Shown here piece after piece: positions 1 through 64,000 of a stretch of DNA of 64,000 bases. The stretch's first letter is position 1. The number at the start of each line of letters is the position of its first letter. Origin of the DNA: a bacterium (GTDB taxonomy: Bacteria; Ratteibacteria; UBA8468; B48-G9; DTJG01); contig JAKPDB010000107.1 of the NCBI GenBank assembly GCA_029552985.1, positions 15,170 to 79,169 on the forward strand, in the 5' to 3' direction. The notes under the pieces are model-generated. The model did no database searches and was not told the origin of the DNA. It saw only the letters and a list, made by a program, of their open reading frames with translations. The position numbers were made by a program, and so were the translations under genes.

Positions 1-366
1 ATACATGCGGAAATAAAAAACAGGTTGCTGAAAAATTTTTCAAAAAATAGATTCGTGCATTTGAAATTTCATCCGTGGGAAATGAGCGCGATGGAATGTC
101 TCCTTTCAAGAGGAAACAGAAAACTCGGAGATGTTATTGTTGCTGTATGGGAGGCAGGCGGTAAAATGGAGAACTGGTCTGAAACATTCAATTTTAATAG
201 GTGGAAAAGTGCAATGGAAAGCAATGGCCTGGGTTTTGAGGATTATCTTGGAAACTCACCTGTGATATGCAACAGGTGGAAACATATCAGGGCATCCTTT
301 CCATTTGATAAATTGTCGAATATAAGAGATCGTTTTTATCAGAAATTGAATCATCACACTTCCTGA
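1..366 (+). CDS. C-terminal fragment of a radical SAM-associated protein (TIGR03960-like); the ORF is open to the window edge
   Basis: Reading frame is open from nt 1. The motif FHPWEMSAMECLLSRGNRKLGDVI...W..F.F.RW resembles the C-terminal region of B12-binding radical SAM proteins that normally sit next to DUF2344. Called from memory only. Confidence 0.35.
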   Translation: MHAEIKNRLLKNFSKNRFVHLKFHPWEMSAMECLLSRGNRKLGDVIVAVWEAGGKMENWSETFNFNRWKSAMESNGLGFEDYLGNSPVICNRWKHIRASFPFDKLSNIRDRFYQKLNHHTS

Positions 367-1784
367 ATGTCTGGGATTAATTGTTTCCACACATTGTACT
401 TCCATCCATTTCTCAGTGTTCTCATCGGATAGCAACCTGTTGCATCCCAGAGTCGTATTCTGGCGTGCGCAAACAAATCTCCCATATTTGAGTATTCCGG
501 ATATGTGGGACTTTTTTCTGTTAGATCATCACAAACTGCCAGGATTGTGTCTGGTTGTTTTCTATTTTTGCAGGGATAAACAATAGCAGAACCACCGCCA
601 GCATTCACTCTTACCCAGAAGGCATCAAGGTTTTCGCCAAGATTTCTGTATGAATTAACAATCTCTTTGATATTTCCTTTGAGTTTTCCACCAGCTGAAG
701 GATGTAAGCATAACCGTGCTCCGCCCATCACACCGATAGCCCATACATCCTGATAATGTCCATCATGACACACTCCGACAGCAACTTCTGTTCCACAGAC
801 CCTCTGTAAATTATAGTTCCTGCCATGCCACAGGCCTTCTTCACATGAATGTACCTTTGCCATCACCGGTCCCAGTGTTCCATCTGGTCTCACAAACCTG
901 TGGCAATTAATTCTTACTGAATCAAGGGTTGCTCCCTCAACATATCTTCCCGGTATCCACTCAGGATATCCGATGAGAACGTACGGAGCATTCTTGATTT
1001 TTGAAACTGCCTTTTGAAATCTGAGCAGTTGTTCCTGTATATGCTGTCTGTTATACAGTTCTGGTGCAATTCGCAGGCCTGTTAAACTTGTTTCTGGTGT
1101 CACAAGAATCTGTACTGCGTTTTCTGAAGCACGTTTTACGCCTTCAATCAGCGCATCAACATTTTCTTCTGTTGTTGGTTTTTTTGATTGTTGCCATATT
1201 CCAATATTTAGATATTCGGGTCTTGGCCGCAGGGGTCCTGAAATTTTGAAATGTGATATTGCAATTTTCCCTTTTCCTTTTAATCCAAGCATAAACAAAG
1301 ATTCTGGCAAAAAGTCAATGTTTCTTATTGTTCCGATGTTATGATTGTTAATTAGAATTTGTACTTGAGAACCTTCGTAAGGAAGGCCTTCAAGAATGTC
1401 TTGATTTCTGATAATGCTGATACTTGAAACATGAGAGACCTTATTATTAATAGAGTATCTTGGCTGTTGTTTATGAAATTCATGGGTGAAAAGTTTTAAT
1501 TCGCAATTTTTGAAATCAAAAGTGATATTTATGTATTCAAATCCTGCAAGAAAACCGCAGGTAAAAGTACCGACTTGCGGATGTCCTTCAGCAAACTGAA
1601 TATCAATTCTGTCTCCATATATTGAACATGGTCTCAAGTAGACAGGGGCCACGCCATCTGCAAAATTTTCAATGCACAATATTCCGTTTTCCCTCTTAAT
1701 GGAAAAATCCTTCTCAGAAATTGCTTCCCATGTATCGTCGAACTCGTGTTTGAAATCCCATTCTTTAATGTATGGATATCTCAT
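354..1784 (-). CDS. carbon-nitrogen hydrolase (nitrilase superfamily) protein with an N-terminal beta-sandwich domain
   Basis: The C-terminal half has E-K-C triad-like motifs (VTPETSLTGL ... GPVMAKVH ... VGVCHDGHY). The N-terminal ~200 aa are unassigned. Confidence 0.5.
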   Translation of the reverse strand: MRYPYIKEWDFKHEFDDTWEAISEKDFSIKRENGILCIENFADGVAPVYLRPCSIYGDRIDIQFAEGHPQVGTFTCGFLAGFEYINITFDFKNCELKLFTHEFHKQQPRYSINNKVSHVSSISIIRNQDILEGLPYEGSQVQILINNHNIGTIRNIDFLPESLFMLGLKGKGKIAISHFKISGPLRPRPEYLNIGIWQQSKKPTTEENVDALIEGVKRASENAVQILVTPETSLTGLRIAPELYNRQHIQEQLLRFQKAVSKIKNAPYVLIGYPEWIPGRYVEGATLDSVRINCHRFVRPDGTLGPVMAKVHSCEEGLWHGRNYNLQRVCGTEVAVGVCHDGHYQDVWAIGVMGGARLCLHPSAGGKLKGNIKEIVNSYRNLGENLDAFWVRVNAGGGSAIVYPCKNRKQPDTILAVCDDLTEKSPTYPEYSNMGDLFAHARIRLWDATGCYPMRTLRNGWKYNVWKQLIPDIQEV

Positions 1785-1849
1785 AAAGCTATTATAAAAT
1801 TTTTCTGTTTTGTTTCAAAATTTCCTGCTTTTTGTGATATAATAACAAC

Positions 1850-2860
1850 ATGGAACAGGTTACATGCATTCTTCCAGTTGCCGGGATAGGAAAACGACTT
1901 CAGCCGCATACTTTTACAATTCCAAAAGTACTGTTGCCCGTTGCTGGCAAGCCAATTCTTGGTTATCTGATTGACTATGTGAAAACACTGGGTATAAAGA
2001 GGTTTGTTTTTATCACCGGGCATCTGGGAAACAAAATTGTAAATTACGTAAGAGAATATTATTCGGATGTTGAGGCAATTTTTGTTAAGCAGGAGGAATT
2101 TATCGGGCTCGGTTATGCAATTTCTCTTGCAGCTGAACATGTGAAGGGACCTGTTTTTATTAACTTAGGTGATACTTTGATTGAGGCAGATGTCAAAGAT
2201 TTGATTGAGGATGGTATCAGCTGGATTGCCTTGAAAGAAGTAAAGGACCCGCGAAGATTCGGAGTTGCGGTGACAGATGGTGAAGGTATTATTACAAAGG
2301 TAGTTGAAAAGCCGTCAGAAATGATTTCTCATCACGCGTTGTGTGGAGTGTATTTTTTGAATAATAGTCACCTTCTCTTTGATTGTCTTAAGGCATTGAT
2401 TAGTTCAGGGAGAAAAACAGGAAATGAATTTCAGCTGACGGATGCGATACAGATGATGATAGAAAAAGGCGAAAAAATTCTTGGAATACCTGCAAAAATC
2501 TGGCTTGATTGCGGTAAACTTGAAACCCTTCTTGAAACAAATAGATACTTGCTCGAAAAACATAAGCCAGTTATTCCGTCACTGCCAAGTGTAGTAATTA
2601 ATGAGCCCGTTTTTATAGATCCCTCTGCCCAATTGAGAAATTGTGTAATTGGACCATTTGTTTCAATCGGCAAAAATGTTAACATGGTCAATGTTATTGT
2701 TCAGAACAGCATCATCAATGACAATGCCAGCATCAAGAATGTTGTCCTGACAGATTCAATAATAGGTTATTCAGCATACCTTACAGGTAATCTTCAAAAA
2801 ATAAATCTCGGAGATGCTTCTCAGGTCAGTTTAATGGGTGAGGAAGAAGCACTTTTTTGA
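1850..2860 (+). CDS. sugar-phosphate nucleotidyltransferase with a C-terminal left-handed beta-helix (hexapeptide) domain
   Basis: N-terminus LPVAGIGKRLQP matches the G-x-G-T/K-R-L NTP-transferase motif. The C-terminus has I/V-rich hexapeptide repeats. Confidence 0.7.
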   Translation: MEQVTCILPVAGIGKRLQPHTFTIPKVLLPVAGKPILGYLIDYVKTLGIKRFVFITGHLGNKIVNYVREYYSDVEAIFVKQEEFIGLGYAISLAAEHVKGPVFINLGDTLIEADVKDLIEDGISWIALKEVKDPRRFGVAVTDGEGIITKVVEKPSEMISHHALCGVYFLNNSHLLFDCLKALISSGRKTGNEFQLTDAIQMMIEKGEKILGIPAKIWLDCGKLETLLETNRYLLEKHKPVIPSLPSVVINEPVFIDPSAQLRNCVIGPFVSIGKNVNMVNVIVQNSIINDNASIKNVVLTDSIIGYSAYLTGNLQKINLGDASQVSLMGEEEALF

Positions 2861-2863
2861 AAT

Positions 2864-4069
2864 CTATTTAATAAATTCTTTATGAACTGCCTTCAATGCT
2901 TTCTGTCCATCCTGTTTTCTTACAATGCAAGATATTTTTATTTCAGATGTGCTGATCATCTCAATGTTAATGTTAGATTCTGCAAGGGCTTTAAACATTC
3001 TTGCCGCAACACCAGGGTGGTTCATCATGCCAAGACCTATTACAGTAATCTTTGCAATATCATTATCAGATGTAACTGACTTGCAACCCAATTCTGCGCC
3101 AATGGTTTTTGAAATTTCAAATGCTTTCTCGAGGTCAGAAATATTCACTGTAAATGATAGGTCAGTGTATCCGCTGGTACTGACGTTTTGCACGATGACA
3201 TCAACATTGATACTTGCTTCTCCAAGAGCGCCAAAAATTCTGGCAGCAATACCGGGTTTGTCTGGCACATTGAAAAAAGTAATTTTTGCCTGTTTTTCGT
3301 CAAGAGTTACTGATGATACCACAGCACCTTCTTTAAAATCAACTTCAGTGACCATGGTTCCTCCACTGTCAATAAATGTTGATTTAACAACAAATGGTAT
3401 ATGATACTTTTGGGCAAATTCAACAGCGCGTGATTGCATTACTTTTGCTCCTGTTGAAGCCATTTCAAGCATTTCCTGATAGGAAATGACTGGAATAATA
3501 CGAGCGTCAGGAACAATATTTGGGTCAGCAGTGAATACCCCAGGGACATCAGTATATATCTCGCAGATGTCTGCTTTCAATGCGCCTGCAATCGCAATGG
3601 CAGTCAGGTCTGAACCGCCCCTGCCAAGAGTTGTAATATTTTCTTCCATGCTTATTCCTTGAAAACCAGCAATGACCACAATTTTGCCCTTTTTTAATTC
3701 CTCAAGAATTCTTCGAGTATCAATGGCTCGGATTCTTGCTTTTGTATGAGTACTATCTGTACGAATGCCTGCGAGAAAGCCAGGAAGTCCTTCTGCTTCA
3801 TATCCCAGTTTTTCAATTGCCATACACAACAATGCCACTGAAACGATTTCTCCTGTTGAAAGTAGCAAGTCCATTTCTCTTGTGGGAGGAGAGTCATGAA
3901 CCTGTTTTGCAAGGTTAATAAGGTTGTCTGTTGATTTTCCCATGGCTGAGACAACGACAACCACTTTGTTGCCATTTTTGTATGTATTTACAATCTTTTC
4001 AGCAACCCTCTTAATTTTTTCGGTATCTGCAACCGAACTTCCACCGTATTTCTGGACAATCACTGGCAT
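2864..4069 (-). CDS. lysC: aspartate kinase
   Basis: VQKYGGSSV, the amino-acid kinase fold and two C-terminal ACT-like regions. Confidence 0.9.
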   Translation of the reverse strand: MPVIVQKYGGSSVADTEKIKRVAEKIVNTYKNGNKVVVVVSAMGKSTDNLINLAKQVHDSPPTREMDLLLSTGEIVSVALLCMAIEKLGYEAEGLPGFLAGIRTDSTHTKARIRAIDTRRILEELKKGKIVVIAGFQGISMEENITTLGRGGSDLTAIAIAGALKADICEIYTDVPGVFTADPNIVPDARIIPVISYQEMLEMASTGAKVMQSRAVEFAQKYHIPFVVKSTFIDSGGTMVTEVDFKEGAVVSSVTLDEKQAKITFFNVPDKPGIAARIFGALGEASINVDVIVQNVSTSGYTDLSFTVNISDLEKAFEISKTIGAELGCKSVTSDNDIAKITVIGLGMMNHPGVAARMFKALAESNINIEMISTSEIKISCIVRKQDGQKALKAVHKEFIK

Positions 4070-4141
4070 CCTTCATCCTTGTTCAAGAAGGTTTTTTAAA
4101 TAATATTTTACACGACAAAACTGAATTTTGCAATAACTGGC

Positions 4142-5080
4142 CTATTCAAAATGGCCATCTTTAAGAAGATGAAAATGACCATTGAGATAATCAAGAGCAT
4201 TTTGCTGTTTTTTCCCTTGTTCCTGAAGCCGTTCAATTCTCAAAATTCCCTCGCCACAGGCAACAAGGATTTTTTTGTTTAAATCAACAAATCTACCTGG
4301 CGACTCATAAATGCCAGTATCTTTTTCTACAGTAGATGAGATGATTTTTAACATTCTGCAGCCCTTGTTCGAAACCAGAAATGTATAGGTTCCTGGCCAG
4401 TCAGCAAAAGCGCGGATTCTATTATGAATTGAGGTTGCACTGTTTGACCAGTTAATTCGACCATCAGTTTTTTTTAGTTTCGGAGCATAGGAAACTTTTC
4501 CTTCCTGCTGTTTTCCTCTGTATCCATTTTTCAGTTTGACTAAACTATCAGTAAGAACATCAACTGCTATTTTTGATAATTTTTCTCTTAAAGTAAAAAT
4601 GTTATCTCGGTCTTCAATGAATGTTGATTTCTGACTGATAATATTTCCGGCATCCACATCATCGGTGACAAATATTACTGAAACACCGGTTTGTTTTTTG
4701 CCATCCATGAGAGCCCATTCCATCGGCGCAGGTCCTCGATATTCTGGAAGAAGGGATGGATGTACGTTAATGGGAGCAATTCTGGGTATTTTGAGATACT
4801 CTTTGGGAATAATCTTGCCATAGGATATTACAACAAACAGGTCAGGCTTAAGGGACTTTATAAGATTCAAGAACTCAATATTGTCTTTCAGTTTTTCTGG
4901 TTGCAATACCGGGATGTTGTTGTTTTGAGCCCAGATTTTTATTGGGCCAGGGGTAATTTTTAGATGTCTTCCTTTTGGTTTATCAGGACTGGTAACAACT
5001 GCTAGAATCTGGCAGGATTTTTTTAGTTCTTCAAGACAAGGAATTCCAAAGGCAGAACTACCCCAGTAAATAATTTTCAT
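4142..5080 (-). CDS. fmt: methionyl-tRNA formyltransferase
   Basis: MKIIYWGS... formyl-transferase N-domain plus the Fmt C-terminal domain. The start is placed at the internal Met just after the upstream ROK gene stop. Confidence 0.9.
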   Translation of the reverse strand: MKIIYWGSSAFGIPCLEELKKSCQILAVVTSPDKPKGRHLKITPGPIKIWAQNNNIPVLQPEKLKDNIEFLNLIKSLKPDLFVVISYGKIIPKEYLKIPRIAPINVHPSLLPEYRGPAPMEWALMDGKKQTGVSVIFVTDDVDAGNIISQKSTFIEDRDNIFTLREKLSKIAVDVLTDSLVKLKNGYRGKQQEGKVSYAPKLKKTDGRINWSNSATSIHNRIRAFADWPGTYTFLVSNKGCRMLKIISSTVEKDTGIYESPGRFVDLNKKILVACGEGILRIERLQEQGKKQQNALDYLNGHFHLLKDGHFE

Positions 5081-5084
5081 TTTT

Positions 5085-6020
5085 TTATTTTTGAAAGACC
5101 AGCGCAGCGCCTGAAATAATTCCAGCGTCTGTTCCAAGTCCAGCTGGTACCACCTGAACACTTGCAGATAGGACCTTCATACTTCTTTCTTGGATTGTTT
5201 TTCTTACTGTATCAAAAAGAATTTCGCCTGCCTGGGCAATGCCTCCTGCGAGAATAATTCTATCAGGATTTAACATGTTTACCATTCCAGCAAGAAATGC
5301 ACCAAGTGCAGTAGCCATTTCAATCCACACCTGTCTGGCAAGTTTGTCGTCTTTTTGATATGCTTCAGAAATCAGTTTTGGAGTAATCTCAGAAAGATTA
5401 TTCACCATGTGTGTGAGAATTGTTTTTTGCCCACGTTTAATTTTTCTTATGGCGCTACGTACAATGTAATCCCTTCCCACATACGCTTCAATACAGCCCT
5501 GCGAACCACAACCGCATTTGCGTCCTTTATAATCCACTGGCATATGACCAAGTTCTGCCGCAGAATATATTGCTCCGCGCAAAAGTTTTCCATTTATCAC
5601 AACTCCTCCGCCAAGTCCTGTACCAAGTGTAAGACATACGATTGTGCGTGTTCCTTTACCTGCTCCAAAAAGATATTCTCCCCAGGCAATGCTGTTGGCA
5701 TCATTTTCTACTGCGACCTTTTTATGGAACTTTTTTTCAAATACTTCCCTCACATTAAAGTTATGCCAGTCAGGAAGATTGGGAGATTCATATACCACGC
5801 CGTTATTGTCGACAATTCCTGGTGTCCCAATACCAATACCTTCTATATTTTCATTCCATACGTCATTGATAGCAAGAGACATTTGCTCTATCACAACATC
5901 GCGACTGCCACTTTCTGCTTTTGTTGGAAGCATCCCCTTTTTTATTAGGGTGCCTGTTTCGTTAACCAGTCCGTACTTGATATAGGTACCACCCAGGTCA
6001 ATCCCTATAGCAGTTTTCAT
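5085..6020 (-). CDS. glcK: ROK family glucokinase
   Basis: GIDLGGT N-terminus and the ROK zinc motif GHMPVDYKGRKCGCGSQGCIEAY. Confidence 0.8.
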   Translation of the reverse strand: MKTAIGIDLGGTYIKYGLVNETGTLIKKGMLPTKAESGSRDVVIEQMSLAINDVWNENIEGIGIGTPGIVDNNGVVYESPNLPDWHNFNVREVFEKKFHKKVAVENDANSIAWGEYLFGAGKGTRTIVCLTLGTGLGGGVVINGKLLRGAIYSAAELGHMPVDYKGRKCGCGSQGCIEAYVGRDYIVRSAIRKIKRGQKTILTHMVNNLSEITPKLISEAYQKDDKLARQVWIEMATALGAFLAGMVNMLNPDRIILAGGIAQAGEILFDTVRKTIQERSMKVLSASVQVVPAGLGTDAGIISGAALVFQK

Positions 6021-7354
6021 TTTTTCTTACCTTTTAGGAAACCAAATATTGATTTTTTCTCTTTCTTTTCGATTTTTTCTTCTGAAGCAGGTGCTGCAGG
6101 AGGTGTTTGTTGTTTTCTTGAAAACAAAGATCTTTTTTTGGTTTCTTCTGGTTTTACTTCTGACAGAACCTCTTTCGGCTCGACTGCTTTTTCTTCTTTC
6201 TTTCTTCCAAAGCCAAATTTTTTCTTTTTCTGTTCAACAGGCGCTTGCTGCTTTACTTCTTCAATGGCTGGAACTTCAGGAAGCGTTTCAGGATGTTCGT
6301 ATACCCCGTATTTTTTTACCAGTTCCATCACTATACAATAATCCTGGAAGCTTACAGTATTCGGGATGGAATGGTCAGAATGATAGATGTAGCCGCCATT
6401 TTTTTTGGCAACTTCAAATTTTGTTTTTATTTCCTGCTCAATTTTTGTTTTGTCAGGGTCGTTCATTAATCGTGTGTCAATGCCACCCATAAAAGCCAGT
6501 TTATCTCCATATTTTTCTTTCAGTTCGATAAGGTCCATTCCTGCTTTGACCTCAAGCGGCTGAAGACAATCAAGTCCTGCATCAATTAGCATTGGAATAA
6601 GTTCTTTTACGTTTCCACAGGAATGCAAAAGCACCTTCATGTTTTTTGAATGACAGAAGCCATATGCCATTTTGTCTGCTTGATAATGTGTTTTCAGGTA
6701 AGTATCAGGAGAAAACAGCGAGGCATTTCTGTACCCCATATCATTGAAAAAGAAAGCACCATCAAACGAAAAACCGTTTTTTATCATAAATTCCATCATA
6801 ATGAGATTTAATTCTGCAAGAGTCATAATCATTTCTTTTACCCAGCCAGGGTCTTCAATCATTGTAATTAACAGTTGCTCTGTTTTCATATAATTTTGCA
6901 GAATGTCATATCCAAATCCACCGCTATAGCATATAAACTTTCCTTCATCTTTTGCCTTATTGTAATAAGCGAGAGCACTTACCCAGTCAACTCTTCTAAA
7001 ATCAGGATTTAATCTTTTTTTGATTTCTATCCAGTCTTCTTTCGTCTTGATGGGCCAGTCAATAATTTCAGGAGTTGTGGTATAATCTCGGAAATTTTTC
7101 CTTTTTCCTCCCTGAGGCGTGGTCTGAATAATAAATTTTTCATTTTTTTCAATGACCTTCACAGGAAATCTGGGCGTACAATCAGCGCGCAAAAAGGCAA
7201 AATCCCACCCGAAATATTCGCTCACATCCGCGTCTTCAGGAAGTCCCTCGGTTTTCCATCTCTTGATTGTTGCTCCCCATGGAGAATCTTGCATCGGGAT
7301 TCTATCTGGTTCTTTATGGTTCAAAGCTAATAACACTCTTTCTCTGCTGGTCAT
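6017..7354 (-). CDS. uroporphyrinogen decarboxylase (URO-D) family / MtaA-CmuA-like methylcobamide methyltransferase with a ~100-aa Lys/Glu-rich C-terminal tail
   Basis: N-terminus RVLLALNHKEPDRIPM and overall URO-D-like TIM-barrel length. The C-terminus is low-complexity (KKKKFGFGRKKEEK...IFGFLKGKKK). Confidence 0.6.
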   Translation of the reverse strand: MTSRERVLLALNHKEPDRIPMQDSPWGATIKRWKTEGLPEDADVSEYFGWDFAFLRADCTPRFPVKVIEKNEKFIIQTTPQGGKRKNFRDYTTTPEIIDWPIKTKEDWIEIKKRLNPDFRRVDWVSALAYYNKAKDEGKFICYSGGFGYDILQNYMKTEQLLITMIEDPGWVKEMIMTLAELNLIMMEFMIKNGFSFDGAFFFNDMGYRNASLFSPDTYLKTHYQADKMAYGFCHSKNMKVLLHSCGNVKELIPMLIDAGLDCLQPLEVKAGMDLIELKEKYGDKLAFMGGIDTRLMNDPDKTKIEQEIKTKFEVAKKNGGYIYHSDHSIPNTVSFQDYCIVMELVKKYGVYEHPETLPEVPAIEEVKQQAPVEQKKKKFGFGRKKEEKAVEPKEVLSEVKPEETKKRSLFSRKQQTPPAAPASEEKIEKKEKKSIFGFLKGKKK

Positions 7355-7474
7355 ATATCCTCCTGGTTTTTAAAATCAATGTTATTGTACTTTTAATTCA
7401 ATGTTCAGTCAATCCATTTTTGCCATTGAATCAATATTGAATTACAATGATATCGAATACCCAATCAGTCAAAA

Positions 7475-8182
7475 ATGGAAATGAACACTGCGATTCTTGT
7501 CGGGAATACAAACACGAAAATTGCGCATGTAAATGAACGCTCAATTATTCGGGTGTTTAACATTAGAACTCAGGATATACCGCGGACAATAAGAAAACAT
7601 TTTTCTAATTATAATGACAGGATATACCTGGCTTCTGTGGTACCAGAGGCAACAGAGGTCATTAAAAGAAAACTTAACAACATTGAAGAAATTACCAGTA
7701 AAAAATTTCCATTTAGAATAAAAGTGAAGCAACCAGATAAAGTGGGAATTGATAGGCTTCTGAATGCGCTTGGAGCATGGCAATTATATAGAAGAGGGTG
7801 CGTAATTATTGATGCTGGTTCAGCGATCACCATTGACCTTATGAACGACAGTGGTGATTTTGAAGGCGGTGTAATTTTTCCTGGAGAGACATTGATTATT
7901 AACTCGTTGAGAACACTTGCTTTATTAAAAAATGTTAAAATGTCGACGCCTGTTTCTTTGGTAGGTAAAAATACATCAGAAGCAATTGGTTCCGGAATTG
8001 TTTATGGGCTTTCTTTTCTTGTGTCTGGCTATATCAGGGCTTTTAAGGAAAAAAACCCTGTTTTGCATGTTGTTTTTACTGGTGGTTCTGGCAGGTCACT
8101 CTGTCGCAGAGTAAAAGAAGGTTGTTATGTTGAACATCTTGGAATTATCGGAATGAGGTGTGTAATTTATGAAAATGTCTAA
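7475..8182 (+). CDS. coaX: type III pantothenate kinase
   Basis: The ...IDAGSAITID... motif, ~235-aa length and birA adjacency. Confidence 0.85.
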   Translation: MEMNTAILVGNTNTKIAHVNERSIIRVFNIRTQDIPRTIRKHFSNYNDRIYLASVVPEATEVIKRKLNNIEEITSKKFPFRIKVKQPDKVGIDRLLNALGAWQLYRRGCVIIDAGSAITIDLMNDSGDFEGGVIFPGETLIINSLRTLALLKNVKMSTPVSLVGKNTSEAIGSGIVYGLSFLVSGYIRAFKEKNPVLHVVFTGGSGRSLCRRVKEGCYVEHLGIIGMRCVIYENV

Positions 8183-8738
8183 AATGATTGGTTATACTAT
8201 CTTTTTCTTTGATAATGTAGCAAGTACAATGGACGTAGCAAGAACTTTGTGTGAAAAGGAAAACGAATTTGTAGTGGTTGCAAAAAAACAGACCCATGGC
8301 AGAGGCAGACAGGGAAGAGCGTGGATTTCAAATGAGGGAGGATTGTGGATGTCAGTGGCATGGAGAAATGTGGATGAGAAAATGTTGAGATATCTTTTCA
8401 TCATTGTTGCAAAGGCGGTTGTTGATACGCTTGAACAATTTGGCATTGTTTCACGAATAAAACTTCCAAACGACATATACGTAAAGAAATCAAAGATTGG
8501 TGGGATCCTTATTGAAAATCTCAGCCTGTGTGTTATAATAGGCATTGGTATAAACGTTAATAACACACTTGATGAAACCATGGATGATGCCACTAGCTGC
8601 AAAGAAATCCTCGGGAAAAATCTGGAAGTTGAAAGTGTACTGGCCTGTCTATTAAAAAACCTTCAGCAAGTAAGGAAGGAGTTTAAACTGAATGCTGAAG
8701 GTTTTCTGTCAAGTGTCAAAGGATATTTACTAAAATGA
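8169..8738 (+). CDS. birA: biotin--[acetyl-CoA-carboxylase] ligase (catalytic domain only)
   Basis: KQTHGRGRQGRAW BPL motif. No N-terminal HTH. Confidence 0.8.
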   Translation: MKMSKMIGYTIFFFDNVASTMDVARTLCEKENEFVVVAKKQTHGRGRQGRAWISNEGGLWMSVAWRNVDEKMLRYLFIIVAKAVVDTLEQFGIVSRIKLPNDIYVKKSKIGGILIENLSLCVIIGIGINVNNTLDETMDDATSCKEILGKNLEVESVLACLLKNLQQVRKEFKLNAEGFLSSVKGYLLK

Positions 8739-10000
8739 GCTCCATCGTTTTAGTAATTCAGTTAATTTTTCTTTTTATTCTAATTGGTCTTGCGGCGTTT
8801 TTTTCTGCTTCTGAAACGGCATTTGTCTCGCTCGGAACATATCACCTGAAAAAAATACCAGATGAAGACCCGAGGAAGAAAAAACTTGAATTCTGGTTAA
8901 AGTACCCTCATAGAGTTCTTGCAACTACACTGGTAGGAAATACGATTGTTGAATCGCTTGCTTCAATTCTTGCTGCTTCAATTGCATATAGAAGTTCAGG
9001 TAGAATCAGTTTAGGGTTTATGGCATTTCTCGTTATGTTTCTGATACTGGTGATCGGCGAGATTATTCCAAAAAGCCTTGCCAAAAAACATGCTGAAAAA
9101 TTTGTTAGTTATGCGATTGTTCCAATAAAACTTTTTACTTTGATTCTGGAACCTTTCAATCGTTTTTTGCTTGGATTTGCTGAGGTTTTTTTAAGTTTAT
9201 TCAGAATTAGCATAGATTCAATTCTTCCAGTGTTAACAGAACAGGATATCAAGGCGATGGTGTCTGCAGGAGAAGAAGAAGGACTGATAGAGGAAGAAGA
9301 AAGGCAGATGATTCACAGCATTTTTGAACTCGGAGACAAAATGGTTTCAGAAGTGATGATTCCAAGAGTGAATATTGTTGCTGTGGATGTAAATGCAACA
9401 ATCAAAGAAATTCTGTCTCTTGTGGCAAAAGAAGGGTATTCACGATATCCTGTCTATAGAGGAAATTTTGATATGATAGAAGGAATTGTGTATTTGAAGG
9501 ATATTATAGCAAGGGGTTTTGAACGTGAGGACCTTCTTGCAAAAGATATTATGCGAAAGGCATATTTTGTTCCTGAAACAAAAAAGATCAACGACCTGAT
9601 GAAGGAATTGCAAGCGCAGCAGATTCAGATGGCAATTGTGGTGGACGAATACGGAGGAACAGCAGGGCTTGTGACAATGGAAGACCTTGTAGAAGAAATT
9701 GTTGGTGAAATTTCAGATGAATATAAACATGATGCTGGTGATTATCAACAGCTCAGCGATGGCAGTTACCTTGTAAAGGGTTCAATGGAAATTGAGAAAG
9801 CCAATGCTTATCTTGATTTAGATTTACCAAAGGGAGAATTTGAAACTGTTGCCGGATTTATTATGGAATATCTCGGAAAATTGCCAAGAAAGGGTGAGAA
9901 ATTTATTTACAAAGGAAATATTTTCAACATCCATGAAGCACACGAAAAAACGATAAAATGGGTGAGAATAAGAAAATTTGCAGAGGAGAAAAATGAGTGA
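8735..10000 (+). CDS. hemolysin/CNNM family protein (DUF21 TM domain + CBS pair + CorC_HlyC)
   Basis: N-terminal polytopic TM region, CBS pair, and a C-terminal transporter-associated domain. Confidence 0.8.
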
Positions 10001-11417
10001 AGATGCACTGAGAAAAGAAAAGATGACAAAGATTGAATGGTGGAAATCACAGGGAATAGAGCCGTATGGTAGAAAATTTATCAGAGAACCAATTGTGTCT
10101 CTTACAGCTGAACGAAAGGGTCAGATATCTATTGCTGGCAGGATTATGACAATTCGCAGACATGGAAAGGCGGCTTTCTGCGATGTCATGGACCAGAGTG
10201 GAAAGATTCAGATTTACTTCAAGAAAGATATTCTGGGAGAAGTGCTTTTTGAAAGATTCAGAAATCTTGATGTGGGAGATATTATAGGAATAAAGGGTGA
10301 ACTTTTTACTACCCACACAGGACAATTAACGGTGCTTGTCAGGGATTTTGTTCTTCTTTCCAAAATTATAGGGACATTACCAGAAAAGTGGCATGGACTG
10401 AAGGATGTTGAAGTAAGATACAGAAAAAGGTATCTTGACCTCATCATGAATCCGCAGGCACAGAAAGTTTTTGAAACGCGAATAAAAATACTTAATCTCA
10501 TCAGGGACTTCCTTAACGAGGCCGGTTTTGTTGAGGTTGAAACACCAATGATGCATCCAATTCCTGGTGGCGCTGAAGCGAGGCCATTTATCACGCATCA
10601 CAACGCACTTGATATGGATCTGTATCTGAGAATTGCACCAGAACTGTATCTGAAAAAACTTCTTGTCGGGGGTATGGAAAGAGTTTATGAAATCAACAGA
10701 TCCTTCAGAAACGAAGGGATTTCAACCTTACATAATCCTGAATTTACAATGCTTGAATTATATTCAGCTTATGACGACTATCAGGAGATGATGAAACTGA
10801 CAGAAAAATTAATTTGTCACATTACACAGAACATTTTTGATACAGAAGAAATAGATTTTGGTGATACAAAAATTAACTTTCAATCACCGTGGAAAAAAAT
10901 TTATTGGCAAGATTGCTGGAAACAACTTGGCATTAACAACTGGAGGGATGTCAATGATGTAAAAAAAGCGTTTTCTGATTTGCACCTTGATACAGAAGGA
11001 AAACAGGACCTGTTTGAACTTCTTGATTTGCTTTTCAAAAGGGCCATTGAACCGAAGTTGATTGATCCCACATTCGTGATTAAATTTCCTGTTGAAACAT
11101 CGCCGCTTGCAAAGTCCTGGCCAGGCGAGCCATCAATGGTGGAAAGATTTGAACTTTTCATAGGCGGCCTTGAAGTGGCAAATGCCTATTCTGAATTAAA
11201 TGACCCGTTAGAGCAAAAAAAACGTTTCGAACAGGAACTTCAAAGACCTAGCGAAAGACCCAAAGTGATTGACCAGGACTATATAGAAGCGCTTGAGTAT
11301 GGCATGCCTCCTGCAGGCGGGCTTGGAATTGGCATCGACAGATTGGTGATGATTCTTACAGGATGCAATTCCATACGTGATGTCATTCTGTTTCCTTTAT
11401 TACGACCCAGACAATGA
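9993..11417 (+). CDS. lysS: lysine--tRNA ligase (class II)
   Basis: Class II aaRS motifs ([17 protein letters not shown]) and the OB anticodon-binding N-domain. An SD precedes the ATG at 9993. Confidence 0.9.
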
Positions 11418-12949
11418 CATTTGATAAAATCAGGAATTCCTTTTTCTGGTTTTCCATTGTGACGATTTTATGCCGTATTGTCGGGCTTGTCAGAGAAATC
11501 GTTACAGCAAGATTTTTTGGGACCACCGGCATCTACGACGCATTTTTGATCGCATTTATGATACCAAATTTTTTCCGGGGGCTTCTTGCAGAAGGTGCAT
11601 TAAGCACTGCTTTTATTCCGGTTGTTTCCGAACTGATTGCGACAGGAGAGAAAAGAGAGGAAATACTGAAGGTCACTGGAGCGGTGTTTACATTTTTCCT
11701 CGTTGTCACAGTACTATTGTACGCAGTTGTTCTTCTTGCAAGTCAGATTCTACTAAAATATTTTTCTCTGCCTGCAAGAATTTCAGAAATCATATTTTTG
11801 TTGAGATTTACATTCCCGTATCTCATTTTTGTATCTCTTGCAGCATGGGCAATGGGCGTGCTCAATGCGAGGCACAGGTTTATTCTACCAGGATTAAACC
11901 CAATTATTCTTGATTTCTGGTGGATAATCGGCTTGTTCTTTTTTACTCATTTTTTTGGAAATACCCTTGACCGGAAAATTTTCGCTCTTTTAATAGGTGT
12001 GTTGCTGGGTGGATTGAGCCAGTTTGTTTCTCAATTGCCAGCAGTGTTTTCTGTCCATGGACCGATTGTGTTAAACACCCGGTGGAAACATCCCGCTTTA
12101 ATAAAAATGCTGAAAATGTTCAGTCCTGTTATTATTGGAGTGTCGGTGGGTCCGATAAATTTGCTTGTTGACTATTCGCTTGCACGCAGCCTTGCAGAGG
12201 GTGCAGTATCAGCGTTGTGGTATGCGACAAGGATTTATCAACTTCCACTTGGGGTTTTCAGCATCTCTCTTGCCACAGTGCTTTTGCCGCATTTATCAGG
12301 GGATGTGGCGATAAAGAAGATACAGCAGGTAAAAGATAACATTCAGAAAGGACTTGACCAGACAATTTTTCTTCTTGTTCCTTCTGCGATTGGTATGATT
12401 GTTTTTCGAAGAGAAATGATAGAACTTTTTTTCAAAAGAGGCATGTTTACAGGACATTCTGTGGAACTTACCGCGTATCCTTTAATGCTTTATTCAATCG
12501 GCCTTGTATTCTATGGTGCAGCAATTATTATCACAAGGGCATTTTATGCTCATCACGATACTGCGACACCTGTAAAAGTAGGGCTTATAAGCATCGGCAC
12601 AAATGCGCTGTTTGATATGATATTGATGAAATTTATGGGGCACGGAGGTATTGCATTGTCAACATCACTGGTAGGAATTGAGAATTTTGTTTTACTGATA
12701 TGGTTGTTTAAGAAAAAATTTGGGTTACTTGAGATGGAACGCATGACAAAAAGTTTTTCACGTGTTTTTTTGATGAGTTGTTTCTGGGGTATAATAATTG
12801 AAGGAATAAGAAGAACATTGGTGCCTTATGGAAATTCTGTAACTGTCATAGCAGGGACAATAACCGGAATACTAATGTACTTTGCTCTTGCCGCTGTTTT
12901 GAAATTTCCGGAGCTTTCTGGTGTAAGGATATTGAAATGGAAAATGTGA
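11414..12949 (+). CDS. murJ: lipid II flippase MurJ
   Basis: N-terminus [28 protein letters not shown] plus a 14-TM MOP/MVF architecture. Confidence 0.9.
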
Positions 12950-13542
12950 TTTTATTTTTCTTTTTGATTTTTTCTGTTGTAATCCATGAATATTCACATG
13001 GTCTGGCTGCTTATTATAATGGAGATGACACTGCATATTTGATGGGAAGATTGACGTTAAACCCTGTTGCTCATCTTGACCCGATAGGAAGTATTCTGCT
13101 TCCTCTTGTTCTTGCTTTAACAGTGGGAGTACCTTTTGGATATGCAAAACCTGTGCCCATCAATCCGCTGCGTTTCAGGGATTACCAAAAAGGTATGATT
13201 ATGGTGGGTGCTGCGGGTTGTACGGCAAATTTTATTGCTGGATTTATTTTTTCTTTGATCAGCGGTATCGCAAAAGGAATGGCTTCTGAAATATTTCAAC
13301 TTGCGGCATTTATAAATTTTATTTTGTGTTTTTTCAACCTCATTCCAATTCCACCTCTTGACGGTTCAAGAATTGTTGCAGTCCTTTTGCCACCAAGATT
13401 TGGTGAATTGTTTAACAGGATTGAAAGATACGGTCTTTTTATCGTTTACGCACTTGTGTTTGCTGGCGGATTTAGATTTCTTGTTCCATTTTGTTCATCC
13501 CTTGTGAACCATTTTTCATCACTCATGCATCTTAATTTTTAG
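12937..13542 (+). CDS. site-2 protease family (peptidase M50-like) small membrane metalloprotease
   Basis: HEYSH (HExxH) and NLIPIPPLDGS (LDG) motifs. Confidence 0.7.
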   Translation: MENVILFFFLIFSVVIHEYSHGLAAYYNGDDTAYLMGRLTLNPVAHLDPIGSILLPLVLALTVGVPFGYAKPVPINPLRFRDYQKGMIMVGAAGCTANFIAGFIFSLISGIAKGMASEIFQLAAFINFILCFFNLIPIPPLDGSRIVAVLLPPRFGELFNRIERYGLFIVYALVFAGGFRFLVPFCSSLVNHFSSLMHLNF

Positions 13543-13562
13543 CAAATTAACCTGGAGTGAAT

Positions 13563-13886
13563 ATGGAAAAAACAGATTTTGTGGAACTGTTGCATTTTCT
13601 TCATGTCCTTTGTTGGCAGGCATTGGGAAAGATGGTAAACCCTGTTAGTGGAAAACCTGAAAAAAATTTACAGTTTGCAAAAAGGTTGATTGATATTCTT
13701 GAAACACTGCAGATGAAAACAAAGGGCAATCTTGAAGAAGATGAAGCAAGAATGCTTGAAGATATTCTTACTGACCTGAGGCTTAATTATGTGGATGAGT
13801 TGAATAAGGAGAGTAAAGAAAAAGAATCAAGCAGTCAAACTCAAGATGAAAGAAAAACTGAAACACAAGATAAAAACAATACCTGA
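13563..13886 (+). CDS. DUF1844-like small protein
   Basis: KTKGNL motif and an acidic C-terminus. Called from memory of the DUF1844 consensus. Confidence 0.45.
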   Translation: MEKTDFVELLHFLHVLCWQALGKMVNPVSGKPEKNLQFAKRLIDILETLQMKTKGNLEEDEARMLEDILTDLRLNYVDELNKESKEKESSSQTQDERKTETQDKNNT

Positions 13887-15108
13887 TTCCCCTGGTGTAT
13901 ATATCTTCAAAAATCGCAGTGGAGATGCAATTTATGTAGGAAAATCATCGCACCTTCGTAGCCGAATAAATTCCTATTTTACCACCCCATTTGAATACAA
14001 AAGGGCCTCGTTGCTTGAGGAAATTGATGACATTGAAGTCATTCCTGTTGCATCAGAAGGCGAAGCCCTTGTTCTGGAATGCTCTCTGATTAAAAAGTAC
14101 CAGCCCAGATACAATGTTGATCTGAAAGATGGTAAAACTTATCCATGGTTAAAAATTACGCATGACATTTTTCCTGCTGTTATGGTTGTGAGAGAGAAAA
14201 AGAAACTTGAACACCAGTACTTTGGGCCATTTACAGACGTCAAAGGACTGAAACAGGTGTTAAGATTTATCAGGAAGTATTATCCTGTAAGAACCTGTAG
14301 AAAAAAAATTGTTGAAGGAAAAACATCGAAACCATGTACATTTTTCTTCACAAAGCGCTGCTGTGGACCCTGTACCGGTAATGTAAATCCAGAAGAATAT
14401 AAAAAAATTGTTGAGGGAATTAAGGCGTTTTTTTCAGGAAAATACAAGCACTATTGCAAGCAATTAAAAAAACAATTGAATGAAGCAATAAAAACCTGGG
14501 ATTTTGAGAATGCAAAACTAATCGCTGAAAGAATTCATCTTCTTGAAAGGATGGAACAACGTCTTCCATGGAGAAGCGAGGATGAACTTCTTCTTTACAG
14601 AAAAGAAAATGTGCTACCTGCTCTTGCTGAAAAACTTTCACTTGGTAAAATACCAGCAGTGATTGAAGGGTATGACATTTCACACCTTGGGGCAAGCCAT
14701 GCCACAGGAAGCCGGGTTGTATTTAGGGGTGGGGTCCCGAGCAGGGCTGATTACAGGAAATTTCGAATTAAAACTGTTGACAAAGTCGATGATTACAGCA
14801 TGCTCAGGGAGGTAATAAGGAGAAGATTTACTGATCCTGAAATGACAGAAAAACCTGATTTAATTCTTGTGGACGGTGGGAAAGGTCAATTAAACGAAGT
14901 GATGAAAGAATTGGAAAATTTGAAACTCGATATTCCTGTTGTTGCGCTTGCGAAAAGAGAAGAAATCGTGTACTCAAGTTTGAGTAAGAAAGCAATTTTT
15001 TTTCCAAAGGACACAAGTGAACTTCATCTTCTTCAGGATATAAGAAACGAAGCTCACCGTTTTGCGCGGGCATATCACCTTAAGCTTCGTACAAAAGAAA
15101 TATCGTAA
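13846..15108 (+). CDS. uvrC: UvrC-like excinuclease (GIY-YIG + UVR + RNase H-like endonuclease domains; lacks C-terminal HhH)
   Basis: PGVYIF...GDAIYVGKS GIY-YIG motif and a UVR motif region. Only 420 aa. Confidence 0.75.
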   Translation: MKEKLKHKIKTIPDSPGVYIFKNRSGDAIYVGKSSHLRSRINSYFTTPFEYKRASLLEEIDDIEVIPVASEGEALVLECSLIKKYQPRYNVDLKDGKTYPWLKITHDIFPAVMVVREKKKLEHQYFGPFTDVKGLKQVLRFIRKYYPVRTCRKKIVEGKTSKPCTFFFTKRCCGPCTGNVNPEEYKKIVEGIKAFFSGKYKHYCKQLKKQLNEAIKTWDFENAKLIAERIHLLERMEQRLPWRSEDELLLYRKENVLPALAEKLSLGKIPAVIEGYDISHLGASHATGSRVVFRGGVPSRADYRKFRIKTVDKVDDYSMLREVIRRRFTDPEMTEKPDLILVDGGKGQLNEVMKELENLKLDIPVVALAKREEIVYSSLSKKAIFFPKDTSELHLLQDIRNEAHRFARAYHLKLRTKEIS

Positions 15109-15164
15109 ATCACGTGAATGTTTGTCCGCAAAGGTTCAACAACAAATGCAGTAGCAGCGCCAAA

Positions 15165-18100
15165 TTATAACATCTGATATGTGATAATTTCGACATCCTT
15201 TGTCAGACCACAGGGCACGATTTGATATTCATCAACAAACTCATTTCCTTCTGAAATAAACTGATATGGTCCTGTCCACACAGGATATTTCTGATAAAAA
15301 TGTAAAGGGCCATGAGAATTTCTTCTATGCCCGAGAAGTTCGATTTCAAGTAAATGAGATTCTCCATCCCTGACAAACTCTGTAATATCAATAGCATTTG
15401 GAGGCCATGCGATGATTCCTACCTGTTTTCCATCAACAAGAATTCTTACTGCTACGGCCCGGTATTCAGGGATGTTCACAAAAAGTTTTTGGTTCTGTTC
15501 AATTTTCACCTGTATCTGGTGAAGGTATGTCACATTCCCTGAATAAAACAACAGCCCCTGATGTGTCCAGTCACCAATAGTTAGTTTGTCCACTTTTTCT
15601 GTAATTACAGGGTTACCATTAACCATTTTTACTCCAAAGCTTCCAAGTAAGTAAACAATTTCAAATCCTGGATGGTCAGCATTGTAATCAGTTTCAATTA
15701 TTATTTCGTTTTCACCCTTTTTGAGAATGCACGGATCAAATTTTAATAGTTCCAGAGACCTGTCAACCCACCAACCTGACTTTATGTCAGTGGGTATTGA
15801 ATAGCCATTGATAGAAATTCTGTAAAGAGACGGTTTTTCAATGGCAAGGCATGTTTCTCCTGATGGAATGTTTTCGATAATAAAAGAGTATTTCAAAGTT
15901 ACAGGAGTTGATTTAAGTTTTTTATTTTTTTCCCTCGCCCATGGTTGTACCATTGTTCCACCGCGCAGGGATATGCCAAGTTGTTTTCTGACTTCCCTGT
16001 CGAGCTTAAGGATTTCTTTTTCTTCCTGCCAGGTATCTTTCCCAATTTTATAAGCCGCTCTATCAAGTACAAAAACATTTGGTTCTGAAAGGAGTATATC
16101 CCAGAAATCTTTCTCAATTTTTGTTCTTTGAATTTCTTTCAATCTTTCTCTTGTTTCGACATTCAGCTTTATTTCCTTTTTGGGTATAATAAAAAGTTTG
16201 CTTCCAATACCAGGAAAAGATGTTTTTATGGCATAGCCATTTTCCTTTTTGATTGCCTCCACTGAGTAAAGTTTTCCTGAATCAGGATCAAGTTCAATGG
16301 CTGGATATTGCCAATCAGGAATTCCTGAAATCATCACATTATTGAATTCTATGTTTCTTTCTAATGAAAGGGTGTGTCTTTCCGAAAGGTCTTTCCATTC
16401 CATAGAGGTATTACACAAGAACAAATAATATGCGTCATTGTCTTCCCTTAAAAAATAAAGGATTTGTTTCACTTCATTTCCATTTTCATCTTTGATTGAT
16501 ACCCTTTTTGCTTTACTTTCTAATTTTTTTACTGATTCTTCAAACGAACTGGCAATTTCAAAACCATCAAAAATGTTTCCTGTAGCTGGTAATGCATCCA
16601 CATACTCAGGGGTTTTTTCAACAAATAGAACTGTTCCACCTGCTTGTCTGAATTTCTTCAGCAAATTTAATGTGGTGCTTCTTATTGTATAAAGAGGGGG
16701 TACAACGACTGCTTTATATCTGGCTTGATTCACTTGAAATACTGGATAGTCGTCTACTTTAGTCACTTTTGCCCATTGCGAAAGAATTTCTTCGTCTCCA
16801 TAATCAAAATCAATGTGAGATGAGAGGAAACTATCGCACAGTTGCTGAAACATTCTATCATATTCGATAATGTCCTTATCTCTTCCAAGCAATTTTCTCT
16901 CACTATCAAGTTCTGGCATTCTAAAAATTGCCCACATACTTTCAATAGGATGAATTACAAGAAGGTCTCTTACTTCCCTCCCTTTTGTCATCACTACGTA
17001 AATTCTGGCAAAGTAGTTCTCAACTTTGCTATACAGGTGCCACCAGGGAGATTGATAAAAAATACTTGCGGGATAATCTCTTTTTGCCTCACCAAGCATT
17101 GTGTACCAGGATAAATGCTGGCATCGTAAATTGATTCCAAGTGCAGTTTGCCAGTCACCAATGGCTTTGTGACCTGAAAACGGAAAGTCCCAGCCAGTGC
17201 ATCCATATGTTTCTGTTAATCTCCATTTTCTTCCAAACTGGTTTGCCACAGAACTTACCTGTTTTGCAGTATTGAATTCTCTTCTGTGTTCAGTGAGAAT
17301 ATCCATTCCAGGTGCCTGCATAAACTGGTAAAATCTCATGGCGCTTCCAACAACATTCGTCTGGGAACTGAGTGTTTCTTCTGAAAGAACATGTCCTGTA
17401 AAAAGAATTTTATTTTTTTCGCACCAGTCGCCAATCTGTTTTGCAAAGGCACTCACAAAAAGATGCGTGATGCAATCAAAGTAATGGTATCTTACCCTTG
17501 ATATTTTCTGATTTTCAGTGTCAAAGTAAATTTCAGGCAGGTGATTCAATATGTCATAACCATATCGTTTTTTGAAGACATCTGGTAATTTTTCTGTCCA
17601 GCTAACAATAATATTTGCTTCTGGTTGAGCTGGCCAGATATAGTGAAAGTAATGGCTACCATAATTTGGCTCGTCAGTAAAGATGCCCGGTATGACAGTT
17701 CCAAGATATTTACCGCAATTTTTCTTGTATTGCTGGTGAGTAATGTTGATAAATTCCCTGACTGCTCTGTCGTTCATGGTATCAAGATAGGTATACCCAT
17801 TATACCAGTCAGAATTTTTTTGTACTTCAACAGAGAAAACAAGAATTTTTGAGCCCGGCGTTTGCGTTTCATTCCTTTTTATTCTCTTATAACTTTTTAT
17901 TTTTCTGCCTTCGAAGTTTACAGCAAACACGGCAAGGACATTGTTAGACCACTTTACCTGTTTTACATTATCAAATATTTTCATGCAAAGATATCTCATC
18001 CTGTATTCTGGATTTTTTGTAACAAGACCTCCTGCAGCTCCTGATGGCCATCTATCTTCGTCATATAGATAAGCAAGCATCCCGAGTTTTTCTGCTTCAT

Positions 18101-18329
18101 CAGCACAGGCATTGATACATTCAAACCATTCCTTTGAAAGATATGCTGTATCAAGACCCACTCTGGAGTGCATAAAAAATCCTCCAAGACCCATTTGATA
18201 CATAATCCTGATCTGTCTTGTTAATTCTTCTGGTTCAAGTTTTCCATTCCACGCCCAGAAAGGGGCACCTCGATAAACACTACCAGGGGATTTGAATTCC
18301 TCGAGCATTTTTTCTATTTTCTTATCCAT
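15165..18329 (-). CDS. large (1054 aa) cytoplasmic glycoside-hydrolase-like protein, family uncertain
   Basis: N-terminus YRGAPFWAWNGKLEPEEL...QMGLGGFFMHSR resembles the N-termini of some bacterial GH-like proteins. No signal peptide. Confidence 0.4.
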   Translation of the reverse strand: MDKKIEKMLEEFKSPGSVYRGAPFWAWNGKLEPEELTRQIRIMYQMGLGGFFMHSRVGLDTAYLSKEWFECINACADEAEKLGMLAYLYDEDRWPSGAAGGLVTKNPEYRMRYLCMKIFDNVKQVKWSNNVLAVFAVNFEGRKIKSYKRIKRNETQTPGSKILVFSVEVQKNSDWYNGYTYLDTMNDRAVREFINITHQQYKKNCGKYLGTVIPGIFTDEPNYGSHYFHYIWPAQPEANIIVSWTEKLPDVFKKRYGYDILNHLPEIYFDTENQKISRVRYHYFDCITHLFVSAFAKQIGDWCEKNKILFTGHVLSEETLSSQTNVVGSAMRFYQFMQAPGMDILTEHRREFNTAKQVSSVANQFGRKWRLTETYGCTGWDFPFSGHKAIGDWQTALGINLRCQHLSWYTMLGEAKRDYPASIFYQSPWWHLYSKVENYFARIYVVMTKGREVRDLLVIHPIESMWAIFRMPELDSERKLLGRDKDIIEYDRMFQQLCDSFLSSHIDFDYGDEEILSQWAKVTKVDDYPVFQVNQARYKAVVVPPLYTIRSTTLNLLKKFRQAGGTVLFVEKTPEYVDALPATGNIFDGFEIASSFEESVKKLESKAKRVSIKDENGNEVKQILYFLREDNDAYYLFLCNTSMEWKDLSERHTLSLERNIEFNNVMISGIPDWQYPAIELDPDSGKLYSVEAIKKENGYAIKTSFPGIGSKLFIIPKKEIKLNVETRERLKEIQRTKIEKDFWDILLSEPNVFVLDRAAYKIGKDTWQEEKEILKLDREVRKQLGISLRGGTMVQPWAREKNKKLKSTPVTLKYSFIIENIPSGETCLAIEKPSLYRISINGYSIPTDIKSGWWVDRSLELLKFDPCILKKGENEIIIETDYNADHPGFEIVYLLGSFGVKMVNGNPVITEKVDKLTIGDWTHQGLLFYSGNVTYLHQIQVKIEQNQKLFVNIPEYRAVAVRILVDGKQVGIIAWPPNAIDITEFVRDGESHLLEIELLGHRRNSHGPLHFYQKYPVWTGPYQFISEGNEFVDEYQIVPCGLTKDVEIITYQML

Positions 18330-18442
18330 AATGCCTTCCTTGTTATTTAAAAATTTTGTATTTGCGATTTGAAAAAATCATATAATATGGTTATGTTTTA
18401 GTCAACAGGAACTGATCTATGATGTTAGAAAGGAAAAATTTT

Positions 18443-18471
18443 TGACATATACTGTTGAAAAGTGTACAATA
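18443..18471 (+). promoter_or_regulatory. sigma70-type promoter (TTGACA-17-TACAAT) upstream of gap
   Basis: Exact consensus -35 and -10 hexamers with a 17-nt spacer, 38 nt upstream of the gap ATG. AAAGGAGG SD at 18496-18503. Confidence 0.55.
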
Positions 18472-18509
18472 ACAGCACCAACCTAACAAACACCTGAAAA
18501 GGAGGAATT

Positions 18510-19514
18510 ATGAGAGTTGCGATTAATGGTTTTGGGAGAATTGGAAGATTGGTATTGAGAGCCGCGATTGAAAAAGGAATGGAGGGTTTTGAAATAGTAG
18601 CATTTAATGATATAGCCGATGTTAAAACAAATGCGCATCTTTTTAAGTATGATTCAAACTATGGAATTTTTCAGGGCAGTGTTGAAGTAAGAGAAAAAGA
18701 AATTGTAATTAACGGAAAACCATACAGGGTTCTCGTTGAGAAAGATCCAAAAAACCTTCCCTGGAAGGATTTGAAGGTAGATGTAGTTGTTGAATCAACT
18801 GGACTTTTTACAGAAGCAGAAAAGGCAAAGGCGCACATTGAAGCAGGTGCAAAAAAGGTTGTTATCACTGCTCCCGCAAAGGGCGAGGATGTGATGATTG
18901 TGATCGGAGTTAATGACTCCATGTATGACCCATCAAGACACAACATTATCTCAAATGCATCCTGCACAACAAATTGTCTTGCTCCAATGGTAAAGGTTCT
19001 TGATGATTCATTCGGTGTTGTCAAAGGGCTGATGACGACCATTCATGCGTATACAAACGATCAGAGAATTCTTGACCTTCCCCACAAAGACCTTCGAAGG
19101 GCGAGAGCAGCGGCTTTATCAATGATTCCAACTACAACCGGGGCTGCGAAAGCAATAGGGAAAGTGATTCCAAAGTTAAACGGGAAACTGAATGGTATTG
19201 CAATAAGAGTTCCCACACCCACAGTGTCAATAGTTGATTTTGTTGCTCAACTCGAGAAAAAGGTTGATGATAAAACAGTGAACGAGGCATTCAAAAAGGC
19301 ATCAGAAACATCATTGAAAGGAATTCTGCAGTATTGTGACGAACCACTTGTTTCAAGGGATTTTGTCAGGAACGAACACTCCTGCATTTTTGATGCTCTA
19401 TCCACATATATAATTGATGGCGACATGGTGAAGGTTTTCGGCTGGTATGACAACGAGTGGGGATACAGTTGCAGGATTGTAGACCTATTGAAACTCATAG
19501 CCAGAAAGGGTTGA
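18510..19514 (+). CDS. gap: glyceraldehyde-3-phosphate dehydrogenase
   Basis: NGFGRIGR and SCTTNCLAP motifs. Confidence 0.95.
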
Positions 19515-19532
19515 GTTTTCCGGGAGGAAACA

Positions 19533-20717
19533 ATGGAACTGATAACAGTTAAGGACAAGGATTATTCAGGAAAGCGTGTGTTTGTCCGGGTCGATTTTAA
19601 TGTTCCTCTTGATAAAAATTTAAACATTACAGACGATACAAGAATCAGGGCTTCGCTGGATACAATCAATTATTTATTAAGCCAGAATGCGATTGTAATT
19701 TGTTCTTCCCATCTGGGAAGGCCAAAGGGAAAGCCAGTTCTTGAAATGAGTCTTGAACCTGTGGCAAAGCGGCTTTCTGAACTGACCGGCAAGCAGGTAA
19801 AATTTGCAAAGGATTGTATAGGAACAGAGGCAAAAAAGGTAGTTGATTCTGCAAAGCCAGGGGACATTATTTTGCTTGAAAATTTGAGATTTCATCCTGA
19901 AGAAGAGGAAAACGATGAGACATTTGCAAAAGAACTGGCAGGACTTGCGGATTGCTATGTCAACGATGCTTTTGGTTCATCCCATCGTGCACACGCATCA
20001 ATTGTTGGTATCACAAAATTTCTCCAGGATAAGGCAGCAGGTTTCTTAATCGAAAAAGAAGTCAATGCATTAAGCAAACTTCTCGAAAATCCTGAAAGAC
20101 CTTTCTTATTGATTATAGGTGGAGCAAAGGTTGCTGACAAAATAGGGATGATCAGGAATTTGCTTGACAGGGTGGACACCATTATTACTGGTGGAGTGAT
20201 GGCTTATACCTTTATCAGGGCGAATAACTGGGAAACAGGAAACTCAAAGGTCGAAATTGATGCAATTCCTCTTGCAAAAGAGATTTATAAGGAATTGAGG
20301 AAACGGCATCTTGAATTCCATACTCCCCTTGACCACGTTGTTGCTGACAAAATAGCAGAAGATGCTCACTATTTTACAACTGAAAGGGGCACTGTTCCAA
20401 TTGGCTGGACTGGTGTGGACATAGGACCACAGGCAATTGAAGAGTATGTTGATTGCATCAGAAGGGCAAGGACAATATTCTGGAACGGACCGATGGGTGT
20501 TTTTGAAATCGAAGCATTTGCAAAAGGAACTATTGAAATCGCAAAAGCTATTGCAGCGACGAATGCGTTTTCTGTTGTCGGTGGAGGTGATTCAATCGCA
20601 GCAATAAATAAAGCCGGAGTTGCAGACAAGATTTCTCACATCTGTACAGGTGGCGGAGCATCTCTTGAATTTCTTGAAGGAAAGGGGCTACCGGGTATAG
20701 ACGTTCTTAAAAAGTGA
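19533..20717 (+). CDS. pgk: phosphoglycerate kinase
   Basis: RVDFNVP and FWNGPMGVFE motifs. Confidence 0.95.
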   Translation: MELITVKDKDYSGKRVFVRVDFNVPLDKNLNITDDTRIRASLDTINYLLSQNAIVICSSHLGRPKGKPVLEMSLEPVAKRLSELTGKQVKFAKDCIGTEAKKVVDSAKPGDIILLENLRFHPEEEENDETFAKELAGLADCYVNDAFGSSHRAHASIVGITKFLQDKAAGFLIEKEVNALSKLLENPERPFLLIIGGAKVADKIGMIRNLLDRVDTIITGGVMAYTFIRANNWETGNSKVEIDAIPLAKEIYKELRKRHLEFHTPLDHVVADKIAEDAHYFTTERGTVPIGWTGVDIGPQAIEEYVDCIRRARTIFWNGPMGVFEIEAFAKGTIEIAKAIAATNAFSVVGGGDSIAAINKAGVADKISHICTGGGASLEFLEGKGLPGIDVLKK

Positions 20718-20724
20718 GGAGACA

Positions 20725-21477
20725 TTGATAAAACCACTTATTGCGGGCAACTGGAAAATGTACAAAACGCCTTCAGAAGCAGAACTATTTGCTCTGGAGT
20801 TGAAAAAAATTCCACAACAAAATGATAGGGATGTTCTTGTTTGCGTACCGTTTCCTGCACTGGTGGGCGTAAGTAGAATCCTGAAAGATTCTGGAATTTT
20901 TGTTGGAGCGCAAAATGTTTATCCCGCAAAAGAGGGTGCCTTTACCGGTGAGGTGAGTCCATTAATGATAAAGGATGCTGGAGCATCTTTTGTCATTTGC
21001 GGACATTCAGAACGAAGGCAGATTTTTGAGGAAACAGACCAGTTTATATCAGAAAAGGTTAAAATTGTCGTTGATTGCGGGATGACACCGATTTTGTGCG
21101 TGGGTGAAACACTCCAGCAGAATGAAGAAGGTAAAACCTTTTCTGTGGTTGAAAGCCAGTTGAAAATTGGTTTGCAGCACATTTCCAGTTCTTTGATTAA
21201 CAATGTTGTGATTGCATATGAACCTGTCTGGGCGATAGGCACAGGCAAGAATGCAAGTCCGCAACAGGCACAGCAGGTCCACCTTTTTATAAAAAGAGTA
21301 CTTGAGAAAATTTATGGAGGATCTTCCACAATGGTCCGGGTTCTTTATGGCGGCAGTGTAAAGCCAGAAAACATAGATGAATTAATGTCTCAACCAGATA
21401 TCAATGGTGTTCTTGTAGGTGGAGCAAGTTTGAAGATTGAATCTTTTTCAAGAATCGTATCTTTCAAAAAAAATTAA
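20725..21477 (+). CDS. tpiA: triosephosphate isomerase (TTG start)
   Basis: IAGNWKM, AYEPVWAIGTG and GGSV motifs. TTG start follows a GAGGAG SD. Confidence 0.95.
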   Translation: MIKPLIAGNWKMYKTPSEAELFALELKKIPQQNDRDVLVCVPFPALVGVSRILKDSGIFVGAQNVYPAKEGAFTGEVSPLMIKDAGASFVICGHSERRQIFEETDQFISEKVKIVVDCGMTPILCVGETLQQNEEGKTFSVVESQLKIGLQHISSSLINNVVIAYEPVWAIGTGKNASPQQAQQVHLFIKRVLEKIYGGSSTMVRVLYGGSVKPENIDELMSQPDINGVLVGGASLKIESFSRIVSFKKN

Positions 21478-21492
21478 AATCGTGAGGTTTGT

Positions 21493-21840
21493 ATGATAAC
21501 ACTGTTAATTGTTGTCCATTTGATTGTGTCAATCTTGCTGATTGTGGCGGTGCTTCTTCAGAGTGGAAAAGGTTCTTCAATGGCAAATGTTTTCGGCGGT
21601 GGAGGAATGGAAACCGTATTTGGTGCAGAAACGCCTGCAATTATGAATAGAATCACAACTGTGCTTGCCATTTTGTTCATGATCAATTGTATTTTGCTTA
21701 CTACTGTGTCTTTCAAGTACAGTGGTGGTTCAGTGATTCAACGTGAAGTGCAAAAGGGTTCGATACCTCAGTCAGAAGAACCACTGCGACAGGTTCCAAC
21801 AACACCTTCCACAAATGTGCCACCGGCACAGAATAAGTAG
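21493..21840 (+). CDS. secG: preprotein translocase subunit SecG
   Basis: LLQSGKG...GGG.....FG motif, two TM segments, classic position after tpiA. Confidence 0.85.
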   Translation: MITLLIVVHLIVSILLIVAVLLQSGKGSSMANVFGGGGMETVFGAETPAIMNRITTVLAILFMINCILLTTVSFKYSGGSVIQREVQKGSIPQSEEPLRQVPTTPSTNVPPAQNK

Positions 21841-23506
21841 ACTTTGTTTTTTGTTTTTCTTTATTTTTGTATGTGCTGGTACTCCGGCAGAAATAAAACC
21901 TGGCGGGTCAATTGTCATTTCGGCGTCTTCAATACCAAAGTCATTCAATCCTATAGTGGCAAAGGAAACAAGTACAACTTTTGTTACAGGATTTATTTTT
22001 GAAGGTTTAATTGCGACTGATGGGGTCAGTTTAAAGGTTAAGCCAAATCTTGCTAAATCCTGGGATGTTGATGCCACTGGTAAAATATGGACATTTCATT
22101 TGAGAAGGGATGTTTACTGGAATGACGGTGTTCAGTTTACTGCAAAAGATGTGGAGTTTACATTCAATCGCTTGATTTTTAATCCTGATATCCCAACCAG
22201 TAGCCGGGACGTTTTCACAATAAACAATCAGTCAATCAAAGTGAAGGCAATTGATCAATTCACAGTACAGTTTATCCTTCCAGATCGATTTGCTCCATTT
22301 CTCAGGTTAATGGGTCAGGAAATACTGCCTGAACATAAATATAAAAAAGATGTTGATGAAAAAAGATTTTCGTCTGCCATGGGTCTCAATTCAAAACCGC
22401 AGGATATTGTTGGAACAGGTCCTTTTATGCTTGAGGATTTTCGTCCCGGAGAATGGGTAATATTAACGAAGAACAAATTGTACTGGAAACATGATTTAAA
22501 TGGAAATCAGCAGCCCTACCTTGATAGGATCATTATTCTGACAATTCCCGATCAAAATATGGCATTGTTGAAGTTTAAGAAAGGTGAACTTGACATGATT
22601 TCATTAAGAGCACAGGATTATTTGTTGCTCAAAAAAGCAAATCTTTCAGGGGTGAAATTTTATAATGTGGGACCTTCATTAAGTTCAGAGTTTCTTGTTT
22701 TCAATCAAAATCTTGACAGTAACATTCCTGAATATAAAAAAGAATGGTTTAGAAATATAAACTTCAGAAGAGCTGTTGCCTGCGCGATTGACAGGCAAAC
22801 AATTATCAACAATATTTTTGCTGGTCTCGGATACCCACTTTATGGACCAGTAAATGAATCTGTTCAGGAGTTTTACAATCCCAGGATAAAAAAATTTCCA
22901 TATAACATTGACCAGGCAAAAAAATATTTGATGGAAGGAGGTTTCCAATTAAGAAGAGATGGTCTTCTCTATGATTCAAAAGGAAATCAGGTTTCTTTTT
23001 CCCTCATCACCAACAGTAATAATTCTGAAAGGATTGAGCAGGCAAATTTGATTAGAAATGACCTTGAAAAACTTGGCATGAAGGTGAATTTTCTTCCGGT
23101 TGATTTTAATTCTCTCGTTACAAGAATAAATGCAACGAAAGATTGGGAATCCGTCATTATTGGATTGACAGGTGGCATTGACCCCCATTTCGGAAAGAAT
23201 GTGTGGGTGACAACAGGGCATCTTCATTTATGGAATTTAGGTTCTCCAAGATCTGTTTATGAATGGGAAAAAGAGGTCGATAGAATTTTTGAAGACGCAG
23301 CAAGAGAAATGGACCAGAAAAAGCGAAAACTTCTTTATGACAGATGGCAGGAATTGATGTGTGAAAATCAGGTAATGATTTTCACTGCCACACAGGCAGT
23401 TTTATATGCAGTCAGGGACAAATTTGGTAATTTGAAACCCACAGTATACGGTGGCTTGTTCCATAATATAGAAGAAATCTACATAAAAAGCCGATGCCAG
23501 TATTGA
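21815..23506 (+). CDS. ABC transporter substrate-binding protein, family 5 (Opp/Dpp/Nik type)
   Basis: Signal peptide (MCHRHRISRLCFLFFFIFVCAG) followed by the SBP_bac_5 pattern (ILPDRFAPF, LDRIII..IPD). The start overlaps the 3' end of secG. An alternative TTG start is at 21851. Confidence 0.8.
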   Translation: MCHRHRISRLCFLFFFIFVCAGTPAEIKPGGSIVISASSIPKSFNPIVAKETSTTFVTGFIFEGLIATDGVSLKVKPNLAKSWDVDATGKIWTFHLRRDVYWNDGVQFTAKDVEFTFNRLIFNPDIPTSSRDVFTINNQSIKVKAIDQFTVQFILPDRFAPFLRLMGQEILPEHKYKKDVDEKRFSSAMGLNSKPQDIVGTGPFMLEDFRPGEWVILTKNKLYWKHDLNGNQQPYLDRIIILTIPDQNMALLKFKKGELDMISLRAQDYLLLKKANLSGVKFYNVGPSLSSEFLVFNQNLDSNIPEYKKEWFRNINFRRAVACAIDRQTIINNIFAGLGYPLYGPVNESVQEFYNPRIKKFPYNIDQAKKYLMEGGFQLRRDGLLYDSKGNQVSFSLITNSNNSERIEQANLIRNDLEKLGMKVNFLPVDFNSLVTRINATKDWESVIIGLTGGIDPHFGKNVWVTTGHLHLWNLGSPRSVYEWEKEVDRIFEDAAREMDQKKRKLLYDRWQELMCENQVMIFTATQAVLYAVRDKFGNLKPTVYGGLFHNIEEIYIKSRCQY

Positions 23507-24009
23507 GAATGATTTATGAAAGACAGGGTGTTGCCAGGTTCATATCTGTAAATTACATTGGGAAAATTTTTGAAAGAGCAGTGAGAAGATTACAGGTAAA
23601 CCTTGAATTTTCTTATGGATATAGCCGCAGAGTGAGAATCAGTCTTGGTCCGCCTGTTGCGGTTGGTATTTCTGGTGTTAACGAGGTTATTGATATACAT
23701 GTAAAAGATAGAAGTATTTCAGCTGATGTTATTAAAAACAGTTTGAATGAGGTTCTACCTGAGGGGTTGAAGATTACAGAATGTCGTTATCTCATAGATG
23801 GTGAAAAATCACCACCTGAAATTAAGAAAGCCCGGTATAGAATTAGACAATTTCCTGATAATATTGGTGATATGCCAGAATCATGGGATGTGATTAGTAA
23901 AAACTCAGACATGATTGAAATTGAGGTCTGGATTGAAAAATTCAAACACAGGGACCTGTTTGACATTTTCGGCACATCCTGCCAGATAGAAAGAAAATTG
24001 ATTTTTTGA
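23494..24009 (+). CDS. DUF2344 (TIGR03936, radical SAM-linked) family protein
   Basis: ERAVRRLQVNLEFSYGYSRRVRISLGPPVAVG and LNEVLPEGLKI match the remembered DUF2344 consensus. Confidence 0.55.
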   Translation: MPVLRMIYERQGVARFISVNYIGKIFERAVRRLQVNLEFSYGYSRRVRISLGPPVAVGISGVNEVIDIHVKDRSISADVIKNSLNEVLPEGLKITECRYLIDGEKSPPEIKKARYRIRQFPDNIGDMPESWDVISKNSDMIEIEVWIEKFKHRDLFDIFGTSCQIERKLIF

Positions 24010-24068
24010 GCAAATTCAGTATAATTTATTCGTGGGATTTCTTATTCCACGATAATCCAGGAGATATT

Positions 24069-24848
24069 ATGTCAATGAGGTTTTCAATTTCAAAGAGGCA
24101 TGGTTTTGAAAAAAAAATTGTCTCACCGAGAAATTCTGATCTTAAATTTCTTTCATTCAGTTATTTGTTTTCAATGTTTTCGCTCCAGTTTGAACAAAAT
24201 ACTGAAGATGAAGAATGGTTGTGGGTGATTATGTCAGGGAAAATCAATATTACAATAGGAGAAAGTTCCTTTTGTATGGAAAGAAAGGGAGTGTTCAATG
24301 ATAGACCAGTATCTCTATATATTCCTGCGGGTACAAAATATGTCGTGAAATCTGAGGGATTTTCAGAAGCAGTGGCGGTCTCCGCACCATCAGGGAAAAA
24401 TTTTTCTCCTGTATTTATTTCATCTGACGGCATAGAGGTTCAAAGGGCAGGAAAATTGAATTATCAGCGTTCAATTTTTAATATCATGCCTCAGGATTTT
24501 CCTGCTTCCAAAATTATAGCAGGCGAGACAATTCATGATACTGGTCACTGGTCCTGTTTTCCTCCACATAAGCACGATGAAGACAGGATGCCAGAAGAGA
24601 GCAAACATGAGGAACTATATTTTTTCAAATGCGAACCAGAAAAAACAGGCTTCGGACTGATGCGTGTTTACGATGATACACAGGATGTCGCATTTCCGAT
24701 TCTTCCCAATGATGTGATTACCATTCCAAAAGGTTATCATCCAGTAAGTGTGATACCCGGTCATAAACTTTATTATTTCTGGGCGCTTGCTGGTGAAAAA
24801 CGGCCATTTCAAAGACACACGCATCCTGATTATCTTAAGTATGAATAA
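24069..24848 (+). CDS. iolB: KduI/IolB family isomerase (5-deoxy-glucuronate isomerase-like)
   Basis: WSCFPPHKHDEDRMPEESKHEELYFF...RVYDD...IPKGYHPV closely matches B. subtilis IolB (PPHKHDQDNLPEES..EETYYH). SD CCAGGAGA lies before the ATG at 24069. Confidence 0.7.
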   Translation: MSMRFSISKRHGFEKKIVSPRNSDLKFLSFSYLFSMFSLQFEQNTEDEEWLWVIMSGKINITIGESSFCMERKGVFNDRPVSLYIPAGTKYVVKSEGFSEAVAVSAPSGKNFSPVFISSDGIEVQRAGKLNYQRSIFNIMPQDFPASKIIAGETIHDTGHWSCFPPHKHDEDRMPEESKHEELYFFKCEPEKTGFGLMRVYDDTQDVAFPILPNDVITIPKGYHPVSVIPGHKLYYFWALAGEKRPFQRHTHPDYLKYE

Positions 24849-24858
24849 AGGGGGATAT

Positions 24859-25686
24859 ATGAACAAGGAAATTATAGATTTATTCAGTCTTGATGGAATG
24901 AATGCGGTAGTAACAGGGGCAGCAGGAGTACTAGGATTCAGCATATGCGCAGGACTGGCAGGTGCAGGAGCATCCGTGGCCATCGCCGATATAAAAAATT
25001 TTAAAGAAGCAGCAGAGCAGTTGAAAAAAAAAGGTCTTGATGCAGAAGGGTTTTACATTGATGTACTGAAAAAAGACAAGATTATTGAGTGCGCAAAAGA
25101 GATTATGGAGAAATATAAAAAAATTGATATTCTCGTTAATTGCGCTGGGGGCAACTTAAAGGAAGCAACAACATCTCCTGAATTAAGTTTTTTTGATCTT
25201 CCTGTTGAGGGTCTGGAACGGGTTGTGGCTTTGAATCTTTTTGGAGGAGCGATACTACCATCTCAGGTATTTGGCAGGGAAATGGTAAAAAACCCTGACG
25301 GTGGATCTATCATCAATATATCTTCCATGAATGCGTTCAGACCTCTTACGAGAATTCCTGGTTATTCTGCAGCAAAAGCAGCAGTGAGTAATTTTACTCA
25401 ATGGCTCGCAGTGCACTTTGCAATGGAATACAACAAATTGTTAAGAGTTAATGCAATAGCGCCTGGTTTTTTTCTTACTCAACAAAATCGGTATCTTCTG
25501 ATAGACGAAAACAATGATCTTACTCCAAGAGGCAAGACAATTATCAATCACACTCCAATGGGAAGATTTGGTGAGCCAGATGATTTAATAGGAAGTTGTA
25601 TATGGCTTGCATCAAGAGCATCAAAGTTTGTGACAGGCGTTGTAATTCCTGTCGATGGCGGCTTTAATGCATATTCGGGTGTTTAA
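24859..25686 (+). CDS. SDR family oxidoreductase (KduD/mannonate-type sugar-acid dehydrogenase-like)
   Basis: TGAAGVLG Rossmann motif, NCAGG, and the YSAAK catalytic motif. Confidence 0.8.
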   Translation: MNKEIIDLFSLDGMNAVVTGAAGVLGFSICAGLAGAGASVAIADIKNFKEAAEQLKKKGLDAEGFYIDVLKKDKIIECAKEIMEKYKKIDILVNCAGGNLKEATTSPELSFFDLPVEGLERVVALNLFGGAILPSQVFGREMVKNPDGGSIINISSMNAFRPLTRIPGYSAAKAAVSNFTQWLAVHFAMEYNKLLRVNAIAPGFFLTQQNRYLLIDENNDLTPRGKTIINHTPMGRFGEPDDLIGSCIWLASRASKFVTGVVIPVDGGFNAYSGV

Positions 25687-25709
25687 TTTTTACCAAAAAG
25701 GAGCAGAAA

Positions 25710-27197
25710 ATGAAAAAAGCAAATATTGCGATAATTGGAATGGAAGTTATGGGAAGAAGCCTTGCCCTCAATATGGAAAGCAAAAACTATACTGTGGCAG
25801 TTTATAACAGAACAGCAGAAAAAACAAAAGCGTTTGTTGAAGGTCCTGCCAGGGGGAAAAATATTATTCCTACCTATGAGTTAAAAGATCTGGTTGATTC
25901 TCTGGAAAGTCCGAAAAAGATTATGTTGATGGTAAAAGAGGGCCAGCCGGTGGACAATTTTATAGAAATGCTTCTTCCCTATCTGAAGCCTGGAGACCTT
26001 ATTATCGATGGAGGCAATTCATTCTTTAAGGACACAATCAGAAGAAACAAAATGTTATCAGAAAAGGGAATTCTTTTTATTGGAACAGGCGTGTCAGGGG
26101 GAGAAGAAGGTGCATTGAAAGGGCCAGCCATTATGCCTGGAGGACAAAAGGAAGCATATCGACTTGTAGAGAAGATATTCAGGGATATTGCGGCAAAGGC
26201 ATACGACGGTGAGCCGTGCGTTGATTACATAGGTCCTGATGGAGCAGGGCACTTTGTGAAAACTATTCACAACGGAATTGAGTACGGCGATATGCAGTTG
26301 ATTGGTGAGGTTGTGTGGTTTTTTAAAAACATTGGAATGAAGGCAGATGAAATTGCTGATATCATGGCAAAATGGAACGATAGGGACGACATTTTGAGAT
26401 CATACCTGATAGAAATTACTGCTGACAGTATGAAACAAAAACATCAGGGTTCTGACGAATTTCTTGTTGACAGGGTCGCGGATATTACGAGAATGAAAGG
26501 GACTGGCACCTGGACTGTCCAGAGTGCGCTGGAACTATTGGTGCCGATTCCAACAATTGCTGCAGCAGTATTTTCAAGAGAGATGTCTCAGGATAAACAG
26601 TTGCGCCTTGCAATGGCAAAGAAACTAACGATCGCGTCCGGCAAATTCAATGGTGACAAAAAAGAAATTATTGAAATAGCTCACGATGCACTATACATAG
26701 CCAAGATTTCATCATATGCCCAGGGAATTGCTTTGCTTCAGGCTGCTTCAAAAGAGTACAATTTTCACCTGAATATTGGTAGAATTGCAAAAATATGGCG
26801 TGCAGGATGCATCATCAGGGCTCAATTTCTTGATGAAATTACTAAAGCGTATGAATCTGACCCAGACCTTCCAAATCTTCTTGCTGCACCAAAATTTGCC
26901 AGTTTCGTTGAATCTAACACCTGGAAGCTTGCAAAGTTCATTGATGTTGCTCATCAATGCGGAGTGCCTGTTCTGGCTATGTCTGGTGCGCTTGATTACA
27001 TAATGCAGATTACATCGCCTGTGATGCCATCTGCTCAGGTTTCTGCTCTTCAAAGAGATTACTTTGGAGCCCATGGTTATTTCAAAATTGGCGGACCAAA
27101 AGACCCTGAACTTGTTGTAAATGAAGAAGGAAAGGTGCGTGAATTCCATACTGAATGGTTACTTCCAGGAAGACCAGAAAGAGAAATCACAAAGTAA
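25710..27197 (+). CDS. gnd: 6-phosphogluconate dehydrogenase (decarboxylating)
   Basis: IGMEVMGRSLALN, the 495-aa length and a C-terminal 6PGD domain. Confidence 0.9.
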   Translation: MKKANIAIIGMEVMGRSLALNMESKNYTVAVYNRTAEKTKAFVEGPARGKNIIPTYELKDLVDSLESPKKIMLMVKEGQPVDNFIEMLLPYLKPGDLIIDGGNSFFKDTIRRNKMLSEKGILFIGTGVSGGEEGALKGPAIMPGGQKEAYRLVEKIFRDIAAKAYDGEPCVDYIGPDGAGHFVKTIHNGIEYGDMQLIGEVVWFFKNIGMKADEIADIMAKWNDRDDILRSYLIEITADSMKQKHQGSDEFLVDRVADITRMKGTGTWTVQSALELLVPIPTIAAAVFSREMSQDKQLRLAMAKKLTIASGKFNGDKKEIIEIAHDALYIAKISSYAQGIALLQAASKEYNFHLNIGRIAKIWRAGCIIRAQFLDEITKAYESDPDLPNLLAAPKFASFVESNTWKLAKFIDVAHQCGVPVLAMSGALDYIMQITSPVMPSAQVSALQRDYFGAHGYFKIGGPKDPELVVNEEGKVREFHTEWLLPGRPEREITK

Positions 27198-27244
27198 TTG
27201 AGAAACGAAAAAGGTCTTAGTGGTTCGGAGGCAATTTACTGGTT

Positions 27245-28297
27245 GTGTCTTTGTATATGTTTGAAAAATTAGCAAAACAGAAATTACAGGAAACTCCGCA
27301 AGAATATTTGAAAACGTTCGAAAGAACTAAAGATTTTCTTGTGGCAATTGATACGGATGGATGCATTGCCGACAATATGAATGCTAAACAGATATTGATA
27401 TTCCACCCGTTATACATGGAATTCTATCAGCTGTGGGAAATTGAGTCCTACTTCAGAGAGATTGCTGAATTTTATAATCTTTTTTCTGTTCACAGGGGTT
27501 GCAATAGATTTCTTGCTATCAGGTACACATTAAATGCTTTGCACAGTCGTCAGGATGTTCGAAATGAAGTAAAAAAACTAAATGTAACTCTACCAGAAAT
27601 TAAGCCAGTTGAGCAATACATTGAATTTTGTAGAAAGAATAACTACGGCATGGGAAATGTTTCTCTGGACCAATTTCTGTCAACGCGAGTTTTTGATTCT
27701 GGACTTTATAAACTATCAGGGTGGAGTCAGGCGGTTAATAAAGCACTTGAGTATATCGTTGATAAAGTTCAACCTTTTGAGAATGTGAGGGAGTGTCTTG
27801 AAATAATTTACAAGCACGCGGACATTGCTGTGATTTCTCAAACTCCTTATGAAGATTTATTTAATTACTGGAATACACATGGTCTTTTGAAATATGTAAA
27901 AGTGATTTGCGGTCAGGAGATGGGAAGCAAAACGTATCATATAGAGATGTTGAAAAAGGTTGGCAAATATTCTGATGAGGCGGTACTAATGGTTGGTGAT
28001 GCTATCGGGGATTTTGAGGCAGTTAAGAAAAATAACGGACTTTTCTATCCTGTTGTTCCTGGGAATGAAAACGATTCCTGGAAAAAATTTCCAGAGGTGT
28101 TTGAATTGTTTTTGACGGGTAAGTATCATGGGGAATTAGAGCAATACTTGATTGGTGAATTTTCAAAAAAATTACCTGATAGGCCACCGTGGCAAACACA
28201 GGGTTATGATCATACCGCTTCTTACAGAAAAAATCAGGAAATCAGGAAATCTCTTTATAAACAATTTAATCCTGACGGGAGGTTACTCATTTTATGA
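27245..28297 (+). CDS. HAD superfamily hydrolase (putative phosphatase) with a large cap domain
   Basis: Motif I VAIDTDGCI and motif IV MVGDAIGDFEA. The GTG start is 14 nt after GGAGG; an alternative ATG is at 27257. Confidence 0.6.
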   Translation: MSLYMFEKLAKQKLQETPQEYLKTFERTKDFLVAIDTDGCIADNMNAKQILIFHPLYMEFYQLWEIESYFREIAEFYNLFSVHRGCNRFLAIRYTLNALHSRQDVRNEVKKLNVTLPEIKPVEQYIEFCRKNNYGMGNVSLDQFLSTRVFDSGLYKLSGWSQAVNKALEYIVDKVQPFENVRECLEIIYKHADIAVISQTPYEDLFNYWNTHGLLKYVKVICGQEMGSKTYHIEMLKKVGKYSDEAVLMVGDAIGDFEAVKKNNGLFYPVVPGNENDSWKKFPEVFELFLTGKYHGELEQYLIGEFSKKLPDRPPWQTQGYDHTASYRKNQEIRKSLYKQFNPDGRLLIL

Positions 28298-29580
28298 AAA
28301 TAGGAACAGGCAATAAGAATGAGGTTCTGTCTGAACAGAAATTTGGTTCTATTTTACAGAATATTGTGATATCTCTTGGTCTGGAGAAAAAGGAAAAGGT
28401 TCTGGTTATTATACCTGATAGTACTCGTTCAGGTCCAACAGGAGATGTTTTTAGAGTCATAGTTGATACTCTTTACCACAGGGTTAAAAAGCTGGATTTT
28501 ATGATCGCACTTGGAACTCATCCAGTAATGACAGTGGAAAACATTGAAAAATTGCTTGGAATTAACTGTCAGAAGTTCCAGGAGAAATATCCGCAGACGC
28601 AGATATTTCAACACTGCTGGGATGATGAAAAAACGATAGTGGAAATTGGTACCATTACAGCCAGCGAAATTTCGAGAATTTCTCGTGGGCTTTTAAACGA
28701 GGATATCCCTGTGACAATTAACAGAACCATACTTGATTATGACCACATTATTCTCGCAGGACCTGTTTTTCCTCACGAGGTTGTTGGGTTTTCTGGTGGA
28801 TATAAGTATCTTTTTCCTGGAATTTCAGGTCCTCATTTCCTTCACAAATTCCACTGGCTCGGCGCTTTAATTACAAATCCTAAGATCAATGGCGTGAAAG
28901 ATACTCCTGTCAGAGAAGCAATAAACAAAGCAGTTTCTTTTATAAATAAGCCAATCACACAGATATGTTATGTGGTAAAAGAAAAAAAGGTCTATGGAAT
29001 ATTCGCAGGAGACAATGAGGCATGGTCTGCAGCAGCAGATCTATCTGCGCAATTGAATATTGAATATGTCGACAGAAGTTATAACGAGGTTCTTTCAATG
29101 GCGCCAGTGATGTATGATGACATATGGACTGCCGGTAAATGTATGTATAAACTTGAACCGATTGTTTCTGATGGTGGAAATTTAATTATCTATGCTCCAC
29201 ATATCACAGAGGTTTCTTATACACACGGAAAGTACATCAGACAGGTTGGATATCATACGCGTGACTATTTTCTTAAACAATGGGAAAGATTTAAGAATTT
29301 TCCAGGCGGTATCCTTGCCCATTCCACTCATGTCAAGGGTATCGGCACTTTTCTTGATGGAATTGAAACTCCAAGAATCAACGTTTATCTTGCAACTGGC
29401 ATAAGTAAACAGGTGTGCCAGCAAATTAACCTCGGCTATATCAATCCAGATGAGATCAACATTGATGATTTTCGAAAGAAACAGGATACTTTTGTTGTGG
29501 AAAATGCAGGAGAGATACTATTCAGATTGAAAAGTGGCCAAGTTCCAGACATTGATAAACTTTATGAGAGGCGAAAATGA
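28294..29580 (+). CDS. LarA family (lactate racemase-like) nickel-pincer-nucleotide-dependent hydroxyacid racemase/epimerase homolog
   Basis: N-terminal DUF2088-like motifs IIPDSTRSGP and ALGTHP. The FPHEVVGFSGGYKYLFPG segment matches the LarA H..GxSGGxK cofactor-tethering region. 428 aa. Start overlaps the HAD stop (ATGA). Confidence 0.65.
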   Translation: MKIGTGNKNEVLSEQKFGSILQNIVISLGLEKKEKVLVIIPDSTRSGPTGDVFRVIVDTLYHRVKKLDFMIALGTHPVMTVENIEKLLGINCQKFQEKYPQTQIFQHCWDDEKTIVEIGTITASEISRISRGLLNEDIPVTINRTILDYDHIILAGPVFPHEVVGFSGGYKYLFPGISGPHFLHKFHWLGALITNPKINGVKDTPVREAINKAVSFINKPITQICYVVKEKKVYGIFAGDNEAWSAAADLSAQLNIEYVDRSYNEVLSMAPVMYDDIWTAGKCMYKLEPIVSDGGNLIIYAPHITEVSYTHGKYIRQVGYHTRDYFLKQWERFKNFPGGILAHSTHVKGIGTFLDGIETPRINVYLATGISKQVCQQINLGYINPDEINIDDFRKKQDTFVVENAGEILFRLKSGQVPDIDKLYERRK

Positions 29581-30947
29581 GTTATTTATTTAAAAAACAA
29601 TATCCAGATTTTAGACTTTTTGAAAGTTCCTTGAGAAAGCATGGTGACGATTATTACTTTGTTGCTGAAAAAAATGGAAGGATGTATCTGGTTATTGGAA
29701 ACAATTCCTTTCGGTTTATTGAACGAGAGGAATCACCTGAAATATTAAGAAAAACGTTTTCATTTCTCACCCCGGTCTGTGCAGGTATGAAAAATTCCTT
29801 TGGCTTTGGCGACCGGACAGGTTTTGCAACCCCAGGGCATATCCGTGCAGTAGAGGGAAGTGGGCTTTTCCCAATTTTTGCGCAGCAGTCAGCAAGGGAA
29901 CTCGAAAGAACAGGAAGGACATTCAAACAGGTTCTTGACGATGTAATTTTTTGGTGTTTTGCCTTTGGCTGGATAAATGGTTTTGGAGCGGATGCTGACC
30001 ATGCGAAAAATTTTGATGTTTTACAGGAAGCAATTTCTGCTGGCTACACATTTTTCACCATTGACCCCTCTGATAAAATCAGAAACCCATCAGACATTGC
30101 ATCGTGCAAAAAGCAAAGTATCGACAAATACATTAAGGAATATTCTGGTAAGAATTTCGCATGTAATGGATTTTCTTTTGTTTTCACTGAAGAAATGGTT
30201 TCTGAACTTGCTATTACATATGGGCAAGCTATTGATTTCATTGAGGAGTGTTATTTATTTATTTCTGACAGGAAAAAGAATTTTGATTTTGAGGTTTCTG
30301 TTGATGAAACAAAAGTCCCGACAACTGTTTATGCCCATGTATTTATTGTTATGGAGCTTCGCAGGAGAAATATTGAATTCAATAGCCTTGCTTTGCGTTT
30401 TTCCGGAAGATTTGAAAAGGGGATAGATTATATTGGAGATATTAATGAATTTGCCAGAGAACTGGAAATTCATAATAAAATACGGAATCATCTTGGACCA
30501 TATAAGATTTCACTCCATTCTGGAAGCGACAAATTCAGTATATATGGTGCGTTCAAAAAAACACTTGGAGACATGTTTCATGTCAAGACATCTGGGACTT
30601 CGTGGATTCAGGCGATGAAAACCATTGCAGCAATTGACAGGGAATTTTTTATGAAGTGTCTGGAAGTTGCGCTGAAGGACTTTGAAAAAAATTCAAGGTC
30701 CTATGAAATTTCCACAGATATTTCAAGGATAAATTTAGAAAAAATAAGGAACGAAAATCTTGATGAGATATTTTCCGATAATCATATCAGGCAGTTGATT
30801 CATATCAGTTATGGAAGTATTATTGGAAACGCTCCTGAGAGTCAGGAAATGAAACAACATTACAACATCCTGATTGAAAAAAATTGTGAGCTTTATTTTC
30901 GTTTTATTGAAGAACATTTGAAGAAACATGTTCAACTGCTTACATGA
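29577..30947 (+). CDS. GatZ/KbaZ-like TIM-barrel protein (candidate sugar-acid/sugar-phosphate epimerase, UxaE/tagatose-6P epimerase-like)
   Basis: Local resemblance to E. coli GatZ segments (GADADHAKN..AISAGYTFFTIDPS vs GGDHLGPN..YVAAGFSKIHLDAS; LHSGSDKF..HVKTSGTSW vs EAHSTDY..ILKVGPAL). Start overlaps the LarA stop (ATGA). Confidence 0.45.
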   Translation: MSYLFKKQYPDFRLFESSLRKHGDDYYFVAEKNGRMYLVIGNNSFRFIEREESPEILRKTFSFLTPVCAGMKNSFGFGDRTGFATPGHIRAVEGSGLFPIFAQQSARELERTGRTFKQVLDDVIFWCFAFGWINGFGADADHAKNFDVLQEAISAGYTFFTIDPSDKIRNPSDIASCKKQSIDKYIKEYSGKNFACNGFSFVFTEEMVSELAITYGQAIDFIEECYLFISDRKKNFDFEVSVDETKVPTTVYAHVFIVMELRRRNIEFNSLALRFSGRFEKGIDYIGDINEFARELEIHNKIRNHLGPYKISLHSGSDKFSIYGAFKKTLGDMFHVKTSGTSWIQAMKTIAAIDREFFMKCLEVALKDFEKNSRSYEISTDISRINLEKIRNENLDEIFSDNHIRQLIHISYGSIIGNAPESQEMKQHYNILIEKNCELYFRFIEEHLKKHVQLLT

Positions 30948-30957
30948 AAGGAGAAAT

Positions 30958-32880
30958 ATGAACAAAAAAAGATTTCCTTATAGCCAGTTGCCTGAAAGTG
31001 AAATTAAGAAACTTCAGGAATTCAGCAATCTCTGTCGAAGGGATGTGCTGACAATGACAACTCTTGCTGGTTCTGGGCATCCTGGTGGTTCAATGTCTGC
31101 TATGGAAATTTACAATGTTGTCTTCCATTATGCAGCAATCAGTCCTGATGCCCCAGATGATCCTGAGAGAGATAAAATTGTTGTCAGTTTTGGCCATACT
31201 TCTCCTGGTGTGTATGCTGTGTTAGGAAGGCTTGGTTTTTTTGACCTTGATACAGCCATTGCTTCCTTCAGACAGGCAGGTAGTATTTTTGAAGGGCACA
31301 TTGTGAGAAAAGTGCCAGGGGTTGAATGGGGCACAGGAAATCTGGGGCAGGGACTATCTGCGGGTTGTGGTTTTGCTCTGATTGATAAAATAAAAAATCG
31401 GGATACTTTTACCTTCGTGTTGATGAGTGATGGTGAACAGACAAAGGGTCAAGTGGGCGAGGCACGTCGTTTTGCAATCAAATACAAACTTAACAATCTC
31501 AGGGTTATTATTGATTATAACAGAATTCAAATCAGCGGCTGTATTTTTGATATCATGCCTAACAACATTAAGGAAAACTATCTTGCTGATGGATGGGAAG
31601 TAATGGAGACCGATGGTCATGACATATCCGACCTTTACGACACGATTAGAAGAAGTTTAGAAATTGATAAACCTGTTTGTATCATTGCCAGCACAGTTAT
31701 TGGAAAGGGTGTTTCTTTTATGGAAGGTAAATGTGCCTATCATGGAAAAGTTTTGAAGGAAGACGAGTACATGAAAGCCGTGGAAGAACTTGGTCTTTGT
31801 AGCGAACTTGAAAAATACAGAGAAATCAGAAAAAATAAAATGTATTCATTTCCAGACAGAACGTTCGATATTAAAATTTCAGCGCTTCAGGGCTCTATCC
31901 GGGTGTATCAGCCAGGTACAAAAATTGATAATCGCACAGCATTTGGAAACGCATTGCTTGACATTGGAATAGCCAATAAGGATAACAAAGACAATCCAGT
32001 AATTGTTTTTGATTGCGACCTTGCAAGTTCTGTTAAAACAGATTTATTTGCAAAACAATTTCCTGAAAGATTTTTTCAATGTGGTGTTCAGGAACATCAT
32101 GCAGCGACTGTAGCAGGGGCTGCTTCTGTTGATGGCGCCATCAGTTTTTTTGCTGATTTTGGGGTTTTTGGAGTGGATGAAACTTACAATCAGCACCGGT
32201 TGAATGACCAGAATTATACAAATTTGAAAATTGTGTGTACGCATCTTGGGCTTGATGTGGGAGAAGATGGAAAGACTCATCAGTGCATTGATTATGTGGG
32301 ACTATTCAGAAATGTTTTTGGAATAAGACTCATTATACCCGCAGATGCCAATCAAACCGATAGAGTAATCAGATATGTTGCCACTCATCCTGGAAATTAT
32401 TTTGTTGGAATGGGTCGTTCCTATACACCGATTATAACAACTTCTGATGGGAAACCATTTTTTGGAGAAAAATATCAATTCGAATACGGCAAGGCAGATA
32501 TTTTAAGAGATGGGAAACATGGATTTATTTATACTTTGGGAGCACTGGTGCCAAGAGCAGTTGCTATTTCTGACCGGCTCAGGCAGGATGGAGTTAGTAT
32601 TGGTGTTATCAATTGCTCATGCCCTGTTATAATTGATAGGGAAGCAATGGAATTGGGCATAAAAACTGGTTTGATCATATCATATGAAGACCATGTGGTT
32701 GATTCAGGGCTTGGTATGACAATTGCTGCATATATTGCTGAAAAACAAGTTAACGTGAAATTTCACAGGTTTGGTATTAGGAAATACGGTAGTTCAGGAA
32801 CACCTGATGAACTTTATGCTGAACATGGGCTTGACCCTGAAACAATGATATCTTTTATTAAAAGCATTATTAAAAAATAA
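30958..32880 (+). CDS. tkt: transketolase (single-chain, ~640 aa)
   Basis: GSGHPGGSMS TPP motif. SD AAAGGAGA precedes the ATG at 30958. Confidence 0.85.
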   Translation: MNKKRFPYSQLPESEIKKLQEFSNLCRRDVLTMTTLAGSGHPGGSMSAMEIYNVVFHYAAISPDAPDDPERDKIVVSFGHTSPGVYAVLGRLGFFDLDTAIASFRQAGSIFEGHIVRKVPGVEWGTGNLGQGLSAGCGFALIDKIKNRDTFTFVLMSDGEQTKGQVGEARRFAIKYKLNNLRVIIDYNRIQISGCIFDIMPNNIKENYLADGWEVMETDGHDISDLYDTIRRSLEIDKPVCIIASTVIGKGVSFMEGKCAYHGKVLKEDEYMKAVEELGLCSELEKYREIRKNKMYSFPDRTFDIKISALQGSIRVYQPGTKIDNRTAFGNALLDIGIANKDNKDNPVIVFDCDLASSVKTDLFAKQFPERFFQCGVQEHHAATVAGAASVDGAISFFADFGVFGVDETYNQHRLNDQNYTNLKIVCTHLGLDVGEDGKTHQCIDYVGLFRNVFGIRLIIPADANQTDRVIRYVATHPGNYFVGMGRSYTPIITTSDGKPFFGEKYQFEYGKADILRDGKHGFIYTLGALVPRAVAISDRLRQDGVSIGVINCSCPVIIDREAMELGIKTGLIISYEDHVVDSGLGMTIAAYIAEKQVNVKFHRFGIRKYGSSGTPDELYAEHGLDPETMISFIKSIIKK

Positions 32881-32893
32881 ACAGGAGGTTCAA

Positions 32894-33094
32894 ATGAAAT
32901 GTAATAGAGACACTAATCTAAAACATTGTACCTGCACATATGTTTCATGCAGTAAACGTGGTATGTGCTGTGAATGCGTTGCCTATCACAGAGACAGTGG
33001 TGAAATTCCGGGTTGCTTTTTTCCGCCTGAAGCAGAAAAAAGTTATGATAGGTCAATCAAAAATTTTATCAATGTGTGGAACAAAAAAGTGTAG
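32894..33094 (+). CDS. small Cys-rich protein (C-x-C...C..C-C-E-C)
   Basis: 66 aa with 8 Cys (CTCTYVSCSKRGMCCECVAYHR...GCFFP). A strong AGGAGG SD is present. Confidence 0.4.
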   Translation: MKCNRDTNLKHCTCTYVSCSKRGMCCECVAYHRDSGEIPGCFFPPEAEKSYDRSIKNFINVWNKKV

Positions 33095-33100
33095 GCATTG

Positions 33101-34027
33101 CTAATACCATAGCCAGAGGTACTTCCATCGTTTGCTGTAGAATGTCGCGACATCTGGTTTTCTTATGATAATCAGTGTTTCGATATTTTTTCTTGCTGAT
33201 TCTGTGTAATTAAACGAGCCAGTTAACACAATTTTTTCATCAATGATCGTGAACTTATCATGAATGTTTTCCACGAAACAATCTTTTTTTATATGGAAAA
33301 AGTGAAATCGTTTTAAAAATTCATATTCGTTTGATGCTGGATTTTGAGAATTCTCAAAAATTCCATAAATTTGTACCCCTTTCAGTCCCACTTTGCAAAT
33401 CTCTTCTGCAATTGAATCAGAGGTAAATGAAAACATTGCGAATTTTATATTTTTTTCTGCCTTGCCTATTTCATTTCTTATAATTTGAGCGCAATCAGTG
33501 GTAGGGGAAAAATATATTTCAACAACCTGATCCTTATAAGTGTTGCAATCCATTGAACCACTCCACAAAAGCAAAAAATTTTTCGCAAAAAACTTTCCTA
33601 TATTTCCATCGTTAAAAAATACGATATTATTTGAGTCCCACATCAGGGAGGATTCAGTAAAATTGGCAGAACCCACAAATACATATCTTTCATCAATGAC
33701 AATGAACTTTGCGTGTAAATGGCAGGATTTTTTATCCCACTGTTTTATTTTTGTTTGAGTAATCTTAATGGAAACATTTTCCTGTGGAAACTGCAGCAGT
33801 ATTTTGACATCAATTCCTTTTCTGGAAAGTTTTTCAAGAGTTTCAAAACCATCACTCCAGCCGAATGTATAAGTTGCGATATAAACTGATTTTTTCGCCT
33901 GCAGCAACCTATTTATGATTAATCTATCAACTTTCTGGCAAGGAGAAAAATACACTTTGATATCTGAACAATAGACAATGGATTGAAGTAGCAACAGGGG
34001 AATGAAAAATTGACGAAACTTTTTCAT
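33101..34027 (-). CDS. secreted phospholipase D/nuclease family protein with two HKD motifs
   Basis: Signal peptide, then HAKFIVID..GSANFT and HDKFTIID..GSFNYT HxK(x)4D motifs. Confidence 0.75.
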   Translation of the reverse strand: MKKFRQFFIPLLLLQSIVYCSDIKVYFSPCQKVDRLIINRLLQAKKSVYIATYTFGWSDGFETLEKLSRKGIDVKILLQFPQENVSIKITQTKIKQWDKKSCHLHAKFIVIDERYVFVGSANFTESSLMWDSNNIVFFNDGNIGKFFAKNFLLLWSGSMDCNTYKDQVVEIYFSPTTDCAQIIRNEIGKAEKNIKFAMFSFTSDSIAEEICKVGLKGVQIYGIFENSQNPASNEYEFLKRFHFFHIKKDCFVENIHDKFTIIDEKIVLTGSFNYTESARKNIETLIIIRKPDVATFYSKRWKYLWLWY

Positions 34028-34105
34028 AAAGAAATTTTAATGTTTTCATAACAATTTTTCAATACGTACAATTTTCATAAATTGGCAAATTGAAGTAAAA
34101 TAATA

Positions 34106-35182
34106 ATGAAAATTACTAAAAAGGAGGAGATTTTGAGAGCCGCTATTTTCCATGGTCCAGAAAAAATTTCTGTAGAGAACTGGAAATTACCAGTGTGTGC
34201 AGACGACGAGATTTTGATAAAAGTGAATTATTGTGCGATATGCGGTACAGATGTTAGAACCTTTTTCCATGGACATAAGAAAGTGATTCCTCCTGCTATT
34301 ATCGGGCATGAAATAACAGGAGAAATTGTTGAAATCGGAAAAGAGGTAAAAACAAACCTGAAAGTTGGTGATAGAATCACGCCTGTTACTTCTATTGGTT
34401 GCGGTGTCTGTCGACTATGTCAGAAAGGACTTTATAATCTATGTCCTGATACAAAGGCGCTTGGATATTACTGGGCTGGAGGATTTGCTGAGTACATGAT
34501 TATTCCAGGACCTGCTGTAAAACAAAATGCCTGGGTACTTTTACCTGAAAATGTTTCTTTGCTTGAGGGGGCTCTCATTGAACCTCTTTCTTGTGTCATC
34601 AATGCTCAAAATTACTTAAACATACAGGATGGAGATACAGTTGTGATTTATGGTGGAGGACCCATTGGATTTATGCACGCTGTTATGGCTCAGACATCAG
34701 GCGCAGAAAAACTTATTATGGTGGACCCTGCGTTTGATCGTCTTGAGAAATTTGCGAGGAATTTCGACAATATTATTCTGATAAATCCAAATACTGAAAA
34801 TACTGTTGCAAAAATAAAAGATATTACCAGAAATTTTGGTGCGGATGTGGTTATCACTGCATGTCCTGCAAAGCAGGCACAGATTGAGGCATTTTCTATT
34901 GCGGCACCGCACAGTAGAATCAGTTTCTTCGGCGGGCTTCCAAAAGATGATTCAATGATTACGATTGACAGCAATCTGATTCATTACCTGGAAATCTCAG
35001 TTTTTGGAGCATTTGCGTCAAATCGAAAAGATTATCAGAAAGCAGTGGATTTAATATCTTCAAGAAAAATAGATCCGTCAAAATTCATCACTGAAGTAAT
35101 TTCTCTTGAAGAGATTGAAAAGGGAATTCGTCTTGTGAAGAATGGCAGTGTATTAAAGGTTGTGGTGAAGATACAGGAGTAA
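34106..35182 (+). CDS. zinc-dependent alcohol dehydrogenase (sorbitol/threonine dehydrogenase-like MDR)
   Basis: CAICGTD...GHE Zn motifs and the GGGPIG NAD motif. The likely true start is the in-frame TTG at 34133, 5 nt after AAGGAGG. Confidence 0.85.
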   Translation: MKITKKEEILRAAIFHGPEKISVENWKLPVCADDEILIKVNYCAICGTDVRTFFHGHKKVIPPAIIGHEITGEIVEIGKEVKTNLKVGDRITPVTSIGCGVCRLCQKGLYNLCPDTKALGYYWAGGFAEYMIIPGPAVKQNAWVLLPENVSLLEGALIEPLSCVINAQNYLNIQDGDTVVIYGGGPIGFMHAVMAQTSGAEKLIMVDPAFDRLEKFARNFDNIILINPNTENTVAKIKDITRNFGADVVITACPAKQAQIEAFSIAAPHSRISFFGGLPKDDSMITIDSNLIHYLEISVFGAFASNRKDYQKAVDLISSRKIDPSKFITEVISLEEIEKGIRLVKNGSVLKVVVKIQE

Positions 35183-35185
35183 ATC

Positions 35186-35977
35186 ATGAAATCAGAGGTT
35201 TTGAAAGACAAAATTACAATTATCACAGGTGCAGGAAGAGGTCTTGGAGAGGCATTAAGTTATGGATTTGCACAAGAGGGTGCAATCATATGTCCATGGG
35301 ACATTGATGAAAACAATCTAAATAGGGTTGCAGAAGAATTGAAAAAACTTAACAGGCTTGGAAGAAAAGCAAAACTTGATATTACTGACGAACATCAGGT
35401 GAAAAAAGAAATTGAAGCGATTGAATCAGAATTCAGGAAAATTGATATTTTAATTGCTAATGCAGGTATTTTGAGGTCCTATGAAATCACAGATTTTCCA
35501 GAAGAGGATTGGAGGAAAATTATTGAGGTAAATCTCACAGGATATTTTATTTGTGCAAAGTATACTGCAAGGGTAATGAAGAAACAACGTAGTGGAGTGA
35601 TTATTCAAATTAACTCAAAGTCAGGAAAAAAAGGAAGCTACTGGAATTGCGCGTATGCGGCAAGCAAATTTGGCGGTATCGGGCTTACACAGAGCATTGC
35701 ACTTGATCTTGCACCGTTTAATATCAGAGTTAATGCGATATGCCCCGGGAATATTCTTGAAAGTCCTCTATGGCAGACAAGTTTGTTTCAGCAGTATGCA
35801 AAAAAATGGGGCATTTCCATAGAGGAGGTTAAGAAAAAATATATTGACCAGGTACCTCTCGGCAGGCCGTGCACATACAAGGATGTGATTAATGTGGCTG
35901 TTTTTCTTGCAAGCGATTATGCCAGTTACATGACAGGCCAGGCAATTAACGTGACCGGTGGTCAGGAAATGAGATGA
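35186..35977 (+). CDS. srlD: sorbitol-6-phosphate 2-dehydrogenase-like SDR
   Basis: IIQINSKSGKKGS, AAKFGGIGLTQSIALDL and ASYMTGQAINVTGGQEM closely match E. coli SrlD. Confidence 0.75.
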   Translation: MKSEVLKDKITIITGAGRGLGEALSYGFAQEGAIICPWDIDENNLNRVAEELKKLNRLGRKAKLDITDEHQVKKEIEAIESEFRKIDILIANAGILRSYEITDFPEEDWRKIIEVNLTGYFICAKYTARVMKKQRSGVIIQINSKSGKKGSYWNCAYAASKFGGIGLTQSIALDLAPFNIRVNAICPGNILESPLWQTSLFQQYAKKWGISIEEVKKKYIDQVPLGRPCTYKDVINVAVFLASDYASYMTGQAINVTGGQEMR

Positions 35978-37092
35978 AACCATCCAGGGATGAAATTTTC
36001 CTGAAAAAATGTCTTTCTCTTGCCAACAATGGCCTCGGACTGGTCAGTCCAAATCCAATGGTTGGTGCTGTTGTTGTTAAGGGAAATCATGTCGTTGGAC
36101 AGGGCTGGCATAGAGCGTATGGGCTGGCCCATGCAGAAGTGGAAGCACTAAAAATGGCAGGTTCAAAGGCAAAAAATGCTACCCTTTACGTAAATCTTGA
36201 ACCCTGTTGTCATTATGGAAAAACCCCTCCCTGCACTGATGCAATTATCAAAGCAGGTATAAAAAAGGTTGTTTTCTGTACCATTGATCCCAATCCTTTT
36301 GTAAACGGTAAGAGTGTTGGCATGTTAAGAAATCATGGTATTGAAGTAAGGCATGGATTACTGGAAAGACAAGCCATAGACTTAAACAAAGCCTATTTTA
36401 CATATATGAAAAAGAAAAGGCCTTTTATTGCCTTGAAGTGGGCTATGAGTATTGATGGCAAGATTGCCGATGCTTCTGGCAATTCGAAGTGGATTACATG
36501 TGATGACGCAAGAGCATTTAATAGAAATCTGAGATTTGAATACGATGCAATAATGACTGGGGTAGAAACTATTATCAAAGATAATCCTGAACTGAATTAT
36601 TCTGTTCCTTACGGAGGAAGAAAATCTCTTTTAAAAAACAAACGTTATTCAAAGATTATCCTTGATACATCCCTGAGATGTCCGCGTGATGCAAAAATTT
36701 TTTTAGAGACATCTAAAAAAGTGATCGTTTTTACAGGTAGAGGTACAAGGTCCTTGCAGACAGAATACCCGGAAAATGTTGAATTTGTTGAGGTTGATAA
36801 AAACTCTGCTGGATTTCTTGATATTCAGCAGGTAATTCAAAATTTGTATGAAAGGGGCATTGGTAAACTATTTGTTGAAGGAGGTACAAAGGTTTTAACT
36901 TCCTTTTATGATTGCGAGCTCTTTGATAAAATTTATGTTTTTATTGGAAGTAAAATTATTGGTGGGGATGCTGTATATCCGCCATTGAAGGGTAAAACCA
37001 TACCCCTGGGAATGTCTGGTCTTGAACTTAAAGAAATTATCAGGTTTTCAAACGATATATTGATTGTTCTGGAAAAATGTTCTCAGGAATAA
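35974..37092 (+). CDS. ribD: bifunctional diaminohydroxyphosphoribosylaminopyrimidine deaminase / 5-amino-6-(5-phosphoribosylamino)uracil reductase
   Basis: HAEVEAL and PCxxC deaminase motifs plus a C-terminal reductase domain. Confidence 0.9.
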   Translation: MKPSRDEIFLKKCLSLANNGLGLVSPNPMVGAVVVKGNHVVGQGWHRAYGLAHAEVEALKMAGSKAKNATLYVNLEPCCHYGKTPPCTDAIIKAGIKKVVFCTIDPNPFVNGKSVGMLRNHGIEVRHGLLERQAIDLNKAYFTYMKKKRPFIALKWAMSIDGKIADASGNSKWITCDDARAFNRNLRFEYDAIMTGVETIIKDNPELNYSVPYGGRKSLLKNKRYSKIILDTSLRCPRDAKIFLETSKKVIVFTGRGTRSLQTEYPENVEFVEVDKNSAGFLDIQQVIQNLYERGIGKLFVEGGTKVLTSFYDCELFDKIYVFIGSKIIGGDAVYPPLKGKTIPLGMSGLELKEIIRFSNDILIVLEKCSQE

Positions 37093-37700
37093 TTGAAGAA
37101 AAAGGCATCGTTGTTGAAAAGAAACCGATTGGGCAGACATCTATCATTGGCATCAGCGCTGTAAAAGTTTTTGATGATTTGCAACAGGGAGACAGTATCA
37201 GTGTGGATGGGGTATGTTTGACTGTTGAAAAAATTACTCAACATATATTTTATGCAACAATCTCCTATGAAACAATGAAGTTGACAACCCTCGGACAGAT
37301 TAGGATTGGAACAAGAGTCAACCTTGAACGTGCATTGAAATATGGTGATAGGGTAGGGGGACATTTTCTTTTAGGACATATTGATTTTACTGGTACACTT
37401 TCAGGAAAAAAAGATGAAAAAGACCATTATGTAATCAGGATACAGGTACCTGCTCCTTTTATAAAATACTTTGTTCGAAAATGTTCTGTGGGAATTGATG
37501 GAATTTCTCTTACTGTTGCAGATATTACGGGTAATCAAATTATTGTATGGTTAATTCCATATACAGTTGAGAATACCACAATTGGGGAGAAACGTGTGGG
37601 AGATAGGGTGAATGTAGAAACTGATGTTATTGTGAAATCTGCAATAGAAGGCAGAACATACAGGGAAAAACATGAAATCAACAAGGAAGCAATTTTTTGA
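37077..37700 (+). CDS. ribE: riboflavin synthase
   Basis: MFSGIIEE N-terminus and a duplicated lumazine-binding domain. Confidence 0.9.
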   Translation: MFSGIIEEKGIVVEKKPIGQTSIIGISAVKVFDDLQQGDSISVDGVCLTVEKITQHIFYATISYETMKLTTLGQIRIGTRVNLERALKYGDRVGGHFLLGHIDFTGTLSGKKDEKDHYVIRIQVPAPFIKYFVRKCSVGIDGISLTVADITGNQIIVWLIPYTVENTTIGEKRVGDRVNVETDVIVKSAIEGRTYREKHEINKEAIF

Positions 37701-38925
37701 AATCAGCACTGTCGAAAAGGCAATAGAGGATTTGAAAAAGGGGAAATTTATCATTGTTGTTGATGATGCAAAAAGAGAAAACGAAGGGGATTTGATTTGT
37801 TCAGCTCAAAAGGTCACCCCGCAGCACATCAACTTTATGGCTAAACATGCCAGGGGATTAATATGTGTAGCATTAACCCAAGAAAGAATAAGACAGTTAA
37901 ACTTAACTCCGATGGTGGAGGATAATACAGCACTTCATCGAACCGGTTTTACTGTTTCTGTTGATGCCAAAAAAGGAGTGACGACAGGGATTTCTGCACA
38001 TGATAGAGCAAAGACGATAAAACTTTTGATTAATTCTGCCACAAAGCCAGAGGATCTTGCAAGACCAGGGCATGTGTTTCCCATTCAAGCAAAACAGGGA
38101 GGCGTGCTTGTACGTGCCGGGCATACTGAAGCAGCCGTTGACCTTGCAAGAATAGCAGGACACTATCCAGCAGGAGTGATATGTGAAATTATGGCAGACG
38201 ATGGTTCCATGGCGCGAATGCCAGAATTATTGAAATTTGCGAAAAAACATAACTTGAAAATCATTACGATTGCGGATTTAATCAAGTTCAGAAGGATGAG
38301 GGAAAAACTGATTGAAAGGGTTTTATCTGTTGAGTTACCAACAAAATTTGGAACTTTTGATCTTTATCTTTACAGAGATAAAATTGAAAACAACAATCAC
38401 CTGGCTCTGGTAAAGAAATTGCCTGATAATAAAAAAATACCTCTGGTCAGAGTTCATTCACAATGCCTTACTGGAGACATTTTTCATTCTTTTCGATGCG
38501 ATTGTGGGGAGCAATTGCACAAGTCCCTTGAAATGATTTCCCAGCAGGGAGGCGCGTTAATATATTTGCCTCAAGAGGGCAGGGGAATAGGACTTGCGGA
38601 TAAACTCAGAGCGTATAAACTTCAGTCAGAGAAAAAGATGGATACTGTTGAGGCAAATCTTTATCTTGGTTATCCGGACGACCTGAGGGATTATGGCATT
38701 GGTGCTCAGATTCTTCTTGATTTGGGACTAACAAATATTCGGCTTCTTACCAATAATCCCAGAAAAATTATCGGTCTTGAGGGTTATGGAATACGCATTA
38801 TTGAACGAGTACCCATCGAGGTGCCGCCGAATCCTCATTCCATTAAATACCTTGAAACAAAAAAATTGAAAATGAAACATTTAATTAGAAATGTAAGTTT
38901 ATGTCAACCAGGAGGAAAAAAATGA
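37672..38925 (+). CDS. ribBA: bifunctional 3,4-dihydroxy-2-butanone-4-phosphate synthase / GTP cyclohydrolase II
   Basis: DDAKRENEGDLI DHBP motif and a C-terminal GCH-II domain with the C..C.C zinc motif. Confidence 0.9.
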   Translation: MKSTRKQFFEISTVEKAIEDLKKGKFIIVVDDAKRENEGDLICSAQKVTPQHINFMAKHARGLICVALTQERIRQLNLTPMVEDNTALHRTGFTVSVDAKKGVTTGISAHDRAKTIKLLINSATKPEDLARPGHVFPIQAKQGGVLVRAGHTEAAVDLARIAGHYPAGVICEIMADDGSMARMPELLKFAKKHNLKIITIADLIKFRRMREKLIERVLSVELPTKFGTFDLYLYRDKIENNNHLALVKKLPDNKKIPLVRVHSQCLTGDIFHSFRCDCGEQLHKSLEMISQQGGALIYLPQEGRGIGLADKLRAYKLQSEKKMDTVEANLYLGYPDDLRDYGIGAQILLDLGLTNIRLLTNNPRKIIGLEGYGIRIIERVPIEVPPNPHSIKYLETKKLKMKHLIRNVSLCQPGGKK

Positions 38926-39386
38926 GAATTTTAGAAGGACATCTTTCCGCAGAAGGAAAGCATTTTGGAATCGTGGTAAGCAGATTTAATGAATTTTTGA
39001 CGAAAAATCTTCTTGATGGTGCACTGGACTGTCTTAAAAGACACGGTGCATCAGACGAAAGTATTGATGTTGTCTGGGTACCAGGTTCATTTGAGATTGG
39101 TTTTGCGGCAAGAAAAATGGCTTCTTTGAAAAAGTATCACGCTCTGATATGTCTTGGAGTGATTATTCGTGGGGCAACGCCGCATTTTGAATATGTGGCA
39201 GGACAGGTTACAAGGATTTTAGGTCAAATTAATAGCGAGGGGATTGTTCCTGTCACTTATGGAATTATCATTGCAGACAGTCTTGAACAGGCAACAGAAA
39301 GAGTGGGGACAAAAATGGGAAATAAGGGCTGGAATGCCGCGCTTTCAGCCATTGAAATGGCAAACATTAATGATTTACTGAAATGA
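38922..39386 (+). CDS. ribH: 6,7-dimethyl-8-ribityllumazine synthase
   Basis: FGIVVSRFNEF and VPGSFEIG motifs. Start overlaps the ribBA stop (ATGA). Confidence 0.85.
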   Translation: MRILEGHLSAEGKHFGIVVSRFNEFLTKNLLDGALDCLKRHGASDESIDVVWVPGSFEIGFAARKMASLKKYHALICLGVIIRGATPHFEYVAGQVTRILGQINSEGIVPVTYGIIIADSLEQATERVGTKMGNKGWNAALSAIEMANINDLLK

Positions 39387-39805
39387 AAAAGACATTTCGG
39401 AGTGCAAGAATCGCTGCTTTAAAGGCCTGTTATCAACTTGATATTCAAAATTCAATGGTTGAGGAAAAGATTGACGATGTGTTGAAAGAAGAAGAAACAA
39501 ACAAACAAATTTATCGGTTTTCCAGGGCCCTTGTCACCGGAGTGATAAAAAATTTACAATTCATCGATGGATTGCTCGCGAAATATTGCAGAAACTGGGA
39601 TATTTCAAGGTTGAGCTATATTGATCGTAATATCTTAAGAATTGCTATTTACGAAATGGCTTTTGTTCCTGAAACCCCTGACATTGTGGCGATCAATGAG
39701 GCGATTGAAATTTCTAAAATTTATAGCTCTTTAGATGCCGGCAAATTCATCAACGGAGTCCTTGATAGCATAAGGAAGGAACTTGTTTCTATCAGAACCC
39801 GATAA
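39383..39805 (+). CDS. nusB: transcription antitermination factor NusB
   Basis: RSARIAALKACYQ N-terminus; follows rib genes. Confidence 0.85.
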   Translation: MKKTFRSARIAALKACYQLDIQNSMVEEKIDDVLKEEETNKQIYRFSRALVTGVIKNLQFIDGLLAKYCRNWDISRLSYIDRNILRIAIYEMAFVPETPDIVAINEAIEISKIYSSLDAGKFINGVLDSIRKELVSIRTR

Positions 39806-39825
39806 AGTGCTGGTTGATACAAAAA

Positions 39826-40770
39826 ATGAAGCGATTGGTAAGCATTTTCATTAAAGTATTCGTAAGCGGGTTTTTTATATTCCTTATTACCAAGAAGATT
39901 GATATCCCGCAGATGATTGAAATTTTGCAAAATGTAGATGTTCCATTTTTCATAGTCATCATTCTGATTAATTACGTGGTGACTTTTTTTATGGCTCTCA
40001 GATGGTACTTTATTCTGGACGAATTCAGAAAAAAAATGCCATTTGCTAAAGTGTGGCAATTGTCTCTTATTGGAATGTATTTTAATATCATTTTACCGAC
40101 TGGAGCAGGCGGAGATGCCGTCAAAATTTTTTATATTACCAGAAATCAGGAGGAAAAATTGAAACTTGGTACATCTGTAATTTTTGATCGATTTATTGGT
40201 TCGTCATCTATCATTTTTATGGCTATACTCAGTTTATTATATTATCAGGGACACTTGCCTCAAAAATTGAAAATTACCCTTGTATTTCTTTTCATTCTTG
40301 CGCTGTCTGTCTGGCTTTTGATCGTCTGGGATAAACTTGCCATTTTGACGGGGAAACTTTTTCCTCGTAGAATCAGAGAAAAGTTAAGGGCATTCTATAA
40401 TCATCTCAGGGATTATGGGATTAATCGAAGGGTTTTTACCAATGCCTTTCTGGCAAGCATGGCTGTTCAGGTGATTTCGATTTATGTTCAGTATTTATGT
40501 GTAATACTCATTTCTCATGCGGATAAAGCATTTGTTCCTTTCCCTTTGTTTTTTATATTCATTCCCATTATATGGCTTTCAGCAATGATTCCTTCCCTCG
40601 GCGGGCTTGGAATAAGGGAATATGGTTATCTTTTTTTCTTTAAACCTTTTATCGGTCAGGAAGCAGCAATTGCAATGGCACTGATTAATCTGTTTTTAAT
40701 TTTTTCCCAGGCATTTCTCGGGGGATTGATTTTTTTATTTCTTCGTCAAGGTCTTCGAGACCGCAAATAA
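39826..40770 (+). CDS. flippase-like / lysylphosphatidylglycerol-synthase TM-region (UPF0104) membrane protein
   Basis: Polytopic membrane protein with a GGDAVK motif in the first loop. Confidence 0.5.
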   Translation: MKRLVSIFIKVFVSGFFIFLITKKIDIPQMIEILQNVDVPFFIVIILINYVVTFFMALRWYFILDEFRKKMPFAKVWQLSLIGMYFNIILPTGAGGDAVKIFYITRNQEEKLKLGTSVIFDRFIGSSSIIFMAILSLLYYQGHLPQKLKITLVFLFILALSVWLLIVWDKLAILTGKLFPRRIREKLRAFYNHLRDYGINRRVFTNAFLASMAVQVISIYVQYLCVILISHADKAFVPFPLFFIFIPIIWLSAMIPSLGGLGIREYGYLFFFKPFIGQEAAIAMALINLFLIFSQAFLGGLIFLFLRQGLRDRK

Positions 40771-41703
40771 ATGTGTTTTTCAGCAATTGTATTACCTCGT
40801 CAGGACTTGGAAAATCTGTAAAAGCCCTTGCTGCCTTTGCTGTTGCGGATGCAACTGCAAACCTTAACGATTCTTTGAAATTGCCTGTTTGAGAAAAAGA
40901 CAAAACGAATCCAGCAAGAAGGACATCACCACACCCGACAGAACCAGGATTATTAACGACTGGACCGTTTGCATAAAAAAAGCCATCCTTTGAGAATCCA
41001 ATAGCTCCTTTGTCTCCCATTGTGACGATAATAAATGGAATCCCTGATTTTAGCAGTTTTTCCCCTGTCTGACATAGATGTTCAAAATTGAGAATCCGTT
41101 CCGACATAAGTCTTTCAAGTTCCCAGATATTGGGCTTTATTAAATCAGGTTTTTCGCCAACGCCATAACGAAGAAATTTTCCATCTGTATCAAGGCCAAT
41201 CAACGTATTTTTTCCTCTTCGGCGGATTTCTTTTATTAATCTGGCGTATAAATCTTCAGGCATTCCAGGAGGTAAACTACCAGAAATGAGAATCCATTTT
41301 GCAGGATTAAAATCAATACTGAATATAAATTTAAGTATTTCCTTCAGGGACTGTTTGTTTATGGTAGGACCAGGTTCATTGAATCGTAAGACTGTACCGT
41401 TTTCAAAAAAAAATTGTAATTTTCTCTGGTTTCTCCCTCTATATCAATTATGAAATCAGTGGAAATGCCTGATTTTTTTAAAAGATTTTTGAAACGGGTT
41501 CCGTTAAAACCGCCTGCAATGCCAACTGATTGTACATCTACATTAAACTTGCTCAGAAATTTTGCAATATTAATCGCCTTACCGCCCGCAGATACAATCT
41601 TTTTGCTGATTCGGATAATATCGTCTGTTTTGAATTCTTTGGCAAAACAGTTAACGTCCAGACACGGATTCAAGCCAATTGTAATAAAACTATTTTGCGG
41701 CAT
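40685..41703 (-). pseudogene. PfkB-family sugar kinase (1-phosphofructokinase / tagatose-6-P kinase / KDG-IolC-like), frame disrupted at a T9 homopolymer
   Basis: The N-terminal ORF (41703-41359) and C-terminal ORF (41263-40685) are both PfkB-like. Reading through the 9-nt A/T run at 41405-41413 with one extra base gives a continuous ...NYNFFFENGTVLRFNEPGPTINKQSLKEILKF...ISGSLPPGMPEDLY PfkB sequence. Confidence 0.7.
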
Positions 41704-41711
41704 GGAACTTT

Positions 41712-41879
41712 CTATGCTGATTGAGTTCGATATTTTTTGATTTTTTTGCGACGTCTCAACTGGCTGGGTTTTTCATAGAACTCTCGTTTCTTGATTTCTC
41801 TGATAATGCCTTCCTTTTCAACCTCGCGTTTGAATTGTTTGAAAATTTTTTCAAAGTGTTCGTGGTGTTGTTTTTCCAC
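41712..41879 (-). CDS. rpsU: 30S ribosomal protein S21 (GTG start; absent from the ORF track)
   Basis: Translation ...[43 protein letters not shown] carries the S21 hallmark R(R/K)EFYEKPS. GGGAGGGGG lies upstream. Confidence 0.7.
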
Positions 41880-41900
41880 AGAGATACAGTCACCCCCTCC

Positions 41901-42065
41901 CTAATACCTGTCTATTTCAAACAGGCGGGCACCGCAATGCCTGCATTTCTTTTCGTCAGGATAATATCCATCAACGATGAAACAAACCCTGCAGCGGATG
42001 TTAATTCTTTCCAGCGGTGGTCGTATTGTTTTTACTTCTGGTTTTGATTTTTCCTTTTCACTCAT
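41901..42065 (-). CDS. small zinc-ribbon protein (54 aa, CxxC...CxxC)
   Basis: MSEKEKSKPEVKTIRPPLERINIRCRVCFIVDGYYPDEKKCRHCGARLFEIDRY, immediately upstream of rpsU. Below the ORF-track size cutoff. Confidence 0.35.
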   Translation of the reverse strand: MSEKEKSKPEVKTIRPPLERINIRCRVCFIVDGYYPDEKKCRHCGARLFEIDRY

Positions 42066-42075
42066 TTGTTATCCT

Positions 42076-42894
42076 TTAAAGCTTAATTATAATATTTTCA
42101 AAAAGATCTGTCAAGAAAGGCTCTGCTGCTGCAGCTGTCGCCAGAATTTCCTCGAATGTTGTCACCTTTAGAGCATCAGGCAGACACATATCGCTAATTA
42201 CAGATGCTCCAAAAACTTTTAAACCTGCATGCACTGCAGCAATAACCTCAATAACCGTGGACATACAAACCATATCAGCGCCGATCGCTCTTAAAAATCT
42301 GTATTCTGCTCTTGTTTCAAGATTTGGCCCGGTTAATCCTACGATGACTCCCTTTTTGACTGGAATTTTTTTCTCAAGGGCAATGTTTTCGGCAAGCTCA
42401 ATGATTCCAGCATCATACACATTTGACATATCAGGGAACCTTACCCCGATTTCTTCATAATTGGGTCCTATTAACGGATTATGTCCGGTAAGATTAATAT
42501 GGTCAGTGATAATTACAATGTTTCCAGGTTTAAACATAGGGTTCAAACCGCCCGCAGCATTAGATTCAAGAAGAATTTTCACTCCAAGAAATTTTAGAAC
42601 TCTGATGGGAAGAGCAATTTCCTGTGCGGTATAGCCCTCATAAAGGTGAAACCTACCTTGGAACGCAACGATGCTTTTATCTCCAATTGTTCCAAAAATG
42701 AGGTTGCCTGCATGACCTTCGACTGTAGAAACAGGAAAATTGGGAATAGAATCATAAGAAACAACTTTCTCAATATTGATTCTATCTGTAAATTTACCAA
42801 GCCCTGTTCCAAGAATAATTCCTATTTCTGGTTTTGTCCTAGTAATTGTTTTCAGAAATGCAGCTGTTTCTTTAATTCTGGATAGTTCATCCAT
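42076..42894 (-). CDS. purine nucleoside phosphorylase (PNP/MTAP family)
   Basis: GIILGTGLG, HAGNLIFG and ESNAAGGLNP motifs. Confidence 0.8.
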   Translation of the reverse strand: MDELSRIKETAAFLKTITRTKPEIGIILGTGLGKFTDRINIEKVVSYDSIPNFPVSTVEGHAGNLIFGTIGDKSIVAFQGRFHLYEGYTAQEIALPIRVLKFLGVKILLESNAAGGLNPMFKPGNIVIITDHINLTGHNPLIGPNYEEIGVRFPDMSNVYDAGIIELAENIALEKKIPVKKGVIVGLTGPNLETRAEYRFLRAIGADMVCMSTVIEVIAAVHAGLKVFGASVISDMCLPDALKVTTFEEILATAAAAEPFLTDLFENIIIKL

Positions 42895-42917
42895 ATTTCC
42901 TCCTGATATTGGTTGTA

Positions 42918-43730
42918 TTATTTTGATAGTTCAATTGCTCTTTTTTCGGCTGCTTCAAAAGCCTCTTCCAAAATTTTATCCAGATGATTTTCCATCAGTT
43001 TAGTAATTCCTGCCACGGTTGTTCCTGCTGGAGAACACACCCGTTCCTTTAAAGTCGATGGTTTTTCTTTAGATCTCGAAAGCATCGTTCCTGTCCCTTC
43101 AAAAAGCATGGCAACAACCTTTCTTGAAATGTCTTCAGAAAAGTTTTTCTTTATCAGAAATTCGTATATCAGTTCAGCAATATAAAAGAGAAAACCGGGT
43201 CCGCTACCAGTAACTGCCGTTACAAGAAACATTTCGTTTTCCCTAACATGAAAACAAAATGAAATTTTGGAAAATGTTTCGATGACTTCTCTGACAATGA
43301 AATCAGGTACATTTTCAAAACAATAGCCAATAATTCCTTTACCATATTCAACTGCAAGATTTGGCATCATTCTAAAAATGGATATTTTTTTCCCAAGATT
43401 TTTGTACAGTGACTCTATTGTTATGCCGGCAGCAACGCTTATGACAACCGAAGAATTATCAAGAAAACAAGATATATTATGGCACAATTCAGAAATATCT
43501 TTTGGTTTAACAGCAAGTATAATAAAGCGTGATTCTTTTACAAGGTCAATAGGTGGCAAAATCTGAATATTCAGTTGTTCCTTACATCTGTTTGTCTTTG
43601 ATGGATCTATATCATGAGCGCAGATAGAAGTAGCAGGAATATTTCCATATTTTAACAGTCCATTGATGAACGCATAACCGATATTGCCGCATCCAATGAT
43701 TCCAAAAGTATATTTCCTATTGTACATCAA
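42918..43730 (-). CDS. proC: pyrroline-5-carboxylate reductase
   Basis: FGIIGCGNIG N-terminus and a ProC C-terminal dimerisation domain. Confidence 0.9.
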   Translation of the reverse strand: MMYNRKYTFGIIGCGNIGYAFINGLLKYGNIPATSICAHDIDPSKTNRCKEQLNIQILPPIDLVKESRFIILAVKPKDISELCHNISCFLDNSSVVISVAAGITIESLYKNLGKKISIFRMMPNLAVEYGKGIIGYCFENVPDFIVREVIETFSKISFCFHVRENEMFLVTAVTGSGPGFLFYIAELIYEFLIKKNFSEDISRKVVAMLFEGTGTMLSRSKEKPSTLKERVCSPAGTTVAGITKLMENHLDKILEEAFEAAEKRAIELSK

Positions 43731-44467
43731 CCTGCTTCCTCTCCCTCCACTTCACCCACTTTAATCTGTAGGTTTTCTCTGTCTTCTATTCTTTCAATCA
43801 TACCATCTCTAATCCATATGATTCTATCTGACACATCAAGCATTTTTAGATCATGCGTTGCCGTGATAATACTGACTTCCTTATTTTTATTCATTTCCTT
43901 CAGAAGGTGAATAATTTCCTTGCCCGTTTTCAGGTCAAGGTTTCCTGTTGGTTCATCAGCAAGAATAATCGCTGGATCATTTGCAAGTGCCCTTGCAATT
44001 GCCACGCGTTGCTGTTGTCCACCTGACAATTCAAATGGTTTATGATGCAATCGTTCACCAAGACCGACTGTTTCAAGTAATTCCTTTGCTTTGTTCATTG
44101 CTTCATCATTTTCCATCCCACCAAAAATCATAGGAAGCATAACATTTTCGAGAGCTGTCATAACCGGTATCAGATTAAATGTTTGAAAAATGTAACCAAT
44201 TTTTCTGCATCTTAACCATGCCAGTTCGTATGCATCAAGCTGTGCAATATCAACCTCATCAATATAAACCTTTCCTTCTGTTGGTTTGTCAAGACCACCT
44301 ATCATGTTGAACAATGTTGTTTTTCCACTTCCAGAAGGTCCCATAATTGAAATGTATTCTCCCCTATAAATTTCAATGTCAATACCTTTCAAAACATGGA
44401 GCGGAATTTTTCCAAGTAAAAATGTTTTCTTCAATCCTATCGTTCTTACAATTGCTTCTTTTGGCAT
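43727..44467 (-). CDS. ABC transporter ATP-binding protein (LolD/MacB-type)
   Basis: Walker [10 protein letters not shown], signature [15 protein letters not shown] and Walker [12 protein letters not shown]. Start taken at MPKEAIV. Confidence 0.8.
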
Positions 44468-44480
44468 AGTGTTCTCCTTT

Positions 44481-45134
44481 TTAAACCTCCCTGCGAATTG
44501 CTTCGGCTGGTTCCATTTTTGCCGAAACATAGGCAGGGTAAATGGCTCCAATGACAGATATAGCGATTCCCAGAATTATACTGAAAGCAGAATATTTTAG
44601 TAATAAACCTGCAGGAAAGATACTCCATATCAGTCCTTTATACCTTAAAAGATAAATGATGAATGTGGCAGTACCACCAAATATCACTCCTATTATTGAA
44701 CCTGCCAACCCCTGCATTGATGATTCAAGAAGAAAAAGTTCAACGACAAATTTATCAAGGGCGCCGAGGCACTTCATTGTTCCAATTTCTCTTGACCTTT
44801 CAGTCACAGCCATCAGCATTGCATTAACAATTCCAACGACGCAGACAAGCAGTGAAAGTGAGACCAGCCACATTTGACGAGTTCTTATTTCTTCCAGATT
44901 TTGCTGGAGAGCGATTTTTATATTTTCCGGTCCTTTTTCCAGAATTCCAGTTACAAATGCATTACTGCTCAATATGGACATTAGAAACGCTATACCGAGC
45001 ACAATGGACATCGTCACTATGATAGACCTGCCAAATCTTATTCTTATGCTACGAATACTCATGTGAAACGCATGGCTGAGTGGCAATGTAAGCTGTCTCT
45101 GAATTTTTTTGGTTTCTGGTACCTCTGTTGCCAT
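44481..45134 (-). CDS. short FtsX-like ABC transporter permease (4 TM, minimal periplasmic loop)
   Basis: Four predicted TM helices and an FtsX-like C-terminal pattern. Cognate to the downstream ATPase. Confidence 0.55.
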   Translation of the reverse strand: MATEVPETKKIQRQLTLPLSHAFHMSIRSIRIRFGRSIIVTMSIVLGIAFLMSILSSNAFVTGILEKGPENIKIALQQNLEEIRTRQMWLVSLSLLVCVVGIVNAMLMAVTERSREIGTMKCLGALDKFVVELFLLESSMQGLAGSIIGVIFGGTATFIIYLLRYKGLIWSIFPAGLLLKYSAFSIILGIAISVIGAIYPAYVSAKMEPAEAIRREV

Positions 45135-45172
45135 TTTCTCTCCTTTTTGATTAAATTTTAACCTAATTTATT

Positions 45173-46081
45173 TTATTCGTAAAGAAAACACGAAACAAGG
45201 TGTCCATTTTCTTTATCTTTTAGCTCAGGAGATTGATGAAAACATTTTTCCATTCTGAATATGCATCTGTGAAGGAAGGGACATCCATAATTGTACTTCT
45301 GCTGTTGTCTGACGAATTTTTCAGATTCTGGATTCCAAAGCAATCGTGTGTATGGATGGAGTGGATTTTTTAATATCTGTTCAACTGAACCCTGTTCAAC
45401 GATGTGACCCCTGTACATCACCATAATCCTTTCACAAAATTCTGCTATAATCTTGAGGTTATGTGAAATGAACACATAGGTGAGCCCAAAACGCTTTTTT
45501 AATTCGTCAAGTAATGTCAAAATATATATCTCAGTCATTGCGTCAAGACTCCCTGTTGGTTCATCGGCAATGATACATTCCGGATTTCCTACCAGGGCTC
45601 TTGCAATCGCTACCCTCTGTCTTTCTCCTCCACTCAACTGATGAGGATATTTATCTTTATATTCAGGTGGCAGTCCAACATGTGAAAGTATGTCGTCAAC
45701 TGTTTCTGATGTTTTTGTTTCAGTCAGCATAGCTTCCTTTATTACCCTTTCAACGGTTGACCGTGGATTTAAAGATTTGTATGGATTCTGAAAAATTATT
45801 CTTACGCGATTTCTGAAAAATCGGAGTTTCCTATCAGGCAATTTTGTTATTTCATTACCTCTATAATAAATAAGTCCTGAATCAGGTCTGACCAGTAATG
45901 TCAATGTTTTTGCCAGAGTTGTTTTTCCTGATCCTGATTCTCCAACGATACCAGTGTTCACACCCTGATTTATACTGAGAGAAATATTATTGATAGCTGT
46001 GAGCTTTCTCTTGCTGATACCAAGAGGGTCCTTGATCATAAAATTCTTACTAATTTTTTCACACCTGAGAATTTCTTCCAT
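45173..46081 (-). CDS. Opp/Dpp/Nik-type ABC transporter ATP-binding protein (OppF-like) with Cys-rich C-terminal extension
   Basis: Walker [25 protein letters not shown], and a C-terminal C..C...C motif. Confidence 0.8.
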   Translation of the reverse strand: MEEILRCEKISKNFMIKDPLGISKRKLTAINNISLSINQGVNTGIVGESGSGKTTLAKTLTLLVRPDSGLIYYRGNEITKLPDRKLRFFRNRVRIIFQNPYKSLNPRSTVERVIKEAMLTETKTSETVDDILSHVGLPPEYKDKYPHQLSGGERQRVAIARALVGNPECIIADEPTGSLDAMTEIYILTLLDELKKRFGLTYVFISHNLKIIAEFCERIMVMYRGHIVEQGSVEQILKNPLHPYTRLLWNPESEKFVRQQQKYNYGCPFLHRCIFRMEKCFHQSPELKDKENGHLVSCFLYE

Positions 46082-46982
46082 GTTTTATACACCTAATTCC
46101 CGTCATATCTTGATACCACGTAAAAGCAATTTGTTTTTCACATTCACTATCTCTTTCAGGACATTTTTCAAAAAACGGGCATATATCAGATTGCCAGGAT
46201 AACGTTGCTTCAGATATCCTAGAATATTTGTATTCAGTACCCATTAAAATACTGGAATACGGATGAGCTGGCCTGGTTTTACCTGGAATAAAAATTTCCA
46301 CGATGTATCCATTGTACATGATTCCTGTACGGGTTCCGATTTTTGTGGCAAGTTTCAGGTCATGGGTGATAAAAAGCATACCTGGATGATACTTTTTGCG
46401 TATGGTGTCTAACAGATTAATAATTTGATAAGTTGTTAAAATGTCAAGAGCAGTTGTTGGCTCATCAGCTATTACCAGTGACGGTTTATTGATCAGTGCC
46501 ATTGCAATCATCACTCTTTGTTGCTGGCCTCCGCTCAGCTGGTGTGGGTAACTATGTAACATATAAGGTTCAAGACCGACCTCTTTCAACGCAGATGTCA
46601 TCAAAACTTGTTGTTGTTTTGTGTCTCCATGAAACGCTTCTTTCATATGCACTCCAATTGTAAAGAGTGGATCGAGATATGCACCTGGATCCTGAAAAAT
46701 AATACTCATTTCTCTACCCCTCATGCTTCTTATTGATTGTTCATCCATCGCCAGAATGTTTTTCCCATTGACGAAAATTTCGCCTGACTTTACTGTGAAA
46801 CTTTTGGGAAGAAGTTTCATTATAGAAAGTGCAAGGCTTGTTTTGCCACAACCGGATTCACCGACAAGACAGAATAACTCATCTTTTTCAATAGAGAAAT
46901 TGATATCGTTCAATACTGGTACAAATTTTTCTTTTTGTTTTCTGATAACCGATAGATTTTTGATTTCAAGAATTTTTTCCAT
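46059..46982 (-). CDS. Opp/Dpp/Nik-type ABC transporter ATP-binding protein (OppD-like)
   Basis: Walker [25 protein letters not shown], and a C-terminal Cys-rich tail. Confidence 0.8.
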   Translation of the reverse strand: MEKILEIKNLSVIRKQKEKFVPVLNDINFSIEKDELFCLVGESGCGKTSLALSIMKLLPKSFTVKSGEIFVNGKNILAMDEQSIRSMRGREMSIIFQDPGAYLDPLFTIGVHMKEAFHGDTKQQQVLMTSALKEVGLEPYMLHSYPHQLSGGQQQRVMIAMALINKPSLVIADEPTTALDILTTYQIINLLDTIRKKYHPGMLFITHDLKLATKIGTRTGIMYNGYIVEIFIPGKTRPAHPYSSILMGTEYKYSRISEATLSWQSDICPFFEKCPERDSECEKQIAFTWYQDMTGIRCIKHGRNSQV

Positions 46983-46984
46983 GT

Positions 46985-48043
46985 TTACCAGTTTTTTGGG
47001 TCAAGGACATTTCTGAGCGCATCCCCGAGAAGATTGAAATTAATCAACACAGCAAATATAAATACTCCAGCAAGTAAAAGCCACGGTGCATCTCCGACAA
47101 CTTTCAGATTTCCGATTGTTGAAGATAGGATATTACCCCAGCTTGGATATGGTTCCTGTATCCCAAGGCCGAGAAGACTCAATGCGGCTTCACCAATAAT
47201 ATATCCAGGTACGCTGATGGTCAATGCGGTGATTGTGTAAGAAAACGTGTTTGGAAATATGTGAAAAAATAAAATCCTCCAGTGAGAAAGCCCGAGGGAT
47301 TTTGCAGCCAGTACATAGTCCTCTTCCTTAATAGAAAGTACCATGCCCCTGATAATTCTTGCAAGTCCCGCCCAGCCAATCAAACTGAGAATAAGTACGA
47401 TAAGAAAATACACCTGAATGCTTGAAAGATTGAGTGGAAACATTGCCCTGAGAGAAAGCATAAGATAAAAAGAAGGAAAGACCATAAGAATTTCCACAAA
47501 TCTCATGAGAATCTGGTCAATTAATCCACCGAAATAGCCTGCAATACCTCCTGTAATCATACCGAGTGTGAAGGAAATTAATACCCCGACTATGCTGATA
47601 GACAGAGAAATTCTTCCACCATACAACAATCTTGAGAATATATCTCTGCCATAGGTATCTGTTCCGAACAGGAAAATACCAGCTGGTTCATCAACACCAA
47701 AAAGATATTTGCTGGTTTTAAAAACAAAAAATATTTTCCTTTCAGGACCATTGACGATAAATTTTACAGGGTATCTGGTGGACTGATCCTCCCTGTATGT
47801 TCTGAAAACAGGGTCATCTATAATCATGTTGTAAACAAATGGTCTGATGTGAAAATGGCCGCTTTCATCAATAAAATGAATTTTTGTTGGTGGCTGATAT
47901 GGTTTATTTCTGAATTGATAATCAAAGTGATAGGGCGCAAGGATATCAGCAAAAAACGAGACAATATAAAAGAAAACAAGGAACCAGAAGCTGAAATACG
48001 CCAGTTTGCTGTGATTTCTTAATCTTTGGAAAAATCTTTTCAT
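46985..48043 (-). CDS. Opp/Dpp/Nik-type ABC transporter permease (OppC-like)
   Basis: BPD_transp_1 permease with an N-terminal extension typical of OppC/DppC. Confidence 0.8.
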   Translation of the reverse strand: MKRFFQRLRNHSKLAYFSFWFLVFFYIVSFFADILAPYHFDYQFRNKPYQPPTKIHFIDESGHFHIRPFVYNMIIDDPVFRTYREDQSTRYPVKFIVNGPERKIFFVFKTSKYLFGVDEPAGIFLFGTDTYGRDIFSRLLYGGRISLSISIVGVLISFTLGMITGGIAGYFGGLIDQILMRFVEILMVFPSFYLMLSLRAMFPLNLSSIQVYFLIVLILSLIGWAGLARIIRGMVLSIKEEDYVLAAKSLGLSHWRILFFHIFPNTFSYTITALTISVPGYIIGEAALSLLGLGIQEPYPSWGNILSSTIGNLKVVGDAPWLLLAGVFIFAVLINFNLLGDALRNVLDPKNW

Positions 48044-49005
48044 GTTAATCTGATTCTTGGGTCAAAAATGGTTAGCAAAATATCGCCGATAAGGTTTCCA
48101 ATAATTAAAAGAAAGCCACTGATCACAAGTGCGCCCATTACAAGATACAGGTCGTGCGAAAGCACTGCTTCAAGTATCAAACTTCCCATGCCTGGCCATC
48201 CACATATGATTTCTGTAAGCGCGGCACCATTAAGGATGCTTCCAATTTCCATTCCGAGAATTGTAAACATCGGATTTAGTGCATTTCTTAATGTATGTTT
48301 GAATATGATGGAACTTGCAGGAAGTCCTCTTGCCCAGGCAGCCAGTATATAAGGAGTATTAAATACTTCAACAAAATTATTTTTCATAAGTCGAAAAAGC
48401 CATCCAATGTTCACAAAACACAGTACCAATCCTGGTACAAGCAGGTGTTTCATGTAATCTTTAAAAATTAAGAAGGCGCTTGCGTTAACATCAAAAATAC
48501 TCCTTGTGCCTCCAAGAGGTAAAACACCTGTTTTGCTGATGAAATAGACAAACAGCAGGGCGACAAAAAAAGATGGCAGAGATATTGAAAGATATGCAAA
48601 TATGGACAGCATTCTGTCGATGTTTGTTCCTTCTTTATACCCCGCAAGAACTGCCAGTGGAACCGCTATTACCCAGCTGAGAAAAAGGGAAAAAATGGCC
48701 AGACATAATGTATTTTTGAGTCGAAACTTGATTAATGTTGTTACTGGAATGTGATACGCAAAGGAAATGCCGAAATCCATTCTGCACATATTTTTCAGCC
48801 AGAGTAAATATTGAACAAGGACCGGCTTGTCAAGTCCGAAGTTGATTTTCATCATTTCTATTGTTTCTGGAGATATTTCTGGATTCATTTTCATCTGCGC
48901 AAAATAATCTCCAGGGGAAGATTGTATGATCATGAAGGAAATAAAACTCATTCCTATTAACATCGGAATCAGTTGTAGCAATCTTTTCAGTATAAACGTT
49001 TTCAT
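48040..49005 (-). CDS. Opp/Dpp/Nik-type ABC transporter permease (OppB-like)
   Basis: OppB-like N-terminus MKTFILKRLLQLIPML and 6-TM permease architecture. Confidence 0.8.
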   Translation of the reverse strand: MKTFILKRLLQLIPMLIGMSFISFMIIQSSPGDYFAQMKMNPEISPETIEMMKINFGLDKPVLVQYLLWLKNMCRMDFGISFAYHIPVTTLIKFRLKNTLCLAIFSLFLSWVIAVPLAVLAGYKEGTNIDRMLSIFAYLSISLPSFFVALLFVYFISKTGVLPLGGTRSIFDVNASAFLIFKDYMKHLLVPGLVLCFVNIGWLFRLMKNNFVEVFNTPYILAAWARGLPASSIIFKHTLRNALNPMFTILGMEIGSILNGAALTEIICGWPGMGSLILEAVLSHDLYLVMGALVISGFLLIIGNLIGDILLTIFDPRIRLT

Positions 49006-49481
49006 GGAAATATGATAGTGATTTTTCTTCGTGTCAAACTGACAAAACTCATCATCACTTTCAATGAATTTTCCGGGATTTTTTCATAAGCAGATTCTGG
49101 CCATTCAATAAGCAACAAACCTTTCTCATATTCTTTGAATCCAAAGCTTTCAAGCTCGACAGGGCTTTTTATCCTGTAAAAATCGCAGTGAAACACTGGA
49201 AATTCTCCTTCTGTATATTCGCAAACTAGGGTGAACGACGGACTAGTAACATGGTTTTTCCCTGTCAGTTTTTTGATAATACCTCTGATTATTGTTGTCT
49301 TTCCTGAACCAAAAGGACCTGTAAAAATCGCACAACGAATACCATATTTTTTTATCATATGTGCAATTTTGAAACCCAGTTTTTCTGTTTCCTTCGCAGA
49401 GTTTGTTTCAAACACCAGGATCTTTTTTCTGTTATTCAAAGTGCCTGAATTTTTCTTTTGATATTTTGTTTGTGCTTCCAT
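49002..49481 (-). CDS. tsaE: tRNA threonylcarbamoyladenosine biosynthesis protein TsaE
   Basis: GPFGSGKTT P-loop and ...HCDFYR... motif; ~155 aa. Confidence 0.75.
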   Translation of the reverse strand: MEAQTKYQKKNSGTLNNRKKILVFETNSAKETEKLGFKIAHMIKKYGIRCAIFTGPFGSGKTTIIRGIIKKLTGKNHVTSPSFTLVCEYTEGEFPVFHCDFYRIKSPVELESFGFKEYEKGLLLIEWPESAYEKIPENSLKVMMSFVSLTRRKITIIFP

Positions 49482-50328
49482 TTGTATGTTTCAGTACAAA
49501 TACTTTTTTCTTTGTTAGTTTACCTATTTCTGTTAGTGGTACACCGTTGATGCTGGCAGGCACACGACTGACAGATTTAGGCGAAATTGCCATTAGCAAT
49601 TCATAGTCCTCACCATCATAGAGAGCAGAACTAATTCTATTTTTTTCTGAAGCGTCCTGAGATACAGGTATTTTTGAAATTTCTATTTCAAAACCACATC
49701 CAGATGCTTCAGCAAGTTTTTTTGCATCTGCAGCCAGTCCATCAGAAAGGTCAATCATAGCAGTGGGTTTTATGTGACTAATGATTGTCTGTGCTTCCTT
49801 AACTCTTGGAATGAACTCGAATTGCTTTTTTTTCTGGGAACCGCCCAATTGTCCTGTTACAAAAAGAATGTCTTCTGGCTTTGCGGTACTTCGTAGGACA
49901 AGATTTTTCTTTTTTACGGTTCCTGCAAGAAAAATGTCCACAAATAATATTTCTGAACGGGATAGATTACCGCCGATGATATCTACGTTAAACAATTTCG
50001 CCATATCACGAATTCCTCTGTATATTTCCCTGTATGCTGAAACGATTTTCTGAGGTATACCAATAGAAACAAGTGCCCACAGTGGACTGCCTCCCATTGC
50101 TGCAATGTCACTGATATTGACTCCCAGGGCTTTCCACCCAATCTGATAAAAACTTGCCTGGTCAATTTTGAAATGCACATTTTCCACGACGGCGTCTGTT
50201 GTCAGCAACAGGTAGTGAGTTTTATTAAGGTTGATGACAGCTGCGTCATCTCCAATACCAATTTGTACTTCTTTCCTTTCTGGCAAACAGTGAGATTTTA
50301 ACCATTTGATGATTTTTTCTTCTTCCAT
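49432..50328 (-). CDS. thiL: thiamine-monophosphate kinase
   Basis: IGDDAAV motif and AIR-synthase-related fold. Confidence 0.8.
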   Translation of the reverse strand: MEEEKIIKWLKSHCLPERKEVQIGIGDDAAVINLNKTHYLLLTTDAVVENVHFKIDQASFYQIGWKALGVNISDIAAMGGSPLWALVSIGIPQKIVSAYREIYRGIRDMAKLFNVDIIGGNLSRSEILFVDIFLAGTVKKKNLVLRSTAKPEDILFVTGQLGGSQKKKQFEFIPRVKEAQTIISHIKPTAMIDLSDGLAADAKKLAEASGCGFEIEISKIPVSQDASEKNRISSALYDGEDYELLMAISPKSVSRVPASINGVPLTEIGKLTKKKVFVLKHTNGSTNKISKEKFRHFE

Positions 50329-50329
50329 A

Positions 50330-51532
50330 TTACTTTTCTTTTTTTCTGATTCTTCTGCCTTCCAGAATTAAAGGCAGGCCATAAATATCAATGAAACCTT
50401 TTGATGCTCTGTGGTCAAAAATGTCCTTTTCAGTGTATGTGGAAAGTTTTTCCTCATATAAAGAAAATGGAGATTTCCTGCCGACCACTGTGCATTGTCC
50501 CTTAAATAATTTTATTCTTACAGTCCCGGTCACGTATTTCTGGGTTTCGTTGATAAACTTTTCAAGACAGATTCTGAAATCGCTGAACCAATATCCATAA
50601 TAAATCAGTTCTGAATACTTCTGACTGACTATCGTTTTGAAGTGTAATAGTTCCCTTTCAAGAATCAGTTTTTCAAGTTCTGAATGCGCAGTATGAAGAA
50701 TCACTGCAGCCGGTGCTTCATAAATTTCTCTTGACTTGATGCCGACAAGACGATTCTCAATCATATCAATTCTACCCACGCCATGTTTACCACCAATTTC
50801 ATTAAGCATAGAAATAAGTTTTAGACCATTAACATGTCTTCCATTGATTCCTACAGGGATTCCTTCACAGAATTCGATTTCTATGTACTCTGGCTTTGAC
50901 GGTGCATTTTCGGGATTTTGTGTAATTTGATAAGCATCTTCAGGAGGTTCATGCCATGGGTCTTCAAGGACACCGCATTCTATGGAAATTCCCCACAGGT
51001 TCCAATCAATACTGTAGGGTTTTTTCTTTGTCACGCTGACAGGAATATTGTGTTTTTTTGCATATGCAATTTCTTCTTCCCTTGATTTGAACTCCCATTC
51101 TCTGACAGGCGCGATGATCTCCTTTTCAGGCGCAAGATTTTTAAATGCAAGTTCAAATCTTACCTGGTCATTTCCTTTCCCTGTGCATCCGTGTGCGAAG
51201 GCATCTGCATTTTCTTTTTTTGCAACCTCAACCATGTTTTTTGCAATCAGTGGCCGGGAAAGAGCTGTTGCCAGGGGGTATTTGCCTTCATAAAGCGCAG
51301 AACCTTTTAATGACGGGAATATGTAATTGTTGATAAACTCATCCTTGAGGTCTACAAAATAAAATTTTTTTGCACCTGTCTGGAGCGCTTTTTTTTCAAG
51401 CAGCGCCGGATTTTCTCTCTGTCCGACATCTGCTGTGAAGGCAATAATTTCTGCCTGATACTTTGTTTGTAACCATTTAATGATGACAGAGGTATCGAGA
51501 CCTCCAGAATATGCTACGACAATTTTTTTCAT
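50330..51532 (-). CDS. argG: argininosuccinate synthase
   Basis: [11 protein letters not shown]-loop motif; 400 aa. Confidence 0.95.
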
Positions 51533-51546
51533 TTTGCTTCTCCCTG

Positions 51547-52668
51547 TTATATTAGATTTTGTTTTTTCAATGTCAGAAACATGCGAATTCTACCAACAGC
51601 AAATCCACCGAATCCGAAAACCAGAAATGGCACCTGAACAATCACACCTGCCTTTGGTATTGCAGTGAAAAGAACAAAAACTCCGGTTCCAACAAATATG
51701 GCAAGAATCAGTTTCAATTTGCTTTCTTTCAGCTTGAAAAGAATAATTCTTCCCAGTGCAATGCAAGTGAATCCACGACACAAATATAGAAGAGATATAT
51801 AAAATGTTAATAATATCAATCCGATCGGAGCACCAATCACAGTGACCATCAAGAGTATCATGATTAATGGAGTAATCAACAGTAGTAGGATACCACTGAA
51901 AAAAATCCAGATGGGTTTTTTTTCTATAATTTCTATTGTTTCCTGAAGGACCCTTGGCGTAATGATCGTCATTAAAAGAAAAGGGAAACACAAACTCAAA
52001 AACGAATATAATTTTCTGAATTTAGACGAAAAAAAGATCTGTGCCTTTTGAGGAATAGGTGGTTCATATTTGAAGTTGCAATGTTTAAGCACATTTATAG
52101 GAAGAGAAGGTTTCGTCTGACTCTGTACAAAAAGGTCTTTGATCTCAATATTTTTTGTAAAAATAATATCTCTGGTTTTTATGTGAACAGTTTTATAATG
52201 TCCACCCATCTGAATATCTCTTGACCATATTTTGGTACTATTTTTGCATCTTACGCTGTCAGCCATCAGTATTTCAGGTGAAACGATATTAACATTGCCA
52301 TCAATTTCACAATTTTCTACTATTAAATTTCTTGCCATTACCTTCAGATTTCCCTTAATTGTTCCAGAAATTCTCACGGTGTCACCTGCGATATAAACGT
52401 CTTTGTTTGATATTCCATTAAAGTTAATAGTAATGCCGAATAAAATCACATCTTCATATGAAGTGCCTGAAAATTCCAAATTTTTTCCAATAGCAATCAT
52501 GTTGTTCATAAAACTGCGTTGCATTTTTAAATCCCTACCAGACAAAAAATCTTCGAGCTCCTGGTTTGTGGCCATATCCATCATTGCATGAACCTGAAAC
52601 CCGAACAAGAAAACCAGAATCAATAGAAGTTTTTTCATATTTTTTTTAGCATTGGTATTTCGTCGCAT
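51547..52668 (-). CDS. membrane protein with signal peptide, bactofilin-like beta-helical repeat region and C-terminal polytopic TM domain
   Basis: Repeating short beta-strand segments ([31 protein letters not shown]) followed by ~5 TM helices. Confidence 0.4.
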
Positions 52669-53096
52669 CTCGGAAATTTTGGGCAGTTAATACAATCAAT
52701 CCATATTTTATGTGGAAGTTTTGTCTTTTCTATTCGAACAAAACCAAACTTTTCAAAAAATTCAGGAACATATGTAAGTACAAAAATTTTTTTTGTGCCA
52801 ATTTTTTTTGCCTCATTTAATAATGTTTCAACCAGCAGTGAACCATATCCCTTTTTTTGCTTTGAATTTTTAATGGCAAGGGATCTGATTTCGCCAAGGT
52901 CCTTCCATACAATTTTCAAACATCCACAACCCAAGATTTTCCCTTTTTTATCACAGATTACCCAGAAGTTTCTCAAATTTTCAAATACCTGATTTATTGA
53001 AACAGGAAGCATTTTTCCTTTTTTTGCCTGGTCGTTTATGAGATTTTTTATAAAATACGCATCAGCAACTACAGCTGGTCTGATGTCAATCTTCAT
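52635..53096 (-). CDS. GNAT family N-acetyltransferase (short ArgA-like, C-terminal CxxC motif)
   Basis: GNAT acetyl-CoA motif (GYGSLLVETLLNEAKK) and C-terminal [10 protein letters not shown]. Sits next to argG. Confidence 0.6.
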   Translation of the reverse strand: MKIDIRPAVVADAYFIKNLINDQAKKGKMLPVSINQVFENLRNFWVICDKKGKILGCGCLKIVWKDLGEIRSLAIKNSKQKKGYGSLLVETLLNEAKKIGTKKIFVLTYVPEFFEKFGFVRIEKTKLPHKIWIDCINCPKFPRCDEIPMLKKI

Positions 53097-53700
53097 ATAT
53101 CATCACTCTCCTTCCTTCGACAACAACGTTATTTTCAGAAATGAGTTTTATGGCGAGAGGATAAATGATATGTTCTTTTTCCTGGATTCTCTTATGCAAA
53201 CTTTCTGGACTATCATCGGACAATACAGGAACAACTGCCTGAAGTACGATTGGTCCGGTATCAATATCTTCTTCAACAAAATGGACAGTACATCCAGTAA
53301 ATTTCACTCCATAGTCAATAGCTTGTTTCCATGCTTCAAGCCCTCGAAAAGCAGGCAGTAGAGATGGATGAATATTAATAATTCTCCCCTGATATGCATT
53401 GAAAAACTCTTTTTTAATGACCCTCATAAAACCAGCCAGGCAAACCAGCTCAACATGATGTTCCTTTAGACACTGAACATATTTTTTTTCTTGATTTGGA
53501 TCAAGGAAAGTTTTATGTTTCCCTGGTTCTATATATTCGGCAGGAATTTTTTCAGAACGTGCAATTTCCAGAGCGTACGCCTGCGGATTATCACTAATGA
53601 CCACACCTATTTTAACATTCAAAAATCCTGTTTTAATCTGATCTATAATTGCTTGAAGATTGCTTCCTTTTCCTGAGGCAAGAACACCTATGGTAAACAT
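53086..53700 (-). CDS. purN: phosphoribosylglycinamide formyltransferase
   Basis: VLASGKGSNLQAI N-terminus and NIHPSLLP motif. Confidence 0.9.
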   Translation of the reverse strand: MFTIGVLASGKGSNLQAIIDQIKTGFLNVKIGVVISDNPQAYALEIARSEKIPAEYIEPGKHKTFLDPNQEKKYVQCLKEHHVELVCLAGFMRVIKKEFFNAYQGRIINIHPSLLPAFRGLEAWKQAIDYGVKFTGCTVHFVEEDIDTGPIVLQAVVPVLSDDSPESLHKRIQEKEHIIYPLAIKLISENNVVVEGRRVMIYED

Positions 53701-54014
53701 TTTTCGATCTCCTTTATGTATCGAAGAATTTTTTTCAACAATGCTGATGAATTCTGTTTATTCTTTTTCTGCGTGTTATGGATATCATGGAATTTTTTTT
53801 TAACACCTACGATTTTGTATCCATTCTGGTATAGCAATTTTTGAATTTGTTTGATTCTTTCAACATCCTTTGCAGAATATATTCTTCTTCCAGCAGGATC
53901 CCTCTGAATTTTCAAAAAAGAAAACTGTTTCTCCCAGTATCTTAAAATATGCGTGCCGACTCCTGTAATTTCAGAAACCTCACTGATACTGTAATAACGG
54001 TTATGCTCACTCAT
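53688..54014 (-). CDS. MerR family transcriptional regulator
   Basis: N-terminal HTH YSISEVSEITGVGTHILRYWE. Confidence 0.7.
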   Translation of the reverse strand: MSEHNRYYSISEVSEITGVGTHILRYWEKQFSFLKIQRDPAGRRIYSAKDVERIKQIQKLLYQNGYKIVGVKKKFHDIHNTQKKNKQNSSALLKKILRYIKEIEKCLP

Positions 54015-54984
54015 TTTTCAATTCTCTTGTCATAAGTTTGTCAATCTCGTCGGGTGGTTTTGCATTTTCATGTACAATTCGATACACTGCTGCGGCAATA
54101 GGAATATCTATGTTGTACGTGTTAGCCATTTTCACAATGGCTTTTGAAGCAGATATTCCCTCAACCACCATTCTGGTTTGAGCAAGAAATTGCTCTTTTT
54201 TAGCCATTGCTATTGCCTGACCAAATCTGTGATTTCTGCTGCTGGGGCTGAATGAGGTTGTGATCAGGTCGCCAATTCCGGCAAGTCCCAAAAATGTTTT
54301 ATCTTTTGCGCCAAAAATTTTTCCAAATCTTTTCATTTCTTCTACGCTTCTTGTCAAATAAGATGCCTTTGCGTTATCACCCAGTTTGAGTCCATCAATG
54401 ATTCCCGAGCCAATTGCGATCACATTTTTATAGCCACCACATATTTCAACACCACACACGTCATCGCTTGTATATAATCTCAGTACTTTTGAGGAAAACA
54501 TATTCTGTATTTCTCTCGCCATATGTGTATCGTCAGAAGCCACTACCGCAGCAGTCGGTTTTCCTGCGGCAACCTCAGAAGCAATTGTGGGTCCTGAAAT
54601 CACTGCAAATTTACACCTGCCTATTTCATTATACAATATTTCTGACATTCTCATTCCTGTCTCTGGTTCAAGTCCTTTAGTGGCGATCAAAATTTTCTGC
54701 CTTTTATAAAAAGGTTTTAGATTTCTGAGTGTTTCTCTGAAATACTGAGAAGGTACAACGATTATAAGCAAACTGTTATTACAGACAGTTTGAATATCAC
54801 TTGTAATTGTTACATCATCGGGTATTTTGAACCCAGGAAGAAACTCAATATTTTCTTTCGTATTTGAAAGCACAGAAGCATATTCAGGGAACTTTTCCCA
54901 CAGTGTTACCTCAAATTTGCCAGAAAGTATTATTGATAGGGCAGTACCCCAGCCACCTGCACCGACAATGCCTATTTTTTCCAT
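54007..54984 (-). CDS. gpsA: NAD(P)H-dependent glycerol-3-phosphate dehydrogenase
   Basis: IGIVGAGGWGTAL N-terminus; the plsY-gpsA arrangement. Confidence 0.9.
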   Translation of the reverse strand: MEKIGIVGAGGWGTALSIILSGKFEVTLWEKFPEYASVLSNTKENIEFLPGFKIPDDVTITSDIQTVCNNSLLIIVVPSQYFRETLRNLKPFYKRQKILIATKGLEPETGMRMSEILYNEIGRCKFAVISGPTIASEVAAGKPTAAVVASDDTHMAREIQNMFSSKVLRLYTSDDVCGVEICGGYKNVIAIGSGIIDGLKLGDNAKASYLTRSVEEMKRFGKIFGAKDKTFLGLAGIGDLITTSFSPSSRNHRFGQAIAMAKKEQFLAQTRMVVEGISASKAIVKMANTYNIDIPIAAAVYRIVHENAKPPDEIDKLMTRELKNE

Positions 54985-55583
54985 AGGCTGAACCTGTTTT
55001 CAGTGCCACCAATTAACCTTTTTATGTTATCTCTGTGGGCAAAAATTACAACGATACAGATCACAATTCCTACAAAAAGAAGATGTATATCGTTTTGCAA
55101 AATGAATATCAGAAAAGGTAATGCGATTGCTGCAGTTATGGATGCCAGCGAAACATAACCAGTGAGAGCAAATATCACAAGCCATACAAACAAACTGAAT
55201 ATTGCTTCAACAGGCATCATGGCAAGTATTACACCAAAGCTGCAATTTACTGATTTTCCGCCTTTACCCTTAAGGAACAAAGAAAATTTACTACCAATAA
55301 TTGCTGCTACTCCAACAGCAATCAGTGTGATTTGATTGACATTTTCTCCATAGATACTTTTCATCAGTATTATTGGCAGAGCGCCCTTTAACACATCAAG
55401 TATAAAAGTAAAAATTCCGGGCACTGGTCCCAGCACCCGGAATACATTTGTCGCACCTATATTACCGCTGCCTTTGTTTCTCAGGTCGATTTTATAAAAG
55501 TACCTTCCTATCCAGTAACCCCATACTAAGCTACCTGAAACATAACCCAGTAAAATCCAGTATATCGTTGAGAAACAAGACAC
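54972..55583 (-). CDS. plsY: glycerol-3-phosphate acyltransferase PlsY
   Basis: GSGNIGATNVFR motif; ~200-aa membrane protein. Confidence 0.85.
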   Translation of the reverse strand: MSCFSTIYWILLGYVSGSLVWGYWIGRYFYKIDLRNKGSGNIGATNVFRVLGPVPGIFTFILDVLKGALPIILMKSIYGENVNQITLIAVGVAAIIGSKFSLFLKGKGGKSVNCSFGVILAMMPVEAIFSLFVWLVIFALTGYVSLASITAAIALPFLIFILQNDIHLLFVGIVICIVVIFAHRDNIKRLIGGTENRFSLWKK

Positions 55584-55599
55584 GGTTCATATGCCTATA

Positions 55600-56229
55600 T
55601 TACTGAAGCCCGAGCAGTTCTTTGGCTTTGTCAACAGCAGATCCTGCATCAGGCGCGTATCCATCAGCACCAATTTCATCTGCATATGCTTGTGTTACAG
55701 GAGCTCCTCCTATGATGACTTTTACCTTATCTCTGATTCCTTCTGCTTTTAATTTTTCAATAACATCCTTCATTGCTGGCATTGTGGTTGTCAGAAGGGC
55801 TGAAAGCCCAATCAACTGAGCGCCATTTTTGGCCGCCTCTACAAACTTTTCTTCAGGAACATCAATGCCAAGGTCAATAACTTCAAAGCCTGCTCCTTTC
55901 CACATCATGGAGACGAGATTTTTTCCAATGTCATGGAGGTCTCCTTTTACTGTTCCTATAGCCACTTTCCCCTGAGGTTTTATGCCTGCCTTGGCAATTT
56001 CTGGCTGCAGTATCGCCATTGCCTGGTTCATGGCTCTGGCAGCGATCAGGACTTCAGGAACATAAAATTCATTATTTTTGAATTTTACTCCAACAACATT
56101 CATTCCAGCGATTAACCCTTCATTCAAAATTTTTTCAACGCTGATGTTTTCAGCCAGAGCCTTAGAAACAAGCTCTGTGGCTTTCTTTGCATCTCCTCTA
56201 ATTATTGCTTGCTTAATTTCCTCTAACAT
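55600..56229 (-). CDS. corrinoid (cobalamin-binding) protein of methyltransferase systems (MtaC/MtbC-like)
   Basis: N-terminal B12-binding_2 helical cap plus a Rossmann B12-binding domain with DxHxxG (GDLHDIGKN). Confidence 0.75.
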   Translation of the reverse strand: MLEEIKQAIIRGDAKKATELVSKALAENISVEKILNEGLIAGMNVVGVKFKNNEFYVPEVLIAARAMNQAMAILQPEIAKAGIKPQGKVAIGTVKGDLHDIGKNLVSMMWKGAGFEVIDLGIDVPEEKFVEAAKNGAQLIGLSALLTTTMPAMKDVIEKLKAEGIRDKVKVIIGGAPVTQAYADEIGADGYAPDAGSAVDKAKELLGLQ

Positions 56230-56290
56230 TTTGCCCCCCTGATCTGTAAAAAAATTTATTTAAAACATTTTATACAGCAAATTAAAATGT

Positions 56291-56318
56291 TTGTCAAGTT
56301 TTATTATCAGAGTAAAAT
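56291..56318 (+). promoter_or_regulatory. putative promoter TTGTCA-16-TAAAAT upstream of tRNA-Val
   Basis: Near-consensus hexamers 13 nt upstream of the tRNA 5' end. Confidence 0.3.
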
Positions 56319-56331
56319 ATATATAGATGAC

Positions 56332-56405
56332 AGGCGGTTAGCTCAGTCGGCAAGAGCGCTTCCCTTACAAGGAAGAGGTCGTGGGTTCGATTCCCTCACC
56401 GCCTA
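56332..56405 (+). tRNA. tRNA-Val (anticodon TAC); CCA not encoded
   Basis: Cloverleaf folded by hand. Acceptor AGGCGGT/ACCGCCT, D-stem GCTC/GAGC, anticodon stem CTTCC/GGAAG with loop CTTACAA, T-loop TTCGATT. One U-U mismatch in the T-stem. Confidence 0.8.
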
Positions 56406-56547
56406 TTGACGGGTATATTCCAGCACATCCTTTACACAATATTCCATGCATCAATGTTTTTCAATACAGAAAAAATGAAACTGTGCTGGATAAAAATTCA
56501 TCTAAAATTGTGAAATGTAAAAATAAAAATTGAAAAAAGGAGTCAAC

Positions 56548-58422
56548 ATGGAAAAAATCATTGGTATAGACCTTGGAACAAGTAATTCAGCAGCTGCAAT
56601 AATGGAAGGCGGTAAAATTGTTGTGATACCGAGTGCAGAAGGTACAACCATTGTCGGCGGAAAGGCGTTTCCTTCATACGTAGCATTTACAAGGGATGGT
56701 CAGATTCTTGTGGGTGAACCAGCAAGAAGACAGGCAGCTGTGAATCCTGAACGCACAATTTTCGGTGCAAAAAGGAAAATGGGGACTGATTTTAAGTATA
56801 CAATTGATGGCAAAACGTATACCCCCCAGCAAATTTCTGCTTTCATTCTCCAGAAAATCAAAAAAGATGCAGAAAGTTTTCTCGGCTATTCGATTCACAA
56901 AGCAGTAATCACTGTCCCTGCATATTTTAACGATAACCAAAGGCAGGCCACTAAAGATGCTGGAACGATTGCAGGTCTGGAAGTTGTGAGATTAATCAAT
57001 GAACCCACAGCAGCAGCATTTGCCTATGGTTTGGATAAGTTGAATCAGGAATTAAAAATCATGGTGTTTGACCTCGGTGCAGGAACCCTGGATGTGACGA
57101 TTATGGAAATGATGGGAGGTGGAGTTTTTAAGGTACTTTCTACCAGCGGTGACACACAACTTGGTGGAACTGATATGGACCAGGATGTTATTGACTTTAT
57201 CGTGAAGGACTTTAAAATGCAAACCGGTATCGACTTGACAAATGACAAGATGGCAATGCAAAGAATCAGGGAAGCAGCTGAAAAGGCAAAGATAGAGCTT
57301 TCTTCTACTCTTGAGACAGAAATCAATCTTCTTTTTATTACTGCAAATGACAAAGGTCCGCAGCATCTTTCCATGAAAATAAGGCGGGCGCAACTTGAAG
57401 AACTTGTTAGAGGAAGAGTGGAAAAATGTCGCGGTCCAATGGAACAGGCACTTGCAGATGCAAAACTAACTCCTTCACAGATTGACAAAATTATTCTTGT
57501 TGGTGGCCCCACAAGAATGCCAATTATACAGAAATTCATTGAAGATTTTATGGGTAAAAAACCCGAGAGAGGAGTTGATCCCATGGAATGTGTTGCCACA
57601 GGGGCAGCAATTCAGGGTGCAATTCTTGCAGGAGATCTAAAGGACAAAGATATTTTATTGCTTGATGTAACGCCTTTGTCCCTCGGTGTTGAAACTCTTG
57701 GTGGAGTGTTTACCAAAATCATAGAGAGAAACACAACCATTCCAACAAAAAAGAGCCAGATATTTACGACCGCCACAGACAATCAGACGTCAGTGGAAAT
57801 TCATGTGTTGCAGGGCGAACGTCCGATGGCAGCGCATAATACCAGTCTCGGAAGATTTCATTTAGACGACATTCCTCCTGCTCCCAGGGGAGTGCCGCAA
57901 ATTGAGGTGACATTTGATATCGATTCAAATGGAATTTTGTCAGTCACTGCAAAAGACCTTGCAACGAAAAAAGAACAATCAATTCGCATTACTGCTTCAA
58001 AAAAATTAACTAAAGAAGAAATCGATAGAATGATTAAGGAAGCAGAGCAATTTGCAGAACAGGATAGAAAACAGAAGGAGCTGGTTGAACTATGCAATCA
58101 AGCTGATGCACTTGCCTATAGTGTTGAGAAAACTCTGAAAGAGCATGAAAGCAAAATTCCTGAAGCAGAAAGAAATACAGTGAGAGAAAAAATTTCTGCT
58201 TTGAGAAAAGCGATAGAAACAAAGAATGAATCCGAAATAAGGTCGCGTATGCAGGAAGTGGAACAAAGTTCTCATCGTATAGCCGAGATTCTGTATAAAC
58301 AATCGACGCAATCCAGTCAGGCACAACAGCAGACAACGTCACATTCATCTGAACCACAGTCCGAACAGAGCGATAAGAAAGTTGTGGATGCTGATTATCG
58401 GGAAGTAGATGGTAATAAATAA
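56548..58422 (+). CDS. dnaK: molecular chaperone DnaK
   Basis: [10 protein letters not shown] and DLGGGTFD-like motifs; full Hsp70. SD AAAAGGAG precedes the ATG at 56548. Confidence 0.95.
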
Positions 58423-58442
58423 TTTCGGAAATCTGGATTACT

Positions 58443-58474
58443 ACGGGCGGAATCATATCCGCCCGTTTTTTATT
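58443..58474 (+). terminator. rho-independent terminator after dnaK
   Basis: ACGGGCGG-AATCATAT-CCGCCCGT hairpin followed by a TTTTTTATT run. Confidence 0.6.
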
Positions 58475-58527
58475 GATCTTATGCGATAAATGGTATAATG
58501 ATATCGTAACGTTTAAAAAGGTAAGCC

Positions 58528-59574
58528 ATGATCACTTACAAAAAATCCGGTGTGAACGATGATAAAGCAGAAATGCTTGTTGCACTGATCAAACAACGGG
58601 TAAAGCAGGCATCATTTCCCCGGAAAATGTCCACAGACATTGGTTTTTTTGGAGGATTTATACCGTTCTCAACCAAAAACAAAAAAAGTTATCTTGTTGC
58701 TTCCTGTGATGGTGTGGGAACAAAAATTCTTATCGCGAAAGCGTTTGAAAAATACGATACAATTGGTATTGATCTGGTGGCAATGAACTGTAACGATGTG
58801 GCTGTCTGTGGAGCAAAGCCACTATTTTTTCTTGATTATATTGCAGTTGGCAAATTGAAAATAGAAAGAGAAAAGAAGATTGTTGAAGGAATAATCAAGG
58901 GTTGTGAAATGTCGCAATGTGTTCTTGCCGGGGGTGAAACAGCGCAGATGCCTGATGTATATTCTGAAGATGACTTTGACCTGGCAGGTTTTTGTACTGG
59001 TGTAGTTGAAGCAGATGGAATACTGGGACCAATGAAAGTGAAAAACGGTGACGTACTGCTTGGTGTTGCTTCAAATGGGCTTCATTCAAATGGATTTTCA
59101 CTTGTAAGAAAAGTTCTTCTCTCAGGTAGGGGTGTGAAAAAGATGCTTGGGGCATACCAGATACCATTGGGAAGGTCTCTGGGAGAAGAATTGTTACGAC
59201 CCACATACATTTATTCGACACTACTTTCTTTTCTTGCTGAAAATAAGTTAATTCATGCAGCTGCACATATTACTGGTGGCGGCATCCCTGGTAATCTGGT
59301 GAGGATTCTGCCTGAACATCTGGATGCTGAAATTTATCTTAATTCCTGGCAGATACCTCAAATATTTTATATGATACAGAGTAATGGAAAGATTACGAAA
59401 AAGGAAATGTTCAATGTTTTCAATATGGGAATAGGATTAATTATGGCACTTCCTGAACGCAATGTTGACAGGGTACAATCAATCATTCAGAAATACGGCT
59501 TCAGGTCTTTTAAAATTGGTTGGATGTGTCCGGGTAAAGGAAAAGTGAGATTTCTCAAGAAGTCAGTTGGTTAA
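58528..59574 (+). CDS. purM: phosphoribosylformylglycinamidine cyclo-ligase
   Basis: YKKSGVN N-terminus and AIR-synthase fold. Confidence 0.9.
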   Translation: MITYKKSGVNDDKAEMLVALIKQRVKQASFPRKMSTDIGFFGGFIPFSTKNKKSYLVASCDGVGTKILIAKAFEKYDTIGIDLVAMNCNDVAVCGAKPLFFLDYIAVGKLKIEREKKIVEGIIKGCEMSQCVLAGGETAQMPDVYSEDDFDLAGFCTGVVEADGILGPMKVKNGDVLLGVASNGLHSNGFSLVRKVLLSGRGVKKMLGAYQIPLGRSLGEELLRPTYIYSTLLSFLAENKLIHAAAHITGGGIPGNLVRILPEHLDAEIYLNSWQIPQIFYMIQSNGKITKKEMFNVFNMGIGLIMALPERNVDRVQSIIQKYGFRSFKIGWMCPGKGKVRFLKKSVG

Positions 59575-59599
59575 ATTTGTTTTTTAAAAAGGGGGAAAG

Positions 59600-59887
59600 A
59601 TGGATGAAAAAAAGAATGTGCTGTACAAGGTACTTGCTCTCGGGATTGCTTCCCTTTCTCTTGCCGGAAAAAAGGGAAAAGAAATTTTGGAAAATCTCGA
59701 AAAAGAAGTAAAAGAAAAAAATCTTGAAGAAAAAATTGAGAAAAGTTTCTCCCGGATACTTGGAAAAATGTCAAGAATAAAAGAAATAGAAAAAGAGAAA
59801 ATTGCGGAAGTTTTTGGTGTTGCGACAAAAGAAGAAATAGAGAACTTGAAGAAAGAAATAGAGAATATCAAGCATGGTAACCAATGA
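59600..59887 (+). CDS. phasin-like small coiled-coil protein (often paired with ABC1/UbiB kinases)
   Basis: 95 aa, Lys/Glu-rich coiled coil with an amphipathic N-terminus. Overlaps the ubiB-like start. Confidence 0.4.
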   Translation: MDEKKNVLYKVLALGIASLSLAGKKGKEILENLEKEVKEKNLEEKIEKSFSRILGKMSRIKEIEKEKIAEVFGVATKEEIENLKKEIENIKHGNQ

Positions 59888-61524
59888 ACATCCTTGGAGT
59901 CAGAAGAAAATATCGCCTTGCCAGTCGTGTCAGTTTTGTTCTGCGAACAATTATCAAACACGGCCTTGGATATTTTATTGACAGAATTTTTAGAGAACCC
60001 CATTTCAGAATTCTTCGTTTTCATAGAGCAGCAGTACCCAAAAGGAAACAGTTATTAAGCACAGCAGAAAGATTACGTTGTGTTATTGAAGAACTTGGTC
60101 CTACATACATAAAAATTGGACAATTTTTCAGTACGCGAGCTGATATTCTATCTGAAGATTTTCTTAAGGAATTGTCTAAACTGCAGGATAGTGTATCTCC
60201 TTTTTCCTTTGAAGAGGTGAAAAAAACGATTGTTGAAGATTTCGGGACACAGATAGAAGACATTTTTGTTGAATTTTCAAAACAACCCCAATTTTCTGCT
60301 TCAATCGGGCAGGTGCATTTTGCCAGGCTTTCCTCTGGACAGAGGTGTGTTGTCAAGGTGCGGAGACCTGGTATTGAAGAGGTTGTTGCAGCAGATATCG
60401 AGGTATTAAAGGAAATTTTGCGGCTTGCTTCAAAGCATATTCCTGAATTGAAACAGTGGAATATATCAAATCTGCTGGAAGAAGCAGGAGAATATTTGAG
60501 AAGGCAGATGGATTTTATTTATGAAGCAGGAATGATGGAGAAATTAAAGGCATTTTATGAGAAAGTCGATATCATGGTGCCACACGTATTGTGGGAATAT
60601 ACCTCCAGAAGGGTTCTTACAATGGAGCAGATACACGGAATGAAAATTTTTGATGTTTCTCATCCAGAACAAAATATACCGCAGCGTCTTGTGAAAGGAT
60701 TGTTTCAAACACTTTTTGAAACAGGTTATTTCCATGGAGACCTTCATCCTGGAAATATCATGCTGACAGATGATGGGAAAATTGCATTTGTTGACTTTGG
60801 TATGGTTGGGTACCTGTCCTTTGAAAAAAGAAAACAAATGGCGGGAATCATTTCTGGCGTGTTAAATGGCAATCTTTCAGAAGCTCTTCCGCATCTGAAA
60901 AAATTTTTTGGTGTGTCATATCATGTGCCAGAAAATTTTGAAAAAGATGTAGGTTTTATCGTTGATAAGTATGGATCTCTTCCTCTGAAAAAAGTGCATC
61001 TGGCAGACATTGTCTACGATTTAATGACCCTGGCAAGAAAAATGAATATGAGGCTTGATTCTGAAATAGGATTGCTTGCAAGAAACCTTATGAGTCTTGA
61101 AGCAATATGTGCCAGAATTAATCCAGGAGAAAGTTTGTTGAATCTCAGCAGGTCATACTGGCAACCAGTATTGGAAACAGGGGTTTTTCAACGTTTCTGG
61201 ATAGAGGATATAAAAAACCTTTTTATTTCTTACAGAAATCTTTTTGCAGAATTTCCTGAAAACTGGGAGGAATTTTTAAGACTCAACAGGGAAAGAGTGG
61301 AAACTGAACAAAAAATTGTCAGCCGTCTTGAGAGATATAACAGGAGTCTTGAACACGCAAGCACAAACATTAGCTTGGCTATCTTGCTATTACCTGTTCT
61401 CAGTGTTTTTTTGTTGATGGGTATCCGAATAATGCACATGGGTTTATTGATTCTGTCGGTTGCAGTATTTATACTCTTTGCGTTTCTTGCTTTTAAGTTG
61501 ACCGCGGGGAAATATGATGATTGA
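59884..61524 (+). CDS. ubiB: ABC1/UbiB family atypical kinase
   Basis: ABC1 motifs (GPTYIKIGQFFSTRADIL, ASIGQVH, HGDLHPGN) and C-terminal TM segments. Confidence 0.85.
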   Translation: MNILGVRRKYRLASRVSFVLRTIIKHGLGYFIDRIFREPHFRILRFHRAAVPKRKQLLSTAERLRCVIEELGPTYIKIGQFFSTRADILSEDFLKELSKLQDSVSPFSFEEVKKTIVEDFGTQIEDIFVEFSKQPQFSASIGQVHFARLSSGQRCVVKVRRPGIEEVVAADIEVLKEILRLASKHIPELKQWNISNLLEEAGEYLRRQMDFIYEAGMMEKLKAFYEKVDIMVPHVLWEYTSRRVLTMEQIHGMKIFDVSHPEQNIPQRLVKGLFQTLFETGYFHGDLHPGNIMLTDDGKIAFVDFGMVGYLSFEKRKQMAGIISGVLNGNLSEALPHLKKFFGVSYHVPENFEKDVGFIVDKYGSLPLKKVHLADIVYDLMTLARKMNMRLDSEIGLLARNLMSLEAICARINPGESLLNLSRSYWQPVLETGVFQRFWIEDIKNLFISYRNLFAEFPENWEEFLRLNRERVETEQKIVSRLERYNRSLEHASTNISLAILLLPVLSVFLLMGIRIMHMGLLILSVAVFILFAFLAFKLTAGKYDD

Positions 61525-62512
61525 TTTTGTTGATGAAGCAAGAATATGGATAAAGGCAGGTGATGGAGGTTCTGGTTGCATCGCTTTTAGAAGAGAAAAA
61601 TTTGTGCCAAAAGGTGGACCATCAGGTGGAGATGGTGGAAAGGGTGGATCTGTATATTTCAGAGCGTGCAACAACGTAAAAACACTGAGGGAGTACTATT
61701 ATCACAGGCATTTTAAAGCTGAAAGCGGAAAACCGGGTGAAGGTAATAATCGTACTGGAGCTGATGGCAAAGACATGATTCTGAAGGTTCCGCCTGGAAC
61801 AGTTGTTATTGAAATCAGAGAAGGAGAAAAGGAAGTTATACTGGCAGATCTTGACAGAGATGGTGCCCAAGTACTTGCAGCCAAAGGTGGAAAAGGTGGA
61901 AAGGGCAATGCAAGTTTTAAGAGTTCGACAAATCAAACGCCACGGATAGCCACTCCAGGGGAACCTGGCGAAGAAAAATTTATCAAGCTTGAGTTGAAGC
62001 TAATCGCAGAGGTTGGTATTATTGGATATCCAAACGCCGGTAAGTCCACGCTTCTTTCAAAAATTTCAAATGCCAGGCCAAAAATTGCAGAATATCCATT
62101 TACAACATTGAATCCAAATCTCGGAGTTGTGGTTGTGGACAATGAAAGGCAATTTGTTGCTGCTGATATACCGGGTCTCATTGAAGGAGCTTCTTCTGGA
62201 GCGGGACTCGGGTTGAAATTTTTGCGCCATATTGAAAGGACAAAGGTTCTGGTTCACCTTATTGATCTTTCTCTCCCGGATGTGGCAAAAAGATATCATA
62301 ACATCAGAAACGAAATCGGCTGTTATGATGTCACATTGCTTGAAAAACCAGAAATTGTAGTAGGCACAAAAATCGATTTACCGGTGTCTCACAATAACAT
62401 TCGAGAATTAGAAAAAATCACAGGTAGATATTTTCTTATTTCCAGTGTGACCAACGAAGGTATTAACACATTGCTTGAGGAAATCTGGAGGGTTCTTACG
62501 CGGGAATCTTGA
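61514..62512 (+). CDS. obg: GTPase Obg (N-terminal Obg fold + G domain; no C-terminal TGS-like domain)
   Basis: FVDEARI, Gly-rich Obg fold, [10 protein letters not shown]-loop and DIPGLIEGA motif. Confidence 0.9.
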
Positions 62513-62514
62513 TT

Positions 62515-63624
62515 ATGGAACAGACATTAAAAACCAAAAGCGAACAATTGTTTGCCACATTTGAGGATATCAAGAAAAGAATAAAATGGGATCAGCAAGA
62601 ACAGAGATTTTTGTCTCTCGAGAATGAGAAAAATGAAAAGGGGTACTGGGATCCCAAAATGGATGGCGAAAAAATGAAGGAATGGAGTCAACTTGTTGAG
62701 AAACGCATAAAAATTGATAAAATCACCAGGTTATTTGAAAATTTTTCTGCAAGTATTGAACTCCTTGATGAAAATCCAGATCCTGAACTTGAAAAAGAAG
62801 CATCTGGTATTCTTGACGAAATTTCAAAGGAAATTGAAAATTTTAAGATGGAAATTTATTTTTCTGACCCTGCAGATAGAAATAATGCAATTCTTACGCT
62901 TCATGCCGGTGCCGGTGGTACAGAAGCGTGTGATTGGGTAAGTATGCTTTTTAGAATGTATTCGAAGTGGGCAGCGCGAAAAAATATAAAAGTTGAAGTG
63001 GTTGATTTTTTACCCGGAGAAGAAGCGGGTTTGAAAAGGATTACAGCAGTGTTTTCCGGTAATTATGCATATGGATATTTAAAAGGTGAAACAGGAGTTC
63101 ATCGGCTTGTGAGAATATCTCCTTTTGATGCCAACAAACGGCGTCACACCAGTTTTGCTGCTGTAAATGTGATTCCAGAAGTGGACAGGGACATCAAAAT
63201 AGAAATCAAAGAGGAAGATATCGAACTTGAGACATTTCGTTCTGGAGGCAAGGGCGGTCAGAATGTCAATAAAGTTGAGACAGCAGTACGAATAAGACAT
63301 ATACCAACAGGAATTGTTGTACAATGTCAGAACGAAAGAAGTCAGTATAAAAATCGTGAGATGGCGATGAAAATCTTGCGAAGCCGACTGTATCAGATGC
63401 AAATTGAGAAAGAAAAGAAAAAAGAAGCAGAACAATGGGATGCTCAAAAGGAAATTGCCTGGGGAAGTCAAATTAGATCCTATGTATTCTGTCCCTATAC
63501 AATGGTGAAAGACCACCGTACGCAGGTTGAAACAGGTAATGTTGAGGCAGTTATGGATGGTGAAATAGACCAATTTATTCATGCTGAGATTGAATATTTT
63601 GCTCTTGAAAAAAGTGAAAAATGA
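62515..63624 (+). CDS. prfB: peptide chain release factor 2 (single in-frame ORF, no programmed +1 frameshift)
   Basis: SPF motif ([15 protein letters not shown]) and GGQ motif ([11 protein letters not shown]). The N-terminus aligns with E. coli RF2 without a frameshift. Confidence 0.9.
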
Positions 63625-64000
63625 AGATACTTATCACAGCAGGACCAACAAGAGAATATATTGACCCGGTTAGATTTATCAGCAATCCTGCCACAGGAAC
63701 TCTTGGTTATTTTATAGCGAAAAAAGCCAAGGAAGAAGGACATTCAGTGGTGATTGTTTCAGGCCCTTGTGACATGCCAGAACTTAAAGGGGTTGAAAGA
63801 ATTCAGATAGAATCAGCACTACAGATGAAACATGAAGTGGAAAAAATGTTTCCAGAAATGGATGTGTTGGTGATGACTGCGGCAGTTTCTGACTGGAGAC
63901 CGGCAAAGAAATTTCCTGAAAAATTGAAACTCAAAAAATCCTGGACGTTAAAACTTGTGCCAAACCCTGATATTTTGAAAAGTGTTTCAAAGAAAAAGAA
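63621..64000 (+). CDS. coaB: phosphopantothenate--cysteine ligase (CoaB domain); 3'-partial at window end
   Basis: [20 protein letters not shown] matches the CoaB N-terminus. Start overlaps the prfB stop (ATGA). Confidence 0.7.

Follow-up and report, generated by a model that had tools for sequence, protein, structure and literature searches.

A deeply conserved frame break at a T9 run in a PfkB-family kinase gene, probably decoded by transcriptional slippage

Transcriptional slippage at a T run has been described for the Shigella flexneri gene mxiE (mxiEa/mxiEb), where RNA polymerase adds one non-templated nucleotide (Penno et al. 2005; PMC1088944, PMC5009743). Conserved homopolymer frameshifts that are rescued by transcriptional slippage are reported from Blochmannia and Buchnera (Tamas 2008 and Wernegreen 2010, cited in PMC3017870), and in Thermus thermophilus an A9 run in dnaX leads to a mixed mRNA population and to two proteins (PMC1088944, PMC5009743). 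Bacterial RNA polymerase slips efficiently at nine A/T, and runs of this length are counter-selected in many genomes (PMC1088944, PMC5009743); the efficiency of slippage at nine Ts depends on the organism (PMC1088944). Our analysis of a 64-kb stretch of bacterial DNA, hereafter the window, points to a related arrangement in a chromosomal kinase gene on the minus strand. We propose that this gene carries an ancient, selected frameshift that is decoded at a T9 run, most likely by RNA-polymerase slippage. The features of the locus are as follows.

42086–42114, minus strand: sigma-70-type promoter-like site TTGACA-17-TATAAT (12/12 match), within the 3′ end of the PNP gene and upstream of the small ORF–rpsU–pfkB unit
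41901–42065, minus strand: conserved small ORF of 54 aa with two CxxC pairs and without a match in Pfam; it opens the unit
41712–41879, minus strand: rpsU, ribosomal protein S21 (Pfam PF01165, 56 bits), with its stop 9 nt ahead of the kinase start
41413–41703, minus strand: kinase codons 1–97 (M1 to N97) in the 0 frame, ending on AAT, which holds the first T of the run
41405–41413, minus strand (A9 on the plus strand): T9 run (U9 in mRNA), candidate slippage or recoding site at which the frames would be joined by an extra U, by loss of two or by a −1 ribosomal shift on U_UUU_UUU; encodes F98–F100
41359–41404, minus strand: 0-frame tail LKTVQSYDSMNLVLP and stop, made without a shift; variable in sequence and length, with six codons and a stop in most other lineages
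40685–41404, minus strand: kinase codons 101–339 and stop in the −1 frame; the kinase motifs (catalytic GCGD, NxxE, GG) are invariant among the orthologs

Read directly from the minus strand, the sequence around the run is ...GAA AAT TAC AAT TTT TTT TTG AAA ACG.... The first ORF (41703–41359, 114 aa) ends at a stop 15 codons past the run, and the −1 frame is open from just ahead of the run to the stop at 40685, with the second kinase ORF called at 41263–40685. The first 47 codons of the −1 frame, up to M148 at 41263, hold no in-frame start and contain the conserved NEPGP and GSLPPG motifs. Homology places the junction within the run, so that the 9-nt run lies exactly at the point where the frames change; a slippage site requires an A/T run of at least about 9 nt there. 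The first-pass annotation had put the switch exactly at 41405–41413 and had stated that one added or two removed nucleotides restore the frame. Its coordinates are exact, and adding one T gives a continuous 339-aa kinase (...ETRENYNFFFENGTVLRFNEPGP...), while removing two gives 338 aa. The predicted tryptic peptides across the junction are ENYNFFFENGTVLR for the +1 product, ENYNFFENGTVLR for the −2 product and ENYNFFLK for the 0-frame product.

A/T runs in the window number 83 of 7 nt and 14 of 8 nt, with four of 9 nt and none of 10 or more, and the kinase T9 is the sole homopolymer frame break within a gene in the 64 kb. The scarcity of 9-nt runs and the uniqueness of this break argue against chance. 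A search for other homopolymer-linked frame breaks across the window returned only ordinary overlaps at gene junctions. The A9 run in kduI, considered as a second recoded gene, was rejected since it is in frame (E-K-K-I), and a prfB-type +1 frameshift motif was likewise rejected for the release-factor gene at 62509–63624, which has no CTTTGAC near its start. No terminator-like site that would incorporate the T9 run into an intrinsic terminator is present at the run on the minus strand.

The earlier proposal that one PfkB kinase is split between the two ORFs is borne out by matches that span both. The +1-corrected protein matches Pfam PF00294 over residues 15–300 (133 bits; cutoff 25.8) and the NCBIfam model TIGR03168, ‘1-PFK hexose kinase’, over residues 7–310 (255.9 bits; cutoff 216.4). 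It aligns with the fructose-1-phosphate kinase of PDB 2abq over residues 7–305 (E=1e-39) without a gap across the T9 site, and the alignments to 2abq and 2awd are both continuous. G40, G41, K42, N192, E195 and G257-C-G-D260, corresponding to the GG, NxxE and GxGD motifs with the catalytic Asp, are invariant in our ortholog alignment, A1. On these matches the product is a PfkB kinase of the 1-phosphofructokinase/hexose-kinase (TIGR03168) subfamily. All equivalog models score below their cutoffs: FruK TIGR03828 (246 against 292), LacC TIGR01231 (126 against 410), Pfk-2 NF007632 (112 against 353), the KDG kinases (23–25 against 400–440) and IolC (30 against 300). Because every one of these cutoffs is missed, the substrate may be F1P, T6P, F6P or another compound. 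The description of the enzyme as ‘FruK/LacC/KdgK/IolC-like’ thus survives for the FruK/LacC/PfkB subfamily and fails for KdgK and IolC, whose models give only 25–30 bits; judged by these profiles, the kinase is neither of the two.

Orthologs drawn from independent NCBI, ENA, JGI and Logan assemblies show that the break is not private to the window. A run of exactly nine Ts, phased identically (AAT TTT TTT TT|R) and set in the same gene order, occurs in at least 10 distinct lineages (the window, which is L100; L001/2; L003/4/5/91; L007; L008/9; L010; L013; L097; L098/9; and L101). Their proteins are 46–84% identical to that of the window and the codons flanking the run diverge freely; at such identities the orthologs are not contaminating copies of one sequence. 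The +1 correction alone yields an uninterrupted protein of 331–339 aa in every fully sampled copy (L097 is cut 5′ by a contig end), and the PfkB motifs are invariant across the T9 copies. The exact 114-aa N-terminal fragment of the window species is found on 7 contigs and also under 3 NCBI accessions. In consensus sequences, T9 is present in every contig of each T9 species, including 7–10 contigs of the window species and 15 of the L003 species, and neither T8 nor T11 was seen among the assembled copies. The MAGs come from bioreactor, groundwater and lake-type metagenomes, and the window genome has 38% GC. The clade spans MAGs labelled Ratteibacteria and Omnitrophota.

All 7 candidates retrieved with the N-terminal part through a word index are short, and the six database matches are fragments of 105–118 aa ending in NFFL.... 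A search of genome contigs with degenerate patterns from alignment A1 returned, among the matches listed, mostly distant PfkB genes (Paenibacillus and others), the useful ones being L011, L012 and L013; a search of metagenome contigs with a single protein gave 4 loci, 3 of them from the L003 species. Relatives in which the gene is in frame carry T10, T9 followed by C, or T7. In a simple neighbour-joining tree frameshifted copies occur throughout the clade, with the in-frame states (T10; T9C/T7) nested in two places. The third Phe at the run is confined to this clade; relatives farther away have NFFS, NFFA or NFIS, and protein constraint therefore does not dictate the run.

Between T9 species, at dS of 0.4–0.9, dN/dS is 0.11–0.21 for the N-terminal part, 0.26–0.28 for the 47-codon bridge that has no start and 0.13–0.17 for the C-terminal part; an in-frame T10 pair gives 0.18–0.31, the range of the T9 species, and the in-frame relatives taken together (T10, T9 followed by C, or T7) have values equal to theirs. 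After simulated neutral substitution at 0.45 per site, none of 3,000 runs still had the downstream frame of 239 codons open; at 0.1 per site, 2.7% did. At the observed divergence, neutrality predicts about 10 new stop codons; the 10 T9 lineages have no second lesion, and constraint is not relaxed. The break is probably an ancient frameshift, and purifying selection acts on both sides of it.

The unit in which the kinase lies is conserved as well. The rpsU–kinase adjacency is kept in all orthologous loci, and an ORF of 53–59 aa is called at the place equivalent to the small ORF. In L001, L003, L098, L008, L010, L013 and L006 a promoter-like site with an 11–12/12 match lies equally far from the T run, about 700 nt upstream. 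The first-pass annotation had cast the kinase as the phosphorylation step lacking among the sugar-acid genes nearby. This link is not supported: those uronate genes (kduI, a kduD-like gene and uxaE) are 9–17 kb away on the opposite strand, the enzyme is of the FruK/LacC/PfkB subfamily and no KdgK, and its conserved partner is rpsU.

That the same break is under purifying selection in at least 10 lineages most likely marks a recoding site, and not an error, a dead gene or a switch. Homopolymers are error-prone on some platforms, and an error in a genome that is truly T10 had been one of the first-pass readings; it is scarcely credible for a run that recurs across many samples and species, the window species and nine other lineages among them, in SPAdes, MEGAHIT, Logan and JGI assemblies. 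L006 and L011, with accessions next to those of the T9 locus L099, were correctly assembled as T10, and the window has no second homopolymer frame break. A shared break had been expected to mean a true pseudogene. The break is indeed shared, and public records do list the gene as two fragments, but decay after a 1-nt deletion is highly improbable given dN/dS of 0.11–0.28 on both sides and the absence of any further lesion. The other suggestion, DNA-level phase variation, in which replication slippage would toggle T9 (off) and T10 (on) as a bet-hedging switch, could draw on the ease with which homopolymers mutate and on the occurrence of both lengths among deep relatives. Within species, however, the consensus sequences show no length polymorphism, run states track phylogeny and not sample, and the ‘off’ length is fixed across deep divergence under unrelaxed selection; the gene encodes a cytoplasmic metabolic enzyme in a ribosomal-protein operon and not a surface or restriction-modification function. 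We regard such a switch as very unlikely. Two separately translated ORFs that assemble into an active split kinase are about as implausible as an error or a pseudogene: a GTG or TTG lies a few codons past the run in some lineages and is taken as a start by gene callers, but these starts are not conserved. In the window, L001 and L003 no start precedes M148, and starting there would drop 47 conserved residues that are under purifying selection. The break also falls within a beta-strand region over which the alignment to solved structures is continuous. Recurrent T10-to-T9 losses may have been the origin of the state; set against them is its long persistence under selection.

Which machinery would slip is a closer question. 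In a programmed −1 ribosomal frameshift the mRNA would stay U9 and tRNA-Phe in the P and A sites would slip back on U_UUU_UUU, giving the same NFFFENG product. The site AA[U UUU UUU]UUR matches the slippery heptamer X_XXY_YYZ perfectly when phased with the 0 frame, and all lineages keep this phase; the shift needed is in the −1 direction, and poly-A/T sites can support either mechanism (PMC3711429). We nevertheless consider ribosomal shifting unlikely. No downstream hairpin or pseudoknot is conserved: minimum free energies of the 60 nt downstream have z-scores of −1.0 to +0.9, and the RNAalifold consensus is −0.46 kcal/mol, with one of five predicted pairs showing a compensatory change. By eye, there is no consistent Shine–Dalgarno-like stimulator upstream, where sequences are poorly conserved. 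The eighth and ninth Ts are invariant though the heptamer does not need them; the ninth falls on a third codon position when read in the −1 frame, where a change to TTC would keep Phe, and about 30% of the other Phe codons of these genes are TTC. The length of the run equals the threshold for transcriptional slippage. The run counts of the window drop off at the same length, with four runs of 9 nt and none longer. Against slippage we count the A9 runs, all in frame, of three further genes of the window, since the same process would damage those genes.

For polymerase slippage, our preferred reading, we envisage the following course. The kinase would be transcribed together with rpsU from a strong conserved promoter, and on the dA9 template RNA polymerase would most likely realign the weak rU:dA hybrid. 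Some transcripts would gain a tenth U (or be left with U7), bringing codons 1–97 and 101–339 into one frame, and these slipped transcripts would give the full-length 1-PFK-family kinase (...NYNFFFENG...). Unslipped transcripts would give a short, unconserved fragment of 105–118 aa, presumably discarded. The net effect would be to hold kinase output at a fraction of the level that the promoter and translational context would allow. We infer that slippage occurs, that it is transcriptional as opposed to ribosomal, and that down-tuning is its purpose. Attenuation is not obligatory, because in L006 this operon works with a T10 run that keeps the frame. A more speculative possibility, which we hold to be doubtful, is that the tract is an ancient regulatory device, and more than a tolerated lesion, which lies at the end of the strong rpsU transcription unit and sets the ratio of kinase to S21. 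Since the pools of UTP and of the next NTP govern reiterative U addition, kinase synthesis could then follow nucleotide or energy status.

The literature searched, including PMC3711429, contained nothing on a recoding site in pfkB or phosphofructokinase genes. In public records many MAGs have the gene annotated as a pair of ‘PfkB family carbohydrate kinase’ fragments, and metabolic reconstructions may for this reason score the kinase as broken or absent, though its expression is very probable. For genome scans, the locus illustrates that a break shared among orthologs does not imply a pseudogene. A T9 run kept to about 46% protein identity in bacteria of moderate GC content that avoid long runs offers a clean natural test of tolerated against selected frameshifts, and a test case for separating polymerase from ribosomal slippage. 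Among non-mobile bacterial genes, a small number have conserved recoding sites, prfB and dnaX being two of them. If the T9 run is the regulatory device of the more speculative reading, it would be one of very few deeply conserved programmed transcriptional-realignment sites in a chromosomal gene of central metabolism, in free-living bacteria and across a clade of candidate-phylum level.

Within its enzyme family, the kinase resembles the 1-PFK/tagatose-6-phosphate kinase/Pfk-2 subfamily (TIGR03168; PDB 2abq, 2awd and 3cqd) in its full-length alignment, its score above the subfamily cutoff and its GG, NxxE and GxGD motifs; it differs from these solved relatives, for none of which recoding is reported, and falls under every equivalog cutoff. 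As a putatively recoded gene it resembles mxiE, in which two overlapping ORFs are fused only when polymerase adds one non-templated U and the longer fusion is the functional product. The mxiE run is reportedly nine Ts long and is said to need exactly one extra nucleotide; the papers themselves speak of a ‘run of Us’ and of ‘9A/9T’. mxiE is a plasmid-borne virulence regulator of one genus for which slippage was shown experimentally, whereas the present gene encodes a chromosomal metabolic kinase whose candidate site is conserved over much deeper divergence. With dnaX it shares a 9-nt homopolymer in a chromosomal gene. There the long product comes from the templated length, and slippage yields the short, functional gamma subunit; the window kinase would need slippage for its long product, and its short one is unconserved. 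The Blochmannia and Buchnera cases likewise involve a single poly(A/T) indel in an otherwise intact housekeeping gene, conserved between species without decay and reverted in some lineages. Those genomes are tiny and extremely AT-rich, under strong drift and with hundreds of long tracts, whereas the window genome, from an environmental organism, has 38% GC and is depleted in long runs, and the depth of conservation of its frameshift, to about 46% amino-acid identity, appears greater.

On the minus strand of the window, the PfkB-family kinase gene changes frame at a run of nine T residues (T9), where the sequence reads ...GAG ACC AGA GAA AAT TAC AAT TTT TTT TTG AAA ACG GTA CAG... In the −1 frame, no stop codon interrupts the sequence between a point just upstream of the run and the stop at 40685.

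41703–41359, minus strand: ORF1, 114 aa, ending 15 codons past the run
41405–41413, minus strand: T9 run
41263–40685, minus strand: longest ATG-initiated ORF of the −1 frame, 192 aa, the one that gene callers report

Insertion of one T yields a 339-aa protein (...ETRENYNFFFENGTVLRFNEPGP..., hereafter the corrected protein) and deletion of two yields 338 aa, confirming the first-pass annotation of one PfkB kinase split at a 9-nt run, with the frame restored by +1 or −2 nt. A scan of the window found a homopolymer-associated frame switch within a gene at this site alone.

The corrected protein matches Pfam PF00294 (residues 15–300, 133 bits) and NCBIfam TIGR03168, ‘1-PFK hexose kinase’ (residues 7–310, 255.9 bits; cutoff 216.4), and aligns unbroken over residues 7–305 with fructose-1-phosphate kinase (PDB 2abq); tagatose-6-phosphate kinase (2awd) and Pfk-2 (3cqd) are further structural matches. 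Because of these matches and the weak scores of the KdgK and IolC models (23–30 bits only), it is predicted to be a FruK/LacC/PfkB-type kinase, an assignment at class level only; from the earlier FruK/LacC/KdgK/IolC-like list, the first two names are retained and the last two dropped.

In a protein search, the closest matches to the corrected protein (45–100% identity) are mostly C-terminal fragments of approximately 190–236 aa; full-length proteins in the same search comprise a single 56% match and then appear only from approximately 43% identity downward. Querying with the 99 N-terminal residues gave six matches, all 105–118-aa fragments ending NFFL... and including at least one further lineage (P0127). 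The window's exact 114-aa fragment, out-of-frame tail included, occurs in 7 contigs and under three NCBI accessions. Checking orthologues for the same tract, as had been proposed, reveals T9 in ten lineages at 46–100% identity to the window protein, from independent assemblies with SPAdes (NODE_), MEGAHIT (k141_), Logan and JGI contig names.

T9 lineages, with orthologous loci (L), protein matches (P) and identity to the window protein
Window, equal to L100 (JGI 3300025631): 100%
L001/L002 (two ‘Candidatus Ratteibacteria’ MAGs): 84%
L003/4/5/91–93 (ENA, NCBI, JGI): 77%
L101 (Logan; N-terminal fragment P0125): 62%
L007: 57%
L008/9: 57%
L098/99 (C-terminal fragment P0013): 54%
L010: 53%
L097 (C-terminal fragment P0011): 51%
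L013: 46%

Every split copy carries exactly T9 in identical codon phase (AAY TAY AAT TTT TTT TT, then G or A), and the codons around it vary freely. The third Phe at the run is clade-specific, with NFFS, NFFA, NFIS and similar in more distant relatives, so the run is not imposed by protein constraint. Split-copy loci share a gene order of ABC ATPase, proC, purine-nucleoside phosphorylase (PNP), small Cys-rich ORF, rpsU and pfkB on the kinase strand, with an LPG_synthase_TM gene, nusB, ribH and ribBA convergent on the opposite strand. The kinase 3′ end overlaps that of the LPG_synthase_TM gene (39814–40770) by 86 nt (40685–40770), and a convergent overlap of similar size (64–86 nt) is called in every orthologous locus.

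Four related loci are in frame: L006 and L011 have T10 (NHNFFFEDG), L095 has T9 plus C (AAT TTT TTT TTC), and in L096, which is shorter by one codon, the run is T7 (NFFING). The accessions of L006, L011 and the T9 locus L099 are adjacent (JAMW...); taken as one project, they suggest a pipeline able to assemble either run length. The kinase gene of L011 contains a second T9 run, in frame, at 680–688 (TGG ATT TTT TTT TGT, W-I-F-F-C).

One +1 correction gives an uninterrupted 331–339-aa protein in every fully sampled copy (the 5′ end of L097 is cut by the contig end), and the PfkB GG, NxxE and GCGD motifs are invariant across corrected copies. Differences cluster at third codon positions of the proposed frames. 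Nei–Gojobori dN/dS, estimated for the three closest species with T9 (dS 0.37–0.89), is as follows.

Codons 1–97: 0.11–0.21
Codons 101–147, the bridge, which follows the run and ends before M148, the earliest candidate start: 0.26–0.28
Codons 148–339: 0.13–0.17

The in-frame T10 pair (L006/L011) gives 0.18–0.31. In neutral simulations at 0.45 substitutions per site, the 239-codon downstream frame acquired a mean of 10 stops and was open in 0 of 3,000 runs; at 0.1 per site it was still open in 2.7%.

The low dN/dS and the neutral simulation together exclude a sequencing error, one of the readings offered in the first-pass annotation. That annotation had also equated a break shared by orthologues with a true pseudogene; the break is shared, yet dN/dS of 0.11–0.28, the sufficiency of a single correction and the absence of open neutral runs at 0.45 per site rule out decay. 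The sequence evidence requires translation of the bridge in the −1 frame, and hence a frame change at or near the run; neither the window nor L001 or L003 offers an in-frame start codon within the bridge. An enzyme made as two separate polypeptides is unlikely, as candidate GTG/TTG starts past the run are present in some lineages only. The suggested phase variation at the DNA level, with minor T10 subpopulations hidden behind consensus sequences, is very improbable: run state tracks lineage rather than sample, the consensus contigs within each species all agree, T8 and T11 were never seen, and constraint is unrelaxed in T9 lineages. In a neighbour-joining tree of corrected proteins T9 spans the whole clade, with in-frame states nested at two places. 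Contingency switching would also be unusual for a cytoplasmic kinase encoded in a ribosomal-protein operon.

We favour slippage of RNA polymerase, which on the dA9 template would generate U10 (or U7) transcripts encoding NYNFFFENG. Ribosomal −1 frameshifting on AA[U_UUU_UUU], a canonical heptamer that is correctly phased, would give the same product, but appears less probable because downstream structure and a Shine–Dalgarno (SD)-like element are lacking and the ninth T is invariant. The 60 nt downstream have minimum free energy z-scores of −1.0 to +0.9 and a consensus fold of −0.46 kcal/mol, with a compensatory change in one of five predicted pairs; no consistent upstream SD-like element was seen when the sequences were judged by eye. 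The ninth T is synonymous in the −1 frame and superfluous to the heptamer, an argument that is statistically weak given the few related lineages; elsewhere in these kinase genes, approximately 30% of Phe codons are TTC. Slippage and frameshifting may both contribute.

Nine A or T residues is the classic threshold for efficient bacterial slippage, and it is also where depletion of A/T runs sets in for many genomes (Baranov et al. 2005, PMC1088944; Atkins et al. 2016, PMC5009743). Long runs are depleted in the window too: there are 173 A/T runs of 6, 83 of 7, 14 of 8 and 4 of 9, and no run reaches 10. Counts roughly halve per step up to 7 and fall abruptly beyond, which suggests that runs prone to slippage are selected against in this genome of 38% GC. 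The other three 9-runs are in-frame Lys tracts.

24109–24117: in kduI, E-K-K-I
25024–25032: in a KduD-like SDR gene, L-K-K-K-G
53793–53801: in a MerR-family regulator gene, V-K-K-K-F

If RNA polymerase slips at such runs here, these genes would also yield some frameshifted transcripts. An A8 run lies at the junction of a 373-aa minus-strand ORF (51547–52668; no Pfam family at E ≤ 1e-5) with the upstream ORF 52635–53096. A release factor gene (62509–63624; PCRF and RF-1 domains) lacks a CTTTGAC-type +1 frameshift motif near its start and may encode either RF1 or an RF2 made without a shift.

Only 9 nt separate the rpsU stop from the kinase start codon, and two features lie upstream.

42114–42086, minus strand: perfect sigma-70 consensus TTGACA-17-TATAAT, inside the PNP gene 3′ end, upstream of the small ORF
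41901–42065, minus strand: small ORF, 54 aa, two CxxC pairs, zinc-ribbon-like, no Pfam match

The small ORF directly precedes rpsU in all related loci (53–59 aa), and an 11–12/12 promoter match recurs at the same distance in every orthologue with enough upstream sequence (seven loci, including T10 locus L006). This arrangement implies a small ORF–rpsU–pfkB transcription unit; given the 9-nt spacing and conserved predicted promoter, the kinase gene and its ribosomal-protein neighbour most likely share a transcript driven by a strong putative promoter. A decoding step that lets through just some of the transcripts or ribosomes could scale kinase output down, a role that would be dispensable since T10 lineages exist. 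The 0-frame product (105–118 aa), whose tail of 6–15 residues past the run is non-conserved, is probably waste.

The kinase had also been proposed as the missing phosphorylation step for sugar-acid genes, which lie 9–17 kb away on the plus strand.

24006–24848, plus strand: kduI
24787–25686, plus strand: KduD-like SDR
25710–27197, plus strand: gnd
28294–29580, plus strand: LarA-like (Lar_N) gene
29577–30947, plus strand: uxaE, tagaturonate epimerase
30928–32880, plus strand: transketolase
34106–35977, plus strand: Zn-ADH and SDR

The uronate/pentose-phosphate cluster (24006–32880) also contains a HAD hydrolase gene; gap-pgk-tpi lies at 18510–21477 and a ROK-family kinase at 5085–6020. The window ORFs that were scanned included no KdgK-type kinase. 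The distance, the opposite strand, the poor likeness to KdgK and the conserved partner rpsU speak against the proposal, and the riboflavin operon and nusB stand between; a functional link is unsupported, though biochemically possible.

Public annotation treats the kinase halves as separate proteins. Searches found no literature pairing phosphofructokinase with transcriptional slippage and nothing relevant on frameshifting in Omnitrophota, and no pfkB cluster is mentioned in the GeneTack survey's main text. The T9, T10, T9C and T7 relatives form a clean natural series for experiments. Frameshift rescue at homopolymer runs is an already known phenomenon, and the value of the kinase case lies in its deep conservation and non-endosymbiont setting: in Shigella mxiE, the fusion of two ORFs requires a single non-templated nucleotide at a stretch of U residues (PMC1088944), and in Blochmannia and Buchnera, single-indel poly(A/T) frameshifts are kept across species without gene decay (PMC3017870).
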